IMG/VR virus record: IMGVR_UViG_3300029319_000010 | Location: 32,001 to 96,000 of that record | Direction: 5' to 3' (one strand) | Length of the DNA stretch: 64,000 nucleotides | From: a virus | Shown: in pieces, positions 1-64,000 of the stretch | Numbering within the stretch: the first letter of the stretch is position 1 | How the letters are laid out: each line of letters starts with the position of its first letter | Notes under the pieces: generated by a model | What the model was told of the DNA's origin: nothing | The model's input: the letters and a program-made list of their open reading frames with translations, nothing else | The model's database searches: none | Translations under genes and position numbers: made by a program

Positions 1-840
1 AGGATCATCTATAGATCTAGATAAAGCATGAGCTAAATGAAATGAAGATAATCTATCATGATTACCTGGTATATATACTACTTGAAGATCATCACAATAT
101 TGTTTTAAATAATTTATACTCCAATATAATGCATCAAAAGCTTGCATATAAGCATCAGTTGCTGTAGTACAATTTTCTAGTGGAGTGCCACTAGTAGTTG
201 TTCCAGCCCAAGTATCCATATTTATTAAATCTCCTCCTACTACATAAAATATTTTTTTAAGATTATGTCCTCCATGTGCCCTTTCTACAAGATCAACTAT
301 TGTTTCTTCAAAATCTTTATCTATTGTTTGATTACCTTCTTTTCCAAAATGAATATCTTGTAATGATAAGATAGCACAAACATCTTTTTTACTTTTACTA
401 TTTATTCTTTTTACAGGTTTAAATTTTTTAGGCTTCCAAACCTTAAGTAATTGTTCTATATGTTCTGTATCACTATTCTTAAGCTTAGTTATTAAAGCTG
501 ATATACGCCAGTGATCTGACATTTGTTTATTCCAATATTGTGACAACTTCCATTTTGTTGTATCAATATTTAATAGTTGTATAATTTCTTCAGCAGACTT
601 AGGTTCTGTATGTGAGACTCCAGTAATTTTTCCTTGACCTTTTTCAACATCAAATGATGATGTACAATCATCTGTGACATATCCCATATCTCTTTCTTCT
701 TTTCTTTTTTCTCTCCCTTCTGCATATATTTCTTTTTTAATTTTATTAAATTCATCTTCTGATATACCTAATTTTTCTGCACAATATTCTGAAGTTTTTT
801 TCCATTTAAGTGCATTTTTTACCTTATTTTTAAGTGACAT
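1..840 (-). CDS. Calcineurin-like metallophosphoesterase (partial, runs off the window edge; absent from the ORF track)
   Basis: Manual translation from ATG at 840 is open to position 1: MSLKNKVK...LSLQDIHFGK...VVGGDLIN...YIPGNHDRL, giving the DxH, GD and GNHD motifs. Confidence 0.85.
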   Translation of the reverse strand, partial: MSLKNKVKNALKWKKTSEYCAEKLGISEDEFNKIKKEIYAEGREKRKEERDMGYVTDDCTSSFDVEKGQGKITGVSHTEPKSAEEIIQLLNIDTTKWKLSQYWNKQMSDHWRISALITKLKNSDTEHIEQLLKVWKPKKFKPVKRINSKSKKDVCAILSLQDIHFGKEGNQTIDKDFEETIVDLVERAHGGHNLKKIFYVVGGDLINMDTWAGTTTSGTPLENCTTATDAYMQAFDALYWSINYLKQYCDDLQVVYIPGNHDRLSSFHLAHALSRSIDDP

Positions 841-887
841 TTAATTTATGTATTGGTTATAACGTTGGCAATATACAAAATAATTAT

Positions 888-916
888 AAAAAAAGAAAGC
901 CCTGAAAAACAGGGCT
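888..916 (-). terminator. Intrinsic terminator
   Basis: AGCCCTG-N5-CAGGGCT stem (898-916) followed on the minus strand by a U-run. Confidence 0.75.
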
Positions 917-963
917 CTCCACGATGGTAGAGTTAAAACCAACAAAAAAATCTCTACTTCTCG

Positions 964-1536
964 TTATTCATTTAATGTTCTTACAAGTAACTCTACTGAA
1001 TAACATGTTTCTGTTTTTAATCTAAACCTATATACAGTATTTGGTAATAATGGAGTTACATTACCAACTGTATATGTAATATTTCCTGGATATGGTAAAG
1101 CAACTGCATTATCTTGTACAAATGCTCCATTTTCAGTTGCATATTCTACATTTATTGCAGTTTGCCCTGCTGGAACACTATCCCAATTTATTGTAACAGT
1201 AGTTGATGTTGTTGCAGAATCATCATGCCATATATGTGGTATAGATATATTATAACAAGCTGGTGTTGTAGCAAAAATAAACATTCTTTGTAATATTACA
1301 TCTAGCTTATCTCCAGCAAATGCATATAATGTTTGATTAGCATCATTAGTCTTTTGAAAAGTATTTCTGCATCTAGCCACACAATCTGTACAAATTATTT
1401 CATCACAATGTTCAGGATGTCCTCTTTTACTATCAAATGATCCTGTACAATCTGTATAAGAACAAGGTGTTGTCAATCCGTGATCTTTACAAGCACATGG
1501 TGATGATTTAGTATGTCCGCATTTATTACAAGCCAT
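964..1536 (-). CDS. Cys-rich putative virion protein with C-terminal fibronectin-III-like domain
   Basis: N-terminal Cys/His cluster; C-terminal VTINW...LLPNTVYRFRL FN3-like pattern; structural-gene context. Confidence 0.55.
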   Translation of the reverse strand: MACNKCGHTKSSPCACKDHGLTTPCSYTDCTGSFDSKRGHPEHCDEIICTDCVARCRNTFQKTNDANQTLYAFAGDKLDVILQRMFIFATTPACYNISIPHIWHDDSATTSTTVTINWDSVPAGQTAINVEYATENGAFVQDNAVALPYPGNITYTVGNVTPLLPNTVYRFRLKTETCYSVELLVRTLNE

Positions 1537-1554
1537 TTCTTTATTTTTTAATTA

Positions 1555-4500
1555 TTAACATGTTGATGAATTTATCCAGTAATTAGGTCCTGCTGGTACA
1601 TATTGCGCCCTTTTATTAGTACCTCCATCATTGTAAGCATACCATCCTGCTGCTAATTCATAAGCTGATTGTGCATTTGTACAACCTGATTGAGAACTAT
1701 AAGCTTTTACTGTAGGATCAAATACAGTTCCTGTTGAATTCCATATCTTTGTTGCAGCTGATCCAACTCCACTACACGCTGTAGAAGATGAAGAAGCATC
1801 AAATGCAAATAATGTACTATTACTGTGCATTCTTGGACAATTTGATGTACTCGGAGCATTTAATAAAGATCCTTCGGTCAATCCCATCATTCCTAAGAAT
1901 GCATCTTTTACTGTAGTATTATCAGTACCCCAATCTATTCCATTTTCAAAATACATATGTGGAACTACTTTATGATTCTCTAAACCTACTATTGTATTAG
2001 ATCCTGTACCTGTACCTCCAGTGTATGGATTTGTTCCTGCAGCAACACCATCTAATAAGTAAGCTTGAAGATCTACTGGAAACTGAACACCACCTATCTT
2101 AGATCCATAGAAGTTTCTACCTGCCATTTTAGCTCCTGTTGTTGCAGCTAATATTTGTAATGCTGCAGCCGCAGACTCATTGATAGAACCAGTTAGCATA
2201 TTTATAATAAAATGATTATATACAAATGGAATAGATCCATTTTTCCAATCTCCTGTTGCTGGATACTTAGCTTGAATAGCTGTTGCCCAAGCTTGCATAG
2301 TTGATGTTGTATCATTTATATTTAATACAGCATCAAAATCTTGTTTATACTGAGTATCATTTGTTGTACCACCAGATGTAGGTTGTGTAGGTGTAGTAAA
2401 TCCATTAGCTAGTAATGCACTACCATAATTACCATTAGTATTTGTTTGATTTACAAATGAAAATACTGTAACTGATGCTTTCCATGATCCACTAGATGAA
2501 GAAAAATATCCTGGTAATGATTTCCATGTATCCCAAGTTCCTGACCCGGCAGCAATATCTATACTAGTACTAACTTGTCCGTTTTGTGAATCAATAAGAC
2601 CTCTAATATGTTTTATATAATCACCTGGTTCTAATGTACCTGAACCACCACTTCCTAATGGAATATAATGTACGTCTCCTGTCCAATTAAATGTATTTAC
2701 CAATGATGTTTTTAATGCATTAAATGTAGCTTTTATCTTAACAGCATCTGAATAACTAAAAGTTGTTGTATCTAAAAATACTACAATATCCTCATCATTA
2801 TGAGTTAAAGGTTGTGCTTTTACTATAGGTACATTACATATAGCTGTTGTATTACATGCATTTGTAAATTTAACAGTAAATGAATCAGATGTCCATACTC
2901 CACCATTATGTTGATAAGCAAAACATCCTTGTGAACTAGTAGATCTTGCTGCATCATATGTAACAGTACCATTTGCAGGTTGATTAACAATTGTCCATTT
3001 AGGTGTAACTGTAGTTTTACTTACATCACCTACTATATCAATTTTACATTCAGTAGATCCCCCTGTAGTACAATAAAATACACCACCAACTAAAGGAGTA
3101 GCTGGTTTTAATGTAATTTGTTTACAATCACAACAGAACACTACCTCTGTAATTGTTTTTGTTACTGAGTTAATTAAAGCATATGCATAAAATATAGTTC
3201 CAGCAGGAGAAGTTAATGCGCCTGCATATTTCCAACCGCTATCTTCCATAGCAGTTGTCATACCTGTTGCTGTATAAGTTACACCCCCACATGATATAGC
3301 TGCTACAGGATTTTCTGCAACAAAACTTCCCGCATGACTCCATGCCACTGTAGGAGTTGTAGTTATAGTTGAGTATATAACAATTGGTGTATTTGAGCTA
3401 TCAAATGTTGCTAACCATTGATACACATTTAATGTATCATTATAAACAGCAAGTTCTAATGAATTAGATCCTGCTACTTGATCAGTGGTGGAGCTGGAAT
3501 ATGCAGAAGAAGTTACTCTAACTGATGTACAGCTTGGTGCTGAAGTAACCAATGTATCTGAAGGACAAGTTGTAGATATTCCTGCAGAGGTTGTCATTTG
3601 AAACTGCAATTGATATGTAGTTCCAGCAGTTAAACCTGAAAATGAACCACTCACACCACTACCCCATGATGAGTATGTTTTTGTTTGTATAACAGAACCT
3701 AGAGAATTTAAAAGATTTACATAAACTTTTGCACTTCCTCCAGATGCTAATCCTACATTGCTATATGTATAACTAATTGAATTTTCTGTAGAACCTGAAC
3801 TTGTTAATGTAGGGCAGGGAGATGCATTTGTTACATTTAAAGTAACTGTTTCTCCACAGTCATTTGTTTCATTAGAAACAGCAAACTCAACCTTTACAAC
3901 AAGATTACTAGTTTTATCTACAGTACCTAAATCAGAAAGTTGTAATGGTTGATTGCTTTGATATCTACCTGAAACATCAACAAATGTTGTAAATACATTT
4001 AATGATGCGTCTGTTATAGTAATTTTAGTTTGTCTTCCTGTTCCAGAATCTCTATATCCTGTAGGTATACTTGAGCCTCTAAAATCTAAACCTAAATAAC
4101 TCCATGCTCCACCTGATGTTCTTTTAATAGTAGCTATACAATCAAAAACTATATCTTTACAACCTGATGGAGTTGTAGTAGCTTTTAGGTCTGCTACTGC
4201 TGCTCTCATGTCATTTGTTGTAATCCAAAGATTTTTTATAGCATCAGCTACAGTACGTGGTGAACCATTAAAACCATTAATAAGACCCATATTACCAGTA
4301 CCATTTAATCTATCCTCTAAAGCTAAATTTTGTTGCTGATAAGCAATTGCTTTTAAAAGTTCAGATGGTCTACCTGTTGCTCTTCTAAGTTCAAAAAGTT
4401 GTTTTTCTACTTCTGATACTAATTTTCCAGCTGTAACTGTTCCAGATAGTAAATATCTAGAAACTACTTGTTCAGCACCAGCTGACATAATTCCTCCACC

Positions 4501-5178
4501 TCTTGCACCTCCTGTTGCAACTGAACCTGTTGGTGTAATAGGATTACCATTAGCATCTACACTAGTAGGTCTAACTGTATTAGATCCGTATGCTGTAGTT
4601 CTTGCACCACCTATTGTTGTACCACCCGCACTTCTTTCAAGGTTAGCAATTCTTTCTTCATGGTTTTCTAAAGTTCTTTGTATAGATGTTACAGAGTCTT
4701 GTAAACCTGCCATATAGTTTCCTATAGTAATAACCCAACCTGTATCAGTTACTTCATCATACAATACTTGTTTTTTAATTCTTGTAGATCCTTGATCAAA
4801 TTGAGCAGCTTCAGGTAATGGCATAGAATATGCTGTAGCAAATCCTTTTGGATCAGCAGCAGCAGTTCTACTTAGTGCATCATCAGTTTCACATATTTTA
4901 TCAATAATAAACTGTAATAGTTCTTGTAAATTTTCAGCAGAACGCCCTTGACTTACAGTAATACACTTTTGTACAATACCATTTATTTCTGAATCAGCTA
5001 TTCTACCTCTTGCGGCAGTATTTGCAGTATCACATATTTCTTCAGCTATCTTTGCAACAATATCACTTATTGTATCACCCTGACATACATCAATACAATC
5101 TAGATCTGGACCCTGCCATACTACACAGTTAGAAGATAATGGATTACACCCATTAGTATTTTTCTTATTAGGTATCAT
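1555..5178 (-). CDS. Large tail fibre/virion protein (Cys-rich N-terminus, coiled coil, FN3/Ig-like and possible VWA-like domains)
   Basis: 1207 aa, S/T/G-rich; SSNCVVWQGPDL N-terminus; FSGLTAGTTYQL (FN3-like); IVNQPANGTV...DSFTV (Ig/cadherin-like); DIVVFLDTT (VWA-like first strand). Confidence 0.6.
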   Translation of the reverse strand: MIPNKKNTNGCNPLSSNCVVWQGPDLDCIDVCQGDTISDIVAKIAEEICDTANTAARGRIADSEINGIVQKCITVSQGRSAENLQELLQFIIDKICETDDALSRTAAADPKGFATAYSMPLPEAAQFDQGSTRIKKQVLYDEVTDTGWVITIGNYMAGLQDSVTSIQRTLENHEERIANLERSAGGTTIGGARTTAYGSNTVRPTSVDANGNPITPTGSVATGGARGGGIMSAGAEQVVSRYLLSGTVTAGKLVSEVEKQLFELRRATGRPSELLKAIAYQQQNLALEDRLNGTGNMGLINGFNGSPRTVADAIKNLWITTNDMRAAVADLKATTTPSGCKDIVFDCIATIKRTSGGAWSYLGLDFRGSSIPTGYRDSGTGRQTKITITDASLNVFTTFVDVSGRYQSNQPLQLSDLGTVDKTSNLVVKVEFAVSNETNDCGETVTLNVTNASPCPTLTSSGSTENSISYTYSNVGLASGGSAKVYVNLLNSLGSVIQTKTYSSWGSGVSGSFSGLTAGTTYQLQFQMTTSAGISTTCPSDTLVTSAPSCTSVRVTSSAYSSSTTDQVAGSNSLELAVYNDTLNVYQWLATFDSSNTPIVIYSTITTTPTVAWSHAGSFVAENPVAAISCGGVTYTATGMTTAMEDSGWKYAGALTSPAGTIFYAYALINSVTKTITEVVFCCDCKQITLKPATPLVGGVFYCTTGGSTECKIDIVGDVSKTTVTPKWTIVNQPANGTVTYDAARSTSSQGCFAYQHNGGVWTSDSFTVKFTNACNTTAICNVPIVKAQPLTHNDEDIVVFLDTTTFSYSDAVKIKATFNALKTSLVNTFNWTGDVHYIPLGSGGSGTLEPGDYIKHIRGLIDSQNGQVSTSIDIAAGSGTWDTWKSLPGYFSSSSGSWKASVTVFSFVNQTNTNGNYGSALLANGFTTPTQPTSGGTTNDTQYKQDFDAVLNINDTTSTMQAWATAIQAKYPATGDWKNGSIPFVYNHFIINMLTGSINESAAAALQILAATTGAKMAGRNFYGSKIGGVQFPVDLQAYLLDGVAAGTNPYTGGTGTGSNTIVGLENHKVVPHMYFENGIDWGTDNTTVKDAFLGMMGLTEGSLLNAPSTSNCPRMHSNSTLFAFDASSSSTACSGVGSAATKIWNSTGTVFDPTVKAYSSQSGCTNAQSAYELAAGWYAYNDGGTNKRAQYVPAGPNYWINSSTC

Positions 5179-5221
5179 AAATATATTTATTACAGGTGTC
5201 AGTTAATACACGTATACATTA

Positions 5222-5232
5222 TAATATACAAA
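5222..5232 (-). promoter_or_regulatory. Putative late-promoter motif TTTGTATATTA
   Basis: Exact copies at 5222, 7214, 26288, 55251 and 62951; variants at 870 and 8796; all intergenic and upstream of minus-strand genes. Confidence 0.65.
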
Positions 5233-5262
5233 TTTATTAACTAACAACCAAGTTGTTATTTC

Positions 5263-6594
5263 TTAAAGGCAATCAATTGCCAAATTTGTACAAACAGGTG
5301 TAACTTCATCTGAAAGTACTATGTCTATTTTTTGTTGGTTACAGGCTCCAGTTGTTGTAAAACATTTACAGCCATTAATTATATGTTTAGTATCTACACT
5401 AGCATTCTTTATATTAACAATTAAAATGCCAGATGCATCTGTTTTTCCATAATGTGTATTATCTATAAATACATCATAATCTTTTACAGCCGCAGCATTT
5501 TTATCTTTGACTGTTATAAATAAAAGTTCTGAATCATCATTACAAATTTTATATTCAGCATCTGTTATGGTATCATCTATACTAGTATTTGCATATTTTG
5601 TAAACCCTCTTATTTCAGCTGCAAGTGGAGTACTTTGAGGTGTTCCTCCCTGTCCACCATTACTACCCAATATATAAAATCCCATCCCACCTCCTGCTCC
5701 TGTCAAAAATGCTGCATTATCAGTTGCAACATTAGAACTACCATTATATCCATAATTAAATCTACTATCAGCATTACTTCCAGTTTCTGATATTGTAAAA
5801 AAATTAGTAGTACCATCAGCTTGTGAATAATTAAATGTACCATCCAAAGAAAATACAAGCCATACATAATCTCCTGGTTTTGCACCATTTTTTTCTCCTA
5901 CTGAATTAGTATTTTGTCTCAGTGTAATTGCTGGGTTTGTTAAACCTTGTGGAGCAATACCTCCTCCAGATACCTCAATCCATCTAAATTTCCACCATTG
6001 ATTAAGTTCATGTGGTCCACCCTGTCTTCTTAATGGAGTATCCCACTGTCCAGTACCATCACCAGTACCAAAAAAAGCAGGGCTATTATTATCATTATCT
6101 CTCCTATTGATTATATTTAACCAAGCAGGATTATCTATTTCTGGTAAACCATCCACATCTCTCATAACAAATGCATAAAGTCTAACAGTATCTGGAAAAG
6201 AATCAATAGTAGTACCATATACTGCACTTAAAATAACTACAGGATAGTTTGTAAAACCGTTTGAAGGTGCACTCCCTGTTATAATGTCAGGGTTTTGAAG
6301 TCTTCTAGTAGAATATATTGTAGGTTCAAACTGAACCCATGAATCTACTGTACCACCTGATGACTGATATGTTGCAAGATTAAATGTTGTAAATGTATAA
6401 GTGGATTCATTATATAATGTTTTTGAGTTTGCTTCCCAATCACATATTTCATTTACATTAGTATGATTATTAAAGTTTGTAGGACAACAGAATGTCATTC
6501 CATATTTACTTGATCTATACTCTTTATATGCAAGATCAGCAAATGTTTGTTTTGTTTGTATTATTTTTATTAATTCTTGATCTGGAGTAGCCAT
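5263..6594 (-). CDS. Putative virion structural protein
   Basis: 443-aa ORF in the structural operon; Cys clusters at both ends; C-terminal VFIDNTHYGKTD PEGA/Ig-like pattern. Confidence 0.5.
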   Translation of the reverse strand: MATPDQELIKIIQTKQTFADLAYKEYRSSKYGMTFCCPTNFNNHTNVNEICDWEANSKTLYNESTYTFTTFNLATYQSSGGTVDSWVQFEPTIYSTRRLQNPDIITGSAPSNGFTNYPVVILSAVYGTTIDSFPDTVRLYAFVMRDVDGLPEIDNPAWLNIINRRDNDNNSPAFFGTGDGTGQWDTPLRRQGGPHELNQWWKFRWIEVSGGGIAPQGLTNPAITLRQNTNSVGEKNGAKPGDYVWLVFSLDGTFNYSQADGTTNFFTISETGSNADSRFNYGYNGSSNVATDNAAFLTGAGGGMGFYILGSNGGQGGTPQSTPLAAEIRGFTKYANTSIDDTITDAEYKICNDDSELLFITVKDKNAAAVKDYDVFIDNTHYGKTDASGILIVNIKNASVDTKHIINGCKCFTTTGACNQQKIDIVLSDEVTPVCTNLAIDCL

Positions 6595-6597
6595 AGT

Positions 6598-7176
6598 TTA
6601 ACAACATATTTCACATGTGATCTTCTTAAGCTTATTATATGCAAAAGTATAAAGCTCCATGCCTTCATTAGGACTATTACAATATTCTACCTTAGCTTTT
6701 GCAGCATCTATTAGCGTTCTAATATATTTCATTTCAGCTAATAATTTTTGTTGATCAGAGCTAGGCTCACAAGGTTTAACTTGTAATGAACAAAGTTTTT
6801 TATAATATTCAGCTAGTATTTCTGATATTCTTAAATGATTATATTCAACATAAACTTTATCATGAGGTGATACACTATATTTTATAATAAATATACCATC
6901 TTTAATAATAGTTCTTGTATTTGTACAATCTAAGGTTGTTAAACCTAAACTACATGCGTTTAAATTTATTGTTCCAAAATTATTCCACTCACCTGATGAA
7001 GATTTTGTAATATCCACCTTAATTAACTTTGGTGCTGTGTATCCAGGTGCGGTAATTTCTATTTGAGGGCAATCTACTTTTAAATTTTTACAATACGTAC
7101 TTGTATCTGTTAAAGTAAATATGTCACAATTAGACATGGTTGGTGCTTCTAGACTCAAAATATGTTTACATGCCAT
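6598..7176 (-). CDS. Putative virion (tail/hub) protein
   Basis: 192 aa, Cys-rich; lies directly downstream of the crAss-type capsid block. Confidence 0.45.
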   Translation of the reverse strand: MACKHILSLEAPTMSNCDIFTLTDTSTYCKNLKVDCPQIEITAPGYTAPKLIKVDITKSSSGEWNNFGTINLNACSLGLTTLDCTNTRTIIKDGIFIIKYSVSPHDKVYVEYNHLRISEILAEYYKKLCSLQVKPCEPSSDQQKLLAEMKYIRTLIDAAKAKVEYCNSPNEGMELYTFAYNKLKKITCEICC

Positions 7177-7213
7177 GTTATAATCTGTTTAAAATACTAT
7201 ACTAGTTATATAA

Positions 7214-7224
7214 TAATATACAAA
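7214..7224 (-). promoter_or_regulatory. Putative late-promoter motif TTTGTATATTA
   Basis: Exact motif copy about 40 nt upstream of the ATG at 7176. Confidence 0.65.
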
Positions 7225-7244
7225 ATATATAAAATAAAAGAAAA

Positions 7245-7278
7245 TAAAAAAGGGGTAGAATTGATCCACCCCTCTTTT
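7245..7278 (-). terminator. Intrinsic terminator
   Basis: AGGGGT...ACCCCT stem (7251-7273) with a U-run on the minus strand, downstream of 7305-8732. Confidence 0.65.
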
Positions 7279-7304
7279 AGGTTATAGATATAGTGAGTTA
7301 ACTA

Positions 7305-8732
7305 TTAATAGTCACCTCCTAATGCTTCAAGATCTGCAATAGAACTAACCACTGCTGATCCATCTCTTTTCATGATCCCTGCTTGGATAGCTATTGTTAC
7401 CCAGTCATTATCAATTGATGTTGTAGCAGCACCTGCTCCTGAACATGGAACGTATACTTTATAATGATATTGATCATTATTAAACATTCCAGATGGATTA
7501 TTAAATCTTGGCACATTATGCAATAAGTGATACACTCTGTATGCACCTACACAATCTCCTGCACCTGAAGTAGTAGCATCTCTACCAATTGCTGTAATAA
7601 TACCAGATACACCTTCTTGCTCTCTCATTCTAGACGCATCTTTTGTACCTTGTGTGTAAGGAGATTGTCTGTATGATTCAGTTAAAAGAATGTCTCTAGC
7701 TGCTGTGTCAGCTGAAGTTCTTCTTTGTTTAAACTCTTGTGCACTTTCTGCAAAAGTTACATAGTTTAAACAAGGAACACATGCTGCACCTGTTTCATCT
7801 TGCATATCAACTATAGTCTTAAGATCTCCCATTAAATAGAAATCTCTAGTATCAAATGAAGAATCACCAAATTGTGTTTGTAATGCACAACTAGTTTTCA
7901 TTTCAAAATCAACTCTATATTGATCCGCTACTGCCCAAACACCTGATGTTCCTGTTGTTGCTGACGCTATACCAGCAGCAACACCTAGTGCACCACCATC
8001 ATAAATAAATTCCTCTTGAGCTTTACTTACTGCAGTAAATGTAGCACCACTATTTGTTGATACATACAATTTAGCTGTAGCAAATTTACTTAAGATTGGA
8101 TCATTATTAAATTGATCTCTTAAATTAATTGCAACTATTGATGGAGCAATACCAACAGAACCTGTAGGATCTTGTGTTCCACAACACATGTCTACACCAT
8201 TAGCTGTTACAGCTGCAGAGAGTGATAAAGCACCTGTACCGTCTTGAGCATTTGTAGCTGGCATTGGTAAAGCACCATTTAATGTAGCATATGCATTATG
8301 ATTTAAGAATCTTAATACTGCTGTTCCTTTAATATCTGCTCTAAACATGGGTTGTACATCACATGGAAAACATGATTGATTATCTGCAGTAGCTTTTATA
8401 GTTAATCTTCCTATATCTGCTACTTCTGCAGTACAGTCTGAAACCCACATGCTAGATATATATTTACTCATAATCATCTTTGATTTAGATGATTCTTTAT
8501 AACCACCCATTCCTGGGTTGTTACCAATTTTGTCATTAGCCTGAAATGCAGCTTGTGCTAAATAAAATCCTCCTTTATTGTTTTGCAAATCTGCAGCAGC
8601 CATAATACCAAAATCACTTGCTAAAATAGCAAACTCTCCAACAACACTTAAGTCTGCTGAAGTTTGCGTATTTGTTTGTTCGTGCGTTTTAGCTAAAAAA
8701 GCTTTACTAAACGCGTGATTGAAATAACTCAT
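7305..8732 (-). CDS. Putative auxiliary capsid/structural protein (crAss-like capsid block)
   Basis: 475 aa, A/G/T-rich, highly-expressed-type codon usage, own terminator; third gene after the MCP as in the crAss-like gene order. Confidence 0.55.
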   Translation of the reverse strand: MSYFNHAFSKAFLAKTHEQTNTQTSADLSVVGEFAILASDFGIMAAADLQNNKGGFYLAQAAFQANDKIGNNPGMGGYKESSKSKMIMSKYISSMWVSDCTAEVADIGRLTIKATADNQSCFPCDVQPMFRADIKGTAVLRFLNHNAYATLNGALPMPATNAQDGTGALSLSAAVTANGVDMCCGTQDPTGSVGIAPSIVAINLRDQFNNDPILSKFATAKLYVSTNSGATFTAVSKAQEEFIYDGGALGVAAGIASATTGTSGVWAVADQYRVDFEMKTSCALQTQFGDSSFDTRDFYLMGDLKTIVDMQDETGAACVPCLNYVTFAESAQEFKQRRTSADTAARDILLTESYRQSPYTQGTKDASRMREQEGVSGIITAIGRDATTSGAGDCVGAYRVYHLLHNVPRFNNPSGMFNNDQYHYKVYVPCSGAGAATTSIDNDWVTIAIQAGIMKRDGSAVVSSIADLEALGGDY

Positions 8733-8829
8733 AACTTTACGTTTTTTAAAAATTAATAAATATTGATATAATAATATAGCACTATGCTATATATATAATA
8801 TACTAATTAATCATATGATTACCATATAA

Positions 8830-9582
8830 TTAATTATTTTTTTCTGCTTGCTGTGCGCCTCTAATATAATTATTTACATCAGTGACATCACCAGCAAGTA
8901 TTGATACTGCCTCATCTACAATAAGTTCTGCTACATCATCTTTAAACTCACACTCAACATCTACAGGTGAAACACCTTGATTTTGTTCTGCAGGTATAGT
9001 AGGATCAGTACATCCTTCAAATTCTATAGGACGTGGTTGTCTATAGTATTGAAAAATAATATTCTGTATTTCAAAGTCATTATTTGTATAAACTCTTAGT
9101 GTATTACCTTGGAAAGTACAAAATGTTTCAGACCATTCAAAACTTGGTTTTTTTAGCGGATCTCTTAGCATAAGATTTACATTTGCTGCTTCAGCTAAAT
9201 AAACTTGCATTATACGTCCATTTGGATCTTCTTTACAACATTCCTTTGTTGCATAAGCAGTTACTTTTTTAAATTCTAAAAAATCTTCTGCTATTCCTTC
9301 AGTAAAAAGAGTATATTGAACAGCTGCACCACTTGGTATTGCAGGACCACCCGGACCAAAAGCCAATTCTCTCAATAAAGGTTGTAAATCATCAATACGT
9401 CTCTTAGACATTTCATCTCCTTCTTTATATTGATTAGTACCTCTTAATTGTCTTCTACACCATTCTATCTGAGCCTTATTGAATGCCTCAACTATTTGCC
9501 AACACTCAATGTTGTCAAAATCATTACTAGCTAATTTATTTAACCTTTGTCTAATTTTAATTTCTATTTGAGTATTGTTCAT
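8830..9582 (-). CDS. Putative head-tail ring/adaptor protein (crAss-like)
   Basis: 250 aa; FNKAQIEW, RRIDDLQPL, YYRQP and CEF...IVDEAV patterns typical of crAss ring proteins; synteny. Confidence 0.6.
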   Translation of the reverse strand: MNNTQIEIKIRQRLNKLASNDFDNIECWQIVEAFNKAQIEWCRRQLRGTNQYKEGDEMSKRRIDDLQPLLRELAFGPGGPAIPSGAAVQYTLFTEGIAEDFLEFKKVTAYATKECCKEDPNGRIMQVYLAEAANVNLMLRDPLKKPSFEWSETFCTFQGNTLRVYTNNDFEIQNIIFQYYRQPRPIEFEGCTDPTIPAEQNQGVSPVDVECEFKDDVAELIVDEAVSILAGDVTDVNNYIRGAQQAEKNN

Positions 9583-9585
9583 AAT

Positions 9586-10674
9586 TTACATATTCCAATA
9601 ATATTCTACATCATTAAGCAACTTAACTAATTGCTCTTCATTTATAGGGTTTTTAAAGTAATGTAACATATCTTCTGTAGTTTTACCTACTCTACCTCCT
9701 TGATAAAAATAAGTTCCGTCTGCACCAAATTTTATAAAGTTGTAAAATACAGCATCTTTAACTGCTGACTTAATTTTTAAATCTTCCATTTCCATTCTAG
9801 AAGCATCTAAAAATGATTGAGCAGCTCTTCTTTTATTACTATCTGTACCATGCCCATGAATATAATTGTCCATATTTTCATAGATAATGTCATTTGCTAC
9901 AGTCTTATTATATTGTACACTATCTGCATCTACTACTTTTGCTACATAAAATAGTTTACTATTATTACTATCATACATACTTGTTAGTGCAGCTAACGCT
10001 CTATTTCTTAATTTAGATATTTCAGTTCTTGAACTTACAGTATCCTCTAATTTATCTAAATAAAACTTAAAACTACCTTGTTGTTTTGCAATTCTTAAAT
10101 TAGGTGCAATTATAGAAAATCCACCTGCCTCAATTGCATAAAGTTTTATTAAATCATAAGGGTCAGTTGAAGGATCTAAATATAAAGGTTCATTACCAAC
10201 TCTTATACTAATTTTTTTCCAGAACTCATGATTATCATGTCTTAACAATTTTACTTTATTCCAAAACTCAGGATCTTCTGCATCTATAATATTTGCTGCT
10301 AAATCAGCTTCTAATTGTGCTACAGCTTTTCTTATCTCTTTAATCTTAGCATGTCTCTCTGCTGTAGGTAATTTCTTTACTTCAGGTGCAAATTCATTTA
10401 AACCTGTAACATATCTTTTTATACCGTTAATTTCAAGACATGTTAGTTCCTCTTCATGAACTACTCCTTCAAAAAGTGACATTGCATAATGTTCTAATCC
10501 CATATTTTCATTAGATTGATCAAAATAAACTCTTATTGCAATGTTTTGATTTTTTCCTTCTTGATATTTTTCAATTAATGTAAAATCTTTTTTTACATCA
10601 ATTGGTTTAGTATCAATTATTTGTTCAACAACTTCAGTTGTTTCTTTTTTAATATTAGTTTTTTTCTTTGCCAT
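9586..10674 (-). CDS. Conserved crAss-like protein immediately downstream of the major capsid gene
   Basis: 362 aa; synteny with MCP; YVTGL and FW...LDP patterns. Confidence 0.55.
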   Translation of the reverse strand: MAKKKTNIKKETTEVVEQIIDTKPIDVKKDFTLIEKYQEGKNQNIAIRVYFDQSNENMGLEHYAMSLFEGVVHEEELTCLEINGIKRYVTGLNEFAPEVKKLPTAERHAKIKEIRKAVAQLEADLAANIIDAEDPEFWNKVKLLRHDNHEFWKKISIRVGNEPLYLDPSTDPYDLIKLYAIEAGGFSIIAPNLRIAKQQGSFKFYLDKLEDTVSSRTEISKLRNRALAALTSMYDSNNSKLFYVAKVVDADSVQYNKTVANDIIYENMDNYIHGHGTDSNKRRAAQSFLDASRMEMEDLKIKSAVKDAVFYNFIKFGADGTYFYQGGRVGKTTEDMLHYFKNPINEEQLVKLLNDVEYYWNM

Positions 10675-10706
10675 TTTAGTTAGGTTTTAAAATTAAAAAA
10701 AAAGAT

Positions 10707-10731
10707 AAAAGAGGGGAACTTGTCCCCTCCT
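10707..10731 (-). terminator. Intrinsic terminator after the major capsid gene
   Basis: GAGGGG...CCCCTC stem (10711-10729) with a U-run on the minus strand. Confidence 0.7.
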
Positions 10732-10748
10732 TAATCCATACATAAATA

Positions 10749-12383
10749 TTAGAATGATCCTCCAGTAACTGGATTTTTCATTACTATTTTAAGGACTTTA
10801 GTCGGATCCTTAACCCATACAGCTGGGAAGGTTTGAGTCATATAAACTCTATACCCATTAAACTGTCCAGATGAAGCAAATCCTTGTGTTCTACCCATGT
10901 AGTCCATTGTACCATTTTGGTAGAACCATTTTAATTGATTATCCCAAGAAAGTTTCAACAAGTGAATGTTGTCATTTCCAGTCTCAGTAACGTCAAAGAT
11001 AATAAAGCTATAAGAGCTTAAAGGTCTTCCGTCAATAAGTGGATTCTCAATATCATTAGTGTGTAAGTTATCAAAAGCAGGATTTAATACAAATCTTACG
11101 TTTGCTAAGAAAGGTATTACATAAGATGTGAATGCATATCCAAACCCTAAATCCATACCTGATCCAGAAACAATACCATTATTGTCTGCATTGATAACAT
11201 AATTATTTCCTAAACCTGCTGCTTCTGCTGCAATAGCATCATTTACAAGTTTCATACCACCAATACCTGTTTGAACAATTAATGTTCTTTGTGGATCTGG
11301 TCCTTCTAATTCAACTTTACCTTGATAGAAGTTATAAAGTTCAGACTTAAACATATCTAAGCTGAAAGAAGACTTATTATAGATTCTCTTGTAAGAGTTA
11401 TCTAATTGCTTCCAAAGACCTACAGACATTCTAATATCATCTGGCCCATCTTGTCTAACTCTACCTCCGTGTCCCCACATTAGGTAAGTCTCAATATCTG
11501 CTGCAATCTTATTTAAGTGTGCAGCTTCTAAATTTGTTAAGAAAGTTCTTGTTAAGTTTCCTTCATCAAATGCTCTTTTTACATAATCAGCACCCATGAT
11601 CTCAACCATGCTTTCTAAAGAAGAAACTGATGGATTTACATCTTGATCAAAAGTTCTCCAAATTTCTGTAACTGGAATAGAACCATCAGCATTCATTCCA
11701 CCTTTAAGCATTAAATCTGCTCTAGATGAAACTGAATAGTGAACGTGTGCTTCAGCTCCTCCTACAAAGTTGTAGAACTCTCTGAAACCTGTTCCTGTTT
11801 CAATATCTGAAAATCTTTCTCCGTATTCTCCTCTTGCAGAACCTTTTCTAAAGAACTTGGTTCCTGACTTTAAGTAATCATCTTTTAAACCTGCAGTATT
11901 ATCACTGTTAACAAGTTGTACAGTATAAACAAATCCGTCACCTGATGGTAAAATGTCATCAGCTGTAACGTAAAGTTCTTTACCGTTATACTTGTCATAA
12001 GTAATAATATCTCCATGTCCAAATGTTCTCTTACTTAAAAGAATTTTGAATGTTTGCCCATCAATACCTCTAATAGTTCCTGCAGTGTCAGTGACACCGT
12101 CAATCTTACCTAGAGAGTAAGGAAGGTCTTGTACAATGGGAGTTTGCCATTTATACTCACCTCTAGCGTTGTCTACCATAATTGTATTCTGTCCACCAAA
12201 TGAAGCTAATTGATACAAAGGCATCTCTACCTTTTGTGTCATAGCCCATAAGTCAACTGGACCCATATCCATAGGTTCAGCAGATCCTAACATTGCTGTT
12301 AAGTGGTAAGAATCAACATGAGAACTAGCCTTGTAGTTTGTATCTCTTAGGAAAATCCCATTATTTAAAACTGGTGTTGCCAT
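10749..12383 (-). CDS. Major capsid protein (crAss-like HK97 fold)
   Basis: 544 aa; EYKWQ, YLMWG...GLWKQL, TGIGGM, NPAFDN and VWVKDPTKVLKI resemble crAss-like MCPs; follows portal and scaffold; own terminator. Confidence 0.85.
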   Translation of the reverse strand: MATPVLNNGIFLRDTNYKASSHVDSYHLTAMLGSAEPMDMGPVDLWAMTQKVEMPLYQLASFGGQNTIMVDNARGEYKWQTPIVQDLPYSLGKIDGVTDTAGTIRGIDGQTFKILLSKRTFGHGDIITYDKYNGKELYVTADDILPSGDGFVYTVQLVNSDNTAGLKDDYLKSGTKFFRKGSARGEYGERFSDIETGTGFREFYNFVGGAEAHVHYSVSSRADLMLKGGMNADGSIPVTEIWRTFDQDVNPSVSSLESMVEIMGADYVKRAFDEGNLTRTFLTNLEAAHLNKIAADIETYLMWGHGGRVRQDGPDDIRMSVGLWKQLDNSYKRIYNKSSFSLDMFKSELYNFYQGKVELEGPDPQRTLIVQTGIGGMKLVNDAIAAEAAGLGNNYVINADNNGIVSGSGMDLGFGYAFTSYVIPFLANVRFVLNPAFDNLHTNDIENPLIDGRPLSSYSFIIFDVTETGNDNIHLLKLSWDNQLKWFYQNGTMDYMGRTQGFASSGQFNGYRVYMTQTFPAVWVKDPTKVLKIVMKNPVTGGSF

Positions 12384-12438
12384 AATTGATTGTTGTTAAT
12401 TGATTAATATTCTTGTTATCTATTGTTGTTATATTTTT

Positions 12439-12807
12439 TTACAATAAGTATCCTACTGTAAAGTTAAATTTTCCTGCTGTTAAAGTTGCTGTTGCTATTG
12501 TAACTCCAATTGCCGCATTAGATGTAGCTGTAATTGGTGTATTAGGTGCAGTGCCAAGTGGCATAAAACCTGTTCCAGTTAAATTAGCAATTGTGTATGC
12601 CGGTGATATGTTTACACCACCTCCTGTTAATGTTAAAGTAGCACTACCTCCACTAGTCATAGCTTCAGTTTTCTCTACTATAATTTCAACAACAGTAGCC
12701 CCCTTTGGTATATTATCAGTAACAGCTAAAGTTTGTGCTCCAGCAGTAGCTCCATCAGAACTGTAGTCATATGAAGCTTTTACATAGTATTTTTGTGGAT
12801 TTCCCAT
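12439..12807 (-). CDS. Putative capsid decoration/cement protein
   Basis: 122 aa, beta-rich A/T/G composition, IPKGATVV motif, located between scaffold and MCP. Confidence 0.5.
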   Translation of the reverse strand: MGNPQKYYVKASYDYSSDGATAGAQTLAVTDNIPKGATVVEIIVEKTEAMTSGGSATLTLTGGGVNISPAYTIANLTGTGFMPLGTAPNTPITATSNAAIGVTIATATLTAGKFNFTVGYLL

Positions 12808-12853
12808 GATTAAAAATTATTTAAGTGTTAATATTCTAGTTAATTATTTGTTT

Positions 12854-14140
12854 TTACATTCTTTTAAAAATATTATTTCCTCTTGGTATTCTTCTAGGAG
12901 CTTTTTTCCTAGTAGCAGCTTCTTCTTTCTCTTGTACTGCTGAAGAAACTTTATTAGCTTGTGCAGATTTTAATTTTCTAACTGTATCTGCTACTGCTTT
13001 GTTTTCTCCTTTCTTCATTATATTACTTTTATATCCTTTTGGATCTGCTAGTAACCATAATGCTTCTGTTATCAAAGGATAGTTTGGTTCTACAAACTGA
13101 TACTTTTCTAACAAATGTCCCAATAGGTTTGTGTTCTTTCCACTAATTGATGGATATGCTGGATTTACTAAACCATTGTATAATAAATTCTGTGTTCTCT
13201 TATCTACTTTAACCTCTCCTACTTTTCCATCTTTTAATGTGTTGTACACATTCTGCATATAATTTTTAGATGCTTGTGCTTGCTTTCTTTTCTTCATTTC
13301 TTGCTCTTGAAGTTTTCTAGCAATTACTTTCTCTTGCATCTTATCTAACTTTGGTTTAAACTTTAAAGCTTGTTTTTCAAGTTTTCCTAAGTCTTTCCAA
13401 ACATCTATTTCTTCTTCAATCTCTTCTGCTGTTCCGAAACCTGTTGCTCCCAAAAAGTCTCTTACAATCTTTTCTTGATCTTTTTCTTTCTTAGGATTTA
13501 ATTCTCTTACTTCTTCTACATGTGATAATGCACCAAATAAGCCTTTTAAATCTTTACCTCCGTCAGCTACATATCTTGCAGCTACTTGTAATTCTTGTGG
13601 CAAACTGTCAAAGAACTGTTTAGGAGTTTCTTTCCTTACTGCTCTTGCTTTTTCATCTAAGTTAGCTTGAATTAATTCTTGCCAATCCTTAGCTGTGTAT
13701 TCATCTAACTCTTTTCCATCATCAAAAGCTAATAGTTTTTCTTCATCTATTAACTTTTTAAATACATCAGATACACCTTCAATCTTCCTTCTCCCTCTTT
13801 TCTTTTGTTCTACTTGCTCCTCTTCTACTTCATCTTCAACTCCTAGAACTTCATCTATATTTACAGGATCTTTTTTTGCTTCAACTTTTACCTCTTCTAC
13901 TTTTTCTTCTACCTTTTCTTCTGTTTCTTCTGTCTCTGCTTTTGTTTCTTCTTTTACTTCTGGAGTTTTATCTATAAAAGAAACATCTACATCCTTTTTT
14001 TTGCTAAAAATATTTGGTTTTGCTGGTTCTTCCGGTGTTGTTATTGATTCACTCCCAGGAGCTCCTCCAAATATTTCATCTAAGTTGACATCTACTTTTT
14101 CAACTTTAGTTTTTTCTACGGTTTTATTTTCTTCTGCCAT
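12854..14140 (-). CDS. Putative capsid scaffolding protein
   Basis: 428 aa, acidic disordered N-terminus and helical charged body; between portal and MCP. Confidence 0.6.
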   Translation of the reverse strand: MAEENKTVEKTKVEKVDVNLDEIFGGAPGSESITTPEEPAKPNIFSKKKDVDVSFIDKTPEVKEETKAETEETEEKVEEKVEEVKVEAKKDPVNIDEVLGVEDEVEEEQVEQKKRGRRKIEGVSDVFKKLIDEEKLLAFDDGKELDEYTAKDWQELIQANLDEKARAVRKETPKQFFDSLPQELQVAARYVADGGKDLKGLFGALSHVEEVRELNPKKEKDQEKIVRDFLGATGFGTAEEIEEEIDVWKDLGKLEKQALKFKPKLDKMQEKVIARKLQEQEMKKRKQAQASKNYMQNVYNTLKDGKVGEVKVDKRTQNLLYNGLVNPAYPSISGKNTNLLGHLLEKYQFVEPNYPLITEALWLLADPKGYKSNIMKKGENKAVADTVRKLKSAQANKVSSAVQEKEEAATRKKAPRRIPRGNNIFKRM

Positions 14141-14249
14141 AATTCTTTGGTTTTAATTATTACTACATTAATAATATAATAAAAAGTTTTTAGTAAACTT
14201 CAAAAATTTTTTATTTTAAATTAGATTTTTATCAGTATATAGCTATCTA

Positions 14250-17009
14250 CTATTTTTCTTCCTTTTTATCAGGATTTTTAACGTCATATCTATTTTTATT
14301 CTCTTTTGCTATTTCTAATTTAGTATTAGCTATATCACGTTGTGCTACTATCTTTTCTCTATCTAATGCTGCTTTATTATTACTTATAGCTGTATCTCTC
14401 ATATTTTTCTCTCTTGCCATGTTCATTTTCTCTCTAAATTGATCTCTTGATGCTAAAGTTTTCTCAGCTTCATTAAAAGTTTTAGCTAAATCTTGTTGTG
14501 TTACATCATCATCCATTCTTGTTGTTCTGATCTGTGCAACTGCAACATCTTTATCACGGTCAGCTTGATTCTCTTGTGCTTGGAATTCACGTTCAGCAGC
14601 TTTCTCTTGAGCTTGAGCTTGAAGTTGTTCTTGCTGCATTTGTTGTTGTTGTTGCATTTCTTGTTGTCTTTGTGACATTTGTTTATCTTCAGCACTCTTT
14701 AATATAGTAGATACTTCAGCAATAGAGTCTGCTTTTATAATATTTCCTAAATCAAAGATGCTTGCTCCAGTAGTATTATTAGATATTGCTAATTGTTTTA
14801 ACTGTTCTAAAGTAGCTCTATGATTTGATTTAGTAGTACAAAATATATTAAAGTCACGCATTAATAATTCTGTTCCATTTATTTGAAAGTTAACTTTTTC
14901 TGCTTCACTAGATATGTAGTTTAATCTTACACTTGGTTTTGTACTATGATAATACTGAGAAAGATCAGTTCTCATTTTGTGTACTCTTGGCATAAGATTA
15001 TCTGAATGTTGAATAAAATACATTTCAGTTTGTGAATATGAAGATTGTACAGCTTGTTGCACACCAGTTGCAGTTTGTCTAGCTATTTCTTGACCCATTC
15101 TTTGAGGATTTACACCAATAGCTTCAAATGCTTGATTTTTAAAATGATTTGCTAACTGTATTCTAGACATTAGCCTATTAGTTTGTTCAAGATTTAATGT
15201 TTGATAATGATTAAAGTTTGTAGCATTTTCTGTATTAGTTATAGAAGTATCAAGTGGTAACATACCAAAGTCTTTCATTGCTACATATGCTTTTGCATAA
15301 TTATTCTTACCCCAATCTTCTCCCATAGAATGACGCGGTAATGCATTCTGATCAAACATAATAACTGTACCAAGTTCATCTACAAGTATATCAGCTATTT
15401 GATTATTTACCATATTATAACCAACTTGGTATGCTTTCATTAAATCTACTAAAGAAGTAGATCTAGTATTTCTATCAGAAAATACTCTACCTTCTACTGG
15501 TAGTTTACAACCATATAAATTATTATCCCCTTTAAATTGAAACTCAACTCTACCTGGAGTTGACTTATTTATACCTATATAAATTGGATTTACATTATTT
15601 TCATCAACTTCTGACATATATGATGTAGGTAAGTTTGGCCCTATTTTTACACCACCCCATACTTCATTAATCCATATCCAATCTACATGTTCTCCCTGTA
15701 CTAAATTATCTCTAGTTTTTTGTTTAAATAGATTTGTATTGTATACGGGTTCTTCTGTTTGTTTCCAATGCTCATCAATTATATGTTGCTGAACAGATCC
15801 ATCATCCATAACTCTAGTTAAGTGGCCAACCTTTCTTTGTGTTTTCCAATATGCTGTAGTAACTCTCATTAATGTACTATCACCCCACATTGCATAATCT
15901 TCACCCTCTCCTAATATGTAATCTACAATATCAGATCCTTGTGAAGTATGATTATAGTTACTCATAAACTGTCTAAAACCTAAAGATGGTGAATCAGTAT
16001 TCCACTTATGAGATTTTGTAGGATCATAAAATGTACCATCATTTTGATAACCTGTTAATTGATATCTTGCTGATTTAGCAGGATGTATTTCTTGTAATGA
16101 TTTTAATTGTTTCTCTGTCATTAAATATCCAAAACAATCTATAACATCTGATACTGTCATCATCTCACACTTACCTACATAGTTACCATCTGATATATAT
16201 CTTGTATCTGGAGACTTTTGATAAAATGTTAACGCAGGATTCCATAGCTCTACCTCATAATCATCTTCCATCATTCTAAAATGCCAAAACTCTCTATCAC
16301 AAATAAGCATATCTCTAAAACCTCTTTCCTCTAACTCTTGCATTTTAAATCTTTCTTCATCTACTTTTAATTGATGACTGGCCCATTCTTCAACTAAACT
16401 TCTATAGTCTTTTTGAAAAAATTCTTCTATCTCAGGTAATGATTTTAAATTTTCTGGTTGCAATTGCTGCTGTGCTTCTTCTGATCCTACATCTACACCC
16501 ATCTTAGCCATTTCTGACATTATCTTTATCTTAGCATCTGCAAGTAAATTTTCTTCTATCATTATTCTTTTTTCTTCTATCATTTCATTATATGATAGAT
16601 CATCTACTGCTCTAAATTGTACTCTAGAATATCTTTTAGAAAACTCTCCAGATAAAACATTAATTACATTTGGGATAATAGGGTAAAATTTTAACTGTAA
16701 TGCAGAACTATCTTCTTGTGTTAAAACATCCATTAGATCTTTATACTCATTATCTTCTTCTATTACATAATCAGTTTTATCTATAATACCTTTTGCAAGC
16801 TTATAATTTTTAAGAATTTTACGTGCATTATTTCTTAACTGCATCATACCTTGATTTTCTAACCAATCTAAGTTCCAAGCAGCCCAATTATTATTTTTCT
16901 TTTTACTTGATAAAAACTGAACAGGTTGTGTCAAGTTAAGACCAGAAGGATAGCCAGAAGATTTTACTTTAGCACCTTGCTTTAATTGTAATGCATTATA
17001 TACTTTCAT
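14250..17009 (-). CDS. Portal protein
   Basis: 919 aa next to TerL; FYPIIPNVINVLSGE, WINEVWGGVKIG, SLVDLMK, IGVNPQRMG; Q-rich coiled-coil C-terminus typical of crAss-like portals. Confidence 0.85.
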   Translation of the reverse strand: MKVYNALQLKQGAKVKSSGYPSGLNLTQPVQFLSSKKKNNNWAAWNLDWLENQGMMQLRNNARKILKNYKLAKGIIDKTDYVIEEDNEYKDLMDVLTQEDSSALQLKFYPIIPNVINVLSGEFSKRYSRVQFRAVDDLSYNEMIEEKRIMIEENLLADAKIKIMSEMAKMGVDVGSEEAQQQLQPENLKSLPEIEEFFQKDYRSLVEEWASHQLKVDEERFKMQELEERGFRDMLICDREFWHFRMMEDDYEVELWNPALTFYQKSPDTRYISDGNYVGKCEMMTVSDVIDCFGYLMTEKQLKSLQEIHPAKSARYQLTGYQNDGTFYDPTKSHKWNTDSPSLGFRQFMSNYNHTSQGSDIVDYILGEGEDYAMWGDSTLMRVTTAYWKTQRKVGHLTRVMDDGSVQQHIIDEHWKQTEEPVYNTNLFKQKTRDNLVQGEHVDWIWINEVWGGVKIGPNLPTSYMSEVDENNVNPIYIGINKSTPGRVEFQFKGDNNLYGCKLPVEGRVFSDRNTRSTSLVDLMKAYQVGYNMVNNQIADILVDELGTVIMFDQNALPRHSMGEDWGKNNYAKAYVAMKDFGMLPLDTSITNTENATNFNHYQTLNLEQTNRLMSRIQLANHFKNQAFEAIGVNPQRMGQEIARQTATGVQQAVQSSYSQTEMYFIQHSDNLMPRVHKMRTDLSQYYHSTKPSVRLNYISSEAEKVNFQINGTELLMRDFNIFCTTKSNHRATLEQLKQLAISNNTTGASIFDLGNIIKADSIAEVSTILKSAEDKQMSQRQQEMQQQQQMQQEQLQAQAQEKAAEREFQAQENQADRDKDVAVAQIRTTRMDDDVTQQDLAKTFNEAEKTLASRDQFREKMNMAREKNMRDTAISNNKAALDREKIVAQRDIANTKLEIAKENKNRYDVKNPDKKEEK

Positions 17010-17014
17010 ACTTA

Positions 17015-17113
17015 TTATTTCTTAATTGTATACTTGATTGACACATCAGTGTAAGAAGAATTAGTTGTCCAAGATATATTAACCATTGTAGGTGTACTGT
17101 TCCAGTATTTCAT
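17015..17113 (-). CDS. Small ORF, 32 aa (MKYWNSTPTMVNISWTTNSSYTDVSIKYTIKK)
   Basis: ATG overlaps the TerL stop (TAATG); the ORF fills the TerL-portal gap. Confidence 0.45.
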   Translation of the reverse strand: MKYWNSTPTMVNISWTTNSSYTDVSIKYTIKK

Positions 17114-19305
17114 TATTTTATATTTTTAAATGCTGATTTCTTAAATTTTTTACCTCCTAATCTGCGTTTGTTACGCCCTAAATTTCTAAAAGGACTACTA
17201 GATAATTTATACAAATTTTTAGACTTTTCCAAGCTATCTGCTGACTTATCCTTTTCTCTGTGCTTTAAATAACCTCTATTAGACTGTTGTATTTTTGCAA
17301 ATGCTATCAATGCAGAAAAAGCTACAAGTCTATCCACGTTAAGACCAGGGTAATACTGTCTCATTTCTATTAGTAACATTTTGTCTGGTATTCTTGATAC
17401 TCCTAACGTTTGTCCTATAACATTTCCATTAACATCTAGATCTTCATCAATAACCTCTCTTATATACTCTATAGCATAAGATATTAAATGACTTTTAAAT
17501 AATGTTCCAGTATTTTTCCAACCATATTCTTGAAATACATTCTTATTTGATCCTAGATCTTTTAAAAATAAAATTTGTTGTTTTGGTACTAGATATTTTT
17601 GTTTCTTTCTAGCTATCATATGTTGAATAAACAATGATATATTATTCTCAACTATAGTCCATGCCTTATACCATTCTATTATAAGCTCTAGTTGTTCATG
17701 TGTTTTATTTATATCATCATATCTACCACACCAAGATGCTACTATCTTATCTTTTTCTATAAATGTTTCAGGTCCATCCGGTGTATTTCTTGTAACCTCA
17801 ACAGCATTCTTATAAACAAATATACTACATAAAGAATCTGATGTTGTTGTTTTACCTTCTGATACAGGGTCAATAGATGCATAATACATCATAAACTTTG
17901 GATTCTTTACAGGTCTTTCCCATACAACTATAGATCCGGTTTTATCTTCTAATTTTTTCTTAACAGGAAATGTAGTTATAGGTAATTTGTTTGTCTTGCT
18001 AGCTTTTATACCATCTTGATCACGTTCTAACTTTATAAACTCATATGCATATTTTTTTTCTTCTATACTTCTTATTTGTTTTTCTAGTATGCTTTGTGGA
18101 AATACAGCTTCTTTTCTATAAGCAAATGCTTCTGCAATATTTATTGGTTTTTGTGATATACGCAATTGATACTGTTCTGGTGCTAAATCTTTTTTCCATT
18201 CATTTCTTTCTTCAACAATAGCTGTAAGAGCTTCTTGTATCATAGAATTGCCGTATTTATCAATAAAGGGCGGCATAGACCATTGTTCTGGTATAAAAAG
18301 ACCTGCAATACCAATACCTCCCTTTTCATCCATTAGATCTGTTTCTACAGCAAATATATCATTTGCCTGTGGATTAAGTATCATTTCTTTTAATGGGTTG
18401 CATTGATCAAGATCACCCACTGATCCTGCAGCAATAAACATACCTGTAGTCATCATACCTGAAGACATTGCTGGTCTAATGTACTCATATGTTTGATCCA
18501 TCTTTGGTGCAATACCAGCCTCTTCATGAAAAAAATAAGTACAAGGTCCACCTACACCTGTTGTAGCATTCTTTTCAAAAGATGCTCCTTGTATTTTAGA
18601 CATAAGTCCTTTATTTGTTTTTCTATTATTTATTCTAACTTCTATCTTTTGCTCCCATAATAATACTTTCTCAGGTGTACATGGTCTATACCATGCAGTA
18701 TGTTCATTAAGAAATGTCTTATATTCATCTAAAAACTTCCAAGAACCTTTATCATTAATATAATCTTTTAGTGATGCTCCCATCTTACATATAGATCCTT
18801 CTTCAAACCAAAATTGATTTATAAGTTTAGCCATATGAAAATATGATGATGCTATCTGTCTTTTCTTTAGAATAGCTGCATGTTTATAATTAAGTTCTGC
18901 TAGAAGCTCATATATAGCCATATGATATTGTGCATCTCTTACTTTAGCAAAGCCATACTTCTTTTCCTCTTTATCAAATATTGGTAAAAAGTTTAACCAC
19001 ATATAGTAGTCTCTTGTTAGATACCATGTTTCCTTTTTTCCTACGTAAATTACACCATCTCTACACTTTTTCTTTTGATCATTCCAATAATTTATAAAAT
19101 CTTTAGATCTAAATGGTTTATCACAATAATATCCTTGCTCATTAAAAATCTTAGCCTCTTTATTAAAGAGATATGCAGTTTTATCAAAATTATATTGACC
19201 TGGCTCTTTAAATAAAACTACTACAAACTTTTTAAACTCATCTTGTGTCTTAAAATCTGTAGTAGTCCACTTATTATCTTTATATGTAGGTATAGATTTA
19301 TACAT
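17113..19305 (-). CDS. terL: Terminase large subunit
   Basis: 730 aa; KKRQIASS Walker-A-like and FFHEEAG Walker-B motifs; ASIDPV and NVDR RNase-H-like nuclease motifs; adjacent to portal. Confidence 0.9.
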   Translation of the reverse strand: MYKSIPTYKDNKWTTTDFKTQDEFKKFVVVLFKEPGQYNFDKTAYLFNKEAKIFNEQGYYCDKPFRSKDFINYWNDQKKKCRDGVIYVGKKETWYLTRDYYMWLNFLPIFDKEEKKYGFAKVRDAQYHMAIYELLAELNYKHAAILKKRQIASSYFHMAKLINQFWFEEGSICKMGASLKDYINDKGSWKFLDEYKTFLNEHTAWYRPCTPEKVLLWEQKIEVRINNRKTNKGLMSKIQGASFEKNATTGVGGPCTYFFHEEAGIAPKMDQTYEYIRPAMSSGMMTTGMFIAAGSVGDLDQCNPLKEMILNPQANDIFAVETDLMDEKGGIGIAGLFIPEQWSMPPFIDKYGNSMIQEALTAIVEERNEWKKDLAPEQYQLRISQKPINIAEAFAYRKEAVFPQSILEKQIRSIEEKKYAYEFIKLERDQDGIKASKTNKLPITTFPVKKKLEDKTGSIVVWERPVKNPKFMMYYASIDPVSEGKTTTSDSLCSIFVYKNAVEVTRNTPDGPETFIEKDKIVASWCGRYDDINKTHEQLELIIEWYKAWTIVENNISLFIQHMIARKKQKYLVPKQQILFLKDLGSNKNVFQEYGWKNTGTLFKSHLISYAIEYIREVIDEDLDVNGNVIGQTLGVSRIPDKMLLIEMRQYYPGLNVDRLVAFSALIAFAKIQQSNRGYLKHREKDKSADSLEKSKNLYKLSSSPFRNLGRNKRRLGGKKFKKSAFKNIK

Positions 19306-19567
19306 CCTCTATAGCCCAAATATCTTGTTGCTTTAATAGAATATGTTCATCTCCCATATGAGATACTTTTACAGGTTGAATAAATTGATTAAATAGAACA
19401 ACTTCACCTTCATGTATACCTTTAACATCATCTCCAATTGCTACAACTGTTCCTTTGTCTTCTGACTCTTGTGCTGTTTCTGGTATATAAATACCACTAC
19501 TTGTTTTTTCTTCAGCTTTGTGTCTTATAATTAGGAGCCTGTCTCCTACTGGTCTTATACTTTTCAT
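19298..19567 (-). CDS. groES: Co-chaperonin GroES (Cpn10)
   Basis: IRPVGDRLLI, KTSSGIYIP mobile loop, GTVVAIG; start moved to the MKSIR ATG to avoid overlap. Confidence 0.9.
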   Translation of the reverse strand: MKSIRPVGDRLLIIRHKAEEKTSSGIYIPETAQESEDKGTVVAIGDDVKGIHEGEVVLFNQFIQPVKVSHMGDEHILLKQQDIWAIEDV

Positions 19568-19577
19568 AGTTTTAAAT

Positions 19578-20096
19578 TTATAATTGATCATATGCTAACC
19601 CTTGTCCACCGCGGACAGAGCTTTTTTGTTCATCTTTCATATCATTATATGCTCCTTTAAATGACTGTCTTATTTGGTCAAATTTAGCAGCAGTATTAAC
19701 TAAAGATGTTAAATTACCGTCTCTACCATGTTCTATAGATGTAGTTTCCATATATCTTGCTAATCTATCTAACATTGTCTTAATACCTTTATATGCTCTA
19801 TATGTAGGCGTTTGATATAATTCTTTACAAGTATCTAAACCATGTCTTATTGGACCATCCTCTGGTGAATCCTCTAAACCTATTTCTTCTATAATCATAT
19901 CTTCTTTTTCATGCTCAGGCATATTAAAAAATGGATTCATATCAGGATCAGGACATGTCATGTAAAATATATACTGATATATAGACAAATAAGTTTTAGG
20001 ATATTTATCCATAATAGTCTTTAGAGACTTTAATGTATAGCAGTGTTCAGTAGGAACAACTTTGCCATTTTGTATGTCAAATAATTTTATTAGCAT
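19578..20096 (-). CDS. Conserved phage protein in the terminase region (function unknown; possible small terminase)
   Basis: 172 aa, helical, C-terminal VRGG; upstream of TerL. Confidence 0.4.
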   Translation of the reverse strand: MLIKLFDIQNGKVVPTEHCYTLKSLKTIMDKYPKTYLSIYQYIFYMTCPDPDMNPFFNMPEHEKEDMIIEEIGLEDSPEDGPIRHGLDTCKELYQTPTYRAYKGIKTMLDRLARYMETTSIEHGRDGNLTSLVNTAAKFDQIRQSFKGAYNDMKDEQKSSVRGGQGLAYDQL

Positions 20097-20923
20097 TGTG
20101 GATTATCTTTTAACCATTTAATTATACTTTGTACTTCATCTTTTAAATACTTTAATGTATATATTTTAATATCTTCTATTATAGGTTCACCTTGCTCATT
20201 CTTTTCTGTAATAGGATATCCATGTTCATTATCACCTATCTTTTTAAATTTTACATGTTGTATTTGTAATTTACCTATTTTTAGTTTAGGATTATGCTTT
20301 TTTATTATATAAGCATATAAACTTAACTGTAAATTATAATGATTAAGATTACAATCATCTAAATGACTTACAGGATTATACATTTTAGATGTTATACCTT
20401 CCCAGTTAGTAAATCCTTTTTCCTTTATTTCTTTATTAGTTTTATAATCAATAATATGTATTTGATTATTAACTATAGTTACTAAATCTGCTTGACCGCA
20501 TATACCTAAAGATTTAAGATAAACAAAATGTTCTGGATATACACCATCAGAAACTTTTTGATCCGGTGCAATCTTTGTACCGCTACCATCTACTATAGGT
20601 CTAACAATAGGAACAACTACCCCATCTCTTTCTATAGTTTTAAATTCACATAAGTTTTTTTCTCTTTGATCATGATACCAATTACCAAGTTCAATAGCTC
20701 TTTGAGATTCACCATCCCAAGCTGCTAGTATTTCTTTTGGTGTCATACCATGCCATTTAGATCTTTTGTTTTTAGATGATTTTTTTGCTTGTGCCTCAGC
20801 ATCAAACTTAGGTTTAAATAAACCAACAAAAGATGTAACACTAGTCCATTTAATAGCATCTTTTGAAAGATCTTCATTTAAACTTTCATATATGTGACCA
20901 TCCTCTTTAAATATTACTGTCAT
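20090..20923 (-). CDS. PD-(D/E)XK family exonuclease
   Basis: SVT, GNWYH, GQADL, IIDYKT and QLSLY motifs. Confidence 0.8.
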   Translation of the reverse strand: MTVIFKEDGHIYESLNEDLSKDAIKWTSVTSFVGLFKPKFDAEAQAKKSSKNKRSKWHGMTPKEILAAWDGESQRAIELGNWYHDQREKNLCEFKTIERDGVVVPIVRPIVDGSGTKIAPDQKVSDGVYPEHFVYLKSLGICGQADLVTIVNNQIHIIDYKTNKEIKEKGFTNWEGITSKMYNPVSHLDDCNLNHYNLQLSLYAYIIKKHNPKLKIGKLQIQHVKFKKIGDNEHGYPITEKNEQGEPIIEDIKIYTLKYLKDEVQSIIKWLKDNPQC

Positions 20924-21299
20924 CTTCTCTAAGTTTTAAATTTTTACTCATTTGTTTTATTTTTTCATCATGCTCCTTTTTTTCATCTGCAATTATTTGT
21001 TGTTTAAGTAAATTTTCTATTGCACCTGGCATTACTGCTTTCCATCTACCTTTTGGACATGCTGATGATAAAGCTCTTAATTTTAAACTTAAACTGCATC
21101 CACAATCAGAACAACAGGGCTGTGTTCCATTAACAGCACATGCTTTACCTGTCTTATCTAATAAAGGACATATTTTACATTCTAGCCATCTTAATTTAGC
21201 TACAGCTTCTACATCATCTTTTTTAAATACTTTATTCTTTACACCTTCAGTAATTTGTTTTATATTTCCTAATGCACCTAATAATTTACTTATTCTCAT
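20907..21299 (-). CDS. Zn-finger-like protein
   Basis: RWLECKICP, CCSDCGC, CPKGRW. Confidence 0.55.
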   Translation of the reverse strand: MRISKLLGALGNIKQITEGVKNKVFKKDDVEAVAKLRWLECKICPLLDKTGKACAVNGTQPCCSDCGCSLSLKLRALSSACPKGRWKAVMPGAIENLLKQQIIADEKKEHDEKIKQMSKNLKLREDDSNI

Positions 21300-21645
21300 T
21301 TTTAAAATCCTTTTTTTGTTGTATTTTTTTATTTAATTCAAGAAGAGCTTTTTCCATTTGTTCTAACTTATTTTTTACAGCTACAGACTTTTCATAACCT
21401 TTGTATGTAGTCTTTTGCAAATTACCTAATATATCTTTATTTCTCTTAATTGCTTTTTCAAGTTTAGTTTTGCGTAAACTAAATGTGCCTAGATTAGGTA
21501 ATATAATTTTACTTGATGTTAGATTAGATAAATTATCTCTAAACTTCTCATAGAAAAAATATACTAAATCTGCAACTACATCTTTATGTACATCTGCTTT
21601 TTCTGCTACTTCTTTATAAAATTGTTTACTCTTCTTGGGATTCAA
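21286..21645 (-). CDS. HU/IHF-like DNA-binding protein
   Basis: Helical N-terminus then IILPNLGTFSLR; IHF-like genes are conserved in crAss-like phages. Confidence 0.65.
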   Translation of the reverse strand: MNPKKSKQFYKEVAEKADVHKDVVADLVYFFYEKFRDNLSNLTSSKIILPNLGTFSLRKTKLEKAIKRNKDILGNLQKTTYKGYEKSVAVKNKLEQMEKALLELNKKIQQKKDFKNENK

Positions 21646-21997
21646 AACTTAATATTTTATAATCTAATAAGATTGTTTCTTCTGTTTGTATATTCATAAT
21701 AGGATTTATCTTTATAATCTTCTTATTCTTACCTTCTTTTACTATTAAGTTTTTCTTTTCTGCTTTTGATAAAGCATTTCTACATGATTGTGAACTTTTA
21801 AAAATACCACTGCTAGATATATGCTCACAAAATTTAGTTAATTCAATAGAATCAAGTTTAGATAACTCTAATAAACAATTAAGATCTGACAAACTTATTT
21901 GTATATTATTTAAAAAGCAATAAGTAAGGATCTGATATTTTATTACCATATCCTTACTCATTCTTACTTTCTTGTCAACTTTATTAACTATAGCCAT
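21626..21997 (-). CDS. Winged-helix DNA-binding protein
   Basis: SQSCRNALSKAEKKNLIVK followed by a wing-like hairpin. Confidence 0.5.
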   Translation of the reverse strand: MAIVNKVDKKVRMSKDMVIKYQILTYCFLNNIQISLSDLNCLLELSKLDSIELTKFCEHISSSGIFKSSQSCRNALSKAEKKNLIVKEGKNKKIIKINPIMNIQTEETILLDYKILSFESQEE

Positions 21998-22605
21998 GAA
22001 GTAACAATATCTTTACTATCTAGTAATGTATATGTAAAATTATTATTCCATGTATCTCTAGCTTTTCTACATATTTTCATAAATAATCTCCAATCATCAT
22101 TAGAAGCTATCACTTGACAACCTGCTGACCATTTATCTACTTGACTAGATTTTTTACCAGCATATTTAGTTGCTCTATGAATGTTAATACCAAAAAGCCC
22201 TGTTTGCGTATTATTATCATCTAGATCATAATTATTATCCCTATTATTATCTCTATAGACTGTCATAGGGTTTTGCTGACCAAGAGCTTCATATCTACCT
22301 TGATGTTTTCTAATCTTATGACTATGCCTATATTGACCTGGTTTTAGTACAGCAACTCCTTCTTTTCTCATTATGTTCTCAACCCAATGAGTACCTGGAT
22401 CTGTTGTACAATCAAATGTATGAAATTTCCATATGCCATTTTCTTTGTAAGACAAAGTCATTAAATCATCAAATCTATTTGTAACTTTAAAACCTGTTGA
22501 AGAGTTTCTGATCCCAATTACGTTAAGATTATATTCACCTCTTGTGAAGTACTTATATTCTTTTTGTTTCATAGTCTCTTCTATTTGTTCTCTAGTATAT
22601 TTCAT
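21988..22605 (-). CDS. Putative lysin of the L,D-transpeptidase (YkuD-like) fold
   Basis: GINIH-x16-SAGCQV matches the YkuD His...S-x-G-C catalytic signature; close to a 2-TM holin-like gene. Confidence 0.6.
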   Translation of the reverse strand: MKYTREQIEETMKQKEYKYFTRGEYNLNVIGIRNSSTGFKVTNRFDDLMTLSYKENGIWKFHTFDCTTDPGTHWVENIMRKEGVAVLKPGQYRHSHKIRKHQGRYEALGQQNPMTVYRDNNRDNNYDLDDNNTQTGLFGINIHRATKYAGKKSSQVDKWSAGCQVIASNDDWRLFMKICRKARDTWNNNFTYTLLDSKDIVTSWL

Positions 22606-22970
22606 GATTTTGCACGTTTTAAAGATCTTTTCATATCTTTCTTAATAGATTCTGCCATTTCCTTTCCGGATTTAGCAGCAGATTCAACAGAACTAAGATC
22701 TGGTTTTACATTCGTAGTTGGAGAAGGTGTGGAAGGTGCAGCAGGCATATCATCATTACCTGGACCTGCCATACTTTGAGCAATAAACATTTGTGCCTGT
22801 AATCTTTCAGCACGTGTTTTTTCTATATCTCTTAAGAGACCTTCATATTCTAACTGAGTTTTAAGAGATGGAATTGTGCTTTTATAATAAGCATGAATCT
22901 CTTTTCTTTTCTTTTCCATTTCCTCCTTAGACATTTCTGCAGGATTTGGAATATTGGTTTCATTTGCCAT
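22602..22970 (-). CDS. Hypothetical coiled-coil protein
   Basis: 122-aa ORF preceded by TATATTTG (22999-23006, minus strand). Confidence 0.55.
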   Translation of the reverse strand: MANETNIPNPAEMSKEEMEKKRKEIHAYYKSTIPSLKTQLEYEGLLRDIEKTRAERLQAQMFIAQSMAGPGNDDMPAAPSTPSPTTNVKPDLSSVESAAKSGKEMAESIKKDMKRSLKRAKS

Positions 22971-23045
22971 GTTAAAAAAATTTTAATTAATAATAAGGCA
23001 AATATAAACAAATAAAATTTAAATCAAAAAAGTTTAGGATATTTT

Positions 23046-23261
23046 TTATTTTCCTTTAATTTTTTCAAATGAACTTATACCAAAGCTACCTAATGTAACA
23101 ATAACAAATGAGTTATATATAACTTCGTTTATAACTAGTTCCATACCACACCATCCTGTAATTAGATCACATATAGCAAATATTACCATTAAAATAAATG
23201 ATGCAAAGCCAACTATAGCTTTTTCATTTATATCATTTTCATCTTTAAATAATTTCCACAT
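23046..23261 (-). CDS. Putative holin (2 TM)
   Basis: Two hydrophobic segments and a basic C-terminus. Confidence 0.5.
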   Translation of the reverse strand: MWKLFKDENDINEKAIVGFASFILMVIFAICDLITGWCGMELVINEVIYNSFVIVTLGSFGISSFEKIKGK

Positions 23262-23264
23262 AAC

Positions 23265-23600
23265 TTAACATTTCCATTTTTTTCTTGCAAGACATGCTCT
23301 TTTCTTAGGAGTTTTCCTGCAATCTATATTAAACTTTTTAATTTGACCTAAATTTCTTGCACAGAAAGATCTTTTACGCGGCCCTCCTCCTGGTTGAGGT
23401 GGTTTTAAATTAGATCCTGTTTTACGGTTAATCATCTTACGGCCTTTAGCTGTAAGTCCCCCTGATTTACTTTTACAACCATTTTTAATTGTACAGCCTG
23501 CCATACCACCTTTTTTGAATGATTCATACATTCCTGGTACTTTTCTGTTTCTATCATCATATATTGGGGCAACATCTGTCCCTGCTAATATTTGACTCAT
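23265..23600 (-). CDS. Small basic Cys-containing protein (DUF6321-like)
   Basis: GGLTAKGR...TGSNLKPP...RKRSFCAR...RKKWKC; start reassigned to ATG 23600; contains FKKGG. Confidence 0.65.
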   Translation of the reverse strand: MSQILAGTDVAPIYDDRNRKVPGMYESFKKGGMAGCTIKNGCKSKSGGLTAKGRKMINRKTGSNLKPPQPGGGPRKRSFCARNLGQIKKFNIDCRKTPKKRACLARKKWKC

Positions 23601-23601
23601 T

Positions 23602-23814
23602 TTATTTCTTTTTATTTTTTTTCCAACTAATTCTTTTTTTACTGGTTTTTTTTCTAGCCGCAGATGTACATTGTGCTTTAGTAGGTCTACAAGCAGGATA
23701 TGGTCTTTTAGAATCAGTTCTAGACTTTCTTCCACAAGGCTTTCCAGTCTTACAATCTATCCAACCTTTACCCTGGTTTCTACTAAACCATTTACGTAAA
23801 CCTTCTTTAGCCAT
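23602..23814 (-). CDS. Small basic protein (GLRKWF...KPCGR...YPACRP family)
   Basis: 70 aa, K/R-rich, recognisable marine-phage small-protein pattern. Confidence 0.65.
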   Translation of the reverse strand: MAKEGLRKWFSRNQGKGWIDCKTGKPCGRKSRTDSKRPYPACRPTKAQCTSAARKKTSKKRISWKKNKKK

Positions 23815-24020
23815 TATTTTTTCTTTTTCTTCTTTTTAGAATTACCCCAATTAGCAGCACCTACCTTTCTACACTTTACTAAAGCTCCTGATCCATAAGC
23901 AGATGGCCAGGTACCTCCATTTCTAGTATATCTTGCTTTTACTTTATAATAGCATGCATCTTTTTTACTACCACCTTTTTTATATTCTTTATCTTCTTTA
24001 ACTTTTTTTAATACTGACAT
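23814..24020 (-). CDS. Small basic protein (DACYxKVK...WPSAYxSGALVKCRK family)
   Basis: Start reassigned to ATG 24020; YKKGG motif; poly-K tail. Confidence 0.65.
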   Translation of the reverse strand: MSVLKKVKEDKEYKKGGSKKDACYYKVKARYTRNGGTWPSAYGSGALVKCRKVGAANWGNSKKKKKKK

Positions 24021-24024
24021 CTTT

Positions 24025-24258
24025 TTATTTTTTACTATGTAATTTCTGTACTTTAAATTTAGCAACAAGTGATGCACCTTTATGTGGTTTAAACTTGCCT
24101 GTATGCTTCATTAATTTATATCCAGATCCACTTTTCATCCAGTGAAAGCCAGCAGGAGCCTTTACAGACTTCATACTAGTAGATCCACCTTTTTTATAAA
24201 CACTCTTAGGCATTTTAGCATTTGACTTTGTAACTTTTCTTTTATTTAAATGTCCCAT
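24025..24258 (-). CDS. Small basic protein (KAPxGFHWM family)
   Basis: 77 aa, K-rich, YKKGG motif. Confidence 0.6.
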   Translation of the reverse strand: MGHLNKRKVTKSNAKMPKSVYKKGGSTSMKSVKAPAGFHWMKSGSGYKLMKHTGKFKPHKGASLVAKFKVQKLHSKK

Positions 24259-24260
24259 AA

Positions 24261-24605
24261 TTAAAACGGTATTGTTATTGTTAAACTTCCTGAACCTTTA
24301 CCTATATTTAAACTACCCCATATACACATTCCATATTTGCAAAACCCCCTTGATGGTGGTTGTGTGCATTGACAATTAGGTAGATTTAATCTAGGATCAC
24401 CAGTTCCACCTACTTGTTCTGTAAATTTAATTTGTGCAGCTAAAAAACTTCTTAATTCAGCTAGTGTTAATTTATCTTCTTTTAATTGTCTAGCTCCTGC
24501 TTCTCCTCTTCTTCTTGCTATAGTATTAAATATAAATTCAGATGTATCTATAAGGGTATCACTATCTACAATGATTTCATGATATGTTTTTACTTGATCA
24601 TTCAT
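24261..24605 (-). CDS. Hypothetical protein with 4-Cys C-terminal segment
   Basis: Start at ATG 24605 just after the SNase stop; VGG followed by CQC...C...C. Confidence 0.5.
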   Translation of the reverse strand: MNDQVKTYHEIIVDSDTLIDTSEFIFNTIARRRGEAGARQLKEDKLTLAELRSFLAAQIKFTEQVGGTGDPRLNLPNCQCTQPPSRGFCKYGMCIWGSLNIGKGSGSLTITIPF

Positions 24606-24606
24606 T

Positions 24607-24987
24607 TTAAAAAGTTTTACGTTTACCACCGTCATACTCCACGGCATAACCTTCTTTTACAAGACAATCATTTACACAAACTTTAGTTATTGTGTCTTTG
24701 CCTGCTATTTTATCTATATGTAATCTACCAAGAACTCTACCATATTTACCCAGCTCTTGTGATTCTAACTCAAAACAATTAGCCGCACCATCTAACATAT
24801 CTGTTAGCCTTTCTTTTGCAGCCAAACCTAATTTCTTTTCAACTTTATTTCTTGTTCTAGATTCTGGTGCATTAATACCAGCAAGTCTAATCCTTTTTTT
24901 AACGTGTACACCAAACCCTAGATCTATCATTGCATCTATTGTATCACCATCAACTACCTTTACACACTTTGCATTATAGTTATACAT
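24607..24987 (-). CDS. Thermonuclease (SNase family)
   Basis: VVDGDTI, IRLAGINAPE, GKYGRVLG, LVKEGYA; start at MYNY (24987). Confidence 0.9.
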   Translation of the reverse strand: MYNYNAKCVKVVDGDTIDAMIDLGFGVHVKKRIRLAGINAPESRTRNKVEKKLGLAAKERLTDMLDGAANCFELESQELGKYGRVLGRLHIDKIAGKDTITKVCVNDCLVKEGYAVEYDGGKRKTF

Positions 24988-25291
24988 TATTAAATATTTT
25001 ATTCTTAATCTTGAGCAACTCTGCACATTTTTCATATTCTTCTAGATCTTCATAATAATATATTGTATCATTATAAACATCTTCATCTGGCTCATCACTT
25101 GGATTATATATCATAATTGCTTTTAAACCATACTTATCATTTACATCTAAAAGATCCTCAAATGAAGCTTTTTTTGTTAAAACCATATACGAGTTTTCAA
25201 ATGCTTGTTCTACAATATAGTTTTCATATTCTATTTTTTCTTCAAGACTCATCTTTTCAGATGATTCTTCATTGAAAGGATCTTTTGACAT
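24980..25291 (-). CDS. Acidic protein with C-terminal UVR-like helix
   Basis: EEYEKCAELL motif. Confidence 0.5.
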   Translation of the reverse strand: MSKDPFNEESSEKMSLEEKIEYENYIVEQAFENSYMVLTKKASFEDLLDVNDKYGLKAIMIYNPSDEPDEDVYNDTIYYYEDLEEYEKCAELLKIKNKIFNNV

Positions 25292-25310
25292 AATTTTAAG
25301 TTTTAGTTTT

Positions 25311-25484
25311 TTAACCTCTTCCTCTACTTCTCTTTAGAGAAGAAGAACCTTTGAATCTTGCAGCTTCCATTCTTGGGTCCATATTATGAGATCCACCATA
25401 CATCATGTATCCCATACCCATAGTTTTAGGCTTCTTTTTGTCACCACCCGCACGGTAGTTCATTCTTTTTCTAGTTCCTGGCAT
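25311..25484 (-). CDS. Small basic protein, 57 aa (MPGTRKRMNYRAGGDKKKPKTMGMGYMMYGGSHNMDPRMEAARFKGSSSLKRSRGRG); absent from the ORF track
   Basis: Manual translation; A-rich leader; YRAGG and MMYGG motifs like its neighbours. Confidence 0.65.
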   Translation of the reverse strand: MPGTRKRMNYRAGGDKKKPKTMGMGYMMYGGSHNMDPRMEAARFKGSSSLKRSRGRG

Positions 25485-25513
25485 AATTTTAAATTTTAAT
25501 AGTTAATAAATAA

Positions 25514-26221
25514 TTACATCATGTTTCTTCTAAACATTCTGTCTCTTTTTCTATCCATACGTCTATCACGTCTTGCTTGCTGTCTCTCTGTTCTAGCATC
25601 TATTCTACCCATCTTTCTAGCTTGTCTGTCCATACGTCTATCCATTCTTCTTTCTTGTCTGTTCTCTCTTCTGTCCGCTCTACGTGCTTGTCTTTCCTCT
25701 CTTCTATCAGCTCTTCTAGCTTGTCTCATCTCTCTCATTAGGTCACGACCTTCTTTTCTAGCCGCTCTACGCATAAATCTGTTTCCTATTCTAGTTAAAG
25801 CTGGATCTGGTCCTCCCATTCCAGGTGCCATATAGTTAAATCCCATAGTTCCTGGTCCTGACATTCCCATCATATTAAATCCTGGTCTTGCATAAGCTGT
25901 TTGCATAGGGTTTACAACAGGCATTATATTTGATCCTGTACCCATGCCTGCTTCAACGGCAGAGCTTAAATCTCCAGTAGTATTATAATTAGCTATTCCT
26001 TCATCAACCATATCTGGATTTAGACCTGCATCTATTAATTCTTCTCTAATTTCTCCCGTATCTTGATACGAAGTCAATTTCTTTCTAGTTCCGCCTCCAT
26101 ACCCCATTCTTCTACGAGCTGTCCCACCAGATTTAAGATAACCCATTTTCTTTCTAACACTAGGGTCTAATGCTCTTAATCCGTTATATTTTTTACCTTT
26201 TGGTATTGCTTTAAGTGCCAT
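25514..26221 (-). CDS. Arg/Met-rich protamine-like protein
   Basis: C-terminal ~90 aa made of RRxDRR/QARR repeats; N-terminal LKSGG and MGYGGG; first gene after the late motif at 26288. Confidence 0.65.
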   Translation of the reverse strand: MALKAIPKGKKYNGLRALDPSVRKKMGYLKSGGTARRRMGYGGGTRKKLTSYQDTGEIREELIDAGLNPDMVDEGIANYNTTGDLSSAVEAGMGTGSNIMPVVNPMQTAYARPGFNMMGMSGPGTMGFNYMAPGMGGPDPALTRIGNRFMRRAARKEGRDLMREMRQARRADRREERQARRADRRENRQERRMDRRMDRQARKMGRIDARTERQQARRDRRMDRKRDRMFRRNMM

Positions 26222-26287
26222 AATTTTTATTTTAAAATTAGTATTTCATTTTTAAGTTACCCTTCTGTAAAGGATCCCCTCACTATT

Positions 26288-26298
26288 TAATATACAAA
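26288..26298 (-). promoter_or_regulatory. Putative late-promoter motif TTTGTATATTA
   Basis: Exact copy at the head of the leftward block. Confidence 0.65.
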
Positions 26299-26446
26299 AA
26301 CTCCCCCGGTAATGCAAAAATAATGTGTTTAAGGTTCTAATGGGGTTTATGTTTTTGGCTCCCCCAATAAAGTCCGGCAGTGTACTACCCCCAGGTTGTA
26401 TACTGGCAATATATATAAATCTTAAATAAATTTAAAATTAATAGCT

Positions 26447-26782
26447 ATGGCGACAATAAAAATTAAGAACCACGGTTCTCAAATATTAGTAACTGACTCT
26501 GATGTAGTCAGAGATGTGCAAGGTAATGAAAAGTGTAATGAAGAGTTTCCTTTTCTAAAAGATGTACCAATGTTAAACATTGATCCAACCGGCAAAGTTG
26601 GCATCCTTCCATTAAAGAAAGGATCCAAAATGGCTGAAGTATTTCTTGGCTTACCCAAAGGTACAAAAGTACCTGTTGAGTTAACCAAGAAAGAAATAGA
26701 AGGTGCAGATGGTAAAATCTACTACCGTGCAAGATTAATCTCTTCATACTTTACAGCAATAAAAGCAAAGGCAGATAAATAA
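26447..26782 (+). CDS. Hypothetical protein, first gene of the rightward (early) block
   Basis: 111-aa ORF with A-rich leader and a terminator-like hairpin over its stop. Confidence 0.65.
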   Translation: MATIKIKNHGSQILVTDSDVVRDVQGNEKCNEEFPFLKDVPMLNIDPTGKVGILPLKKGSKMAEVFLGLPKGTKVPVELTKKEIEGADGKIYYRARLISSYFTAIKAKADK

Positions 26783-27488
26783 ATCTGCTTTTTGCTTTAG
26801 CTTGTCTTATGGAAGCTACGGTAATATGGAACTTACTGTAGCTTTTTACCTGCTTATATAGCAATCCAGGTCCTGAACTTACGCAGAACAGTTGTACCTG
26901 CAACTATACAGCAACTTTTTTATCTTTTTGCTCCCAAAATAATTTTTGCACAGCAAAAAGTTGTGTGTGTTAGTGTGTAAAGATGAGGTATACAATACCA
27001 CATTTTACCACTTAACACCACATGGTCTAACGGAATGAACCGTATTAAATAATATAGCTATAACTACTACATCAGGCGTGCCAAACAGAAGAGTACAAGG
27101 TAGTACTCACGGATTGATAGTAGTAGTTGTAGTCTTATGTTCTCTCTCTATAGGATAAGAGACATAGTAACCGCAAGGTTATAAATTGGAATTAAATAAA
27201 TAGAGGTTTAGTTCTTCGGTAATATAAGTAAAGCACAGTAGGATGCTGTTGAGGAGTATTACTGCACCGGTCTACAAAGCTAGTAGATTGCCAGAGATCT
27301 TAGGTAGAAACACTACTTAGTCTATTAGAGATGTAGTTATAATATATGTGCACAATGTATTATAACTCTCTCTTCTTATAATCTAACAGAGTAAACTGTA
27401 TAAAAGAAACTAGGAGAAGTTAACTGCACATGGTTGCAAACATAGATGCAGAGGGTTAGGAGTAATTACCTAATCTTCTGTCTTCTCC
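26762..27488 (+). ncRNA. Candidate large structured non-coding RNA (tandem hairpin tract)
   Basis: No ORF of 60 aa or more after 26782; a dozen or more abutting stem-loops; mismatches read mostly as G-U on the plus strand; GCAA tetraloop at 27168-27181. Confidence 0.5.
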
Positions 27489-27493
27489 ATCAC

Positions 27494-27537
27494 ATAACGT
27501 CCACATACTACGTTCAAAGTATGAATTCACTTAAATT
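27494..27537 (+). repeat. 44-bp direct repeat, copy 1 (upstream regulatory element)
   Basis: 38/44 identical to 27927-27970; internal CATACT/AGTATG inverted repeat. Confidence 0.8.
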
Positions 27538-27550
27538 TAATTAACTAAGA

Positions 27551-27829
27551 ATGGAAACATATGAAATAAGAATCTATCCTCATGAATATATGGATAGAGC
27601 TAAACAAGATCACTTTGCTGCATTTAATATAGCAGATAAAATATCTAATGTAATAAAATTAATGTTAGATTCTGATACTGAAGTAAAATATATTGATGAA
27701 TCAACTAATGATAGTTATCAGTATTTAATACTTAATCCAAATAGTCTTGTTACAAAGGAACTAAGAAAGAAAATAGAATTAGTTTTTCCTAAAGTACATT
27801 TTGGAAATAGATGGAGAGAGGTAGCTTAA
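27551..27829 (+). CDS. Hypothetical early protein
   Basis: 92-aa ORF after repeat copy 1; terminator-like hairpin at 27817-27842. Confidence 0.6.
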   Translation: METYEIRIYPHEYMDRAKQDHFAAFNIADKISNVIKLMLDSDTEVKYIDESTNDSYQYLILNPNSLVTKELRKKIELVFPKVHFGNRWREVA

Positions 27830-27926
27830 TGTTACCTCTTTACTATTGGACCGTAACTCACCTATCTTTGGTTGGGCTTGATCACCTGTAATCATTGATC
27901 CAAATGACGTGAGTGAGGTCCTCATT

Positions 27927-27970
27927 ATAACGCTTGCATACTGCGTTTAAAGTATGAATTCACTTAAATT
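27927..27970 (+). repeat. 44-bp direct repeat, copy 2
   Basis: Matches copy 1; last 22 nt identical. Confidence 0.8.
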
Positions 27971-27977
27971 AAATGAT

Positions 27978-28244
27978 ATGAACTTAGGAATAAAAATATT
28001 TAATAAAGCAATGTTTAAAAGATTTATGGGATTTGCTGACCAAGGTCAAGTATTTAAAAAGGACGCTCTTTATGTACTTAGAAATGAATGGAAATATTCA
28101 GATGGAAGTACAGGAAAATTCTTTGTTACAGGTAAAATGATTTATCAAGCACTAAATGACTCTACAAGTAATGACAGATTTAGTGATATAGATATTAATC
28201 ATAAAGATTTTATTAATCAAATGATTCTAAATCTTTGCGTGTAA
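27978..28244 (+). CDS. Hypothetical early protein
   Basis: ORF; start is either 27954 (ATG inside the repeat) or 27978. Confidence 0.55.
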   Translation: MNLGIKIFNKAMFKRFMGFADQGQVFKKDALYVLRNEWKYSDGSTGKFFVTGKMIYQALNDSTSNDRFSDIDINHKDFINQMILNLCV

Positions 28245-28384
28245 AGTAACAACGTCACCACTGACGTACAAACAATACCAGTATTAAAAGTACTGTTATA
28301 GTAAACAGTTGTTATGATTGTTTATTTAAGTGGGTAGTGATTAAGGAGGGACATTATAGCTACTGTTCTTCCTTAATCCGTTTT

Positions 28385-28458
28385 GGTCTCATAGCTCAAT
28401 TGGATAGAGCAACAGCCTTCTAAGCTGTAGGTTCTAGGTTCAAGTCCTAGTGGGATCA
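28385..28458 (+). tRNA. tRNA-Arg (anticodon UCU)
   Basis: Acceptor stem GGTCTCA/TGGGATC; D-arm GCTC...GAGC; anticodon arm ACAGC-CTTCTAA-GCTGT; T-arm CTAGG-TTCAAGT-CCTAG; CCA not encoded. Confidence 0.95.
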
Positions 28459-28485
28459 CGAAATAAATTGTATAACTTAATAATA

Positions 28486-28944
28486 ATGACTATGAATCTA
28501 AATAATATTTTAAAGAAACTAATAACAACAGAAGATAGAAAAAACTTACATGACTATGTTTTTAATATGCTATTACACAATACAGATACAGCAGTATTAG
28601 AGTATTGTATACATGTTATCTGTGAAGATAAAAAGCCAATGAGAATAGATATAGCTGATGATATATGGTTTGACCCTAAAGATAATATGTATGACCTTGA
28701 AGATGTACTTATGTATAAAGATAGATTAATTGATGCTAATCTTATGACTGAAGAAGGTCTACTAAAAGGCAAAATTATATCAGACACAAGTTATAAAGAA
28801 GAATGTAACCCTTATGCAGCAGAATATAAAGTAGAATTTGGTATGAAAAAGTTTAAAGATATTGATAATACCAACTTCTACAAAGAGATAAGGGTTAAAA
28901 GACAAAACATATGGGGAATAGTAGAACCAGAAGATTTGGTATAG
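28486..28944 (+). CDS. Hypothetical protein
   Basis: ORF; the track start at 28450 overlaps the tRNA, so it is moved to ATG 28486. Confidence 0.6.
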   Translation: MTMNLNNILKKLITTEDRKNLHDYVFNMLLHNTDTAVLEYCIHVICEDKKPMRIDIADDIWFDPKDNMYDLEDVLMYKDRLIDANLMTEEGLLKGKIISDTSYKEECNPYAAEYKVEFGMKKFKDIDNTNFYKEIRVKRQNIWGIVEPEDLV

Positions 28945-29165
28945 TTGACCATGATGTTGTCACTGATCCTGATTTGTCTCTACAAGCTAAAGGTGTTTAT
29001 GCAGTCATAAGCACCTTTTGCAACACCAACAGAACTTGTTATCCATCCATTGCAACTATTGCAGATTTATGTGATGTGAGTACAAGAACTGTGGATAGAA
29101 AGCTTAAAGAATTGAAAGATAAAGGTTATCTTCATAGAAATGGAAAAATAATTAAATTATTATAG
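28911..29165 (+). CDS. Helix-turn-helix protein (HTH_36-like)
   Basis: LSLQAKGVY...CYPSIATIA...STRTVDRKLKELKDKGYL. Confidence 0.8.
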   Translation: MGNSRTRRFGIVDHDVVTDPDLSLQAKGVYAVISTFCNTNRTCYPSIATIADLCDVSTRTVDRKLKELKDKGYLHRNGKIIKLL

Positions 29166-29242
29166 CTATATATATGCTATATTTATTTATTGCTGTCTCA
29201 ATTAGATTAGTATAAATAAATATAATAGTATACTTTTGTGCT

Positions 29243-29509
29243 ATGATATATCAATTACCAAACGGGCGTATAATAGAACTGACATTAGAACAATACCTAG
29301 ATTTAACTGATGATGAGTTAAAAGATTTAAACGGTCTAGATTCTAGCTACACTACTGACCCTAAAGGTCCTTTCTATAAATCAATTCTTGATAAAGCAAA
29401 GAAAGAAAAGAAAGATATCTCTTCTTCAGGTAATTATGAACCTGGAGTTGATGAGATATCCAAAGATGATATCATTAATGATGAATATTTTCATCGTGAT
29501 GATACCTAA
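29243..29509 (+). CDS. Hypothetical acidic protein
   Basis: 88-aa ORF preceded by TACTTTTG (29231-29238). Confidence 0.6.
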   Translation: MIYQLPNGRIIELTLEQYLDLTDDELKDLNGLDSSYTTDPKGPFYKSILDKAKKEKKDISSSGNYEPGVDEISKDDIINDEYFHRDDT

Positions 29510-29542
29510 ACAACCAAATTAATTAACTAAATATTTTTAAAA

Positions 29543-30130
29543 ATGATTGAAAACAACCAACCAGTTGTCATTTCACGTGATGAAAGTGGCAACATTATTA
29601 GAGTATCAAAGAACAATCCTGAATACGGCTTTGTTAGAGTAGAGCAACCAACTTTTGCAATAGCAGGAGGATGGGTAGATGACAAAACTAGATCTGCAAT
29701 TATCAACGGTAAGCTTGAAAAACTACAAAGAATGCTACCAGCGTTAGAAAAAAATGAAAAGAACTTAAAAGGACAAATTATTATTACTGAACAGTTTGAT
29801 CCATTCTTTACTAACACTGAACATCCTAAGTATGAGCAATTAAGAGATAAAAATCTTAAAGTTGCAGGTGATACAGGTGTAGTTCTTAAAGGTGTAGATC
29901 CTGAAACAGGTGAAGAAAGACCTATTTATAGAAAAACTGAATTCACTAGTGATATGAATGCTACTGATACTTTTATTTCTCACATTAACAGTGATGAGAT
30001 AAGAGCAGCACAAGCAGGAACTACAACTAAAGAAGCAAAAGAAGATTTCATGGCAGCAGCAGAAGAAGCTGACAAAGAAGTTGAGAAAGAAGAAGAAGTA
30101 GAAATGCAAGATGAAACTTTTGAGCTATAG
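29543..30130 (+). CDS. Putative single-stranded DNA-binding protein
   Basis: Beta-rich N-terminus, acidic tail ending ETFEL, followed by a strong terminator. Confidence 0.5.
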   Translation: MIENNQPVVISRDESGNIIRVSKNNPEYGFVRVEQPTFAIAGGWVDDKTRSAIINGKLEKLQRMLPALEKNEKNLKGQIIITEQFDPFFTNTEHPKYEQLRDKNLKVAGDTGVVLKGVDPETGEERPIYRKTEFTSDMNATDTFISHINSDEIRAAQAGTTTKEAKEDFMAAAEEADKEVEKEEEVEMQDETFEL

Positions 30131-30172
30131 GTCTGTTAACACCTTAAGTTAATAATTTATTTCAAGTGAATT

Positions 30173-30203
30173 AGGGATTGTTAGAAATAGCAATCCCTTT
30201 TTC
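30173..30203 (+). terminator. Intrinsic terminator
   Basis: AGGGATTGTTA-GAAA-TAGCAATCCCT followed by a T-run. Confidence 0.8.
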
Positions 30204-30230
30204 TTTATACAAACATTTAAATAAATAATC

Positions 30231-30716
30231 ATGTTAGATAAAAATCAAGCAAATAAAATAAAATTACAACAAAGAAAAGATAGATACGAATACATGGGTT
30301 TACTAACTGAGTATCAATTAGTTATGAACACAGGTAGTTTCGTTGAGTATACTAAATTAAATCCAAAGCAACACTTTATATTTAAAAGAGTATTGCATGG
30401 TCTAAAGATGTATAATGAAGCAGAGATTGCTAAAATGCATTGGGATAAAAAGAGAAGAGTGATTAAAGTATGGAAGCGTGGTCAAGAGGTTATTAATGAG
30501 TTAAAACAATGGGTAGCTTATAAGCAAGTTCAACCTATTTTTCGTATATTTGCTAAGTCTGAATTAGGCAGGGCAATATATGAATCTGAGTTTGAATATT
30601 TACCAGACTACAGGAATAAACATACACTTAAAGACTTAGGATTAAACTATTCAGATTTAATTCTAAAGTTTATGAGTGTAGGATTAGTTCCTAAAAACTT
30701 TTATAGTTTAAAATGA
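30231..30716 (+). CDS. Hypothetical protein
   Basis: 161-aa ORF. Confidence 0.65.
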   Translation: MLDKNQANKIKLQQRKDRYEYMGLLTEYQLVMNTGSFVEYTKLNPKQHFIFKRVLHGLKMYNEAEIAKMHWDKKRRVIKVWKRGQEVINELKQWVAYKQVQPIFRIFAKSELGRAIYESEFEYLPDYRNKHTLKDLGLNYSDLILKFMSVGLVPKNFYSLK

Positions 30717-30976
30717 GACAGAAATCAAAAAAAATGCAGAAGCTTGATGCAAAGTATAGTAAATTAAGGAGGGTATTTCTTGATGACTATCCTATGTGTC
30801 AAGCTGCACTGCCTAAATGTACTGTTAAATCTACAGATGTGCATCATAAGAAAGGTAGGGGGATCTACCATAATGATGTAAGTACGTGGTTATCAGTATG
30901 TAGGAACTGTCACAACTGGATAGAACTAAATCCAGTAGAGGCAGAAGAATTAGGATTTTCAATTAAAAGAATATGA
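30713..30976 (+). CDS. HNH-family nuclease/Zn-finger protein
   Basis: CQ...C...DVHHKKGR...CRNCH. Confidence 0.75.
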   Translation: MRQKSKKMQKLDAKYSKLRRVFLDDYPMCQAALPKCTVKSTDVHHKKGRGIYHNDVSTWLSVCRNCHNWIELNPVEAEELGFSIKRI

Positions 30977-31209
30977 TTAAATTATTACAATACTTAGCAG
31001 TAACTTTAAAAAGAGAAGATTTATATAATCTTGCAATGTTTTTGTCAGAGAATCCTGACATTATAGATCAAGAAACTTTAATGCATATAGTAGATGAAGT
31101 TGATGGATGGAACAGTAACAATGAACTGTACCGTGAAGAACACAATAAACTTATTGAAGATAAAAAACTTAAAGATTTATTAAGAGATAATAACATTAAT
31201 TTAAATTAA
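30973..31209 (+). CDS. Hypothetical protein
   Basis: 78-aa ORF with ATGA overlap. Confidence 0.55.
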   Translation: MIKLLQYLAVTLKREDLYNLAMFLSENPDIIDQETLMHIVDEVDGWNSNNELYREEHNKLIEDKKLKDLLRDNNINLN

Positions 31210-31210
31210 G

Positions 31211-31408
31211 ATGAGAAAAAAAATTTTTAATATGAGTAAACATTTATTAGTATTACTTATAATGTTAACAGCACTTAGTTGCGGATCATACGGTATGTTT
31301 TATACACTATTTCATGGATGGGTATACATAATATTATTTATAATTAGTGGTGCATCATTTGCACTTAGTATGTTTATACTATATACACTTTCTAATCAAT
31401 CAAAATAA
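31211..31408 (+). CDS. Small membrane protein
   Basis: Two hydrophobic segments. Confidence 0.5.
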   Translation: MRKKIFNMSKHLLVLLIMLTALSCGSYGMFYTLFHGWVYIILFIISGASFALSMFILYTLSNQSK

Positions 31409-32514
31409 TGGAAGTGAAGGAAATATCAAGAGATAAAGTACAAGCTGATGCATTAGATGTAGCAATACAGAATGTAAGAGCAACTCTAGCAGTATCTATG
31501 GGAGTAGGTAAAACTAGAGTTGCTATTCAGCATTTAATGAAACTATATGATTCTTTTATAAGGGTGTTAGTTGTTGTACCAAAGTGGTCTGTAAAAGATT
31601 CTTGGGAAGATGAACTACAAAAGATGGGTGAGCTTAGACTTGTACATCATATAGAGTTTTGCACATACTTATCATTAAATAAAAAGAATCCAAATGATTA
31701 TGATATAGTCTATCTTGATGAATGTCATAGCTTATTAGAATCACATGAATCATTTCTCTCTGAGTTTAAAGGTAGAATACTGGGACTTACTGGTACACCA
31801 CCAAGATCAGGAGAGAAGCTAAAGATGGTTAATAAGTATTGTCCTGTTAAATATACATTTAGTGTAGATGATGCAGCTGACAATGATATACTTAATGACT
31901 ATCAGATTATAGTACATGAACTTGAATTATCAAGAGTAAAAAATGTTAAGAAGTCTACAAGAGATGGAAGAACATGGTATACATCTGAGAAAGCAGATTA
32001 TGATTACTTTACTGGTGCACTGGGAGATGCACAAACACCAAAGCAGAAACAATATTTATCTATTATGCGTATGAAAGCAATGATGGATTATCCTACTAAA
32101 GAAAATTATGCTAAAGGTATAATTAAAAATATAGGATCTAAATGTATTGTCTTTGCTAATACGCAAGCACAAGCAGATAGAATGTGTCAACATAGTTATC
32201 ATTCTAAAAACACTGCATCGGAGGATAACTTACAGTTATTTAGTGATGGTAGAATAGATAAGCTATCTTGTGTATTACAACTAAGTGAGGGAGTTACTAT
32301 ACCTAACTTACGTCAAGGTATTATTATGCATGCATATGGCAATGAAAGAAAATCAGCACAACGTATTGGTAGGTTGCTGCGACTTAATCCTACTGAGACT
32401 GCTACATGTCATATATTATGTTATAAGAATACACAAGATGTTAAGTGGGTTAACTCCGCACTTAGTTCTTTTGATGAAACTAAAGTTAAATATTATAATC
32501 CGTTAAATAAATGA
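31408..32514 (+). CDS. Superfamily 2 helicase (UvsW/ResIII-like)
   Basis: MGVGKT, DECH, TGT and QRIGRLLR motifs. Confidence 0.9.
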   Translation: MEVKEISRDKVQADALDVAIQNVRATLAVSMGVGKTRVAIQHLMKLYDSFIRVLVVVPKWSVKDSWEDELQKMGELRLVHHIEFCTYLSLNKKNPNDYDIVYLDECHSLLESHESFLSEFKGRILGLTGTPPRSGEKLKMVNKYCPVKYTFSVDDAADNDILNDYQIIVHELELSRVKNVKKSTRDGRTWYTSEKADYDYFTGALGDAQTPKQKQYLSIMRMKAMMDYPTKENYAKGIIKNIGSKCIVFANTQAQADRMCQHSYHSKNTASEDNLQLFSDGRIDKLSCVLQLSEGVTIPNLRQGIIMHAYGNERKSAQRIGRLLRLNPTETATCHILCYKNTQDVKWVNSALSSFDETKVKYYNPLNK

Positions 32515-32602
32515 CAGAATTAATTGCACTTGGCACAGCCCTTATCCTTGCGTTAGGGGCTGGTGTCATTATAGGAATGTACGTTACAACACAAATAGGA
32601 TC

Positions 32603-32809
32603 ATGGATAGACAAGAACACCAAGAAATAATTTGTTGCTTATGTAATAAAAAGTTTACAGGTTATGGACATAATCCATTACCTCTATATAATTCAGAAGG
32701 AAGAGCTTGTTCTGCATGTAATATGTTAAAAGTTATTCCTGCAAGGTTAATACTAAAAAATCATAGAGATGGGAAAGATGAAAAACATCTACATTCAGAT
32801 GAAGAATGA
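32603..32809 (+). CDS. Small Zn-finger protein
   Basis: CCLC...GYGHNPLP...CSACN...VIPAR. Confidence 0.6.
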   Translation: MDRQEHQEIICCLCNKKFTGYGHNPLPLYNSEGRACSACNMLKVIPARLILKNHRDGKDEKHLHSDEE

Positions 32810-32874
32810 AAACTGGAAGGGAACTCCAGCAGAATACTTAAAGAAAATAATTAAAGAAAAAGAATATAAAAAAA

Positions 32875-33129
32875 ATGTTGAAGAATTATACAAAAAGAAT
32901 TAATGAATGGGATCTAGATATAGAATATAAATATATACCAGCTGAACTTGCTACACATGACTATCCTGGTACAGGATCTACTGTAGAAATAGGAGCTATT
33001 TACTTATGGAATGATGCTATAAATGTATCAACTGATGAACCGGTTGATATGTCTAGTTTCTTTTATGAGTTGTGTCCAGAGACAATGTATGAGTTAGAAA
33101 AAGAAATAACAGAATATCATGAAGGGTAA
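32875..33129 (+). CDS. Hypothetical acidic protein
   Basis: 84-aa ORF. Confidence 0.55.
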   Translation: MLKNYTKRINEWDLDIEYKYIPAELATHDYPGTGSTVEIGAIYLWNDAINVSTDEPVDMSSFFYELCPETMYELEKEITEYHEG

Positions 33130-33502
33130 TTTCTTTTCAATATTAAAGAAAGTGGATGGAGAACTTGTCCACACTATAAAAGCAAAAGGTACACTCTATA
33201 AGAATTGGGTTAAAGAGTTACCTGAAGATACAAAGGTAGAAATATTTGTTAGTGTGGCTGGAGAAGATGGAACTAATGCACAACTTGCAAAGATCCATGC
33301 TATGATCAGAGAGTTAGCAAATGAAGTTGGCCATACCTTTAATGAAATTAAACTTGAGGCTAAGAGAAATACAGGTTTATGTTTTGTTAGAGATAAGCAA
33401 GAGTATTGTAAATCATTTAAGGACTGCAGTAAGCAAGAATTAAATCTAGTTATACAGTCCTTAATTGAAATGGGGGATTTTGCTAATACTAATCTTCGTT
33501 AG
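33119..33502 (+). CDS. NinB/YbcN-like protein (tentative)
   Basis: TNAQLAKIHAMIRELA...KSFKDCSKQEL pattern. Confidence 0.45.
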   Translation: MKGNFFSILKKVDGELVHTIKAKGTLYKNWVKELPEDTKVEIFVSVAGEDGTNAQLAKIHAMIRELANEVGHTFNEIKLEAKRNTGLCFVRDKQEYCKSFKDCSKQELNLVIQSLIEMGDFANTNLR

Positions 33503-34082
33503 TTTTTTTATCCTTGTCAGTGATACCTTCTATAGGTTTATAGTCTTTAGTTATGTTGTCTATTTCTTCTTGAGTAACTTCATAACTAGGATCATCTTGT
33601 AGTTTACCTATAAACTCTGTTATATTATCTCCTATAGATTGATTTGTAGCTAATAATTTTCCTTGTTCTTGAGCTTGAAAATTTATTTCAGTTAATATAC
33701 TCATTAGACACCATATAGCCATATCTCCAGATGTTATCTTTTTAGGATCTTTTATACCTTCAAAGTCTGTTTGTATATTGAGCATGGCTCTTAATACTTC
33801 ATCTTTAGACATTCTAGACATACAAAAGTTTAATGTATCTTGGATAGCATTTTTAAATGTACCTGATATAGGTATATTTATAATAGCTTCATTAGGAATT
33901 ACAAAAGATTTTTGTTTGTATGTATCAGAGTTTCTTAATTCATGTTGTTTTTTTCTCATTGCTTCCCATTCAGCCTGATCTTTGGCTATATATGGGTCTT
34001 TGAGCTTTTTCATTTCTTCTTCAGAAATAATTTTAATTTTTTTATTTATTTCTTCTGGAGTTTGTTCTTTTTTCTTAGCCAT
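33489..34082 (-). CDS. Hypothetical protein (lone leftward gene in the early block)
   Basis: Start at ATG 34082; preceded by TATATTTG on the minus strand (34101-34108). Confidence 0.65.
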   Translation of the reverse strand: MAKKKEQTPEEINKKIKIISEEEMKKLKDPYIAKDQAEWEAMRKKQHELRNSDTYKQKSFVIPNEAIINIPISGTFKNAIQDTLNFCMSRMSKDEVLRAMLNIQTDFEGIKDPKKITSGDMAIWCLMSILTEINFQAQEQGKLLATNQSIGDNITEFIGKLQDDPSYEVTQEEIDNITKDYKPIEGITDKDKKTNED

Positions 34083-34135
34083 AATAATATTATTTATAAA
34101 CAAATATATAGATAATAATATTAATAAAAAAATAT

Positions 34136-34143
34136 TATATTTG
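34136..34143 (+). promoter_or_regulatory. Bacteroidota sigma-type -7 element TAnnTTTG
   Basis: TATATTTG about 20 nt upstream of ATG 34163; same element at 46954, 50500, 62928 (+), 22999, 34101 (-), and TACTTTTG at 29231. Confidence 0.65.
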
Positions 34144-34162
34144 TAAACTTAAAAAAATCAAA

Positions 34163-34708
34163 ATGTTTAAAGAAGATATGTTGAATATGACAAATGATAT
34201 TCATAACTTTAAGAATTCATTTGAATCAAAATACAATAAAAATATAAGTATATTAGTGACAGAAAATTCTGATGTTGTTGTAAATGTAAAACAATGGCAA
34301 GATGAAATAGAGGCCATGAAAGATGCACATCAGGATAGAACTATACAGATACTAGAAAAACTAGTATTAAGTACAATGCGTACATTATATCCTGAATTTA
34401 AAGGATGGAGATCTTTAGGTAAAGATTGTAGAATAAGAGAGTTTGTAATATTTAAACAACTTTTTTGTTATATGTGTAATAGAATAGGATTTACACTACA
34501 ATATACAGGTAACCATATTAATAAACATCATGCTAGTGTATTACATAGTATTAGACAAGTAGAAGGTTTATTAGATATTGGTGACCCTCAAATGTGTGAA
34601 GCTTATAATAAATTAAAAGAAAATATTAAAAATTATGTTAGAACTATTCCAGAAGATATTAAAAGACAAGCTTACACCCAACCAATTACTTCTTTTGTAT
34701 GGGATTAA
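34163..34708 (+). CDS. DnaA C-terminal (domain IV)-like HTH protein
   Basis: RIREFVIFKQLFCY...TLQYTG...KHHASVLHSIR resembles the DnaA-C RDHTTVxHA signature. Confidence 0.7.
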   Translation: MFKEDMLNMTNDIHNFKNSFESKYNKNISILVTENSDVVVNVKQWQDEIEAMKDAHQDRTIQILEKLVLSTMRTLYPEFKGWRSLGKDCRIREFVIFKQLFCYMCNRIGFTLQYTGNHINKHHASVLHSIRQVEGLLDIGDPQMCEAYNKLKENIKNYVRTIPEDIKRQAYTQPITSFVWD

Positions 34709-35240
34709 GAATAGCATTTCTTTTCCTAATTACCCTGAAGCTAAACAGTATGATGTAGGTCAATTAATTAAGTTAGGTTTATTAGCATTTAAAGAAGGAG
34801 CAAACTATTATGTAACGCCAAAAGGTAAATCTATTGTTACAAAGTATAATAATTTATACAAAGTAGCAAAGAAGAGAACTACTAAACAGTTATTGGGTGA
34901 AAACTATACAGAATTTCTTAAGCTATATAGAGAAGCATTTCCTAAAGGTAAACTACCAAGTGGTAAACCTGCAAGAGTTAATATGAGAACATTAGAAAAT
35001 TGTTTTAGATGGTTCTTTGAAACTTATGATTATACTTGGGATGAAATTGCACAAGCTACTCTTATGTATGTAAGTGAGTATGAAGATAAAGAGTATATGT
35101 ATATGAAAACAAGTCAATACTTTGTCTGTAAACAAGACAAACATAAAGTAAAACATTCAGAGCTAGCTGATTATTGTGATATGGTACGTGATGGTATACA
35201 ACCTGATACTAATGAACCTTTTAAAGAGAAAGTTGTATGA
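34635..35240 (+). CDS. Putative replication initiator/helicase loader with N-terminal wHTH
   Basis: LIKLGLL...YVTPKG wHTH pattern; directly upstream of DnaB. Confidence 0.45.
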   Translation: MLELFQKILKDKLTPNQLLLLYGIKNSISFPNYPEAKQYDVGQLIKLGLLAFKEGANYYVTPKGKSIVTKYNNLYKVAKKRTTKQLLGENYTEFLKLYREAFPKGKLPSGKPARVNMRTLENCFRWFFETYDYTWDEIAQATLMYVSEYEDKEYMYMKTSQYFVCKQDKHKVKHSELADYCDMVRDGIQPDTNEPFKEKVV

Positions 35241-36190
35241 GTAAAATTAAACCAGCATGGGACGGACAATATCAGTCTTTTAATGAAGCACTGAAATATA
35301 TGCTAGCTAGGCAGAGTGGTAAAGAGAAATCTATACAAACACCATGGCCTAAGTTTAATGATGCTATTACAGATGGATTAGAATGGAACACTCTTACTGT
35401 GATTGGTGGTAGACCAGGATCAGGTAAAACTTTGATTAAAGATCAAATAATACGTGAGTCTTTCATTCTTAATCCTGAAGAAGAATATAGAGTACTTGAA
35501 TTTCAATTTGAGATGGTAGGTAGAACATCAGCACTTAGAGAGTTTAGTTCTTTAACAGGTAAAACTTATAAAGAATTATGTAGTGCTGGTACTAAATTAA
35601 CTAAGGATACATTTGACCAATGTCATATGTATGCAAAGAATAGGATTAAGAGTCCTGTTGATATTATTAGTACACCTATGACTGTTAATCAAATGAGAGA
35701 TCAAGTTGATATCTATATGAATATACATCAAAAGAAAACTATTATCACCTTAGATCATAGTATTCTTGTTAAGAGAGCACCTTATCAAAACAATAGATTA
35801 GATATGTTGTTTGAACTAGGTGAGTTCTTTACTGAAGTTAAACGTAAATATCCTTGTATGTTTATATGTTTATCACAATTAAATAGGAACATAGATAATC
35901 CTGATAGAGCACAGAATGGTAAGTATGGTAACTATGTATTAGAATCAGATATATTTGGTTCAGATGCAATGCTACAACATGCTGATACCTTAATTGGTAT
36001 TAACCGTCCTGCTAAACAAAAGATTAGATACTATGGTCCTGATAGATTTATAATAGAGGATGATAGAACTCTTGTATTACATTTTCTAAAAGCAAGGAAT
36101 GGTGATACACGTATGAGTTTCTTCAGAGCAGAATTTGAAAATATGAAAATAACTGAGATGGATACACCACCTCAACAAGAAAGAAGATAA
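35237..36190 (+). CDS. dnaB: DnaB-like replicative helicase
   Basis: GGRPGSGKT, FQFEM, LDH, LSQLNR and KARNG motifs. Confidence 0.9.
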   Translation: MSKIKPAWDGQYQSFNEALKYMLARQSGKEKSIQTPWPKFNDAITDGLEWNTLTVIGGRPGSGKTLIKDQIIRESFILNPEEEYRVLEFQFEMVGRTSALREFSSLTGKTYKELCSAGTKLTKDTFDQCHMYAKNRIKSPVDIISTPMTVNQMRDQVDIYMNIHQKKTIITLDHSILVKRAPYQNNRLDMLFELGEFFTEVKRKYPCMFICLSQLNRNIDNPDRAQNGKYGNYVLESDIFGSDAMLQHADTLIGINRPAKQKIRYYGPDRFIIEDDRTLVLHFLKARNGDTRMSFFRAEFENMKITEMDTPPQQERR

Positions 36191-36690
36191 TGATTAAAAC
36201 TAAAAGTATGACTCCACAAGAGCGTAAAGCAAAAGTATTAGAATTAAGAAAAGAGCATGAAGATTACTTTCAAAAAGAAGGTAATGTAAATGCATTATAT
36301 ATTCCTAAGATGGCATATAGACCATCTGGTAAAGATGAACTACACGTATCATTCTTTCCAAGTGAGTTTCAAAAGGGTAGAGATATCTATACTGAGTTTG
36401 TTAGTATAGAGTATGACTCTGAAGATCCTAAAAGAACTTTGTATTTATTAAAACATAATCCTGATTGGTCAAATGATTATGAGATAGTAACTAGTAGTTC
36501 AGGATTTGAAAGACATATTGTTCCTGTAAGTAAGTTGATAGTTATTAATGATATTACAGATAGAGTTAAGATTGATTCACTAATTAATCCAGTGCCTGAA
36601 ATTAAAAATCCAGATGAAAGAGATATAGTAGATGTTCTTAAAGGTATTGAAAGAGCATTATTAAGTATAAACCAAAAATTAAGTAAATAA
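36190..36690 (+). CDS. Hypothetical protein
   Basis: 166-aa ORF in the replication operon. Confidence 0.65.
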   Translation: MIKTKSMTPQERKAKVLELRKEHEDYFQKEGNVNALYIPKMAYRPSGKDELHVSFFPSEFQKGRDIYTEFVSIEYDSEDPKRTLYLLKHNPDWSNDYEIVTSSSGFERHIVPVSKLIVINDITDRVKIDSLINPVPEIKNPDERDIVDVLKGIERALLSINQKLSK

Positions 36691-37373
36691 TGGCACAATC
36701 TGTATTAGTTATAGCTGACTCCGGGTCAGGTAAATCTACATCTATCAGGGATTTAGATCCTAAAGAGACATTTATTATTAACATTGCAAATAAACCTTTA
36801 CCATTTAAAGGATGGAAGAAGAATTATACAGCAATTAGTAAAGATAATCCTAAAGGTAATATGACACCAGTGTCGTCTGCTGCAGGGATTATGAAAGCTA
36901 TGATGCATGTTAATGATAAGATGCCTCATATAAAGAATCTAGTAGTTGATGACTGGCAATATATGTCCAGCTTTGAGTACTTTGATAGAGCTGATGAGAA
37001 AGGTTATGATAAGTTTACCTCTATTGCAAAGAATCTTGCACAAGTTGCTAAGATGCCTAAAGATATGAGAGATGACTTATATATATTCTTCCTTACACAC
37101 TCTGAAGAATCAACAGATGTGAATGGACACAGAAAAGTAAAAGCAAAAACTGTAGGTAAAATGATAGATAATGCTTTAACTTTGGAAGGTCTATTCTCTA
37201 TAGTCTTATTTGGCAAGGTTGTCAAAAATGAGGATGATAAGTTAAGTTATGTATTTGAAACAGTTAATAATGGAGAGAATACTTGTAAATCACCAGACGG
37301 TATGTTTGATGATGCACGTATAGATAATTCATTACAAGTTGTTAAAGATGCAATTATTGAATATGAAAATTAA
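36690..37373 (+). CDS. AAA_24-type P-loop ATPase (Sak4-like)
   Basis: ADSGSGKST, VVDD, KPLPF and CKSPDGMF; adjacent to an SSB-like gene. Confidence 0.75.
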   Translation: MAQSVLVIADSGSGKSTSIRDLDPKETFIINIANKPLPFKGWKKNYTAISKDNPKGNMTPVSSAAGIMKAMMHVNDKMPHIKNLVVDDWQYMSSFEYFDRADEKGYDKFTSIAKNLAQVAKMPKDMRDDLYIFFLTHSEESTDVNGHRKVKAKTVGKMIDNALTLEGLFSIVLFGKVVKNEDDKLSYVFETVNNGENTCKSPDGMFDDARIDNSLQVVKDAIIEYEN

Positions 37374-37378
37374 TAAAT

Positions 37379-38074
37379 ATGAATGAAGTAAATAAGAAAG
37401 TTATGTTAAATACTAAAGACATGTCTGCAGGAAGTGGACGAACAAAACCTGTATTAGATCCGGGTAATCACGTAGTTAAGATTAATTCTATTAGTCTAGA
37501 TCAAACACCGTATGATGCTGATTCATACAATATACATTTACATGTAGAGACTGCACCTATTGGTGGTGGCTTTGAAGGTTTCTTCAGAGACTATAATGAT
37601 CAATCTAAAGGTAGATATGACGGTCAAATAGGTAGAGTAAGAATTAGTCCTTATCCTTTTAAAGATACTACATTACCAAGTGGTAGAGAAATTAGCAGAG
37701 ATCAAGAGATCTTAAAGCATATGATTACTCTTGCTGAGACATTAGACATGAGAGATGGACTAGATTCTATTGAAGCAGAAACTATTGAAGATTTTATGAC
37801 TGAGTGTGATAGATTAATGGGTGGTTCTAAACTTATTAACATGTGTATAGGTGGTCGTGAGTGGGAAAACAAAGAAGGTTATATAAATAATGATCTTTAC
37901 TTACCACGTATATCTAAAGATGGTATTGCTATGGAAGCATTAGATAAAGAAAACTCTAGATTACTTAAGTTTGATCGTGCTGTGCATGTAAAAGCTTTAG
38001 TTAAGAAAGAGAGTTCTAATGATGAAACTCCATTTAAAGCAGATTCAGGGTCAGGTTCTGACTTTGAATTATAA
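37379..38074 (+). CDS. Putative single-stranded DNA-binding protein
   Basis: LDPGNHVVKI OB-fold-like start; acidic tail ending SDFEL; follows the AAA_24 ATPase. Confidence 0.6.
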   Translation: MNEVNKKVMLNTKDMSAGSGRTKPVLDPGNHVVKINSISLDQTPYDADSYNIHLHVETAPIGGGFEGFFRDYNDQSKGRYDGQIGRVRISPYPFKDTTLPSGREISRDQEILKHMITLAETLDMRDGLDSIEAETIEDFMTECDRLMGGSKLINMCIGGREWENKEGYINNDLYLPRISKDGIAMEALDKENSRLLKFDRAVHVKALVKKESSNDETPFKADSGSGSDFEL

Positions 38075-38174
38075 TAGTTGCAGGTATTAATTTTAAACTT
38101 AGTAAGGAGTTTTATTGACTGTCCTGCACCGGAGTGAATACCGCATAAAACAGTCAATAGAAATTTAGATTAAT

Positions 38175-38207
38175 ATATAGGGGCACTTACTTGTCCCTAT
38201 ATTTTTT
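38175..38207 (+). terminator. Intrinsic terminator
   Basis: ATATAGGGGCA-N6-TGTCCCTATAT followed by a T-run. Confidence 0.75.
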
Positions 38208-38213
38208 AGAATT

Positions 38214-39167
38214 ATGATAAGCACAAAGAATCTCATATTAGATGGATCTAAAGTTCCAAGTACATGGGTGTTTGAGTTCTATCTGGATCTACCAGAAAGA
38301 CTGAATGGACAGAATGTGCAGATTAAATCTGTATTTCATCCGTCAGAAAGAACTCCAAGCATGTGGATATTTGTGGACAAAGGTCAATATAAGTTTAAAG
38401 ATTTTTCAACCGGTAAAGGTGGTAATAAAATTGATTTAGTTAAAGAGTTATTTAATATGGATTATTCTAAAGCTGTATTTAAAATAGGTCAAGATTATAA
38501 TAAGTTTATTTCAGATAAAGGTGTATACACACAGTCTACATTAAAACCAGAAGCAAAGTATAAAGTTGACAGTATAATGACAAGAGATTGGAAAAGGCAT
38601 GATGTAAAATTTTGGCTACAATTTAATATTGATGCAGCAATGTTAGATAAGTATAATGTAAAAGCACTTGAATATTATCATATGGTTAAAGGAGATAATA
38701 AGATAACTATTCAACAACCTTATATATATGGTTACTTTAGTAAGAATGATGTTTATAAGATCTACCAACCAAGAAATAAGAAGTTTAAATTTATTAAAGT
38801 TAAACCTCAACTTCAAGGTTTAGATCAGTTAGAGTATAATCAACCTTATCTTATTATATGTTCTTCTTTGAAAGATGCAATGTGTTTAAAACAATTTGGG
38901 TATAACATTGAAGTTATTGCTCCTGACTCAGAGAATACTATAATAAAACCTTATATTATTGAAAATCTTAAGAAAAAGTATAAAAAAGTTGTAACTTTAT
39001 TTGATAATGATGTTGCAGGACATAATGCAGTTCACAAGTACAGAGAGCTGTATAACATTTCTGGCACATGGTTATACAGTAGCAAAGACATTGCTGATCT
39101 TGTAAAAGAGAAAGGCTTTACTGATGCTCACAAAGAAATTAAAGTTAAACTTAAAAGTGTTTTATGA
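38214..39167 (+). CDS. DNA primase (DnaG-like, crAss-type)
   Basis: Degenerate Zn-binding domain (SVFHPSERTPS...FKDFSTG), KIYQP, TOPRIM-like LFDND, KDIAD. Confidence 0.8.
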   Translation: MISTKNLILDGSKVPSTWVFEFYLDLPERLNGQNVQIKSVFHPSERTPSMWIFVDKGQYKFKDFSTGKGGNKIDLVKELFNMDYSKAVFKIGQDYNKFISDKGVYTQSTLKPEAKYKVDSIMTRDWKRHDVKFWLQFNIDAAMLDKYNVKALEYYHMVKGDNKITIQQPYIYGYFSKNDVYKIYQPRNKKFKFIKVKPQLQGLDQLEYNQPYLIICSSLKDAMCLKQFGYNIEVIAPDSENTIIKPYIIENLKKKYKKVVTLFDNDVAGHNAVHKYRELYNISGTWLYSSKDIADLVKEKGFTDAHKEIKVKLKSVL

Positions 39168-39571
39168 AATGGTTTATACCAGGTAACGTACCAAGTAGTA
39201 AGAATGGACGTAGATGGACAGGTAAATATTTTATATCTAGCAAAGCTACTGCAAAGTATAGAAAGGATACAAAACAATACTATGTTAAATTAAGAAAGAG
39301 TTTTACTGAAGAACTCTCTAAATATAAGTTACCGGTTAAAATATCATTTAAATTCATCAGAGGTACCAAGCATAAGTTTGATTATATTAATCCTGCACAG
39401 ACAGTGCAAGATGATATGGTTAAAAACCATTGGATTGAAGATGATAATTGTAAATACATTATACCTGTATTTGAACCTTATGAATATGATAAGGAAAATC
39501 CTGGTGTAGAAATTAAGTTAATAAAAGATGGAAACAAAACTAAAAAGAAACATAGCAGTTCAAGTGATTAA
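39164..39571 (+). CDS. RusA-like Holliday junction resolvase
   Basis: VPSSKN, FDYIN...DD...IEDDN, PGVEI. Confidence 0.7.
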   Translation: MKWFIPGNVPSSKNGRRWTGKYFISSKATAKYRKDTKQYYVKLRKSFTEELSKYKLPVKISFKFIRGTKHKFDYINPAQTVQDDMVKNHWIEDDNCKYIIPVFEPYEYDKENPGVEIKLIKDGNKTKKKHSSSSD

Positions 39572-39905
39572 AGATCACAATATAGCAAAAATAGAAGTAG
39601 ATTATAGTGGTGGTGGTGATGATGGATGTATAGATGACGTTAGATATGAAGACATTGATGAAAATAAGATTGATATTCTCATGGAACCTGATGTATCAGC
39701 AGAATGGGATGATTTAATATATGATATGTTAAGTCACCACATAGAGTGGGATTGGATTAATAATGAGGGAGGATATGGTCAAATGATGATTGATTGTACA
39801 AAAACTCCTTGGAAAGTTAATATTAATCATTCACAACGTGTTTTAGAAGATCATTACTATGATGATATAGATTTTGATACTGATAAAAAACAACATTTCT
39901 TTTAA
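39528..39905 (+). CDS. DUF6878-like protein
   Basis: YSGGGDDG and DWINNEGGYG. Confidence 0.65.
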   Translation: METKLKRNIAVQVIKDHNIAKIEVDYSGGGDDGCIDDVRYEDIDENKIDILMEPDVSAEWDDLIYDMLSHHIEWDWINNEGGYGQMMIDCTKTPWKVNINHSQRVLEDHYYDDIDFDTDKKQHFF

Positions 39906-40252
39906 TGGCACATCCAAATATTCATGCCAAGTCTTCTGTAAAGAAGTTTGGTGGGTGTCCTGATGATTACATACATATACATAACTGGTTAGATGCAACA
40001 AAAAGTTGGGTGGGCAATCACTTACACAGAATGTTTCGTCATCACAGTGAAGGTATATTTGAATGTGAAAGAAAATTTGGACCAGTATTCACAAATTCAG
40101 ATGGTAAACCTGTTTATACAAGATATGTTGCAGAGCAGCATGTAAGAGAGGATTGTAATAATTACATTCCCTCTGCAAAAGAATGGTTGGACAATATTCA
40201 CAAGAAAAAGCTACCCTTGTGGATGATTAAAACAATGAAAATCAATGATTAG
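39905..40252 (+). CDS. DUF6915-like protein
   Basis: HAKSS...HNWLD...HRMFRHHSEGI...AEQHVRED. Confidence 0.75.
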   Translation: MAHPNIHAKSSVKKFGGCPDDYIHIHNWLDATKSWVGNHLHRMFRHHSEGIFECERKFGPVFTNSDGKPVYTRYVAEQHVREDCNNYIPSAKEWLDNIHKKKLPLWMIKTMKIND

Positions 40253-40667
40253 TTTAGAAGAATATAAAAAATTAAGAGAACTTCTCCATGGATCTGATGA
40301 AGATTATGAGGTTGCATGTGAGAATATAAAGAACATAAAAGAAATAACATCTGTTACAAAAATGTTATTTGCTAAATCTTTGGCGTTTGGTAGAAGACAA
40401 GCTTTTTGTGAAAAGTTTAAGATAGACTACCATGGTATTAAAGAATGGAATAAAATGTTTAAAGATCTTAATAATACTTTAGGTATAAGAACTGAACAAG
40501 AGATTATAGAGTTTGAAGTACATAAACAAATGCTTCCTGTCTTTACAAGTACTTGGAGTTTTATTAAAGATGTTAAGATTAAACTTGATTGGGAGCATGA
40601 GCTACCAATTGAACCAGTTAGTAAAGAGGATCAACGTGAAATAGATAAAATAGTAAATAATTTATAA
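40245..40667 (+). CDS. Hypothetical helical protein
   Basis: 140-aa ORF; shares a helical motif with 43099 and 44154. Confidence 0.6.
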   Translation: MISLEEYKKLRELLHGSDEDYEVACENIKNIKEITSVTKMLFAKSLAFGRRQAFCEKFKIDYHGIKEWNKMFKDLNNTLGIRTEQEIIEFEVHKQMLPVFTSTWSFIKDVKIKLDWEHELPIEPVSKEDQREIDKIVNNL

Positions 40668-41833
40668 TGGACATACAAGATAAACTAGCAAGAGCTTGTA
40701 AGTCACTAATATTAAGAGAGCCCTTTTATGGGCTCTTTCTTATTGGGCTTAACAAGAAAATAAGAAAGGACGTCCCAACAGCGGGTGTCAGTAAAAATGG
40801 TATAGGTATACAACTATCTATCAACCCTGATTTCTTTATGGGATTACCAGATGAACACCAGATAGGTCTACTTAAACATGAACTACTGCACGTTTCATTT
40901 GGACATCTTATGATGAGAGACTCTTATCCTAACAAGAAGTTATTTAATATTGCTGCAGATCTTGAGATCAATCAGTATATAGATAGTAACATGCTTCCTG
41001 AAGGTGGTTTGACTCTAGATAGTTTTGCTGAACTAAAGCTACCAAAGAAAGCTGGTACTAAAAAGTATTATGATTTATTGGAACAAGAGTGCAAGGATAA
41101 TCCTTGTCAGTCACTACAATCTATATTAGATCAGATGGATGGTGATAGTCAGTATGATCATAAGACATGGGAAGAGTTTGAAGATCTTACAGAAGCAGAG
41201 AAGAAGCTAGTTGAAAAACAAATTGAACATCAACTAAAAGAAACTGCAGAACAAACTGAAAAGAGAAGAGGAACTATTCCCGGTGAGTTAGCTGAATTAA
41301 TTAAAAAGCTAAGAACCATACATCCTCCATCATTTGATTGGAAAGGTTATTTAAAAAGATTTGTGGGTAACTCCGTGTTTACTTTCACAAAGAAGTTGAG
41401 AAGAAAATTCAACAAAAGGTATACAGATAATCCAGGTCTTAAGATTAAACACAAGAATCATATATTGATTGGTGTTGATACTTCTGCATCTGTTAACACG
41501 AAGGAACTAGAACACTTTATGAGTGAGATGGTTCATGTACAAAAGACGGGACATCAGATAACTGTAGCACAATGTGACACAGGTATTAGTGATATATCCC
41601 CCTTTAATAGTAAAAAGGATTGGCAAATAAAAGGTAGAGGAGGTACATGCTTCCAACCGGTTATTGACCACTTCAATGAAATGAGAGGTAGATATACTGC
41701 CCTTATATATTTAACAGATGGTGAAGCACCTGCTCCAGAGAACTGTCCAAAGAACACATTATGGGTTCTTAGTGCAAGATCTCAGTGGACAGATCATTTA
41801 CCAGGGAAAACAATACAATTAAACACGCATTAG
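40667..41833 (+). CDS. Metallopeptidase + VWA domain protein (DUF2201-like)
   Basis: HELLH (HExxH), NIAADLEIN, DTSAS (MIDAS), GRGGT, YLTDG. Confidence 0.85.
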   Translation: MDIQDKLARACKSLILREPFYGLFLIGLNKKIRKDVPTAGVSKNGIGIQLSINPDFFMGLPDEHQIGLLKHELLHVSFGHLMMRDSYPNKKLFNIAADLEINQYIDSNMLPEGGLTLDSFAELKLPKKAGTKKYYDLLEQECKDNPCQSLQSILDQMDGDSQYDHKTWEEFEDLTEAEKKLVEKQIEHQLKETAEQTEKRRGTIPGELAELIKKLRTIHPPSFDWKGYLKRFVGNSVFTFTKKLRRKFNKRYTDNPGLKIKHKNHILIGVDTSASVNTKELEHFMSEMVHVQKTGHQITVAQCDTGISDISPFNSKKDWQIKGRGGTCFQPVIDHFNEMRGRYTALIYLTDGEAPAPENCPKNTLWVLSARSQWTDHLPGKTIQLNTH

Positions 41834-41834
41834 A

Positions 41835-43097
41835 ATGGCACAAGTAAATTTAAATATTGATGAATTAAAAGGTTTTGTAAACCATATAATAAAGAATAAT
41901 AGATTCTTACAAGAGCAAGGGAAGAACCCGGTTGCTGTAGAAGTAGTTGGTGAATCAGGTATTGGTAAGACATCTGCTGTACTAGATCTAGCTAAAGAAA
42001 ATGATTTAGATTTTGTTAAGCTTAATCTTGCACAGATAGAAGAATTAGGTGACTTAGTTGGTTTTCCTGTTAGACAATTTCAAATGTATAGAGAGAAGCA
42101 AGTATCTAAGAAGATTGATGATCTTCAGTATACAGTAGCTCAGAAAGCTGCAGCATCTGCACAAGTTGCAGACTCTACCATGACTAAGAAGATTGGTCAA
42201 TGGGTTGATGAACTTGCAGTTGAAGAGTATCTTAGAAAAGGATGGAAGATGACCGGTAAAAATAGAATGTCTTACTGTGCACCAGAGTGGATTGCTGATA
42301 AGAAGAAAGGTGGTATCCTGCTTCTTGATGATTGGAACCGTGCAGATGTTAGATTTATTCAGGCTGTAATGGAGTTGGTTGACAGACAGCAGTATATATC
42401 ATGGTCTTTACCGGCTGATTGGCATATTATACTAACTAGTAATCCAGATAATGGTGACTACATGGTTAATAGTATTGACTCAGCACAAAAGACTAGATAT
42501 ATTACTGCTAACCTGAAGTTTGATGCAAATGTTTGGGCAAGATGGGCTGAAGAGCAGCACATAGACACACGTTGTATTAACTTCCTGTTACTACATCCTG
42601 AGTTAGTAAATAAAGAAACTAATGCAAGATCCATCACAGCATTCTTTAACTCTATTTCAAGTTTTGAAAAGTTTGAAGATGACTTAAGTATGATCCAAAT
42701 GATTGGTGAAGGTTCTGTTGGGGACACATTTGCTTCTATGTTTACTACGTTTATTAACAACAAGCTGGATAAGCTGGTCACACCTAAAGATATGTTAACA
42801 CATGATAACCAAGATTGGGTTATTGGAGAATTAAATAGTGTTCTAGGAAAAGGTGACACATATAGAGCAGATATTGCATCTACTCTTGCAACAAGGTTGG
42901 CTAATTATTCAGTTGTTTATGCTAATGAAAATACTGTAACACCAAAGATCAATGAAAGATTGATAGCATTATGTACTAAAGATGTATTTGCTAATGATTT
43001 GAAGTATCTTATTGTTAGAACTATTTTCAACGGTAATAAAACTAAGTTTAACAAAATGATGATGAATCCAGAAATCATCAAAATGACAATGAAATAA
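41835..43097 (+). CDS. MoxR-like AAA+ ATPase
   Basis: GESGIGKT, LLLDDWNRA, TSNP; adjacent to the VWA protein. Confidence 0.8.
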   Translation: MAQVNLNIDELKGFVNHIIKNNRFLQEQGKNPVAVEVVGESGIGKTSAVLDLAKENDLDFVKLNLAQIEELGDLVGFPVRQFQMYREKQVSKKIDDLQYTVAQKAAASAQVADSTMTKKIGQWVDELAVEEYLRKGWKMTGKNRMSYCAPEWIADKKKGGILLLDDWNRADVRFIQAVMELVDRQQYISWSLPADWHIILTSNPDNGDYMVNSIDSAQKTRYITANLKFDANVWARWAEEQHIDTRCINFLLLHPELVNKETNARSITAFFNSISSFEKFEDDLSMIQMIGEGSVGDTFASMFTTFINNKLDKLVTPKDMLTHDNQDWVIGELNSVLGKGDTYRADIASTLATRLANYSVVYANENTVTPKINERLIALCTKDVFANDLKYLIVRTIFNGNKTKFNKMMMNPEIIKMTMK

Positions 43098-43098
43098 G

Positions 43099-44157
43099 AT
43101 GGCAAAAGTTTATAATTGTACTTTCAGTGCTATAAAGGAACAGTTAGAAGACTTTGGTTTAGATGGGCAGCCTGTATATCAGGTTGCTCTATCTAGGCAA
43201 AGTTGGGATATGGGTCAAGCTATATTCTGTAACCTTAATAACACTTATAAAGTATTTCAAAACATGTTTGATCGTGAGATAGATGTAGTAGATCTAACTC
43301 AATATAAGAAAGCTTTTATACTTCCAGGATGTCCGGTTTCATTACCTAGAATGAAGGAAGCATTAAGAGAGCATAAGATTACTGTAACAAATGATTTTAA
43401 TAAAGCTGATTGTTTTATAACTCATGATGAATATGGTCAATATCATTGTGATGGTGAGTCAATTAGAATTAATAGTATGCTATTCAAAGCTATGAACTAT
43501 GAAGCTATGGATATTAGTACAAGTATAGATTTAGCTAATAATCAAGGTGAACCAAATGTTGATGCTAATATTCCAATTGTATTTGATAGTAAGATGGCTG
43601 AGACATATAGCAGAAGTAGTATTGACTATGATGCAGATTTATATGAGTCTTATGTATTTACTCCTTTAGCTGTTCAGATTGCTTATAGAATTAGACATGA
43701 ACAAATACCTGTTATATATGCTGGTACATGTTTAAATGAATCAGCAAACAAAACGGTTCTTGATAATCAATTAATGGATGATATGATTAGAATGATTAAG
43801 GATGGTAGTTCTGAAGAGCGTGAGCTTGTTAAGAAAATGGTTCCTGCTATTGACTATAGAAAGAAGAAACACCTTCTATGGAATATGGCAAGAGAAGTTA
43901 GTGGTTATATGTATATGTTTAATAGAGATAAAGACATGAACTATTGGATAGATAAATCTAACTTTACTAAATATTCACGTGCAACTGCTGAAGATATGAT
44001 TAAGTATCTTGAAGAAGAAGAATACCTTGATTCAGAATCATTTAGATATCTTGAACCTATTGTTCGTAAAGAGATTGTTATTAGTAATAGAGACTTATAT
44101 ACATTTAAGGTACAAGTTAAAGAAGAGTATAGAAAATATTTAAAACCAAAGATATGA
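43099..44157 (+). CDS. Hypothetical protein (paralog of 44154; possible BRCT-like region)
   Basis: FILPGCPVSLPRMK...TNDFNKADCFIT. Confidence 0.6.
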   Translation: MAKVYNCTFSAIKEQLEDFGLDGQPVYQVALSRQSWDMGQAIFCNLNNTYKVFQNMFDREIDVVDLTQYKKAFILPGCPVSLPRMKEALREHKITVTNDFNKADCFITHDEYGQYHCDGESIRINSMLFKAMNYEAMDISTSIDLANNQGEPNVDANIPIVFDSKMAETYSRSSIDYDADLYESYVFTPLAVQIAYRIRHEQIPVIYAGTCLNESANKTVLDNQLMDDMIRMIKDGSSEERELVKKMVPAIDYRKKKHLLWNMAREVSGYMYMFNRDKDMNYWIDKSNFTKYSRATAEDMIKYLEEEEYLDSESFRYLEPIVRKEIVISNRDLYTFKVQVKEEYRKYLKPKI

Positions 44158-45413
44158 CAGATTTAAAACAATTATGGTTAATTGATATTGACCCAAATAA
44201 AATGGACACAGTAAATAATACTTTAGTAATGCAAAGTGGTTGTCTTAAAGTAAAACAATTGGGTCATTATATAGAATCAGCTAAGAATAGTGGTGGGTAT
44301 AGAAAGAGTTCTAATACAAAGATTAAAGAGATAATGAATGATATTGGAACTATTACATCTGATGATCTTAAAAATGCTAATTCATTATATAGATTTCCTA
44401 GACTTAGTTTATCAAGAGATAAAGTAAAGGTACTACAAGAAAAGTTTGATCTTAAGTTGAAAAGAGATTTTCACCAGGCAGACTATGGTATTGTATCTGA
44501 GAAGTATTTTGATGGATTATTTGTTACTAGATGGCTTGCTAAAGCAGATGTTGCAGATGTACTTTCTTGGGCACAAACTTATCAAGATTGTTTTGAAGAG
44601 GATCTTTTTGATGAAATTGTAAATGATTTAAACAAGATACCTGCAGATGCTTATATTGTATTTGAGTCAGAATGGTTTAGTTCATATTACCACGATGGTG
44701 CTAGTAATATTGATAGATATTCTAAGATGGCTGAAAAAGCAAGAAACATAGGTAGAAATACTCAATATCATTATTACATTGAATCATTAGATCAGTGGAA
44801 TGATATACAAGCTAATATGTCTAAACTTGTTTGGGACAGCAATATGAATGATCTTGCTACAGAAGACTCTGAAGTATTAACAGAAGAGATGTATATACAA
44901 CTTAAAACTATGCTTGGTTGGGAAAAGACTGAAAGTGGTTGTGGTTGGCAAGGTACTAGAGACAAAGAGAATATGAATCTAGCTTTGAGCATTATTGCTA
45001 ATTGTAATATTCAAAAGTCTCATACATATATAGCTTTATTATTTTCATTCTTAAGTGACTCTATGAAAGATTCATCTGTTTGGAATACTGTTAACTTTAA
45101 ATCTGTAAGAAAGAAGTTTGATAAGTATATACAAATGAATGGTTGGAACTGGTGTCATAGTTATAATTATTTAATTGAATATTTAATTAAAGATAATGCA
45201 TTAACTGAATACGCTTGGAAAGAAATTGCTCAGAAGATGTATGATGATGTATTGTCATCTCAGATGGGTGTTGATAGTAAAAATCATTTTAGTATTAGTC
45301 CTGATAGTATTCAATTAAAACCGGAACTTAAAGAAAAGGTTATACCAAGTCAAGAAGAACTTCAGTATATGGAAGATCTTGTTGATATGCACACTGAATC
45401 ACATAGATTATGA
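44154..45413 (+). CDS. Hypothetical protein (paralog of 43099)
   Basis: YRFPRLSLSRDKVK...RDFHQADYGIV. Confidence 0.6.
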   Translation: MTDLKQLWLIDIDPNKMDTVNNTLVMQSGCLKVKQLGHYIESAKNSGGYRKSSNTKIKEIMNDIGTITSDDLKNANSLYRFPRLSLSRDKVKVLQEKFDLKLKRDFHQADYGIVSEKYFDGLFVTRWLAKADVADVLSWAQTYQDCFEEDLFDEIVNDLNKIPADAYIVFESEWFSSYYHDGASNIDRYSKMAEKARNIGRNTQYHYYIESLDQWNDIQANMSKLVWDSNMNDLATEDSEVLTEEMYIQLKTMLGWEKTESGCGWQGTRDKENMNLALSIIANCNIQKSHTYIALLFSFLSDSMKDSSVWNTVNFKSVRKKFDKYIQMNGWNWCHSYNYLIEYLIKDNALTEYAWKEIAQKMYDDVLSSQMGVDSKNHFSISPDSIQLKPELKEKVIPSQEELQYMEDLVDMHTESHRL

Positions 45414-46396
45414 TAGATAAAATTAAAGAAGATCTGTTTTACAAGGGAGAGTTTAGCTTTAGCTACTCTTCCTTAAACAGGTTATTGTTTTCACCCAAAC
45501 TCTTTTATAGAGATTATATTCTTAAAGAAAGGGAACTTAAGATGGAAAAACATCTTATTGAAGGTAGGTTAGTACACTTACTTCTTCTTGAGCCAGACCG
45601 GTTTGATGAAGAGTTTAAAGTAGTGCCTACTAGAATTCCTTCAGACTCTCTTCGTAAAGTATTGTATGATATTAGTCAACACACTGATCTTACAGAACTT
45701 AGTATTATAGATGACAAAATAATATTGCAATCACTTAAAAATGTTGGTCTATACCAATCGTTGAAAGATGAATCTAAACGTATTGCTAAAGTACGCACTA
45801 TAGAATGTGAAGATTATTATGGTTTCAAGACAAACTCAAAAGGTTTAGAAGTTATTGATAATGACATGTTAACCAGAGCAACAGAAAGAGTTGATATAAT
45901 AAAGTCTAACAAAGATGTTATGGCTTTACTTATGGAACAAGGTACTGATTGGGATTTAGATCATATTCAAGTATATAATGAGAAGAAATTAAACTGTGAT
46001 TTAAATAATTACAAGTTTGGTTTAAAAGGTATTATAGATAAGTATATAATTGATGATGAATCAAAGACAATAACTATTGTAGATCTTAAAACTACTGCAA
46101 AACCATTAGAAAACTTTGCAGAAACTGTAGATTTTTACAATTATTGGCTTCAAGCAGCTATATATTCATTGCTTGTTATTAAAAATGTTGATGAAAGACA
46201 ACAGGATTATAAAATTATTTTTAAATTTGTAGCTATAGATAAGTATGATCAAGTCTATACATTTCCTGTATCAGAGTCAACACTACTAAGATGGATGAAT
46301 GAATTAAATAGAGCATTAAAACTAGCAAATTATCATTACAGTGAAAGAAGATATGACTTACCATATGAATTTGCAAACGGTAATGTAATACTATGA
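45410..46396 (+). CDS. PD-(D/E)XK exonuclease (RecE/ExoVIII-like)
   Basis: SYSSL, GRLVH, KGIID, IVDLKT, YWLQAAIY. Confidence 0.8.
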   Translation: MIDKIKEDLFYKGEFSFSYSSLNRLLFSPKLFYRDYILKERELKMEKHLIEGRLVHLLLLEPDRFDEEFKVVPTRIPSDSLRKVLYDISQHTDLTELSIIDDKIILQSLKNVGLYQSLKDESKRIAKVRTIECEDYYGFKTNSKGLEVIDNDMLTRATERVDIIKSNKDVMALLMEQGTDWDLDHIQVYNEKKLNCDLNNYKFGLKGIIDKYIIDDESKTITIVDLKTTAKPLENFAETVDFYNYWLQAAIYSLLVIKNVDERQQDYKIIFKFVAIDKYDQVYTFPVSESTLLRWMNELNRALKLANYHYSERRYDLPYEFANGNVIL

Positions 46397-46947
46397 AGAA
46401 AATTTATGAATCTTATTTTCAAAAGAGCAAGGTGTTTTTATACCCCTTGCTCAATATACCTAAAGGTGTTAGATTTGTACCCAGTCAAACATATTTAACT
46501 TGGGAGGATCAGTTTGATCTATCTAGATATAAACTAATAGCACTTTATAAAATTAATCCTGACTGTAAAGACTTTCAACCATTTCATAAAGAAACATTAA
46601 AAGCTAATCCTTTTTATGAATATTATGAAAAAATAGATAAAGAATCTCATATATATGTATTTAGCATAGCTAGCTATAAAAATGATATAAATAAATTTAT
46701 TAAAGGTCAGTATTCAAAAATGACAAAAAAAACTAAAAAAATAATTACTAAGTTTTTTGGAGCTTCTGGCACTATATCAGAATATATTGAAAGTTATCTT
46801 TATCCTGAAAAATATTTTGAAATTTATTCAGATATACTTAATGTACCTGTAGAAGATTTAGAAAATGTAGGAGAGCTTTGTGATAAACCAGATTTAGAAA
46901 GAGAAACATTTAAAAATATTTTGGTTGCACTAAGTTTATTTAAATAA
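46393..46947 (+). CDS. Hypothetical protein
   Basis: 184-aa ORF; FLYPLL and GQYSKM. Confidence 0.65.
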   Translation: MKKIYESYFQKSKVFLYPLLNIPKGVRFVPSQTYLTWEDQFDLSRYKLIALYKINPDCKDFQPFHKETLKANPFYEYYEKIDKESHIYVFSIASYKNDINKFIKGQYSKMTKKTKKIITKFFGASGTISEYIESYLYPEKYFEIYSDILNVPVEDLENVGELCDKPDLERETFKNILVALSLFK

Positions 46948-46983
46948 TTTATATATATTTGTAAAAACTAAAAATCAATAACT

Positions 46984-47415
46984 ATGGCTAATAAAGTAGA
47001 AAAATCAATGATGCTCGTTAAGAGTTCTTTTGGTCCAATGAAAAGCTTCAAGCTTATGCCTATCTCTAATGATTGTCCTTTTGTAGAATGTTTATTCTCA
47101 CCATCTGAAAAAATTATGGTGATTATATCTAAAGTAAAGAAACAATCTTATCATATGGTTGCAAAATTAGATGATAATGGAGATGAGGTACCTGTTAAAG
47201 GTAAACCAAGAGCAAATGGAAAGAAAGTCAAAGAAGAAAGAAGAATGGTTGATACCTTCTCTGAGCACTATATAGTGACAGAAGAAGAGATTAGAGAGAT
47301 AATCAACATGTTTGCAATCAATCCAAAAGCTTTTGATCTTGATGAATTTTTCAGTTTAGAAACTGGATCTAATCTTATTACTCCAAAAATGGAGCCTATA
47401 ACTACAAAAGCGTGA
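46984..47415 (+). CDS. Hypothetical protein
   Basis: 143-aa ORF preceded by TATATTTG (46954). Confidence 0.65.
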   Translation: MANKVEKSMMLVKSSFGPMKSFKLMPISNDCPFVECLFSPSEKIMVIISKVKKQSYHMVAKLDDNGDEVPVKGKPRANGKKVKEERRMVDTFSEHYIVTEEEIREIINMFAINPKAFDLDEFFSLETGSNLITPKMEPITTKA

Positions 47416-47600
47416 TCAAGTTTATAAAAACATTAGCTGGTATGCTACTATTAAGTTTACTAGTTATAGTATTTATAATACTTGTTATATTTAAAGTTAT
47501 AGTTATTACTGTAACTTATATAGAAAACTCTTTGTGTGAAATGATAAAAAAATGTTTGGGCACTGATCTTTAGTGCTTGGTTGTTTGTTTTCATTTTTAG

Positions 47601-47633
47601 GGAGGTTGTGTCATGGCAACCTCCTTTTTTTTT
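47601..47633 (+). terminator. Intrinsic terminator
   Basis: GGAGGTTG-N8-CAACCTCC followed by T9. Confidence 0.85.
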
Positions 47634-47644
47634 AAATTAAAATT

Positions 47645-48355
47645 ATGAATGTAAAAGAAATACAAGAAAAATTTATGAATAAGCTCTCAGATGCTGCTGA
47701 GAGTCCATATGAAAGCTGGGTAGATGCACTTTGGAATACAGTAAATTCTAAAGCATTCTCTGATCCACTATTAGAATTAGCTAAAGAAGTTGATAATGGT
47801 AAGAAGTTTACACCAAAATTTCCTGATTTACTTAAAGCATATGAGATGTGTCCATATAGAGATCTTAAAGTTGTTATTGTTGGACAAGATCCATACCCTC
47901 AAGAAGGAGTTGCTGACGGAATAGCATTTAGTTGTTCAAAGACTAACAAGGAACAACCATCATTAAGGTACATCTTTGATGAATTACAAAGACAGTATCC
48001 AGATGCAACCAGAGACTGTGATCTAAGTAGATGGTCTAAGCAAGGCGTGCTTATGTTAAACACAGCACTTACATGTGAAGTAGATAACATTGGGGCTCAT
48101 GTTAATATATGGAAGCATTGGAGTCAATGTATATTTGGACATATTTTAACTGATCATCCAAAGATACTTGAGTTTGTATTTATGGGTGCTAAAGCAAAAC
48201 CATTTGCAAAATCTATTTCTAATGATCATAATAAACATTTTGTTGCACATCCTGCAGCTGCTGCATACCGTGGTGGTAAATGGGATTCAGACAATCTATT
48301 TAAAAAAATAAATGAAAACTTAATTAATAATGGTGAAGAACCAATAAATTGGTAA
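47645..48355 (+). CDS. ung: Uracil-DNA glycosylase (family 1)
   Basis: VVIVGQDPY, ADGIAFS, QGVLMLN, HPAA. Confidence 0.9.
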   Translation: MNVKEIQEKFMNKLSDAAESPYESWVDALWNTVNSKAFSDPLLELAKEVDNGKKFTPKFPDLLKAYEMCPYRDLKVVIVGQDPYPQEGVADGIAFSCSKTNKEQPSLRYIFDELQRQYPDATRDCDLSRWSKQGVLMLNTALTCEVDNIGAHVNIWKHWSQCIFGHILTDHPKILEFVFMGAKAKPFAKSISNDHNKHFVAHPAAAAYRGGKWDSDNLFKKINENLINNGEEPINW

Positions 48356-48582
48356 CTATGAGTTCAAGAAGTAAATGGAAATTATATTATTTTGCATTAT
48401 TTTTATGGTATTTATTTTTAGCTTCTCTTGTTGGTTGCGAAAAGCAACTTGAAGAACAGATATGTTGTGATTGGGATGCTACAAATTTTGATCCTGAATA
48501 TAATGGTCATAATGTAAATCAACTATACTTTACAAACAGTTCATTATGTAATGATGATGTTTGTATCTATGAAAACTATTAA
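48349..48582 (+). CDS. Putative small lipoprotein/membrane protein
   Basis: Hydrophobic stretch ending in the lipobox-like LVGC; carries one degenerate C-D-x-x-A-x-N-F-D-P unit. Confidence 0.45.
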   Translation: MVTMSSRSKWKLYYFALFLWYLFLASLVGCEKQLEEQICCDWDATNFDPEYNGHNVNQLYFTNSSLCNDDVCIYENY

Positions 48583-48584
48583 AT

Positions 48585-50489
48585 ATGAATCACTGGGTAA
48601 TGGATTATGAAACCCTAGTGGACTGTTTTGTTGGTGTATTTAAACACTACAAGACTGAAGAAACTAAAATCTTTGCAATATGTAAACAACGTAATGATTT
48701 TAGTAAGTTCCTAGAGTTTCTTAAAGAAAATACGGAAAATAAAGAGTGGCATATATCCTACAATGGATTAGCATTTGATGCACAGATCACTCATTATATT
48801 ATAAAACATTACAAAGATTGGAAATCAATGAAAGGAGAAGACATTGCTCGTGAGATATATTCTTATGCACAGAGTTGTATAGATAAAGCTCATAGTGGTG
48901 AGTTTCAAGAGTATCCTGAATGGCATATGTGTATTAAACAAATAGATGTATTTAAATTAAATCATTGGGATAACATGGCCAAGAGATCTAGCCTTAAATG
49001 GATAGAGTATACTATGGACTGGGATAATATCTTAGACATGCCTATACACCATGATACAGAGATAAATACACAGGATCAGTTAGATTTAGTTATTGAATAC
49101 TGTATTAATGATGTAGAAGCAACTAAGGAAATCTTTAATAGATGTAAACCTTTGATTGCATTAAGAAAGAACTTAACTGAGAAATATAATATTAATTTAT
49201 TTAGTGCATCTGAACCAAGAATAAGTAAAGAAATCTTTGCTTACTATCTTAGTAAAGAACTAGACATGCCACGGTATGAAGTTAAGAAGTTAAGAACATT
49301 TAGAAATGTAATTAAAGTTAAAGATCTTATACTAGACTATATTAAGTTTGATACAGTAGAGTTTAAATCTTTACTAGAAAGGTTTAGGACAGTTGAAGTT
49401 AATCCTAATTATACTAAAGGTGGATTTAGATCTTCGGTTGTATATAAAGGTGTAAAGACTGACTTTGGGTTAGGTGGTGCTCATGGTGCTACTGCACCTG
49501 GAGTGTATGAGTCTGATACTGAGAGAGTTATAATGTCTTCTGATGTTACTAGCTTCTATCCTAACTTAGCTATTGTTAATAAGTATGCACCGGCTCATAT
49601 ACCAAAAGAAAAGTTTTGTGAATTATATCAATGGTTCTTTGATGAAAGAAAGAAGATACCAAAGAGTGATCCAATGAACTATGTGTATAAAATTATCTTA
49701 AACTCAACTTATGGGTTAAGTAATGATAAAAACTCTTTTCTATATGATCCGCAGTTTACTATGTTTATTACTGTTAATGGTCAACTTACACTAATGATGT
49801 TATATGAAATGATTATGACTAGGATACCAAATGCTGTAGCACTTATGCAAAATACTGATGGCGTAGAAACTATCATACCACGTGAGCACATAGATGCTTA
49901 CATGGAAGTTTGTAAAGAGTGGGAGCAGATAACCGGTCTTAATCTTGAGCATGATCAGTATAGTAAACTAGTGTTAGCTGATGTTAATAACTATATAGCA
50001 GTAGATACTAATGGTAAGTCTAAATGTAAAGGTAGATTTGAATATGAAGGTTTAGCTCTTCATAAAAACAAGTCTAAACTGATCATTCCAAAAGCATTGT
50101 ATGCATACTTTGTTGATGGAACTTTACCAGAACATACAATAAAACATAATAGAAATATTTTAGATTATTGTATTGGAGCTAAATCTAAGGGTGCATGGAG
50201 ACAGCACTCTGTATATGTTAAAGATGGTGTTGCACATAAAGATGTGCTACAAAAAATTAACAGATACTACATCTCTAACAAAGGTTGTAAGATAGTTAAG
50301 ATAAATAAAAGTGATAATAGAGAAATTCAATTAGAGTCTGGACAATGGGTTCAAACTGTAATGAATAAGATAGAAAATAAAAAGTGGTCAGACTATGACA
50401 TTAATGAGAAATATTATCTAAATGCAATTGAGAAAGAGATTAACAATATAATTGGTGTGAAAAATAATCAATTATTATTGTTTGAATAA
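48585..50489 (+). CDS. polB: Family B DNA polymerase (crAss-type)
   Basis: ExoI DYET, ExoII YNGLAFD, ExoIII YCINDV; motif A DVTSFYP, motif B KIILNSTYG, motif C NTDG. Confidence 0.92.
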   Translation: MNHWVMDYETLVDCFVGVFKHYKTEETKIFAICKQRNDFSKFLEFLKENTENKEWHISYNGLAFDAQITHYIIKHYKDWKSMKGEDIAREIYSYAQSCIDKAHSGEFQEYPEWHMCIKQIDVFKLNHWDNMAKRSSLKWIEYTMDWDNILDMPIHHDTEINTQDQLDLVIEYCINDVEATKEIFNRCKPLIALRKNLTEKYNINLFSASEPRISKEIFAYYLSKELDMPRYEVKKLRTFRNVIKVKDLILDYIKFDTVEFKSLLERFRTVEVNPNYTKGGFRSSVVYKGVKTDFGLGGAHGATAPGVYESDTERVIMSSDVTSFYPNLAIVNKYAPAHIPKEKFCELYQWFFDERKKIPKSDPMNYVYKIILNSTYGLSNDKNSFLYDPQFTMFITVNGQLTLMMLYEMIMTRIPNAVALMQNTDGVETIIPREHIDAYMEVCKEWEQITGLNLEHDQYSKLVLADVNNYIAVDTNGKSKCKGRFEYEGLALHKNKSKLIIPKALYAYFVDGTLPEHTIKHNRNILDYCIGAKSKGAWRQHSVYVKDGVAHKDVLQKINRYYISNKGCKIVKINKSDNREIQLESGQWVQTVMNKIENKKWSDYDINEKYYLNAIEKEINNIIGVKNNQLLLFE

Positions 50490-50595
50490 GTTTTATTATT
50501 ATATTTGTAAAAGTCCAGGGGGAGCTAAGGTCGTGTATAAAGATTTACACTTCATTCGTGCACAGCTCCCCATGGCAACTAAAAACCAATAAATT

Positions 50596-51411
50596 ATGGG
50601 ATATACAAGACCAAGAAAAACTACTAAAGATTACTTGGTAGCAGCACCGCTACCTAATCATGGAAAAACTTACACAGTTATTCCTCATAAAGATGTTATA
50701 GAGACAACTAAGACTCTATTAGACAACAGTGGATTTCAGATCACTAAAGAACTTTACAGGGCAAACATGAATGCTAAAGTAGCACAAGGTGTTTATCACC
50801 TTGCTTCAGATCAAGATGAAGAAATGGGGATGATGTTTGCTTGGACTAATTCTTATGATAAAAGTACACGGTTTCAGTGTGCTGTAGGAGCTTTCGTAAA
50901 TGTATGTAGCAATGGTATGTTATGTGGAGACATGGCAAACTATGCTAGAAAACATACAGGTAAAGCAGATCATGATATTCATACTCAAATAAGTTCACAA
51001 ATTAAATCAGCTAACAAGTATTATACTAAGTTAATTGATGATAAGAATGAGATGAGAAAAATATTTCTACCTAAGAAAGATCAAGCAGAATTAGTTGGAA
51101 GATTATTCTTAGATGAAGAGATTATTGATTCATCACAAGTTTCTTGCATAAAAGCAGAAATGAAAGAACCATCTTATGATTATAAAGCTGATCTTAATAA
51201 TGCTTGGACATTCTACAATCACATAACACATGCACTTAAAAAGTCACATCCACGTACATGGATGAGTGATCAAGTAAAGTTTCATGAGTTTATGACTGCA
51301 GAATTACTTAGTCAAGCTGCACTTAAGAAGCAGGATACTAGTTGGCCTGTAGATTTTATAGCAGATATGGAAGCTCAAGAGTATGATACATTTGAAGAGT
51401 TTAAAATATAA
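50596..51411 (+). CDS. DUF932/DUF945-like protein
   Basis: NSYDKS...GAFVNVCSNGM...RKHTG, AWTFYN. Confidence 0.75.
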   Translation: MGYTRPRKTTKDYLVAAPLPNHGKTYTVIPHKDVIETTKTLLDNSGFQITKELYRANMNAKVAQGVYHLASDQDEEMGMMFAWTNSYDKSTRFQCAVGAFVNVCSNGMLCGDMANYARKHTGKADHDIHTQISSQIKSANKYYTKLIDDKNEMRKIFLPKKDQAELVGRLFLDEEIIDSSQVSCIKAEMKEPSYDYKADLNNAWTFYNHITHALKKSHPRTWMSDQVKFHEFMTAELLSQAALKKQDTSWPVDFIADMEAQEYDTFEEFKI

Positions 51412-52247
51412 TGCCAATAAAATATCAAAAGACTAGAACATTAGTTACCAAGACAAATAACAATAGTAGTGACTGCATAGCACCAAATATAATTTACGGG
51501 TGCTACGGGGGCTGTGTAGACACCTATTGTTATATGTCTAGGTTTAATGGTAATAGAGTATTTGTTAACAAAAATGTTAATGATATATTTAATTCTGTAG
51601 TAGAATGGGAAAAATCTTATAATAAAGTTCCTAATCAACAGGATCCTGTTTACACTATGGTAGACATTGCTTGTAATTCAGATTTAGTTTTGATGCAGAA
51701 GCATATGCCAGAACCACTTCATGATTATCTTAAAAGGTATGATGATCATCAACAGCTTAATAGTACTATGGCTACTAAGTATCCAGGTCTGCTTAAGTTA
51801 GATGTAAATCATTTTAATAAAAGGCCACGTGTGCGTGTTAGTCTTATGCCTCAAGAGTACTCTAACATTCTAGAACCTAAAATGCAGAAGATATCGTCAA
51901 GAATAGATGATGTTAATAGGTTAAAAGGTCTAGGATGGGAAGTACATTTAAACTATTCACCTCTTGTATTTTATCCAGGATGGAGTAAAGAGTATGAAAG
52001 TTTATTTAAAGAAGTAAAAGAGAAAGCCGGTGAGAATAAATGTGAAGTTATTGCACTTACTAATCATGTTCATCAAATGAATAGAAGCAGTGAGGAAGCA
52101 AGGGAATTAATGAAATATTCTGATGAGATCAAAAATGGTAATGGAATAATGCGTTATCCTATACGCCAGAAAACAAGAGCTTTAGCTAACTTTAAAATGA
52201 TCTACAGTAAATATTTTAATTTACAAACTATTAGATATATATTTTAA
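51411..52247 (+). CDS. Spore photoproduct lyase-like radical SAM protein
   Basis: GCYGGCVDTYCYM cluster motif, DIACNSD, ATKY, RVRVSLMP, MRYP and YIF C-terminus. Confidence 0.8.
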   Translation: MPIKYQKTRTLVTKTNNNSSDCIAPNIIYGCYGGCVDTYCYMSRFNGNRVFVNKNVNDIFNSVVEWEKSYNKVPNQQDPVYTMVDIACNSDLVLMQKHMPEPLHDYLKRYDDHQQLNSTMATKYPGLLKLDVNHFNKRPRVRVSLMPQEYSNILEPKMQKISSRIDDVNRLKGLGWEVHLNYSPLVFYPGWSKEYESLFKEVKEKAGENKCEVIALTNHVHQMNRSSEEARELMKYSDEIKNGNGIMRYPIRQKTRALANFKMIYSKYFNLQTIRYIF

Positions 52248-52248
52248 A

Positions 52249-52332
52249 ATGACTGATGACCAAAAAGAAGCTGTTGTAAGATTAATATTAGTAATAATAT
52301 TATTAATAGTATTTGTATTAATTCAATTATAA
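52249..52332 (+). CDS. Small single-TM peptide (27 aa)
   Basis: MTDDQKEAVVRLILVIILLIVFVLIQL directly after the SPL-like stop. Confidence 0.35.
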   Translation: MTDDQKEAVVRLILVIILLIVFVLIQL

Positions 52333-52420
52333 AGAAAGGGGGTCAATGGTAGCGTGAACCCCCTCTCTGTTCTCTGTAAAATTCAACCTGCACGGTTACA
52401 GAGATATATAAGAAGTGTTA

Positions 52421-52555
52421 TTATCTACCTTGACCTCTATACTTTTTAGTATAATTGCTACCTCCCTTATTGAATGTAGTTCTACTCTTAGCATGTCTAC
52501 CATGAGATTTTCTACTATTAGGCATAAATGTAAATGTATTTTTCTTTGTCGCCAT
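52421..52555 (-). CDS. Small basic protein, 44 aa, ending KKYRGQGR; absent from the ORF track
   Basis: MATKKNTFTFMPNSRKSHGRHAKSRTTFNKGGSNYTKKYRGQGR; TAATG overlap with the upstream gene. Confidence 0.7.
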   Translation of the reverse strand: MATKKNTFTFMPNSRKSHGRHAKSRTTFNKGGSNYTKKYRGQGR

Positions 52556-52935
52556 TATACTCTTGTAAAGAATGCATATACTACATTTGTAACTGCAGTA
52601 TCATACTTTAATTTTGCACCTGTTCCATCTTCAACTACAAAAAATGCAAAATCACCAACTCCTAATTTAGTTAAGTTAGTGCTTCCACCATCATTAGTAA
52701 CAAGTATATTACCAGTTCCAGTACCACCACCATTAGTTCCTGTATTATGAACAAATAAATATGTATCACCTTGACTTGTAGGAATAATTGATTGATTTAA
52801 AGCAGCATATGTCGTTATACCAGCTGAAGTTACTGTGCTTTCTTGTACAGTAATAACAGGGTTTAAGGTTATAGACACAGGATCACTTTGACCAGTTATA
52901 GTACCTGTAAGATTAAATAAAGTTTGTAAATTCAT
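52555..52935 (-). CDS. Small beta-rich putative virion protein (paralog 1 of 3)
   Basis: TYLFVHNTG...KLGVGDFAF...VVYAFF. Confidence 0.6.
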   Translation of the reverse strand: MNLQTLFNLTGTITGQSDPVSITLNPVITVQESTVTSAGITTYAALNQSIIPTSQGDTYLFVHNTGTNGGGTGTGNILVTNDGGSTNLTKLGVGDFAFFVVEDGTGAKLKYDTAVTNVVYAFFTRV

Positions 52936-52958
52936 TTTATTATTATTTTATATTATTA

Positions 52959-53363
52959 TTAATGTCTTTTTAGATAAGCATAAACATATGTAGTAACTGA
53001 GTTATCATATACAGCCTTTAAACCTGCTTGTGCTATCAAAGGTATAAACATTGCATCACCAACATTTAAATGTGCTATGTTTGTTCCAGCACCGTTTGTA
53101 AGTATAACTTTACCTCCAGTACTAAGATCTCCGTTTGCACCAACATTTCTAACATACACATACTGTGTAGAACCTCCAGCTGCAGGTGCAGCAGATGTTC
53201 CTAGTATTTCAAAAGGTGTACCATTTACGGTATTTCTTGATGCAGATGTTAGAGAAGGATTTTCAACGTCTAATTCAAAGTCAGTAAAATTAATACCTAC
53301 TGAATCACTTTGACCTGTTAAACTTCCGTTTAAACTTAAACTAAATTTTACTTTATCAGCCAT
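52959..53363 (-). CDS. Small beta-rich putative virion protein (paralog 2 of 3)
   Basis: QYVYVRNVG...HLNVGDAMF...YVYAYL; shares TGQSD with paralog 1. Confidence 0.6.
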   Translation of the reverse strand: MADKVKFSLSLNGSLTGQSDSVGINFTDFELDVENPSLTSASRNTVNGTPFEILGTSAAPAAGGSTQYVYVRNVGANGDLSTGGKVILTNGAGTNIAHLNVGDAMFIPLIAQAGLKAVYDNSVTTYVYAYLKRH

Positions 53364-53381
53364 TTTTTTAAATTTTAAATA

Positions 53382-53783
53382 TTATTGTTTCTTCTTATTA
53401 AATTTTTCAACAGATCTACCACCAAAATAGGCACCAATCACTGTTATTAATACTAACTGTAGAAGATCAGTCCACTTTTCTTCTACGGTAAATGTTAATG
53501 CACCAGCATCAATAAAGATCAATAACATAGTACATACTATTAAAAATATAAGAACCATAGGTCTTACATTTTTACTTAACCAACTATCAGAATTCATATC
53601 TGCCGTCCAACGGTCAGTTATATTTTTTTCCATTTGAGCTTCATGATTCATGATTAGCTCTTTTAGTTTTCTTTTAGCGTCTAGTTTTTCTTCATCTGTT
53701 GTTACTAAGTTATCTATCACACCACCAACTGATTCTACCAAGTTGCTTCCGGCACCTGAGAAAATCTTTTTTAGTATACTCAT
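53382..53783 (-). CDS. Holin, 3TM (GTA-type) family
   Basis: IDNLVTTDEEK...RWTADMNSDSWLSKNVRP...GAYFGGRSVEK. Confidence 0.8.
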   Translation of the reverse strand: MSILKKIFSGAGSNLVESVGGVIDNLVTTDEEKLDAKRKLKELIMNHEAQMEKNITDRWTADMNSDSWLSKNVRPMVLIFLIVCTMLLIFIDAGALTFTVEEKWTDLLQLVLITVIGAYFGGRSVEKFNKKKQ

Positions 53784-53800
53784 ACTTTAAGTTTTTAAAT

Positions 53801-53977
53801 TTACAATACCCCGTTAGGACCAATAGAACCAACAGAACCTCCATATTTAGCAAATATGTCACTGGTACCAGTTCCATAACCACCTACCCTCGACCCTCTT
53901 TTCATTGCTTTTCTTTTTTCTCTTCTATCTTGTCTTCTATTTCTTCTATCTTGTCTTTTTTCTTTATTTCCAAACAT
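53801..53977 (-). CDS. Small basic protein, 58 aa, ending GPNGVL; absent from the ORF track
   Basis: MFGNKEKRQDRRNRRQDRREKRKAMKRGSRVGGYGTGTSDIFAKYGGSVGSIGPNGVL. Confidence 0.7.
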   Translation of the reverse strand: MFGNKEKRQDRRNRRQDRREKRKAMKRGSRVGGYGTGTSDIFAKYGGSVGSIGPNGVL

Positions 53978-53996
53978 AATATTTATTTTTTAATAT

Positions 53997-54131
53997 TTAT
54001 AATACCCCATTAGGTCCCACAGACTTCATTAATGGTTTGTGATATTCACCACCACACATCATCATGTGAGATCCCCCACACTTATAAGTCTTTTTCTTTT
54101 TCTTATCTTTCTTTTTCTTTTTATACATCAT
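53997..54131 (-). CDS. Small basic protein, 44 aa, ending GPNGVL; absent from the ORF track
   Basis: MMYKKKKKDKKKKKTYKCGGSHMMMCGGEYHKPLMKSVGPNGVL; ATGA overlap with the upstream gene. Confidence 0.7.
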   Translation of the reverse strand: MMYKKKKKDKKKKKTYKCGGSHMMMCGGEYHKPLMKSVGPNGVL

Positions 54132-54361
54132 AATAAACTATTTGGTCCCATGTTCATACCATATGGACAACCGCAACCCTGCACCTGTCCACCTTCAGCT
54201 TTTTTAAAGCTTTTTAATGTTTTAGCTAAGTTACATCTACGTTTTGCTTTAGTAGATGGAGGATTCTTGCAATATTCTGAGATGCTCTTTCCTTCAGCTT
54301 TAGCAGCTGCAGTCAAAGCACCTGGTTTTTTTATTGCTTTTTTTATCCAATTCTTAGCCAT
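54128..54361 (-). CDS. Small basic protein (NWIKKAIKKPGA family) ending GPNSLL
   Basis: 77 aa; KRRCNLAKTL; KAEGG. Confidence 0.7.
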   Translation of the reverse strand: MAKNWIKKAIKKPGALTAAAKAEGKSISEYCKNPPSTKAKRRCNLAKTLKSFKKAEGGQVQGCGCPYGMNMGPNSLL

Positions 54362-54364
54362 ATT

Positions 54365-54670
54365 TTAATCTTCACAAACATTTGAGTGGGAGCCATCACA
54401 GTATCCATCAGGATCTGAAGTGGTACCACACACACATTCTTTCTTATCTTTAACAAAGAATCTATCATATGCACCTTCTTTAACTGTCTTTACAAAAAGT
54501 TCAAATTGATCTTTTGTAAACTCAGTATAGCCTTCATCTTCTCCACCAACAATTACTTTGTCAGATTCGGTTGAGATGTCAATTGCTGGACAACTCTTAC
54601 AGCTAGCACAAAAAGTCATTTGTGATCTGTTTGCACTAATTTTTACATTTTTTAATCCTTCTAATTCCAT
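54365..54670 (-). CDS. CDGSH iron-sulfur motif protein
   Basis: C-terminal CVCGTTSDPDGYCDGSH; N-terminal CxxCxxC and DUF397-like region. Confidence 0.7.
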   Translation of the reverse strand: MELEGLKNVKISANRSQMTFCASCKSCPAIDISTESDKVIVGGEDEGYTEFTKDQFELFVKTVKEGAYDRFFVKDKKECVCGTTSDPDGYCDGSHSNVCED

Positions 54671-54674
54671 TGGT

Positions 54675-55043
54675 TTATACTTTTTTAAATTTAGCGTAAT
54701 TAACTACACATGCAGCAGTGTCAGAAATTAATTCTAATCCTTCTCCACCGTCACAACATAAAAACATGAAGCTACCTGGAAAGAGTTTAGCATATGTATT
54801 ATTTGCCACGTCTTGAACAGTTACAAAATTGGCAAGATCTGTATTTTGAATGAATATATAAGTATCAGCAGCAGTAGTTGGAATAATCTCTGTAGCAGAT
54901 GTTGGTATTGACATAGATTTTGATTCTACGTCAGTATTATCAAAATTTACAGTGTCTAAAACTGTGCTATTTAAACTAAATATACCACTAACTGTGTCAG
55001 CAGTATTAAGGTTTAATGAGAGATTAAGTGCTTGTGTTGCCAT
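54675..55043 (-). CDS. Small beta-rich putative virion protein (paralog 3 of 3)
   Basis: TYIFIQNTD...KLFPGSFMF...VNYAKF. Confidence 0.6.
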   Translation of the reverse strand: MATQALNLSLNLNTADTVSGIFSLNSTVLDTVNFDNTDVESKSMSIPTSATEIIPTTAADTYIFIQNTDLANFVTVQDVANNTYAKLFPGSFMFLCCDGGEGLELISDTAACVVNYAKFKKV

Positions 55044-55225
55044 TATATTTCAAATCCAAAGTTAAATATCATAAATCTAAATCTTTTACAATTTGGCTGT
55101 TTGTTTTCACAAAACCAGCATGGGCAAAAGTATAGTTCTAATAATGTTAATTTACCAAGTCTAAGGTTTAATTCATAAACCTCTTTCTTATTTCCTGATT
55201 TCCAGGAATTAATCCAATTTATCAT
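55043..55225 (-). CDS. Hypothetical small protein
   Basis: 60-aa ORF downstream of the late motif at 55251-55261. Confidence 0.55.
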   Translation of the reverse strand: MINWINSWKSGNKKEVYELNLRLGKLTLLELYFCPCWFCENKQPNCKRFRFMIFNFGFEI

Positions 55226-55250
55226 AATAAAATAATTTATGTTATATTAT

Positions 55251-55261
55251 TAATATACAAA
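55251..55261 (-). promoter_or_regulatory. Putative late-promoter motif TTTGTATATTA
   Basis: Exact copy about 26 nt upstream of ATG 55225. Confidence 0.65.
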
Positions 55262-55275
55262 AAAATAAGTGAAAA

Positions 55276-56349
55276 TTAAAGTATGATATAGTTTATTCCA
55301 AACTTGAAATCATGCCAGTCACGGTTCCAGTATTTGTTATATTTTCCTTCAATAAAGATACCTAGGTTCTTATTGATCTTATAACCAAATATTAAACCAC
55401 CTGAATAATCTATCCAATTGCCACCATTAAAATTATGATATGAGTACTCACCCCCTGTATCCAAATGCACCGGTAGTAGGTTCGCCCAAGAATGAAACCA
55501 TATTGTTTTAGTGTAGTGATAGTAGTCTAAACCAACTACTAGAGAATGACACCACTGAACAGGTAATGCATCCTTTTTTGATTTCACATAATCATTAAGA
55601 ACTTGGGGGACCACTACCTCTTCCCATACTTCACTACTTGTAGCCACGACTGCTCCACTAGGGTCTAAGTAGCTTATTCCTGTTGGGTCAAACCCAATTG
55701 TGTAGCCTTCCTCTAAAGCAAGGTTTGTGTAGTGTATGTTTCCATTAGATAGTACCCACTCAGCTAAAGGGTCATAACCGTAAGGTTCTGATATTCTTTG
55801 TACAGCTCCTGCAGTAACTGAAAGTTTTCTACCTATCTTTTGTCTATATCGTTGTGACGCTTCCATGTATTCTACATCAGCAAAGCCGTCTTGTAAGTAC
55901 TCTATCTTAACCACCCATCTATCTGCTAAGTATCGTAAAAAGTGATGTTGGTCTACATAAGAGTTACCTTGTTGTCTTTTATAATCTGCCTCAAACAAAA
56001 ACTCAAATCCTCTAGTTCGTCCAATAGTAGCGGCATCAGAGTAAGAAGTTTCTGTACCATCTTTGAATGTATTAGCTTTATTCTCGTATCCAAATCTTTG
56101 TATCTTTCTTACACCTACAGTAAAAGCATAGTCAAATGGAGTTTCTATTACATCGGTTTGAAGTCCATCTAATATAGAATATGTATTCTGATCTGAAATA
56201 GAGGTACCACCATTTACTGCAGCGTAGAATGTAGAGAACTTAAAAGTTTTCTTAAGTTCTGTTTTAAACTTGCTATCCTGAGCACAACACTTTTTAGGTG
56301 CTACACAAGACAATAATAGTAATAATATGGTTAGTAGTATTTTTTTCAC
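55276..56349 (-). CDS. Putative outer-membrane beta-barrel protein with signal peptide
   Basis: MKK + hydrophobic signal; amphipathic aromatic-rich strands; C-terminal FKFGINYIIL beta-signal-like strand. Confidence 0.65.
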   Translation of the reverse strand: MKKILLTILLLLLSCVAPKKCCAQDSKFKTELKKTFKFSTFYAAVNGGTSISDQNTYSILDGLQTDVIETPFDYAFTVGVRKIQRFGYENKANTFKDGTETSYSDAATIGRTRGFEFLFEADYKRQQGNSYVDQHHFLRYLADRWVVKIEYLQDGFADVEYMEASQRYRQKIGRKLSVTAGAVQRISEPYGYDPLAEWVLSNGNIHYTNLALEEGYTIGFDPTGISYLDPSGAVVATSSEVWEEVVVPQVLNDYVKSKKDALPVQWCHSLVVGLDYYHYTKTIWFHSWANLLPVHLDTGGEYSYHNFNGGNWIDYSGGLIFGYKINKNLGIFIEGKYNKYWNRDWHDFKFGINYIIL

Positions 56350-59300
56350 AACTTAATTATTTTCTTGGTTATTCTTATTTTATCATATGTAATAATCAAA
56401 TTATACATTCCATCGGGATAATCTGATAAATCTATTCTTTTAATATTATCTGTTTGTATAATCTCTCCTACCATATTATATAGTTCTACATCAACATCTA
56501 GTCTTGTTTCTATAGTAAATGTATTTGCTGTAGGATTGGGGTATACAATTATATCACTACCTGATAGCTCATCTAAGTTAACTGGCCATCCTTCTTCACA
56601 ATAATTATACATAGATTGACAGGTCTCATCCCATACCTCAGTACAACAATAGTTATCTATATCTATAACCCAAGCATAACAAGGATCATTTAACCAATAA
56701 GGTTCTCCAGGTCCACCATAGCAACCAGCATCATAAAGACAAGTGGTATTATCTGGTAAGTTAACTAACGGATCATAGTTATATGCATTAGGATCAGCAC
56801 ATCCTTCTATTATAACTACACAACTACCATCATCAAAACAAGCATCTTCATCATAGTTTAGTGCAGTACTATCTGTACAACCTCCAACATAACAACATGA
56901 ATTATCTAAAGTATTTGCTAACGGATCAAAGTTAAGAGCCATTGTGTCTGTACAACCATATACAAATTCTATACACGTACCATTATCTGTATTTGCTAAT
57001 GGGTCATAGTTAAATGCAGTAGAATCCATGCAACCATATACATAAGGTATACAGTTACCGCTATCAGTATTTGCAGTAGAATCATAATTAAACATGGTAG
57101 AATCCATACATCCTATAATAACACCTTCACAGCTTCCATCATCTGTATTGGCATCTGCATTATAGTTAAAAGCCTCTGGATTGGTGCAACCTAGTATAGG
57201 GTATATACATCCATTATTAGTATTTGCTAACTCATTATAATTTAACGCAGTTGAATCTGTACAACCAATCACAACATCAATACATGAGCCGTTGTTTGTA
57301 TTTGCTGTGGCATTAAAATTAAATGCACTTGGATCTGTGCATCCATATATAGCATATATACACCCTGAATTAGTATTAGCGGTAATTTGATAATTTAAAG
57401 CTGTATCATCAGTGCATCCTATTACTACTGGTTGACATGAATCATCATCAATATTAGCATTTACATTAAAGTTAAATGCTGTTGGGTCAGTACATCCTAG
57501 AACAGGATATACACAACCTGAGTTAGTATTAGCTAGTTGATCATAGTTTAGTGCTGTATCATCTGTACACCCTATAACAACATCAACACAACTATTGTCA
57601 GTAGTATTAGCTTGTGGATTATAGTTAAATGAATCAGGATTTGTACAACCATAAACAAATGAAATACATCCTACATTTGTGTTAGCAGTTTCATCATAAT
57701 TATATGCTTCAGGATCCGTACATCCATATGCAAACTCTATACATGATCCATCATCAGTGTTTGCATTAACATTAAAATTAAACATTGTAGGATCCATACA
57801 ACCATATACAAATGGCTCACATGGATTATTTTCATCTGCTGTATTAGCTTCTGCATTATAATTAAATGCTGTTTCATCTAAACAACCGTATATAAATGGT
57901 TCACATAAATTATTATTTGTGTTAACATCTACACCATTTATTCCTGTTAATGGATTTCCTACTCCATCATTATCATAATCATTATATGTATAAGAGTTTG
58001 GATTTAAACAACCATATACAAAAGGATAACATGAGCCATCATCGGTATTAGCTAGCTCATTATAGTTAAATTGATTTGACTGTGTACAACCTTCAACAAC
58101 TGGTTCACAACTATCATCATCTACATTTGCATCTGGATAGTAATTAAATGCTTCATCATCTGTACAGCCATACACTATTTCTATGCAAGAGTCATTATCT
58201 GTATTAGCGTCTTCATCATAGTTAAACGCAGCAGAGTCTGTACAACCATTAATAACAGGCTGACATGATCCTGGTTCTAGAGTATTTGCTTCTTGATCAT
58301 AATTAAATGCTAATGGGTCTGTACAACCTAATATAGTTGGTATACAAGGATCTGTTTCATCTTCAACAGCTACTTGATTAACTGTTGCTAGTTCATTATA
58401 GTTATATGCAGTTTCATCTATACAGCCGAATATAGCATATACTTCACATGTTCCATCATCAAAATCTGCTTCTATTGCATTTTGTTCTATATAATTATAA
58501 TATTCAATATAAGCTGCATCAGTACAACCAGGGTTGTAATAACAGTCATTACTGCTTGTATTTGCTATTGGATCAAAGTTAACTGCTTCTAAATCTAAAC
58601 AACCATAAATTTTAGGAATACAGTTATTACCACACAGAGCTTGACCTTGATATAGAAAGTTGTATTGATTATAAGAAAGTATTGGATTTGTATAAGGGTT
58701 AGTTCCACCTTCTAATATAATGTCTCCTATAGGGTTAATTATTTCAAAGCTGCATTGTTCTGTTGTTTGTTGAGATTGACCAAAAGAATAAAAATAAGCT
58801 TTAACCATTTCACTGGTATTAAAATTAATTTCAGTTTCAAAAACTGTTTGATCACTTTGTAATGTAAAAGGCCCCCACCACTGATCACCTTGTGTAACTA
58901 CTAAAAATGAACCTGCCCAACCATTATCAGCCCAATCCGTCAATCTTAATGTATTTGTACAATTAGGGTTTGATAGTTGTGTATTTGCATCAGGGTTAAA
59001 ATTAAAAGCATCAGGGTTTATACAGCCAAATATTCTTTCTGTTTCACATGATCCGTCATCTTCATTAGCATAAGGGTTAAACTCTAAATACTCATTGTTT
59101 GTACATCCTTGTACAGTCTCTGGTGCACATGGTGTTACTTGACCAACATCAATTATAAGCTCTCCAAAATCACCTATACCTTCTGATATTGTATCACCAC
59201 ATTCTGTATATACCGCCCAAGTACCATCTATACCACCCCATTGAGCTCCACCAAGACCATCTCCATATGAGTCTTGTAACCAAAACATTATGTTAGTATT

Positions 59301-60512
59301 GTCATCAATGCAAGTTTGATATTCTACTGTAGTACCTACTGGCACACCACAATACGTTGTGTTATCATTTACTTCTGCTAAAGGTGTTCCATCACCATAC
59401 TGATCATATATTATCCAACTAGTTTCACAGCCATACTGATCCACCATTATTTCAACTGTAACTAAAGTTTTACCTGCTGTGCATGTTATATCTCCTCCAT
59501 TACATGAACCATCGTCTGTAGTTGCTGCAGGGTTATAACTAGCTGCTTCTGGGTCTGTACAACCTGGTATGTTAATACAAGATCCATCATCAATACCTGC
59601 TTCTTCATTATAGTTTAATGCATTTGGGTCTGTACATCCATAAATAAAAATACAAGGATCTACCTGCCATGTTTCTCCTACTACAGCATTTACATTTACA
59701 CCTGGAGTATTTGTATTAGGGTTTCCATCTGCTTCTGCTTGTGTTGATACTACATAGATTAATGTTGTGGGTGAATTACAACCTCCACCATCAAAAGCTA
59801 CAGCATCTATAAACCATTGTTGTCCATTATCACCAACATATATTCTTGCACCAATTTGTAGAATATCTTGATATTGTAAATAAAATTCGGGATCAACTCC
59901 AAAGTGAGTATTAGTAAAGGATACCAAGTTACATGTTGAACCTGGTGTTATAATGCCTGTTGGTATATCTGCTGCAAGTGGATTATAATTAAATGCAAAC
60001 TCATTTATACATCCATAAATATATGTACAACTACCATCATTAATTAAGGCATCTTCGTTAAAGTTTTCTGCTAATTCATCTGTACAACCTTGTAAAGGAG
60101 GAGCACAAGGTGCTATAGTTAATGTATCTACTAAAGATATTGGTCCGCTAGGTTCTGTTGTTAGTACTGAATCTTCATAAAAAGCACCTTCTACATACAT
60201 TAAACTATCTTGACAAGCATTACTTATTGAAAACCATCCATTATTACCACCCCAAAAAGATCCAGCTAAACCATCACCATAAGCATCATTTAATGAAATA
60301 ATATATTCACCTGCTGGTATACTTATTATAGTATCATGTAAAAATTCTGGCAATAAAAATGGTTCATTTACAGCTATTGCAGCACCGCTAATATCATAAA
60401 GTTCCCATGATGTTTCACCAGGATATTGGTCTGTTTGTAACTGTATATGTATCCAAGATTCTTGAGTAAATACTAGTATAGGAACTAGTAATAAGAATAT
60501 TAGTTTTTTCAT
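56346..60512 (-). CDS. GCTD-repeat protein with Sec signal and T9SS type-A C-terminal sorting domain
   Basis: Signal MKKLIFLLLVPILVFT|Q; about 29 GC[TM][DN]xxAxNYxxxANTDDGSC units; C-terminal IIVYPNP...LYNMVG...IDLSDYPDGMY...TKKIIKL. Confidence 0.85.
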   Translation of the reverse strand: MKKLIFLLLVPILVFTQESWIHIQLQTDQYPGETSWELYDISGAAIAVNEPFLLPEFLHDTIISIPAGEYIISLNDAYGDGLAGSFWGGNNGWFSISNACQDSLMYVEGAFYEDSVLTTEPSGPISLVDTLTIAPCAPPLQGCTDELAENFNEDALINDGSCTYIYGCINEFAFNYNPLAADIPTGIITPGSTCNLVSFTNTHFGVDPEFYLQYQDILQIGARIYVGDNGQQWFIDAVAFDGGGCNSPTTLIYVVSTQAEADGNPNTNTPGVNVNAVVGETWQVDPCIFIYGCTDPNALNYNEEAGIDDGSCINIPGCTDPEAASYNPAATTDDGSCNGGDITCTAGKTLVTVEIMVDQYGCETSWIIYDQYGDGTPLAEVNDNTTYCGVPVGTTVEYQTCIDDNTNIMFWLQDSYGDGLGGAQWGGIDGTWAVYTECGDTISEGIGDFGELIIDVGQVTPCAPETVQGCTNNEYLEFNPYANEDDGSCETERIFGCINPDAFNFNPDANTQLSNPNCTNTLRLTDWADNGWAGSFLVVTQGDQWWGPFTLQSDQTVFETEINFNTSEMVKAYFYSFGQSQQTTEQCSFEIINPIGDIILEGGTNPYTNPILSYNQYNFLYQGQALCGNNCIPKIYGCLDLEAVNFDPIANTSSNDCYYNPGCTDAAYIEYYNYIEQNAIEADFDDGTCEVYAIFGCIDETAYNYNELATVNQVAVEDETDPCIPTILGCTDPLAFNYDQEANTLEPGSCQPVINGCTDSAAFNYDEDANTDNDSCIEIVYGCTDDEAFNYYPDANVDDDSCEPVVEGCTQSNQFNYNELANTDDGSCYPFVYGCLNPNSYTYNDYDNDGVGNPLTGINGVDVNTNNNLCEPFIYGCLDETAFNYNAEANTADENNPCEPFVYGCMDPTMFNFNVNANTDDGSCIEFAYGCTDPEAYNYDETANTNVGCISFVYGCTNPDSFNYNPQANTTDNSCVDVVIGCTDDTALNYDQLANTNSGCVYPVLGCTDPTAFNFNVNANIDDDSCQPVVIGCTDDTALNYQITANTNSGCIYAIYGCTDPSAFNFNATANTNNGSCIDVVIGCTDSTALNYNELANTNNGCIYPILGCTNPEAFNYNADANTDDGSCEGVIIGCMDSTMFNYDSTANTDSGNCIPYVYGCMDSTAFNYDPLANTDNGTCIEFVYGCTDTMALNFDPLANTLDNSCCYVGGCTDSTALNYDEDACFDDGSCVVIIEGCADPNAYNYDPLVNLPDNTTCLYDAGCYGGPGEPYWLNDPCYAWVIDIDNYCCTEVWDETCQSMYNYCEEGWPVNLDELSGSDIIVYPNPTANTFTIETRLDVDVELYNMVGEIIQTDNIKRIDLSDYPDGMYNLIITYDKIRITKKIIKL
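56735..58610 (-). repeat. Tandem array of ~25-28-aa Cys-containing (GCTD) protein repeats
   Basis: About 23 consecutive units in the translation, plus three isolated pairs nearer the N-terminus. Confidence 0.85.
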
Positions 60513-60515
60513 ATT

Positions 60516-60839
60516 TTAAAATTTATTAGCAAGTATTTCGTCAATATATGCTTGCACTTCTTTTGCATCTGCTTTCATAGTAAATGATATATCTGCTTGA
60601 TATCTTTTTACTTCTTCACCATCATCAAATATTATAATTGTAGGAACTACTGCTATATTATGTTTTTCTTGTTGTTTTGGTTTGTCTGCTATATCTACAT
60701 ATGCTATATCACAATCAACTAAATCATTACACCATTCTACATCATTTGTAGAGTTCCATCCTGCATTATATTGAACAACTTCTACCTGTCCATAGGCAAT
60801 AGAAGACATCAAACAAAATATAAAGAATATATTTTTCAT
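60516..60839 (-). CDS. Exported thioredoxin-fold protein lacking canonical CXXC
   Basis: Signal ending AYG|Q; YNAGWN in place of FxAxWC; VDI...NIAVVPTIIIFDDGEEVKR. Confidence 0.7.
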   Translation of the reverse strand: MKNIFFIFCLMSSIAYGQVEVVQYNAGWNSTNDVEWCNDLVDCDIAYVDIADKPKQQEKHNIAVVPTIIIFDDGEEVKRYQADISFTMKADAKEVQAYIDEILANKF

Positions 60840-61117
60840 TTTAATCTATCTATTTTATCTTCTATACGTTTTAAATCTTCTTTTATTTCCTCAACATCAT
60901 CTTGAGTATTTTGAATTGTTAAACGTATATTTTTATCTTTCATATCAAACTCCATTCTTGTTACATCTGGATTTGGTGGTACAGGTAGCTCTTTAGCCTC
61001 AGCAATATCTGCCTGTAAAACAAACCACATACTTACTAAAGTAGTAATTAAAAAACCTATTCCACCTAGTGTCTTTAGGCTTATTTCAAATTTGGAATCT
61101 TCTGATATTTCTTTCAT
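60836..61117 (-). CDS. Single-TM protein with C-terminal coiled coil
   Basis: Hydrophobic GIGFLITTLVSMWFVL; heptad VEEIKEDLKRIEDKIDRL. Confidence 0.6.
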   Translation of the reverse strand: MKEISEDSKFEISLKTLGGIGFLITTLVSMWFVLQADIAEAKELPVPPNPDVTRMEFDMKDKNIRLTIQNTQDDVEEIKEDLKRIEDKIDRLK

Positions 61118-61521
61118 TTTGTACCTCCTTTTCTCATATAACCCTGGCCTGAAAATATAATCATCTTGTCTTTGTTTGCACCTCCTCTTTTCTTTGGTGA
61201 TTTCTTAGCACCAGGATTTGACGTTTTTAATTTTCTTACATTATTTGTCATTGAAGTCAACTTATTCTGATTTTCTAGAAGTTTATTTTGACTCTCAATT
61301 AGTTGGTTATTGAGTTGAAGTTGTTTAATAATCTCTTTTTGATTATTCATTATAGATTGTTGATTAAGCATTGCTTGTTCATCAGGGTTAGGAACTTTAT
61401 TAGGATCCATTTGAGGAACATCTACAAAATCAGATACAGCGGGTCTACCAATCCTAGATACCTTTCTAGGACCGGCATGATTATTAGGACCTCCCGCTCT
61501 ATATTGTCTAATTCTACGCAT
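61114..61521 (-). CDS. Basic N/Q-rich protein with xxGG motifs
   Basis: Start reassigned to ATG 61521; YRAGG, KKRGG, MRKGG. Confidence 0.6.
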   Translation of the reverse strand: MRRIRQYRAGGPNNHAGPRKVSRIGRPAVSDFVDVPQMDPNKVPNPDEQAMLNQQSIMNNQKEIIKQLQLNNQLIESQNKLLENQNKLTSMTNNVRKLKTSNPGAKKSPKKRGGANKDKMIIFSGQGYMRKGGTK

Positions 61522-61525
61522 ATTA

Positions 61526-61909
61526 CTATGAAGTTGTATCCCAGTCAATTACAATTGATCCACAAACTACTCCAAGATTAGTTGCATTAGGAGCAATTTC
61601 AAGAAATCTTGCATTTGCTGGATTAGTAATTTCAGTTGTACCTGCTCTAGCTAAAAATTCTGTAATTGCTCTTTGCAATTTTAATGCTTCACCAGTTGTT
61701 GTTATTGATGCTTTACAATCTTTTCTAGTATGTCCTAACCAAGTACCACTATGACCAGCATCTAGAAAAAAGATTTCAAGAGTATTTGCATCTGCTATTC
61801 TCATATTAACATTATTTCCTGATCCAACTGGATAGGATATAATATCTTCTGTGTCATCAGCATATGTCATAATCCATTTTGGTAATGCTGCTAAATTTAA
61901 TTCTGCCAT
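61526..61909 (-). CDS. Hypothetical late protein (paralog of 61936)
   Basis: MAELNxAxLPKW, LDAGH, RAGTTEITN. Confidence 0.65.
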   Translation of the reverse strand: MAELNLAALPKWIMTYADDTEDIISYPVGSGNNVNMRIADANTLEIFFLDAGHSGTWLGHTRKDCKASITTTGEALKLQRAITEFLARAGTTEITNPANARFLEIAPNATNLGVVCGSIVIDWDTTS

Positions 61910-61935
61910 GTTTAAAAAATTTATTAAGTTAATTA

Positions 61936-62361
61936 TTATGCTATTATATCTTCTACTACCTCTAAGTCAGTAACAGTTGCTCCTAAAAAAGTATTTACAT
62001 CACTTAAAACATCTCCATCAAGATATATCATTCTGTTATTATCTGTATTAGTAATTTCTGTAGATCCTGCTCTAGCTACCCACCTTGTAAAATTTCTTAC
62101 TATATTAAGTCTAGTAGCATCGTCATCAGCATGTGTAAATACAATTGCCATATCACGTCTTGCACCAACAACACCTTCACTATCATGACCTGCATCCAAT
62201 ATACACACTAATGTTTTAGTTGGTGCACCTCCTGTTCCAGTATTACAAGATTTAAAAAATACTCTTGCACCCAAACCAATAGGTACTGATACACTTTTAT
62301 TTTCTCCTGTGTCTTTAGCCATAACCCACTTGGGTAGTATTGCTTTGTTTAATTCTGCCAT
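61936..62361 (-). CDS. Hypothetical late protein (paralog of 61526)
   Basis: MAELNxAxLPKW, LDAGH, RAGSTEITN. Confidence 0.65.
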   Translation of the reverse strand: MAELNKAILPKWVMAKDTGENKSVSVPIGLGARVFFKSCNTGTGGAPTKTLVCILDAGHDSEGVVGARRDMAIVFTHADDDATRLNIVRNFTRWVARAGSTEITNTDNNRMIYLDGDVLSDVNTFLGATVTDLEVVEDIIA

Positions 62362-62403
62362 ATTTAAAATATTTTAATTGTTTATATTCTTGTTTGTTAT
62401 ATT

Positions 62404-62904
62404 TTATAAAACCCTATTAGGTCCTGCTCCTCCTCTTGCTCCTTTTGCTCTGTTATAAGCTACAAGTTCAGTTGCTAAATTATTAGATCTTGTTGTATTT
62501 CTACTTTGTGCATCTGTTCTTGCACGTAATGCTACATTATAACGGCTTAGATCTGCTGGGTCTAATGTATAATAAGCCAGTCTATCAGCAGTAACCGCAC
62601 CTCTAGTGCCCGGACTTACACGTCTTGCACTTCTATATATAGCAGGATTAGGTGCATCTGGAACAGTCTCTGGTGCAAATTTACTTTGTCTTGTACTAGG
62701 TTTTATTAAAACATCTCTATTAATAGGATTTCTTGTACCTTTTGTTTGAAATTTTGCTGAAAACTTACTTGTAGGAAGTGGGGTTTCTGGTTTAACCAAT
62801 AACTGTGCAGATAAATTATTACTTGGCGTAATACTGTTTAATGCATCGTTTGTTCTTTGACCATGAGATTGTTTCTCTTGGTCTGCTCTTTTTCTTGAAG
62901 CCAT
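62404..62904 (-). CDS. Basic low-complexity protein ending GPNRVL
   Basis: 166 aa, R/A/P-rich; C-terminus ARGGAGPNRVL. Confidence 0.65.
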   Translation of the reverse strand: MASRKRADQEKQSHGQRTNDALNSITPSNNLSAQLLVKPETPLPTSKFSAKFQTKGTRNPINRDVLIKPSTRQSKFAPETVPDAPNPAIYRSARRVSPGTRGAVTADRLAYYTLDPADLSRYNVALRARTDAQSRNTTRSNNLATELVAYNRAKGARGGAGPNRVL

Positions 62905-62927
62905 AACTTTAATTAATTAATTATTAT

Positions 62928-62961
62928 TATATTTGCTATTCTTATATAGATAATATACAAA
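62928..62961. promoter_or_regulatory. Face-to-face promoter pair: TATATTTG (+, 62928-62935) and TTTGTATATTA (-, 62951-62961)
   Basis: Both motifs lie in the 71-bp gap between divergent genes. Confidence 0.55.
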
Positions 62962-62975
62962 AAAAACTTTGAAAT

Positions 62976-63161
62976 ATGAAAACACATGAATTTAAAATAG
63001 AATTTCTAACAGATAGTCCACTATTAGGACTACATATGACACAATTTGATAGAAAGAATAATGATACCTTAAGATGGAATCCAACCATCAAAATCTCTTT
63101 AGGTTTTTTATTTTTTCATTTTACTTACATAAATACAGATTATACAATAGAAAAGGATTAA
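62976..63161 (+). CDS. Hypothetical small protein
   Basis: 61-aa ORF. Confidence 0.5.
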   Translation: MKTHEFKIEFLTDSPLLGLHMTQFDRKNNDTLRWNPTIKISLGFLFFHFTYINTDYTIEKD

Positions 63162-63229
63162 ATTTTCACTATATTATTATTACCTGACTATCTCAGGTAT
63201 CTCAATTATTAACTACTAAATACAATAAA

Positions 63230-64000
63230 ATGGAATTGAATAACAAGATTCTAAGTGATATTACTGTCCACATGAAATATGCACGGTATAATCCTGAATT
63301 AAAAAGAAGAGAGACCTGGGAAGAACTGGTCACTAGAAATATGAATATGCACCTTAAAAGATATCCTAAACTATCAGATGATATAAAAGGGGCCTATGAT
63401 TACGTGCTTGATAAAAAAGTACTACCATCTATGAGATCTATGCAGTTTGGTGGCAAACCAATAGAAATTTCTCCTAATAGAATATATAACTGTGCTTATC
63501 TTCCTATAGATAGTGTAGATGCATTTAGTGAAACTATGTTTTTGCTACTTGGAGGAACCGGTGTTGGTTACTCTGTACAAAGACATCATGTAGATAAACT
63601 ACCACTAATCAATAAACCATATAAAAAAAGAACAAGACGTTACCTAATTGGTGACTCTATAGAAGGCTGGGCAGATGCTATTAAGATGTTAATGAAGTCT
63701 TACTTAAATGGTAAAAGCTCACGCATAGTATTTGACTATTCAGATATTAGACCTAAAGGTGCTAGGTTAGTAACATCAGGTGGTAAAGCTCCTGGCCCAC
63801 AACCATTAAAAGAATGTATACTTAAGATCACAGGTGTTCTTCAAAATAAAGAAGATGGTGATTCACTTAGTACACTTGAAGCACATGATATTATATGTTA
63901 CATAGCTGATGCTGTATTAGCTGGTGGGATTAGACGTGCTGCTCTTATTAGCTTATTTAGTGCTGATGATGATGAGATGATATCTTGCAAGTCTGGTGCA
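63230..64000 (+). CDS. Ribonucleotide reductase large subunit, probably class II NrdJ/RTPR-like (partial; absent from the ORF track)
   Basis: Manual translation: KYARY...RRETWEE...VLPSMRSMQFGG...YNCAY...GGTGVGYS...DSIEGWA...IRPKG...APGP...GGIRRAA; open to the window end. Confidence 0.85.
   Translation, partial: MELNNKILSDITVHMKYARYNPELKRRETWEELVTRNMNMHLKRYPKLSDDIKGAYDYVLDKKVLPSMRSMQFGGKPIEISPNRIYNCAYLPIDSVDAFSETMFLLLGGTGVGYSVQRHHVDKLPLINKPYKKRTRRYLIGDSIEGWADAIKMLMKSYLNGKSSRIVFDYSDIRPKGARLVTSGGKAPGPQPLKECILKITGVLQNKEDGDSLSTLEAHDIICYIADAVLAGGIRRAALISLFSADDDEMISCKSGA

Follow-up and report, generated by a model that had tools for sequence, protein, structure and literature searches.

The window analysed here is a stretch of 64,000 nt taken from a virus record of 114 kb. 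The gene for the major capsid protein has a match to Crass_capsid, the Crassvirus capsid family, which identifies the phage as crAss-like; phages of this group count among the most abundant that are known. The relationship to cultured phages is very distant, with a capsid identity of at most 28% to the nearest of them, and homologous proteins were found in Tara and other marine samples. A protein with a sorting domain of the type IX secretion system (T9SS) is encoded by the phage and points to a host from the Bacteroidota. We know of no crAss-like phage in which the early control regions or the replication origins have been characterised, and a survey of publications on transcription in crAss001 and on the transcriptomes of crAss-like phages returned nothing relevant.

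The late genes are oriented leftward, and the last of them ends at 26221. The rightward genes start at 26447 with an ORF for a 111-aa protein (26447-26782), and the tract described in this work begins 340 nt beyond this gene-strand switch (26221/26447), with which the cumulative GC-skew minimum at 26-27 kb coincides. On its other side the tract is bordered by an ORF for a 92-aa protein (27551-27829). Further 3' lies a replication module that includes helicases, an HTH protein similar to DnaA_C, a DnaB-like helicase, a primase, and a weak match to the family B polymerase motif at 48585-50489. The sole tRNA gene identified by ARAGORN is a tRNA-Arg at 28385, and no tmRNA was found.

Folding and conservation of the tract

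A preliminary description had presented positions 26762-27488 as an ORF-free tract tiled almost completely by stems, with G-U pairs that favour the plus strand, and had proposed that it encodes a single large non-coding RNA (ncRNA). Most of the underlying observations were reproduced. The plus strand of 26783-27550 contains no ORF of at least 33 aa, and all of the listed stems are present in the minimum-free-energy folds: the stems at 26811-26846 and 26924-26960, the irregular stem at 26962-27022, the stem at 27054-27140 enclosing GAGTAC/GTACTC, the TAACC-GCAA-GGTTA hairpin at 27168-27181, and the stems at 27218-27263, 27335-27367, and 27413-27488, the last of which encloses a 13-bp inner stem. 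When compared with dinucleotide shuffles, the plus strand of 26783-27550 folds far better than expected (-221 kcal/mol vs -171 +/- 6; z = -8.4), and the minus strand gives z = -3.7. Two of the observations stood in part. Strand asymmetry was recovered from 27050 on, where the segments have plus/minus z values of -4.4/-2.6, -2.8/-0.9, and -3.3/-0.5, but not within 26765-27050, where the corresponding values are -5.2/-4.5, -2.7/-3.4, and -3.2/-4.0. Structure from wall to wall holds for the stems as such, but the region 27200-27320 has an overall z of about 0 despite one covarying hairpin inside it.

The tract corresponds to no RNA family of Rfam. When the window and 14 related loci were scanned with the covariance models of Rfam 15, only tRNA reached its gathering score, and nothing was found at the gathering threshold for any other family, including GOLLD, ROOL, tmRNA, RNase P, group I and group II introns, and 6S. 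The best match in a permissive scan of 26300-27900 had E = 0.18, far below the gathering score. With blastn, the tract had no match among 50,697 phage records.

Initial protein-based searches for related loci returned only phages that are 92-98% identical overall, and because of this closeness the almost complete agreement seen over the first 300 nt carries little weight. A profile of the divergently transcribed 235-aa protein led to loci in which this protein has 42-59% aa identity. In these loci, positions 26844-27260 of the window were detected by blastn at 65-85% identity; the intervening 111-aa ORF, with 35-37% aa identity, was undetected by blastn. The conserved part of the tract, referred to here as the core (26960-27190), is composed of block A (26960-27063), a long hairpin (27054-27140), and block B (27126-27190), and in these alignments blocks A and B are better conserved across lineages than the neighbouring coding sequence.

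Two invariant motifs from the protein-fetched alignment were used as exact patterns. The 17-mer from block B was found in 38 viral contigs, and the downstream 17-mer from the promoter-like box in 26, many of which lack blocks A and B. A looser pattern of CCAC boxes combined with nhmmer revealed more than 20 further divergent members without the exact 17-mer ("clade 2"); since most matches of the loose pattern were due to chance, only the loci confirmed by nhmmer were used. The core was found in more than 45 marine viral contigs, and it is present in a single copy in the genome of the window. Most of the loci were fetched by exact motifs, so the conservation of each motif in its own loci is by construction. 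Conservation of block B is unbiased in the loci fetched by the protein or by the CCAC pattern, and that of the CCAC boxes in the loci fetched by block B.

All loci share a constant order of elements: leftward genes, one rightward gene for a protein of about 95-160 aa, the core, and variable small ORFs, which in the relatives are usually followed by a tRNA gene and conserved early genes. Similarity starts abruptly at 26960, and the preceding stretch (26783-26960) is lineage-specific. The small ORFs are gained and lost among relatives, one of which (L005) lacks both, and PHROG and Pfam searches with the flanking small ORFs gave no matches. Many metagenome contigs break in this region.

Elements upstream, within, and downstream of the core

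The first rightward gene (26447-26782, plus strand) is recognised by its syntenic position, which was seen in more than 40 loci. Almost every related locus has an ORF of about 95-160 aa directly 5' of the core, and most of these ORFs belong to one family. The 111-aa protein of the window has no sequence match in Pfam, PHROG, or PDB. Its AlphaFold model (pLDDT of 77) is structurally most similar to S1/OB domains with Z scores of 4-6.2, and comparison with SSB-like OB folds gave E of about 0.1; scores of this size are below the level that shows kinship, and they give only a hint that the protein might be a nucleic-acid-binding partner. A hairpin resembling an intrinsic terminator is predicted at 26771-26795 on the plus strand, where GCAGAT/ATCTGC spans the stop codon of this gene and is followed by TTTTTGCTTT. 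The terminator-like match on this hairpin was reported on the minus strand, and the hairpin is common to close relatives only. It is followed by a stretch (26811-26960, plus strand) of two further predicted hairpins, 26811-26846 and 26924-26960, and a spacer. Both hairpins fold without plus-strand bias and were found by BLAST only in L003, L004, L005, and L022, which are 92-98% identical overall. In a 33-sequence alignment all similarity is lost 5' of block A, which places the two hairpins outside the conserved family.

Block A is a region of about 100 bp defined by invariant columns of a 31-sequence alignment and is present in a single copy in the 114-kb genome. It includes three CCAC boxes at 26998, 27008, and 27018, whose spacing of exactly 10 nt is invariant in this alignment of clade 1; GT repeats at 26960-26979, which mirror the boxes; and an A/T-only stretch at 27043-27056, which is ended by ATATAGCTAT at 27052-27061. 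An A/T-only stretch of 14-20 bp precedes AGCTA in all members. The long irregular stem that the preliminary description had assigned to this region did not withstand comparison as a plus-strand RNA. RNAalifold detected no consensus structure in block A, 63% of cells pair across the alignment in the long stem of the window and its covariation is weak, and in 29 of 42 sequences it is the minus strand that has the slightly better fold; the z values for this region of the window are -3.2 (plus) and -4.0 (minus). The test for a structured RNA, which is based on compensatory pairs and strand-specific G-U pairs, was negative for block A. Invariant tetramers that recur with a 10-nt period between variable spacers fit contacts on one face of duplex DNA rather than an RNA helix, and block A looks like a DNA control region bound by a protein, which could be either a promoter/operator or an origin. 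By inspection, block A has neither the -33/-7 promoter consensus of Bacteroidota nor a good sigma-70 -35 box, and an automated scan showed nothing of note there.

Two other features of block A were considered and rejected. A small hairpin that lies 3' of the third CCAC box and ahead of the A/T stretch seemed to covary, but it is absent or formed in another register in many members. A coding role was suggested by a frame that is open through the element in L019, yet the variation has no codon periodicity, and the frame contains a stop in the window.

The long hairpin at 27054-27140 (plus strand) has a conserved base, AGCTATAAC / GTTATAGT, and an exchangeable interior. Its length in clade 1 relatives varies from 61 to 178 nt, and the interiors are unrelated between lineages, with a median identity of 30% in the 5' arm. 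All 31 distinct versions fold (median z of -2.6), and no U run follows; the hairpin is kept through complete turnover of its sequence. The plus strand is the more stable one in 30 of the 31 versions (mean difference of 4.8 kcal/mol; Wilcoxon p = 2e-6) and contains 107 G-U pairs vs 53 on the minus strand. Among the five versions akin to that of the window, 4 of 30 consensus pairs are changed on both sides, and one pair is seen as A-U, G-U, and G-C. An arm-swap test, in which the own arm was the best partner in 5 of 31 cases (mean of -8.7 vs -5.7 kcal/mol), was poorly designed and is not relied on. Most members of clade 2 have a short 45-nt segment in place of the long hairpin, and two of them have an inserted hairpin.

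Block B (65 nt, plus strand) contains a pyrimidine run, the loop CTCTATAGGATA, and then AGAGACATAGTAACCGCAA. Its core TCTATAGGA is invariant in the set examined, and the block is conserved also in those loci that were fetched independently of its motif. Constrained folding allows the pyrimidine run to pair with a purine-rich strand over 7-14 bp, in a hairpin that closes the loop. The closing helix is GGTTA:TAACC in four distinct sequences and GGGTA:TACCC in nine, and one of the sequences with TACCC carries an upstream GGTTA; the TAACC of the window is instead paired with a GGTTA located downstream, via a GCAA loop. Because RNAalifold found no consensus in the plain MAFFT alignment of block B, this helix is provisional; it is based on the constrained folds and on one covarying position, whose changes may stem from two or three separate events.

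Beyond block B, the sequence at 27190-27550 diverges into alternative modules, which are present, absent, or reordered in different phages. The first is a two-helix hairpin (27218-27263, plus strand) with the conserved loop AGGATG, which occurs in five lineages. As for the long hairpin, five sequences were available for covariation analysis: 6 of its 15 consensus pairs are changed on both sides, and many pairs are G-U, equivalent to A-C on the other strand. An analogy of the AGGAU loops to a CsrA sponge was dropped, as there are just two such loops, and we know of no CsrA in Bacteroidota. The next module is a 13-bp hairpin with a pyrimidine-rich tail (27335-27378; z of -2.8 for plus vs -0.9 for minus), possibly a terminator or insulator. 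It lies just 5' of the promoter-like box TAATCTAACAGAGTAAACTGTATAAA (27379-27404, plus strand), the only copy of this sequence in the window, and a hairpin likewise precedes the box in the relatives, where the box is typically located 40-60 nt (about 45 nt) before an ATG. From this position the box is read as a putative promoter.

The box is followed by the hairpin module GGAGAAG/CTTCTCC enclosing a 13-bp stem (27413-27488, plus strand, predicted by folding) and by a leader (27494-27550) that ends with TTCACTTAAATTTAAT before the 92-aa ORF. The segment containing the module and the leader (27405-27550) has z values of -3.3 for plus vs -0.5 for minus. The leader is a 92% repeat, and its second copy at 27937-27974 precedes an ORF for a 96-aa protein. 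In four related loci (L035, L036, L045, and L054) this same TCACTTAAATT leader starts no more than about 30 nt after block B and is followed by an ORF. The 27413-27488 hairpin, located after the box in the window, precedes the box in L034 and is found also in L061. The long hairpin of the window recurs directly after the promoter-like box in three phages without the core (L063, L066, and L073). Because the long hairpin recurs behind the box in such phages and the 27413-27488 module switches sides, the hairpins are, judging by their arrangement, portable units located just downstream of promoter-like sequences.

Interpretation of the tract

The tract is composite and in all likelihood not one 730-nt RNA: its first 180 nt are conserved in near-identical phages only, its modules vary, and it contains an internal promoter-like box. 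Our preferred reading, which in our estimate has about an even chance of being correct, is that the tract combines a control region with a structured leader or ncRNA downstream of it, which would be modular and transcribed. The strand bias from 27050 on, together with the DNA-type character of block A, suggests that selection at the RNA level begins near ATATAGCTAT, and a start of transcription at this place would be consistent with it. The proposal that selection acts on a folded plus-sense single strand is retained for the long hairpin, with its strand preference in 30 of 31 versions, and for the 27218-27263 module, both of which have compensatory changes, and is withdrawn for block A.

In this reading the tract is a chain of separate parts that heads, without coding sequence, the rightward block of early and replication genes, and the terminator of the first early gene and the two lineage-specific hairpins would be its first parts. 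A protein would bind block A, where the CCAC boxes are one helical turn apart, and rightward transcription would start at or near the A/T stretch ending in ATATAGCTAT. From about 27055 on, the sequence would be constrained as a plus-sense RNA that starts with the long 5' hairpin, the interior of which is swapped between phages. Block B would then present the invariant loop CUCUAUAGGAUA, further exchangeable hairpin modules would follow, and the last parts of the chain would be a promoter-like box (the second), one more hairpin, and the leader that precedes the first small ORF. The RNA modules may serve as stabilising or insulating 5' structures, or they may be released as abundant early ncRNAs, which would make them similar to the early intergenic RNAs described for phage phi14:2.

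The main rival to the control-region reading, which can coexist with transcription through the region, is that the core is an origin of lytic replication; a replication signal had also been an alternative in the preliminary description. Initiator would bind at the CCAC(A) boxes and could be the phage's own protein similar to DnaA domain IV, the A/T stretch would be an unwinding element, and the strand-specific hairpin would provide a single-strand priming signal or an origin transcript. We consider an origin possible, if on the whole rather unlikely. The core is a single-copy element, and both the minimum of the cumulative GC skew and the change in gene orientation fall at its position; the skew switch coincides with the gene-strand switch, however, and hence is not independent evidence. 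The layout of block A, with three boxes exactly 10 nt apart, mirrored GT repeats, and an A/T-only stretch of 14-20 bp, may reflect initiator binding. In L040 and L108 the first box, ATATCCACA, agrees with the DnaA box TTATCCACA at 8 of 9 positions, but the boxes of the window match it in CCACA only (5/9). A candidate initiator is encoded by the ORF at 34163-34708, which adjoins the gene for the DnaB-like helicase near the primase gene, in a genome with a weak family B polymerase match (48585-50489); its similarity to Bac_DnaA_C (E = 3.4e-5) is under the Pfam threshold, with 24.2 bits vs a cut-off of 31.5. The location also agrees with that of origins predicted at an analogous place in the prototypic crAssphage (bioRxiv 10.1101/2024.03.20.585998). 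An origin would account well for block A; it leaves unexplained block B, the RNA-type compensatory changes, and the portability of the long hairpin behind promoter-like boxes of other phages.

A broader proposal, which we regard as unlikely, is that the core with its block A, long hairpin, and block B represents a new class of phage elements. It could act as an early RNA-protein particle or as an origin fired by a structured plus-strand transcript presenting CUCUAUAGGAUA, with the swappable hairpins used for tuning or as decoys. The core nearly always adjoins a small gene, in most loci a member of the family whose predicted fold weakly resembles RNA-binding OB domains of the S1 type.

It is also conceivable, with quite low probability in our judgement, that the hairpins are transcription punctuation and recombination scars, with terminators, attenuators, and promoter regions separating early gene cassettes that are small and evolve fast, and that no RNA product has its own function. 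The terminator-like hairpin behind the first gene, the hairpins directly 5' of the promoter-like box in many loci, the turnover of the small ORFs (both of which are missing from L005), and the reordering of modules would all follow from this explanation, and a hypervariable spot would be predicted to break metagenome contigs as is seen here. It does not account for the conservation of blocks A and B beyond that of the neighbouring coding sequence, for a long hairpin that survives complete sequence turnover without a U run, or for the invariance of the loops CUCUAUAGGAUA and AGGAUG.

The original proposal of one large structured ncRNA of the GOLLD/ROOL class spanning 26762-27488 now appears very improbable. 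It would agree with the overall z of -8.4, the advantage of the plus over the minus strand, and the lack of ORFs and Rfam matches. On the other hand, only 26960-27190 is conserved family-wide, some relatives have a leader and an ORF within about 30 nt of the core, clade 2 mostly lacks the long hairpin, block A is without RNA-type constraint, and a promoter-like box and terminator-like hairpins are located inside the tract.

The remaining suggestions were dropped. Signals at a leading genome end had been proposed, but the core occurs at arbitrary distances from contig ends in six near-complete records (0.2, 15.7, 25.8, 42, 59, and 101.7 kb), one of which has terminal repeats, and no link to contig ends was seen. 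Hairpin promoters of the N4 type for a virion RNA polymerase are present as several copies of a short conserved hairpin with a 5-7 bp stem and a 3-nt loop before early genes; the 114-kb genome has only one copy each of block A, block B, and the promoter-like box, and the small hairpin of block A is missing from many members. Retron, diversity-generating-retroelement, and CRISPR-mimic readings were dropped, as no reverse-transcriptase family was found among the ORFs scanned and no repeat array in the tract.

A conserved single-copy element has been defined in more than 45 marine crAss-like contigs, combining a putative DNA box, an exchangeable hairpin of RNA type, and an RNA-type segment with an invariant core, and hairpin modules are seen to move between promoter-like boxes in different phages. 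RNA ends and the origin could be mapped at such targets, binding assays could be directed at them, and the alignment offers a seed for a new RNA family.

Comparison with known systems

The GOLLD and ROOL RNAs resemble the tract in being non-coding, several hundred nucleotides long, highly structured, and carried by phages. In contrast to these RNAs, each with one conserved multi-domain fold, the tract has a core of about 240 nt that is flanked by exchangeable modules; both families were among those scanned in Rfam, where the tract region had no match below E of 0.18.

In bacterial oriC and the lambda origin, initiator boxes are located beside an AT-rich unwinding element, and oriF and oriG of T4 are origins activated by transcription. 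The core shares with origins of these types the phased short repeats in both orientations next to an A/T-only stretch, the single copy, the location at the head of the replication module, and possibly transcription. It differs in that its boxes are no more than similar to DnaA boxes and its initiator is putative. These origins have no counterpart of the conserved block B or of the covariation of RNA type that is seen downstream.

To our knowledge, the only published transcript map of a crAss-like phage is that of Cellulophaga phage phi14:2, where abundant early ncRNAs were left unexplained. These persistent RNAs are transcribed rightward from the intergenic regions at the g004-g005 and g005-g006 junctions (Drobysheva et al., bioRxiv 10.1101/2020.03.07.982082). 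The two phages are remote from each other; their capsid proteins share only about 24% identity across 40% of the length. No sequence similarity to the tract, and none of its motifs, was found in phi14:2 by sensitive blastn and by motif searches, a weak nucleotide match being AT-rich noise, and no similarity was detected between the ORFs at 27551 and 27954 and g005 or between the 111-aa ORF and g004. The stretches of phi14:2 have no unusual degree of structure (z = -0.3 and -1.2), and one of them holds a tmRNA gene, unlike the window, which has none. What the two phages share is position: in each of these marine crAss-like phages, a gene-free stretch of about 700 nt is located near the start of the rightward early genes, and in phi14:2 it is transcribed rightward and early. 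The early intergenic RNAs of phi14:2 are the closest known analogue of the tract by position.

Early genes and leaders flanking the hairpin tract

The first early gene (26447-26782) is a divergence hot spot: its protein shares just 57% identity with the counterpart (3989-4327) at locus L005 of a near-identical relative phage, while the flanking DNA of the two phages is 92-98% identical. Beyond the tract, a leader occurs in two copies (27494-27541 and 27937-27974; 92% identity between them), both of which end in TTCACTTAAATT(T/A)AAT and each of which precedes one small ORF, the two encoded products (92 and 96 aa) being mutually unrelated. In several relatives, the leader of 27494-27541 lies directly after block B, the conserved 65-nt segment of the tract core. 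Further downstream, 140 nt of non-coding sequence (28245-28384) is located upstream of tRNA-Arg(TCT) (28385-28459). This stretch together with the tRNA gene (approximately 28242-28460) retains 80-95% identity in relatives whose neighboring proteins are at 42-59%, and the non-coding part may be either a conserved promoter for tRNA-Arg or a leader that undergoes processing.

Candidate replication initiator and likely host

The C-terminal helix-turn-helix domain of DnaA is matched below threshold (E = 3.4e-5) by a 181-aa ORF (34163-34708, plus strand), whose product is a candidate phage replication initiator. Directly downstream of this ORF are genes for a winged-helix protein and a DnaB-like helicase. 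The 1388-aa phage protein encoded at 56346-60512 (minus strand) carries the Por sorting domain of type IX secretion at its C-terminal end, which points both to a host in Bacteroidota and to a secreted or surface-exposed product of this phage gene.

A tmRNA gene in Cellulophaga phage phi14:2

The early intergenic RNA from the g005-g006 junction of phi14:2 (NC_021806), a positional analogue of the tract, is one of two published "long non-coding RNAs of unknown function" (bioRxiv 10.1101/2020.03.07.982082). The retrieved stretch of its RefSeq record carries no tmRNA annotation. Inside this junction RNA lies a tmRNA gene (4031-4502, plus strand), called by ARAGORN with the tag peptide GSSVQKLAMVA and scored by the Rfam tmRNA model at 46 bits versus a gathering score of 47 (E = 1.4e-16).

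Follow-up and report, generated by a model that had tools for sequence, protein, structure and literature searches.

What does it mean that four dissimilar basic open reading frames of one phage carry nearly the same last residues? The question is raised by a 64,000-nt stretch (positions 32,001 to 96,000 of IMG/VR record IMGVR_UViG_3300029319_000010; hereafter the window) of the 114-kb genome of an uncultured marine crAss-like phage, whose host is probably a member of the Bacteroidota. Here GPNxxL followed directly by a stop closes all four of the minus-strand ORFs at 53801-53977, 53997-54131, 54128-54361 and 62404-62904, whose endings read SIGPNGVL, SVGPNGVL, NMGPNSLL and GAGPNRVL, respectively. 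A first-pass annotation had reported this common C-terminus, and the endings together with a six-frame count of GPN confirm it: the tripeptide occurs 8 times in the window and 13 times in the whole genome, and exactly four of those 13, and no other GPN, lie six residues ahead of a stop. When the 702 stop-to-stop frames that reach 40 aa or more are grouped by common residues at −6, −5, −4 and −1, GPN..L forms the largest group, whereas groups at the same positions in 40 first-order Markov genomes reach at most 2-3 members, assembled from common residues. A chance origin of the four endings is excluded.

The four ORFs, all on the minus strand, have little else in common. The first, a 58-aa Arg/Lys-rich ORF (53801..53977; tail codons plus stop at 53801-53833) ending in ...AKYGGSVGSIGPNGVL, has no homologue in the fetched loci and forms a singleton cluster, so that the case for its translation comes only from its tail and its operon position. 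The adjoining 44-aa poly-Lys ORF (53997..54131; tail 53997-54029) contains a CGGSxMxCGGEYH module, which is fused to the 77-aa family in other genomes, and has homologues in loci L002, L054 and L058 with dN/dS of 0.06-0.25. The 77-aa protein (54128..54361; tail 54128-54160) carries an N-terminal helical WIKKAIKKPG...RCNLAKTLK domain (phrog_20603) that runs on into a GGQVQGCGCPYGMNM module before GPNSLL, and its family shows dN/dS of 0.05-0.13. AlphaFold2 places helices at residues 4-55 of this protein and gives pLDDT below 50 over residues 53-77; the tail is thus predicted to be disordered. The fourth member is a 166-aa low-complexity basic protein (62404..62904; tail 62404-62436) ending in ...RGGAGPNRVL, with a dN/dS of 0.42; its homologues end in GATGANGVL (L002, 187 aa) and GSGPNGVL (P0001, 62% identical), indicating that the tail is retained while the body drifts. 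Translation of the small ORFs, the point on which the earlier reading could have failed, is supported by the constraint on the 77-aa and 44-aa families (dN/dS 0.05-0.25 across the two), and by this comparison of sequences we regard the small ORFs as real genes. A proposal that families A and B are neighboring paralogues was rejected, as no relation between A and B was seen, and a homology search started from a noisy full-length alignment returned one homologue only.

To characterize the tail beyond this genome, we collected 93 distinct tagged proteins from related IMG/VR contigs. They are small and basic (median length 96 aa, median pI 10.1) and fall into 28 unrelated body clusters (blastp 1e-4), with no domain common to the bodies in Pfam or PHROGs; common descent of the tagged proteins is rejected on these grounds, and the earlier statement that the bodies are unrelated holds. 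The consensus ending is [KR][KR]-[YFH]-G-G-[AS]-V-G-P-N-G-[IV]-L-COOH, with a core of about ten residues, GGAVGPNG[IV]L, and the last three residues of the 93 tails are G (70 tails), N, K or R, then I or V, then L. The GG that had been noted ahead of the tag is present upstream in each of the four proteins and stands at −10/−9, with 8 residues after it, in ~70 of the 93 tails. That codons differ between copies is likewise borne out: 47 canonical tails from relatives use four Gly codons, three or four Pro codons and both Asn codons, all three stop codons occur after the tail, and nothing is conserved downstream of the stop. Since synonymous codons vary freely, selection acts on the peptide and not on the DNA.

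The motif is also strictly positional. Scanned with a PSSM, six complete genomes contained 12 matches, all of them C-terminal and none internal, which extends the C-terminal placement to relatives. The tail profile, run against 1.84 billion proteins, gave 8 significant matches, 7 of them to proteins of 44-112 aa in which the match reaches the last residue. A strict DNA pattern found 31 stretches in IMG/VR, most of them from contigs already obtained by the holin query, and reversed-pattern controls gave 0 matches. Close homologues occur with and without the tail (the L025 homologue ends in ...RCTLWRTFNKYRPK, the L043 homologue in ...RCTLWRTFNKYRNKKMGGAVGPHGIL), the tail is kept at 58-62% body identity, and a single locus holds up to six tagged genes. 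A search of the structural proteins found no tail-like C-termini. A 950-aa cargo-type family has a conserved ending of its own, AAGA[DE]I-x-IL, and a PD-(D/E)XK nuclease ends in NGNVIL; neither matches the tail profile. Taken together, the comparison strongly supports the core of the first-pass annotation, namely a portable, strictly C-terminal signal conserved at the peptide level on unrelated basic late proteins.

The distribution of the tag among phages is sharply bounded. All six tagged genomes fall into a single monophyletic group (100/100 support), and none of the sister or outgroup genomes carries the tag, which on present sequences indicates that the tag arose once, in one clade. A sister phage with an 80% identical major capsid protein (that of the present phage matches a PHROG major head protein family) has no tags, and in the tagless sister G001 the same protein families end in poly-Lys in place of the tail. 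The capsid, portal and terminase of G001 are about as similar to those of G000 as are those of the tagged G002 and G003; hence, no capsid change accompanies the gain of the tag. No DNA match was found in GenBank phages, and in Leptolyngbya phage Lbo-JY46, which has the closest portal among cultured phages (35% identity), the tail is not enriched (4 matches versus 7 in the control). Across 185,579 bacterial genomes the strict DNA pattern gave 19 scattered single matches, none in Flavobacteriia, which is chance level; the idea that hosts employ this tag in a sorting system of their own is therefore rejected, and any partner of the tail is most likely phage-encoded. In a literature search, GPNGIL, GPNGVL and GGAVGPN were not found in a phage context in any paper.

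The genes around the tagged ORFs bear on what the tail might do. Directly downstream of the three clustered ORFs lies a holin of the GTA_holin_3TM type (53382..53783, minus strand; phrog_3427 at 1e-32, PF11351), whose start is 17 nt beyond the stop of the 58-aa ORF; the 166-aa protein is encoded 8.6 kb from it. Of the 18 tagged genes in the six genomes, 13 share the strand of the holin and are located no more than 3 kb away from it, and the gap from tail stop to holin start is often just 1-18 nt; the remaining ones belong to a second block of small basic proteins, which borders on an endolysin-like gene and on one for a small TM protein. The tagged genes (53801-62904) are ~40 kb from the head genes, with the capsid gene at 10749-12383. 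Directly upstream of the array is a gene for a 101-aa protein with a CDGSH-like Cys/His C-terminus (54365..54670, minus strand) and no Pfam or PHROG match. The other five tagged genomes all encode it (64-83% identity); it is missing in G001, G009, G010, G011 and G013, and present in the tagless G014. By gene presence and absence in 12 genomes it alone roughly tracks the tag, in a comparison confounded by phylogeny, and it is a weak candidate for the partner of the tail. A 1388-aa neighbor, as read by eye, resembles a genuine T9SS substrate.

Based on the motif, its confinement to C-termini, the selection on the peptide, its modularity and predicted disorder, its restriction to one clade and its late-operon position, the tail appears to be a previously undescribed label for docking or addressing. 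Our preferred reading, which we put forward tentatively, is that a late phage protein recognises it as a portable docking peptide, most likely to load cationic proteins into the procapsid in the manner of the T4 capsid-targeting sequence (CTS). In this mechanism a flexible, exposed short linear peptide, required at the very C-terminus, would have been added to a wide range of small cationic late proteins of unrelated sequence and would be read by one clade-specific partner, possibly part of the capsid or assembly machinery. DNA-binding or counter-ion proteins would thereby enter the procapsid, be packaged and perhaps be injected with the DNA, and the conserved GG may be a site at which the tail is clipped after delivery. 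The idea of the first-pass annotation, that the tag anchors cargo to a protease or inside the prohead and may be cut at GG, is plausible and has its only support in the analogy with T4 internal proteins and in the lineage restriction of the tag.

The closest parallel comes from T4, in which the CTS directs internal proteins into the prohead core, and the internal proteins of T-even phages are diverse, have only this sequence in common and contact the packaged DNA through lysines (PMC3012670). As with IPI, IPII and IPIII, a short terminal peptide is all that diverse, basic, fast-changing small proteins from variable loci have in common; however, the T4 sequence is N-terminal, differs in sequence and is cut off at L/I-x-E by the prohead protease gp21, whereas the present tail is strictly C-terminal, no prohead protease was detected here and packaging is a proposal. 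Likeness to encapsulin cargo-loading peptides lies in a short disordered C-terminal peptide on unrelated proteins (pLDDT <50 in the 77-aa protein). Encapsulin peptides, usually C-terminal, dock on the interior of an HK97-fold shell. The consensus GGAVGPNG[IV]L appears to differ from the Gly/Ser/Leu-rich encapsulin motif, and encapsulin cargo genes adjoin the shell gene, whereas here ~40 kb separate them and binding is proposed. The major capsid protein of crAss001 has an HK97-like fold, and crAss-type virions hold megadaltons of protein cargo (PMC10172136). A more specific version, which we consider doubtful, is that the tail docks in an inner-face pocket of the HK97-fold crAss-type capsid or on an auxiliary lining protein, as a phage counterpart of encapsulin loading; the clade would then pack interchangeable small cationic proteins that condense DNA or, once injected, counter defence, and an unrecognised maturation protease would clip their tail at GG. 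Several observations count against procapsid loading: the known cargo proteins of crAss001 are large and without such a tail, the tagged genes keep company with lysis-type genes far from the head genes, no prohead protease was detected, the N-termini are cationic and amphipathic in a way that equally fits membrane action, and the tagless G001 shows no capsid change.

Given that 13 of the 18 tagged genes adjoin the holin, the main rival is that the tagged proteins are disruptin-type cationic amphipathic peptides acting on the envelope after the holin fires, with the tail docking on a lysis component (holin, endolysin or envelope target) or holding the protein inactive until then. The holin adjacency, the distance from the head genes and the tagless sister with an 80% identical major capsid protein make it a serious one, although we judge it on balance rather unlikely. 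The first 20 residues of the tagged proteins have a median net charge of +5, and the helical hydrophobic moment of their N-termini is higher (median 0.51 vs. 0.38; above 0.6 in 28% vs. 4%). They recall gp28 of phage phiKT, a 56-aa cationic amphipathic lysis peptide without a signal sequence that is encoded with lysis genes (10.1101/515445); gp28, however, is a single gene without a conserved terminal tag, whereas up to six tagged genes stand in one locus here. Charge, hydrophobic moment and holin adjacency fit a disruptin, while the bodies vary widely and are in many cases longer than 150 aa. Several points speak against this rival: as many as six tagged genes in a locus, with unrelated and fast-changing bodies, do not look like lysis genes; many phages that lack the tag have a close homologue of the holin (71-90% identical); disrupting a membrane does not call for an exact G-P-N-G turn at the C-terminus; the phage already encodes a spanin-like TM/coiled-coil protein (60836-61117); and the 166-aa protein is remote from the holin. 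Proteolysis, an unlikely account, would make the tail a C-terminal degron or propeptide for a host or phage protease (ClpXP-type, tail-specific or a Gly-Gly-specific maturation protease) that sets the level, timing or activation of toxic cationic proteins. It agrees with a free hydrophobic [IV]-L terminus on a disordered segment and with the conserved GG. It also draws on the enrichment of [YFMH]-x(1-2)-GG within the N-terminal 45 residues of small basic proteins (16% vs. 2%, odds ratio 8.5, p = 1e-9), on internal GG at ~1.8 times the expected count in tagged bodies and on a related GG-x-L-P-K-[AYF]-Q motif recurring in giant cargo-type proteins, but these GG counts include homologues and are not independent, and the N-terminal cases in giant proteins come mostly from one orthologous family. 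Moreover, G-P-N is conserved far more sharply than known degrons require, host genomes carry the motif only at chance level, and no protease domain was found among the phage proteins scanned.

Hijacking of a host factor appears still less probable: the tail would bind a conserved cytoplasmic machine (the chaperonin apical domain, sliding clamp, RNA polymerase or ribosome) and recruit many phage proteins to it. Clamps and chaperonins are usually bound through hydrophobic C-terminal peptides carried on disordered linkers, and the phage encodes a GroES-like co-chaperonin, which implies that it uses host GroEL. The mobile loop of that protein, however, is SSGIYIP, which is unlike the tail and led us to reject mobile-loop mimicry; clamp-binding motifs have Q and L positions that the tail lacks, the genes are small, late and clustered, and untagged sister and outgroup phages presumably have similar hosts. 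A shared ending without any function of its own, left behind by recent duplication, by chance or by conservation of a DNA element (terminator, promoter or recombination site), is hardly credible. Tagged genes are often tandem and tightly spaced, and recombination between tail-coding ends could therefore spread them; but free synonymous sites, the use of all three stops, the unconserved downstream DNA, the unrelated bodies, the persistence of the tail as bodies diverge, the empty reversed-pattern controls and simulated genomes without the grouping all weigh against it, and chance or a DNA-level element is rejected on the evidence of codons, stops, controls and simulations.

Other terminal signals were compared with the tail. 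PDZ ligands, PTS1 (-SKL) and ssrA (-LAA) likewise present a free hydrophobic C-terminus on a flexible segment; position −3 of the tail, however, is mostly Gly and fits neither the [ST]-x-hydrophobic ending of class I nor the hydrophobic-x-hydrophobic ending of class II PDZ ligands, the G-P-N-G core lies further upstream, and no PDZ or TPR reader was found among the phage proteins scanned. In adenovirus pVI, a released short C-terminal peptide activates the protease. The adenovirus protease site (M/I/L)XGG-X and the GG-X site of ASFV pS273R also occur in basic DNA-associated proteins, with GG after a hydrophobic or aromatic residue, but these are eukaryotic viruses with clan CE proteases, none of which was detected here, and cleavage at GG is a conjecture. 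Sortase, exosortase and rhombosortase signals (LPXTG, PEP-CTERM, GlyGly-CTERM) were rejected: such signals run on from the motif into a transmembrane helix and a basic tail and belong to proteins with an N-terminal signal peptide, whereas nothing follows the motif here, and only 2 of the 93 tagged proteins have a TM-like segment, with no export signal. The type IX secretion C-terminal domain, which is folded, ~70-100 aa long and paired with an N-terminal signal peptide, was set aside for a tail of ~10 disordered residues on proteins down to 35-44 aa, and the double-glycine leader of peptidase C39 was dismissed, as GG lies near the C-terminus rather than in an N-terminal leader and no C39 match occurred in the subset of proteins scanned.

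Terminal address peptides fill the shells of T4 and of encapsulins and serve as engineering handles, for example in packaging foreign proteins into capsids. The present tail is a clean natural case: ten residues, strictly C-terminal, of one origin in a definable clade, and carried by at least 28 unrelated families. The sharp contrast between tagged phages and their tagless sister makes the question experimentally tractable, whichever reader is involved. If the reader is a lysis component, the tail would reveal how disruption of the outer membrane is arranged in phages of Bacteroidota; if it is the capsid or the assembly machinery, the tail would be the first cargo-targeting rule for crAss-like phages and a ready-made tag for loading proteins into their virions.

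The four minus-strand ORFs singled out in the first-pass annotation (53801-53977, 53997-54131, 54128-54361, and 62404-62904) do end as described, in SIGPNGVL, SVGPNGVL, NMGPNSLL, and GAGPNRVL, respectively. The GPN tripeptide occurs only 13 times in the six frames of the whole genome, and 4 of these 13 occupy positions -6 to -4 ahead of a stop codon. Comparison of 702 open frames (40 aa or longer) at the same four C-terminal positions shows GPN..L as the largest group; in 40 simulated first-order Markov genomes, such groups never rose above 2-3 and were made of common residues. Querying with the holin whose gene immediately follows the cluster of three tagged ORFs (53382-53783, minus strand; phrog_3427 at 1e-32, PF11351), we obtained 80 related loci. 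In their six frames, 83 of 127 GPN tripeptides stand six residues ahead of the stop, which bears out the C-terminal enrichment in relatives that had been proposed as a check, and GPN is by far the most frequent tripeptide at positions -6 to -4 of their ORFs (74 cases). With the variants really found (G-[PRSA]-[NHQ]-x-[IVL]-L), the pattern defines 93 distinct tagged proteins of 35 to 408 aa (median 96; median pI 10.1) that have the consensus tail K-K-[YFH]-G-G-A-V-G-P-N-G-[IV]-L, an example of its last 14 residues being KKFGGAVGPNGIL. Once the last 12 residues are cut off, these proteins fall into 28 clusters (blastp, 1e-4), confirming that the bodies are unrelated; searches of the tagged proteins returned no Pfam domain and no informative PHROG domain.

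At the invariant positions of the tail, all four codons are used for Gly, three or four for Pro, and both for Asn; all three kinds of stop codon follow it, and the sequence downstream of the stop is not conserved. This variety argues that selection acts on the peptide and not on the DNA, as had been supposed from the window alone. The 77-aa family has a dN/dS of 0.05-0.13, the 44-aa family one of 0.06-0.25, and the 166-aa protein one of 0.42; judged by these ratios, these small tagged ORFs are real genes, contrary to the concern that they might be untranslated. The 166-aa protein has homologues with 58-62% identity that retain the tail as GATGANGVL and GSGPNGVL.

To the limits of our searches, the tail is tied to the protein end. 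A position-specific matrix built from its last ten residues and scanned at a threshold of 12 bits on every protein of six complete genomes gave 12 matches, every one at the very end of its protein, with no internal match. When the last 32 residues were made into a profile and compared with 1.84 billion representative proteins, there were eight matches at an E of 0.001 or better, seven of them in proteins of 44-112 aa with the match ending at the last residue. In the AlphaFold2 model of the 77-aa family, the N-terminal part is helical and residues 53-77, tail module included, have a pLDDT below 50. The tail also behaves as a module: one N-terminal family is found both tailed and tail-less, its homologues ending ...RCTLWRTFNKYRPK and ...RCTLWRTFNKYRNKKMGGAVGPHGIL; alternative linker modules precede the tail (GGQVQGCGCPYGM-x-M, CGGS-x-M-x-CGGEYH-x-P, or plain GGAV); and the corresponding small proteins of the tagless sister genome end in lysine runs. 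A PD-(D/E)XK nuclease (45410-46396, plus strand) ends ...YEFANGNVIL (relatives ...KGNVVL); it was rejected as a tail copy, the likeness being superficial and the score under the profile threshold.

The IMG/VR record is 114,213 bp long, the window being its 32001-96000, and the genome layout fits a crAss-like phage, its giant proteins ranging from 950 to 3663 aa. The region at 10.7-19.3 kb of the window encodes the portal (phrog_6547, 6e-96), the large terminase, and a homologue of major head proteins; a 97-aa GroES-like co-chaperonin (mobile loop ...TSSGIYIP...) is encoded at 19298-19591 (minus). GenBank relatives of the portal belong to crAss-like phages of Bacteroides, Flavobacterium, and Cellulophaga; the closest, from Leptolyngbya phage Lbo-JY46, has only 35% identity, and no GenBank phage matches the genome at the nucleotide level. 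Read by eye, a 1388-aa neighbour resembles a type IX secretion substrate in both its N-terminal signal and its C-terminal ending, a hint that the host belongs to Bacteroidota. The strict DNA pattern GG-x-x-G-P-N-G-[IV]-L-stop was found in 31 stretches of 2.9 million IMG/VR contigs, mostly contigs already retrieved with the holin; 185,579 bacterial and archaeal genomes gave only 19 scattered single matches, about the estimated chance number, with none in Flavobacteriia. Reversed-pattern controls had no match in any genome, and the closest cultured phage showed no tail enrichment. The capsid family is a large one, IMG/VR containing at least 600 matches with about 80% identity, and tags occur in only 3 of 20 further contigs. 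When capsid, portal, terminase, and polymerase of 12 near-complete genomes are placed in a tree, the six tagged genomes form one clade (100/100 support). Its sister is the tagless G001; the other clade consists of five tagless genomes. Two of the related loci, L016 and L029, are on the same 245,646-bp contig, IMGVR_UViG_3300030098_004828, about 120 kb apart; since their holins differ in sequence (89% and 93% identity to that of the window), two relatives of ~120 kb each may have been joined in this contig, as a chimera or by concatenation during assembly.

When the gene content of the other five tagged genomes is set against that of six tagless genomes, a 101-aa protein encoded immediately upstream of the tagged array (54365-54670, minus) is the only one that roughly tracks the tag: it is present in all tagged genomes, missing from five tagless genomes, and found in the tagless G014. 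It belongs to no recognisable family (Pfam included); its C-terminus has a CDGSH-like Cys/His pattern (CVCG...CDGSH), and relatives split it into a 73-76-aa protein and a Cys-rich ORF of ~40 aa. Because the tagged genomes are one clade, the comparison is confounded by descent, and this protein as the tail's reader is a lead, not a result. In these three proteins (capsid, portal, and terminase), the tagless sister resembles the window about as closely as the tagged G002 and G003 do. A separate motif, GG-[SE]-L-P-K-[AYF]-Q-x-x-G, stands at the N-termini and between the modules of giant cargo-type proteins (orthologues in G002-G009), and its version in the window's genome (11798-21282, upstream of the window) reads L-[KP]-T-Y-Q-D-Q-G-E-V. 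This motif has a Y-G-G-x-hydrophobic-P start, as the tail does, and may serve as a site of processing or docking. The 950-aa cargo-type family (genome 11798-14650; orthologues in G001-G005) has a C-terminus of its own, ...AAGA[DE]-I-x-I-L, conserved in tagged and tagless genomes alike.

Thirteen of the 18 tagged genes in the six complete tagged genomes share the strand of the holin and are less than 3 kb away from it, often with only 1-18 nt between the tail's stop and the holin start. Of the remaining five, several belong to another block of small, very basic proteins, which adjoins an endolysin-like gene (phrog_33083), a small TM protein, and a staphylococcal-nuclease homologue. Lysis candidates in the window, all on the minus strand, are the endolysin-like phrog_33083 protein (21988-22605), a 71-aa TM protein (23046-23261) that in other phages immediately precedes the holin, and a 93-aa protein (60836-61117) with an N-terminal TM segment and a coiled coil that looks like an inner-membrane spanin. 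A second cluster of small, very basic proteins, DUF6321 among them, occupies 23265-26221 (minus); its module SAY-x-SGALVKCRKVGAANWG has homologues in 366 records, all annotated hypothetical and almost all from T4-like cyanophages, plus a few roseophages and marine-virus records, and modules of the cluster also lie inside PHROG profiles of 450-928 positions. Three paralogues of a ~125-aa all-beta family (52555-52935, 52959-53363, and 54675-55043, all minus) flank the holin and tagged array; the AlphaFold2 model shows a jellyroll-type fold (pLDDT 93), with weak PDB matches (TM about 0.5) to Bacillus Ena spore-appendage subunits and cupins, and among viruses the best matches come from 'Virus NIOZ-UU157', in proteins that are uncharacterised. 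A second paralogue pair of 127 and 141 aa (61526-61909 and 61936-62361, minus) lies directly downstream of the 166-aa tagged gene, in a gene order identical in related locus L002; the pair has no known domains and, by profile comparison, no relation to the all-beta family. A very basic 44-aa ORF (52421-52555, minus) ends ...KKYRGQGR; the ending Y-R-G-Q-G-[RK] is kept beside the holin in many relatives, and QGR ends 32 ORFs.

The evidence supports a portable, exposed docking peptide that would need its C-terminal position and be recognised by something specific to the phage clade. It is quite possible, by analogy, that the tail loads proteins into the procapsid, a reading we favour because the internal proteins of T4 are similarly diverse and have only a capsid-targeting sequence in common, their lysines contacting DNA (PMC3012670); crAss-type virions, moreover, hold large protein cargo (PMC10172136). 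Of the sorting signal proposed in the first-pass annotation, the C-terminal peptide on unrelated proteins stands, and what favours docking in the prohead is the T4 analogy and the restriction of the tag to one lineage. The tail would work like a T4 capsid-targeting sequence or an encapsulin cargo-loading peptide, but it is a member of neither: the T4 sequence is N-terminal whereas the tail is C-terminal, and encapsulin cargo genes adjoin the shell gene whereas tagged genes do not adjoin the capsid gene. The encapsulin motif also looks unlike the tail consensus. As a sortase-type signal, type IX secretion domain, PDZ ligand, or double-glycine leader, the tail fails the defining features of each, and we found no mention of the motif in phage in the papers searched.

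The main rival to procapsid loading is a lysis-linked role of the tagged proteins, which we consider rather unlikely; it is the main rival because of the close linkage of the tagged genes to the holin and because the tagged proteins start with unusually amphipathic, cationic segments (typical are MPGKLLKKLFKK and MPANMKKAG), resembling phiKT disruptin (10.1101/515445). Signal peptides are absent from the tagged proteins, and a TM-like segment occurs in only 2 of the 93. That the tail is a degron or propeptide seems improbable; in favour of this reading are the conserved GG of the tail and the enrichment of [YFMH]-x(1-2)-GG in these proteins. A host-factor-binding motif is more improbable still. 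Based on the pattern searches and the single tagged clade, the tag appears to have one origin and to be a property of one uncultured lineage.

Follow-up and report, generated by a model that had tools for sequence, protein, structure and literature searches.

A phage-only late gene set with a T9SS-tagged fibre in an uncultured marine crAss-like phage

Why should a phage encode, side by side, a predicted outer-membrane barrel, an inner-membrane protein, an exported thioredoxin-fold protein and a giant cysteine-rich protein ending in a sorting tag for the host's type IX secretion system (T9SS)? This question is raised by positions 55276-61117 of the window, the 64,000-nucleotide stretch analysed here, corresponding to positions 32,001 to 96,000 of IMG/VR record IMGVR_UViG_3300029319_000010.

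The phage and its gene cassette

The record (114,213 bp; CheckV estimate 98%) is a 114-kb crAss-like phage, uncultured and marine, with flavobacteria as putative host. Its hallmark genes, identified with PHROGs (major head protein, portal, large terminase, DNA polymerase and helicase), bear out the phage context assumed in an earlier note on this DNA. Encoded on the minus strand of 55276-61117 are four coupled genes, TM93, TRX107, GIANT and B357, with 4-bp overlaps and one 3-bp gap at their junctions; the four abutting or overlapping genes described earlier are thus ORFs at exactly those places. The reading of this run as a four-gene operon held for the coupling, but not for the extent, as the four genes belong to a longer late operon reaching into the holin. 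The relevant genes are as follows.

60836..61117, minus strand: TM93, 93 aa, an N-in bitopic inner-membrane protein
60516..60839, minus strand: TRX107, 107 aa, an exported thioredoxin-fold protein without CxxC
56346..60512, minus strand: GIANT, 1388 aa, an acidic, Cys-rich modular fibre
55276..56349, minus strand: B357, 357 aa with a GTG start, a predicted 12-strand outer-membrane barrel
55043..55225, minus strand: s60, a small Cys-containing ORF and frequent companion of the cassette
53382..53783, minus strand: holin, sharing strand and gene run with the cassette, 1.5 kb downstream of B357
21988..22605, minus strand: endolysin-like gene, 31 kb from the cassette in this phage

Three of the products have signal peptides followed by Gln, read from the translations as the earlier note had done: TRX107 (AYG/Q, the slash marking the cut), GIANT (VFT/Q, after residues 1-16) and B357 (CCA/Q, plus a lipobox-like LLSC). 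The Gln at +1 is kept in orthologues (Q18 conserved in at least 90%, alignment A6; also alignment A2) and fits the Q-rule of Bacteroidota (PMC5837995).

A fibre of host building blocks with a phage-only module

GIANT contains 79 Cys and is strongly acidic, with 210 Asp and Glu residues against 16 Lys and Arg. Its orthologues, 71 ORFs of viral loci, range from 621 to 1465 aa. Behind the signal peptide it is composed of the following parts.

60093..60461, minus strand: tip β-sandwich, residues 18-140, with the motif D.Y..ETSW ... D.YGDG
59118-59465, minus strand: second copy of the same β-sandwich domain, residues ~350-465
56733..60098, minus strand: two-Cys array, residues 139-1260, ~30 units of ~26 residues each with β domains between
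56577..56732, minus strand: phage-only Cys module, residues 1261-1312, G.P-Y-W-L-N-D.C-Y.W-V-I..D.Y-C-C...W-D..C...Y..C
56352..56546, minus strand: T9SS type A C-terminal domain (CTD), residues 1323-1387, matching TIGR04183 and PF18962

Two or three copies of the β domain had been suggested; two stretches carry its motif clearly (residues 28-82 and 358-420). The tip domain is predicted by AlphaFold2 as an eight-stranded fold (pLDDT 89, pTM 0.82) for which searches returned no clear fold relative, the best matches being PLAT/C2/CBM60-like sandwiches (VIA Z 6.0, Foldseek E 0.03). Genomes of host type often carry the domain (53 of 101 Flavobacteriales).

The two-Cys units, estimated earlier at about 29, yield ~31 motif matches, 23 of them canonical (alignment A8), with the consensus G-C-T-D..A.N-Y-N..A-N-T-D-D-G-S-C. 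At the DNA level the array contains a single weak 78-bp repeat, and the unit copies must therefore be old. The unit profile matches 46 of 101 Flavobacteriales genomes, where ORFs of up to ~7000 aa carry dozens to hundreds of units. The same profile also matches residues 332-353 of an MPEG1/perforin-2 chain (6u23, E 7.9e-7).

The module noted earlier as CxxxVxxxDxYCCxxxWDxxC occupies residues 1261-1312 and is well conserved, with 15 invariant columns and a mean column identity of 75% among 46 orthologues (alignment A9). It was found in one of 201 Flavobacteriales genomes, on a phage contig of a MAG, and a pattern scan of 185,579 species genomes returned four phage-type contigs and one weak match (L086) that carries none of the phage genes. 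A sequence search of the PDB gave no match to it.

The CTD, proposed earlier from its sequence, scores above the cut-offs of both family models: 48.4 bits against TIGR04183 (cut-off 23; E 6.9e-13, model positions 1-71 of 72) and 44.3 bits against PF18962 (cut-off 27). It is the sole such domain in the phage genome. When 74 C-termini were scanned (the window's GIANT and 73 ORFs from the loci), 33 carried a type A CTD. Each of the 71 orthologues that have the Cys module carries a host-type tag at its end, either the type A CTD (33) or a short tag (38) that also ends many signal-peptide proteins in small Flavobacteriales genomes with SprA and type A CTDs. A short host tag for which no model exists thus takes the place of the type A CTD in orthologues, and the Cys module is kept regardless of which tag follows; kinship between the two tags is unsupported (hhalign probability 7%).

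The tip domain, the two-Cys repeats and the C-terminal tag of the fibre are therefore host building blocks. The fibre is also a hypervariable island within phages that are otherwise 97-99% identical: the first 940 residues of GIANT share 36% identity with the copy in a relative in which the genes on either side match at 97-99% identity.

The barrel, the membrane protein and the thioredoxin-fold protein

B357 is predicted to be an outer-membrane barrel, as the earlier note had supposed, and one of 12 strands (AlphaFold2 pLDDT 77, pTM 0.70), with a helix ahead of the first strand. Its signal peptide and a C-terminal G.NY.I[FL] β-signal are conserved (alignment A2). The modelled fold and strand number resemble those of the known barrels EstA (3kvn, VIA Z 11.7), KdgM (4pr7, 11.1), Tsx (1tlw, 10.7), NalP (1uyo, 10.2) and NanC (2wjr, Foldseek E 1.2e-5), with Z of 10-11.7 over ~165-195 aligned residues. 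Identity to these 12-strand barrels is 6-12%, however, and no family HMM matches. B357 also differs from them by an insert of ~75 residues (~188-264), which probably faces outwards, judging from the strand order of the model and by analogy with known barrels, and by a 30-residue loop (83-113) that is conserved yet lies in the low-confidence part of the model (loops 50-113). The search for families in Pfam, NCBIfam and PHROG gave none, and metagenomic homologues number 3637 (333 clusters at 50% identity). Of the proposal that the barrel is the fibre's outer-membrane partner, the predicted location is retained, but a PorP/SprF-type T9SS partner was rejected (hhalign probability 3% against five PorP/SprF proteins; no match to PF11751), and among the fold matches no T9SS barrel is prominent.

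From its translation, TM93 comprises a single TM helix, a linker rich in Pro and a coiled coil of ~55 residues in the periplasm. Found in 63-64 of 80 viral loci with a median identity of 67%, always or almost always directly upstream of the Trx-fold gene, it has 24 invariant columns (alignment A11) and no family in Pfam, NCBIfam or PHROG.

The TRX107 family profile matches thioredoxin at the level of the fold (2vim, E 6.8e-10), TRX107 itself falling slightly below the cut-off of PF00085 (22.6 against 23.5 bits). The cis-Pro loop (P66-T67) is retained. Unlike thioredoxin, TRX107 is exported to the periplasm and has W-N-x-x-N in place of the active-site CGPC, with N29 and N32 invariant, so that redox chemistry appears to be lost. 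A disulfide-forming helper in the usual sense is therefore not expected, and the periplasmic folding helper of the earlier note has to be given up; judged by its sequence, TRX107 is a redox-dead protein of the periplasm, predicted to bind or to act as an adaptor rather than as an oxidoreductase.

Occurrence of the cassette

All four genes are present in each of the 59 related viral loci with enough flank; their order is permuted among loci and their strand is constant. The cassette recurs amid phage genes on ~80 independent viral contigs, including those of T4-like phages (Gp23 E 1e-73) and of ~65-71-kb phages without the head protein of this phage. The barrel, TM93 and the 50-residue Cys module occur almost solely on phage contigs. 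B357 was found in two of 401 Flavobacteriales genomes, once on a phage-type contig and once (G060) on short contigs that were left unread, and TM93 in three of 201, the two readable ones being phage-like contigs. The Flavobacteriales matches that were read (G001 C32, G157 C58, G071 C76) are phage-like contigs, and the same phage genes accompany MAG matches in Nitrosopelagicus, Parvibaculum and Rickettsiales bins. A tblastn search of 50,697 phage records gave no match and no cultured carrier. The cassette is thus a phage-only late set, widespread in uncultured marine phages of Flavobacteriales and conserved like a core module across several lineages of apparently lytic phages.

Linkage to lysis genes

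What the first reading overlooked is the link to lysis. The gene 1.5 kb downstream of B357 matches phrog_3427 'holin' (E 1e-32) and PF11351 GTA_holin_3TM (25.6 bits, cut-off 24.8), and 47 of the 80 loci have a holin immediately downstream of the cassette. The endolysin-like gene matches phrog_33083 'endolysin' (E 8.2e-15) and phrog_3000 (E 5e-36) and has no Pfam family; its neighbour in six loci (L022, L029, L032, L051, L054 and L055) is either the holin or the gene for the Trx-fold protein. One contig shows TM93 homologue, TRX homologue, Peptidase_M15_3 and holin in this order. The cassette thus usually adjoins a holin or an endolysin. As it adjoins both in relatives, surface display is no likelier than a role in lysis.

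Proposed role

We propose, giving this reading about even weight, that the four genes form a late 'envelope cassette' that remodels the outer face of the infected cell at lysis. The genes would be transcribed late, jointly with the holin, and their products would leave via Sec, the cut by signal peptidase I leaving Gln at +1. B357 would be inserted by the host BAM machinery. The fibre would fold and oxidise in the periplasm and then cross the host T9SS via its CTD, and it may be retained on the cell after CTD removal because the phage-only Cys module docks on B357; TM93 and TRX107 may tie B357 to the inner membrane. Both this docking and the TM93-TRX-barrel connection are conjectural. As a result, an infected cell would have its outer face rebuilt when lysis occurs.

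As to purpose, the cassette's two halves point different ways: the hypervariable fibre suits recognition better than lysis, whereas the tight linkage to holin and endolysin suits lysis better than display. A step of lysis at the outer membrane or surface coat, or the timing of lysis, receives the largest share of our confidence, somewhat short of half; shielding of the dying cell and of its debris from adsorption, for exclusion or to protect progeny, receives little more than a third, and adhesion or something else the rest.

A first alternative, tentative in our estimate, takes TM93 (inner membrane), TRX107 (periplasm) and B357 (outer membrane) as a barrel-based spanin analogue, a complex across the periplasm that breaks the outer membrane after endolysin has removed the peptidoglycan, the fibre being an accessory that shares the operon or the anchor. 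The cassette lies beside holin and/or endolysin-like genes in most loci and in unrelated phage lineages, the TM93-TRX pair directly precedes an endolysin and a holin on the contig described above, and the high conservation of the trio, almost only on phage contigs, is as for a core step of the cycle. No recognisable spanin came up in this phage, in which no dedicated search was made. TM93 is laid out like an i-spanin, its N-terminal TM helix preceding a coiled coil in the periplasm, and, as with lambda Rz/Rz1, a phage-only inner-membrane protein is paired with an outer-membrane protein and encoded with holin and endolysin. The cassette nevertheless shows no homology to Rz/spanin families (Pfam, NCBIfam, PHROG). 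The periplasmic part of TM93 is just ~55 residues, and its neighbour is a soluble signal-peptidase-I substrate instead of a small o-spanin lipoprotein; here the outer-membrane member would be a 12-strand barrel, with a soluble Trx-fold protein between the two and a secreted fibre in the set. We know of no case in which a BAM-inserted barrel disrupts a membrane. The fibre and its Cys module accompany the trio in 59 of 59 loci, which is unexpected of an unrelated accessory, and exported 'moron' genes often lie beside lysis genes merely for late expression (lambda bor, stx).

Equally tentative is pure surface display, the proposal of the earlier note, in which the long variable fibre serves to exclude superinfecting phages, to keep progeny from re-adsorbing, to adhere or to avoid grazers, and the lysis neighbours reflect shared late expression only; aggregation of cells and jamming of the T9SS, also named in that note, would be guesses of the same kind. 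It would account for the genuine type A CTD, the host-type tag on every orthologue and the assembly of the fibre from host surface-protein modules; the distal part is extremely variable on a constant backbone, as in arms-race proteins, and the conserved membrane-proximal Cys module suits an anchor. It leaves the inner-membrane coiled-coil protein and the redox-dead thioredoxin without a role, allows little time to act on a living cell late in the lytic cycle, and sits poorly with a TM93-TRX pair that can lie within a bare endolysin-holin cassette.

Several known systems bear on display. In SprB/SprF of Flavobacterium johnsoniae, a type B CTD cargo has a PorP/SprF-like barrel partner; there, as here, the cargo gene adjoins that of an outer-membrane barrel of ~300-350 aa, thought to hold the cargo on the surface, but the CTD of GIANT is type A and B357 occurs almost solely on phage contigs. 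The phage 'morons' lambda Lom and Bor and T5 Llp alter the infected cell surface and are linked to exclusion or receptor masking. They too are phage proteins in the host outer membrane, some encoded beside lysis genes, but they are single small proteins of mostly temperate phages, as against a four-part set. T9SS type A cargo genes are encoded by the 'Cryophage' (Bellas et al. 2020, PMC7468147), and crAss-BACON ORFs carry T9SS sorting domains (de Jonge et al. 2019, PMC6949934), so the idea of a phage T9SS cargo is not new. Those genes vary strongly between near-identical phage variants, paralleling the variability of the fibre (in particular that of the 'Cryophage', PMC7468147), and hijack of the host T9SS was inferred (PMC7468147, PMC6949934). 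As with GIANT, a Bacteroidota phage protein ends in a type A sorting domain; the published cargos, however, are enzymes, PA14 or BACON proteins with companion genes undescribed, whereas here a Cys-repeat fibre that mimics the host and contains a phage-only Cys module is joined by a constant phage-only barrel, membrane protein and dead thioredoxin beside lysis genes.

Improbable is a trans-envelope sensor of lysis timing, in which the fibre would sense an external cue, for instance secondary adsorption or neighbouring cells, and the barrel, TRX107 and TM93 would relay it to the holin. In T4 lysis inhibition, a signal passes via periplasmic RI to the holin T. The parts would form a chain running from the cell surface down to the inner membrane, adjoin the holin, and are variable outside and constant inside; the comparison is one of analogy only, homology to RI, RIII and T being absent and a TM93-holin contact purely hypothetical, and to our knowledge twelve-strand barrels are not signal transducers.

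More improbable still is that B357 is the fibre's own export or anchor pore, as in a split autotransporter, with T9SS-independent export and a tag for quality control or anchoring only. Autotransporter translocators are its best structural matches (AaaA, Z 10.3, and AIDA-I, 10.1, besides EstA and NalP), the model has a helix before its first strand, and the gene adjoins that of the presumed passenger. The porins KdgM, NanC and Tsx score equally well, so that the match reflects strand number, not kinship; moreover, a folded, disulfide-rich protein of 1388 aa is too big for a 12-strand pore, and the full type A CTD speaks for T9SS export.

An assembly chimera or recent host-derived insert (an ordinary moron), raised as a concern in the earlier note, would suit the host-type tip domain, repeats and tag of a fibre whose G+C content is not distinct from its surroundings, but is rejected by the synteny survey, which finds the same four genes with phage flanks on ~80 independent viral contigs, by the absence of the barrel, TM93 and Cys module from host genomes save a few mostly phage-like contigs, and by the 4-bp gene overlaps with phage neighbours.

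The envelope cassette also has a smaller companion: s60, for which a family search found none, has tblastn matches in 41 of 80 loci, beside B357 or upstream of the fibre or TM93.

Organization of the cassette

Encoded on the minus strand are four closely packed genes, whose products are read, with good support, as a Sec-exported trio (TM93, TRX107 and B357) that extends from inner to outer membrane and a giant fibre, GIANT, which a host tag directs to the cell surface. Translation of the window places the four open reading frames exactly where the earlier note had described them, with 4 bp overlaps or 3 bp gaps at the junctions.

Genes of the cassette
60836-61117, minus strand: TM93, 93 aa
60516-60839, minus strand: TRX107, 107 aa
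56346-60512, minus strand: GIANT, 1388 aa
55276-56349, minus strand: B357, 357 aa, GTG start

The Sec-type leaders with Gln at +1 proposed in that note can be read directly from the translations (AYG|Q, VFT|Q and CCA|Q). The N-terminus of GIANT runs from MKK through a hydrophobic stretch to VFT|Q, a layout that direct reading also finds in its orthologues, and the leader of B357 additionally contains a lipobox-like LLSC. Promoter and terminator scans were at background level (77 versus 63.7±7.7 promoters; 3 versus 3.3 terminators).

Flanking the cassette and a holin gene, in the same late run, are what appear to be two sets of small paralogues on the minus strand, one at 54675-55043, 52959-53363 and 52555-52935 and the other at 61936-62361 and 61526-61909. 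N- and C-terminal motifs are apparently common within each set, and no family was found for these proteins.

The predicted outer-membrane barrel

B357, for which an outer-membrane β-barrel had been proposed, is predicted to be one on the basis of its signal peptide, a 12-strand model and a C-terminal β-signal. The AlphaFold2 model (pLDDT 77, pTM 0.70) has 12 long strands; all of its top fold matches are outer-membrane barrels (EstA, Z 11.7; KdgM, 11.1; Tsx, 10.7; NalP, 10.2), and Foldseek returned NanC (E 1.2e-5). Kept throughout the alignment of B357 homologues (A2) are the signal peptide and the terminal G.NY.I[FL] β-signal. Among other T9SS barrels (PorV/FadL-like, PorQ, PorT and PorG), FadL-type chains rank under the 12-strand barrels (Z 7.2-7.7), and NCBIfam, for the families that it lists, gave no match for B357. 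Identity with PorP/SprF (PF11751) was rejected, hhalign giving a probability of 3.3% for A2 against five PorP/SprF proteins.

The protein has no Pfam, NCBIfam or PHROG family, Pfam and NCBIfam being equally blank for 35 relatives, and its profile found nothing among PDB sequences. Ocean metagenomes yielded 3637 homologues, and the family counts 333 clusters at 50% identity. In distant relatives (P0130, P0131, P0149, P0153 and P0161), the large insert, presumably facing outward, contains D.N.(D/N)G..D stretches resembling calcium-binding loops, at columns ~320-345 of A2; these stretches are absent from the window's B357.

TRX107 and TM93

A profile built from the TRX alignment (A6) matched 163 thioredoxin-type PDB chains at E <= 0.1, the best being 2vim (6.8e-10); as a single sequence, TRX107 scores 22.6 bits with PF00085, below the 23.5 cut-off. 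The cis-Pro is kept. At the CxxC position stands W-N-x-x-N, both Asn being invariant in 30 sequences, and the alignment to 2vim has a gap at CGPC. With CGPC replaced in this way, TRX107 is not a disulfide oxidoreductase, so that of the exported thioredoxin-fold helper suggested earlier the fold stands and the redox motif is absent.

TM93 is an N-in protein in which a Pro-rich linker joins the single transmembrane helix to a coiled coil, and has 24 invariant columns. On inspection its N-terminal transmembrane segment and periplasmic coiled coil recall the layout of an i-spanin; however, the periplasmic part measures only ~55 residues, and TM93 matches no spanin family in Pfam, NCBIfam or PHROGs. 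Neither TM93 nor the body of the fibre belongs to any Pfam, NCBIfam or PHROG family. An o-spanin directly after TM93 is ruled out, as the next gene, here and in orthologues, encodes a signal-peptidase-I substrate (G|Q, no lipobox). Elsewhere in the window two small plus-strand ORFs have lipoprotein-type leaders (31211-31408 and 48349-48582; LSC and LVGC) and might be o-spanin-like, although their neighbours are replication genes.

Architecture and variability of the fibre

GIANT contains 79 Cys and is strongly acidic (210 Asp+Glu versus 16 Lys+Arg). The array of two-Cys repeats described earlier comprises about 31 motif matches, 23 of them canonical units of ~26 residues; two D.Y..ETSW ... D.YGDG β-sandwiches, referred to here as tip domains, are clear, and the D.YCC...WD..C module is present (residues 1261-1312, the Cys module). 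At the DNA level, Tandem Repeats Finder detected only one weak 78-bp repeat in the array, and the protein repeats are therefore not recent DNA duplications.

The tip domain has no sequence match in the PDB, its best structural matches being E 0.03 with Foldseek and Z 6.0 with VIA, and in the ESM Atlas it matches viral hypothetical clusters only. It is a generic β-sandwich, so no function can be read from its fold. The 22-residue core of the two-Cys unit (GCTD..A.NYN..ANTDDGSC; window 56733-60098) matches residues 332-353 of mammalian MPEG1/perforin-2 (6u23, E 7.9e-7), which means that the structure of one such unit has already been solved. A 'virion structural protein' encoded by Synechococcus phage S-CAM3 also gave weak tblastn matches.

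The closest relative (locus L002) shows 97-99% identity in both the trio and the flanking genes. Its fibre has 994 aa against the 1388 aa of GIANT; identity is 36% in the first 940 residues and 72% in the final 380. The distal fibre thus forms a hypervariable island within an otherwise constant backbone, a variability like that of the T9SS cargo genes of 'Cryophage' (Bellas et al., PMC7468147).

Host-type and phage-only parts

Profiles of the cassette's components were scanned against 401 (B357), 201 (TM93 and Cys module) or 101 (tip domain and two-Cys unit) Flavobacteriales genomes.

Occurrence in Flavobacteriales genomes
B357: 2 of 401
TM93: 3 of 201
50-residue Cys module: 1 of 201
Fibre tip β-sandwich: 53 of 101; host-type
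Two-Cys unit: 46 of 101; dozens to hundreds of units, in ORFs of up to ~7000 aa

The matches that could be read (G001 C32, G157 C58 and G071 C76) are phage-like contigs; B357 matches in G060 lay outside this reading. Pattern matches to the Cys module fell on MAG contigs in Flavobacteriales, Parvibaculum, Nitrosopelagicus and Rickettsiales bins, all with the same phage genes, and these are accordingly phage contigs, three of them in implausible bins. A fifth, weak match, in a Saprospiraceae bin, has none of the phage genes. Since the tip and repeats are host-type and the Cys module is phage-only, the fibre is a phage copy of host giant surface proteins with a phage-only module placed directly before the tag.

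Cassette contigs in MAGs labelled Parvibaculum, Candidatus Nitrosopelagicus and Rickettsiales (L083, L084 and L085), one of them 120 kb long and thereby close to a complete genome in size, have the look of contaminants brought into public genomes by binning.

Two alternative C-terminal tags

The type A CTD, the T9SS sorting domain that the first reading had seen at the end of GIANT, is recognized by both HMMs (TIGR04183, 48.4 bits, cut-off 23; PF18962, 44.3 bits, cut-off 27) over the full model (1-71/72), at residues 1323-1387 of 1388. Judged by this domain, secretion of the fibre would depend on the T9SS, and the CTD would be cleaved. Five small Flavobacteriales genomes with the same building blocks as the fibre all encode SprA (TIGR04189, >1000 bits), together with 47-73 type A CTDs.

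Among 74 fibre C-termini, 33 carry a type A CTD and 38 a different tail, referred to here as the short tag; the other three belong to a second repeat protein that lacks the Cys module. This tail of ~40 residues has the form K.LI.ITD[LI]LGR......N..LFYIYDDGTVEKK... (alignment A4; fibre C-termini from L028-L080, host examples from L096-L107). Its profile matched in 83 of 201 Flavobacteriales genomes; almost all of them are small (0.8-2.3 Mb), and the richest has at least 34 matches. The host ORFs have signal peptides and unrelated passengers (LRR, esterase, cupredoxin-like), with the tag always at the extreme C-terminus, and their genomes also encode SprA and, at other loci, 47-73 type A CTDs. 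The tail is recognized by none of the Pfam or NCBIfam models. It has the appearance of a surface-sorting tag that is as yet undescribed. As for descent from a truncated type A CTD, the hhalign alignment between the two is sensible-looking, with a probability of only 7%, and leaves homology unsupported. Because orthologous fibres carry one or other host tag, there is good indirect evidence that the fibre C-terminus works as a host sorting signal.

Phage-borne T9SS type A cargo is reported for 'Cryophage' (PMC7468147), and crAss-BACON ORFs with T9SS sorting domains have been reported (PMC6949934). Signal peptides following the Q-rule are described for P. gingivalis phages in a paper that does not mention the T9SS (PMC10367356). 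In the literature we found no published description of the cassette as a set of four genes, of the barrel family or of the short tag.

Phage origin, conservation and spread

The window covers bases 32001-96000 of an IMG/VR virus record that is 114,213 bp long, with an estimated completeness of 98% (CheckV). Genes assigned by PHROGs include those for a major head protein, portal, large terminase, DNA polymerase and helicase. Relatives of the head protein among cultured or named phages are solely crAss-like phages of Bacteroidota and Cellulophaga phages. These hallmark genes, and recurrence of the cassette across viral contigs, establish the segment as phage rather than the chimeric host insert against which the earlier note had cautioned.

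A search with B357 returned 98 viral contigs, from which 80 loci were retained and queried by tblastn with the window's proteins. B357 was found in 80, GIANT in 72, and each of TRX107 and TM93 in 64; every locus that misses a member is cut off on that member's expected side, and all four genes are present in 59 of the 59 loci whose flanks are long enough. The genes come in different orders (TM-TRX-GIANT-B357, B357-TM-TRX-GIANT or GIANT-B357-TM-TRX) on a constant strand, the TM93-to-TRX adjacency being near-constant.

Two cassette-bearing records are T4-like (Gp23, E 1e-73 and 6e-65), and two nearly complete ones of 65-71 kb have neither a Gp23 head protein nor the head protein of this phage. 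Even there B357 is 57-64% identical. Occurrence in T4-like and ~65-71-kb phages without this head protein means that the cassette has moved between unrelated phage lineages; L022 and L073 (records G402 and G403) are the loci cited for it in such phages. Across phages with no detectably shared head protein, B357 identity is 55-89%, which with >3,600 homologues places the barrel among the most conserved uncharacterized modules of marine Bacteroidota phages. In cultured phages (50,697 phage records) the region had no megablast match and B357 no tblastn match, and a close-pattern scan for B357 in species genomes found none.

Linkage to lysis genes

The cassette lies in a longer leftward gene run that reaches a holin gene at 53382-53783, encoding a small protein with TM helices (phrog_3427, E 1e-32; PF11351, 25.6 bits versus a 24.8 cut-off). 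A holin is found just downstream of the cassette in 47 of the 80 loci. In several relatives the holin or Trx-fold gene is followed by an endolysin-like gene, which in the window lies at 21988-22605 (phrog_33083 'endolysin', E 8e-15); a Pfam sweep of 59 window proteins gave no endolysin family at E <= 1e-4, and nothing in the window matched a spanin family. One 9.4-kb phage-like contig has the order TM93 homologue, TRX homologue (again with WNxxN), Peptidase_M15_3 and holin. Moving between unrelated phages of related hosts and staying beside holin and endolysin genes, the module behaves like a lysis or host-envelope module.

Three minus-strand genes of the window are neighbours of the cassette in other phages.

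Minus-strand genes adjoining the cassette in other phages
21988-22605, minus strand: endolysin-like
23046-23261, minus strand: 71-aa TM protein
24607-25035, minus strand: SNase-family nuclease (PF00565)

In this phage they are 31 kb from the cassette, so that the lysis-linked genes are apparently split into two places.

Possible functions

In the most economical model, the fibre would be exported via the host T9SS and retained on the phage barrel through the phage-only Cys module. Such export and retention would account for the near-confinement of the Cys module and barrel to phage contigs, their strong conservation and their constant co-inheritance.

As to purpose, the hypervariable tip speaks for recognition, serving exclusion, masking or adhesion, and the constant trio and lysis-gene neighbourhood favour participation in the outer-membrane lysis step or its control; we give the two roughly equal weight. 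A more specific proposal, which we put forward tentatively and consider less likely than not, is that B357, redox-dead TRX107 and TM93 might form an undescribed three-part periplasm-spanning machine, used instead of spanins by marine flavobacterial phages of several unrelated lineages to open, or time the opening of, the outer membrane and the giant-repeat-protein coat, with the T9SS-delivered, host-mimicking fibre as its outward, strain-specific component.

Should the trio act in lysis, it would represent a novel way of carrying out the outer-membrane step in a group whose lysis machinery is poorly annotated. Display of the fibre would make the cassette the first defined example of T9SS use by phages that supply the anchor themselves, and the variable tips would then mark a surface arms race on abundant, streamlined Flavobacteriales. 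The short tag could improve secretome prediction for these bacteria, and tag type could help to predict the hosts that a phage infects.

Duplicated cassette and record ends

One 245,646-bp IMG/VR viral contig has two cassette copies (L017 and L019) ~119 kb apart and probably represents a ~120-kb genome that was assembled as a head-to-tail dimer. At least 72 bases within bases 29-100 of the present record, outside the window, recur with one mismatch at its very end (the last 100 bases); the record is classed as linear, and the recurrence suggests a terminal repeat or a circular assembly.
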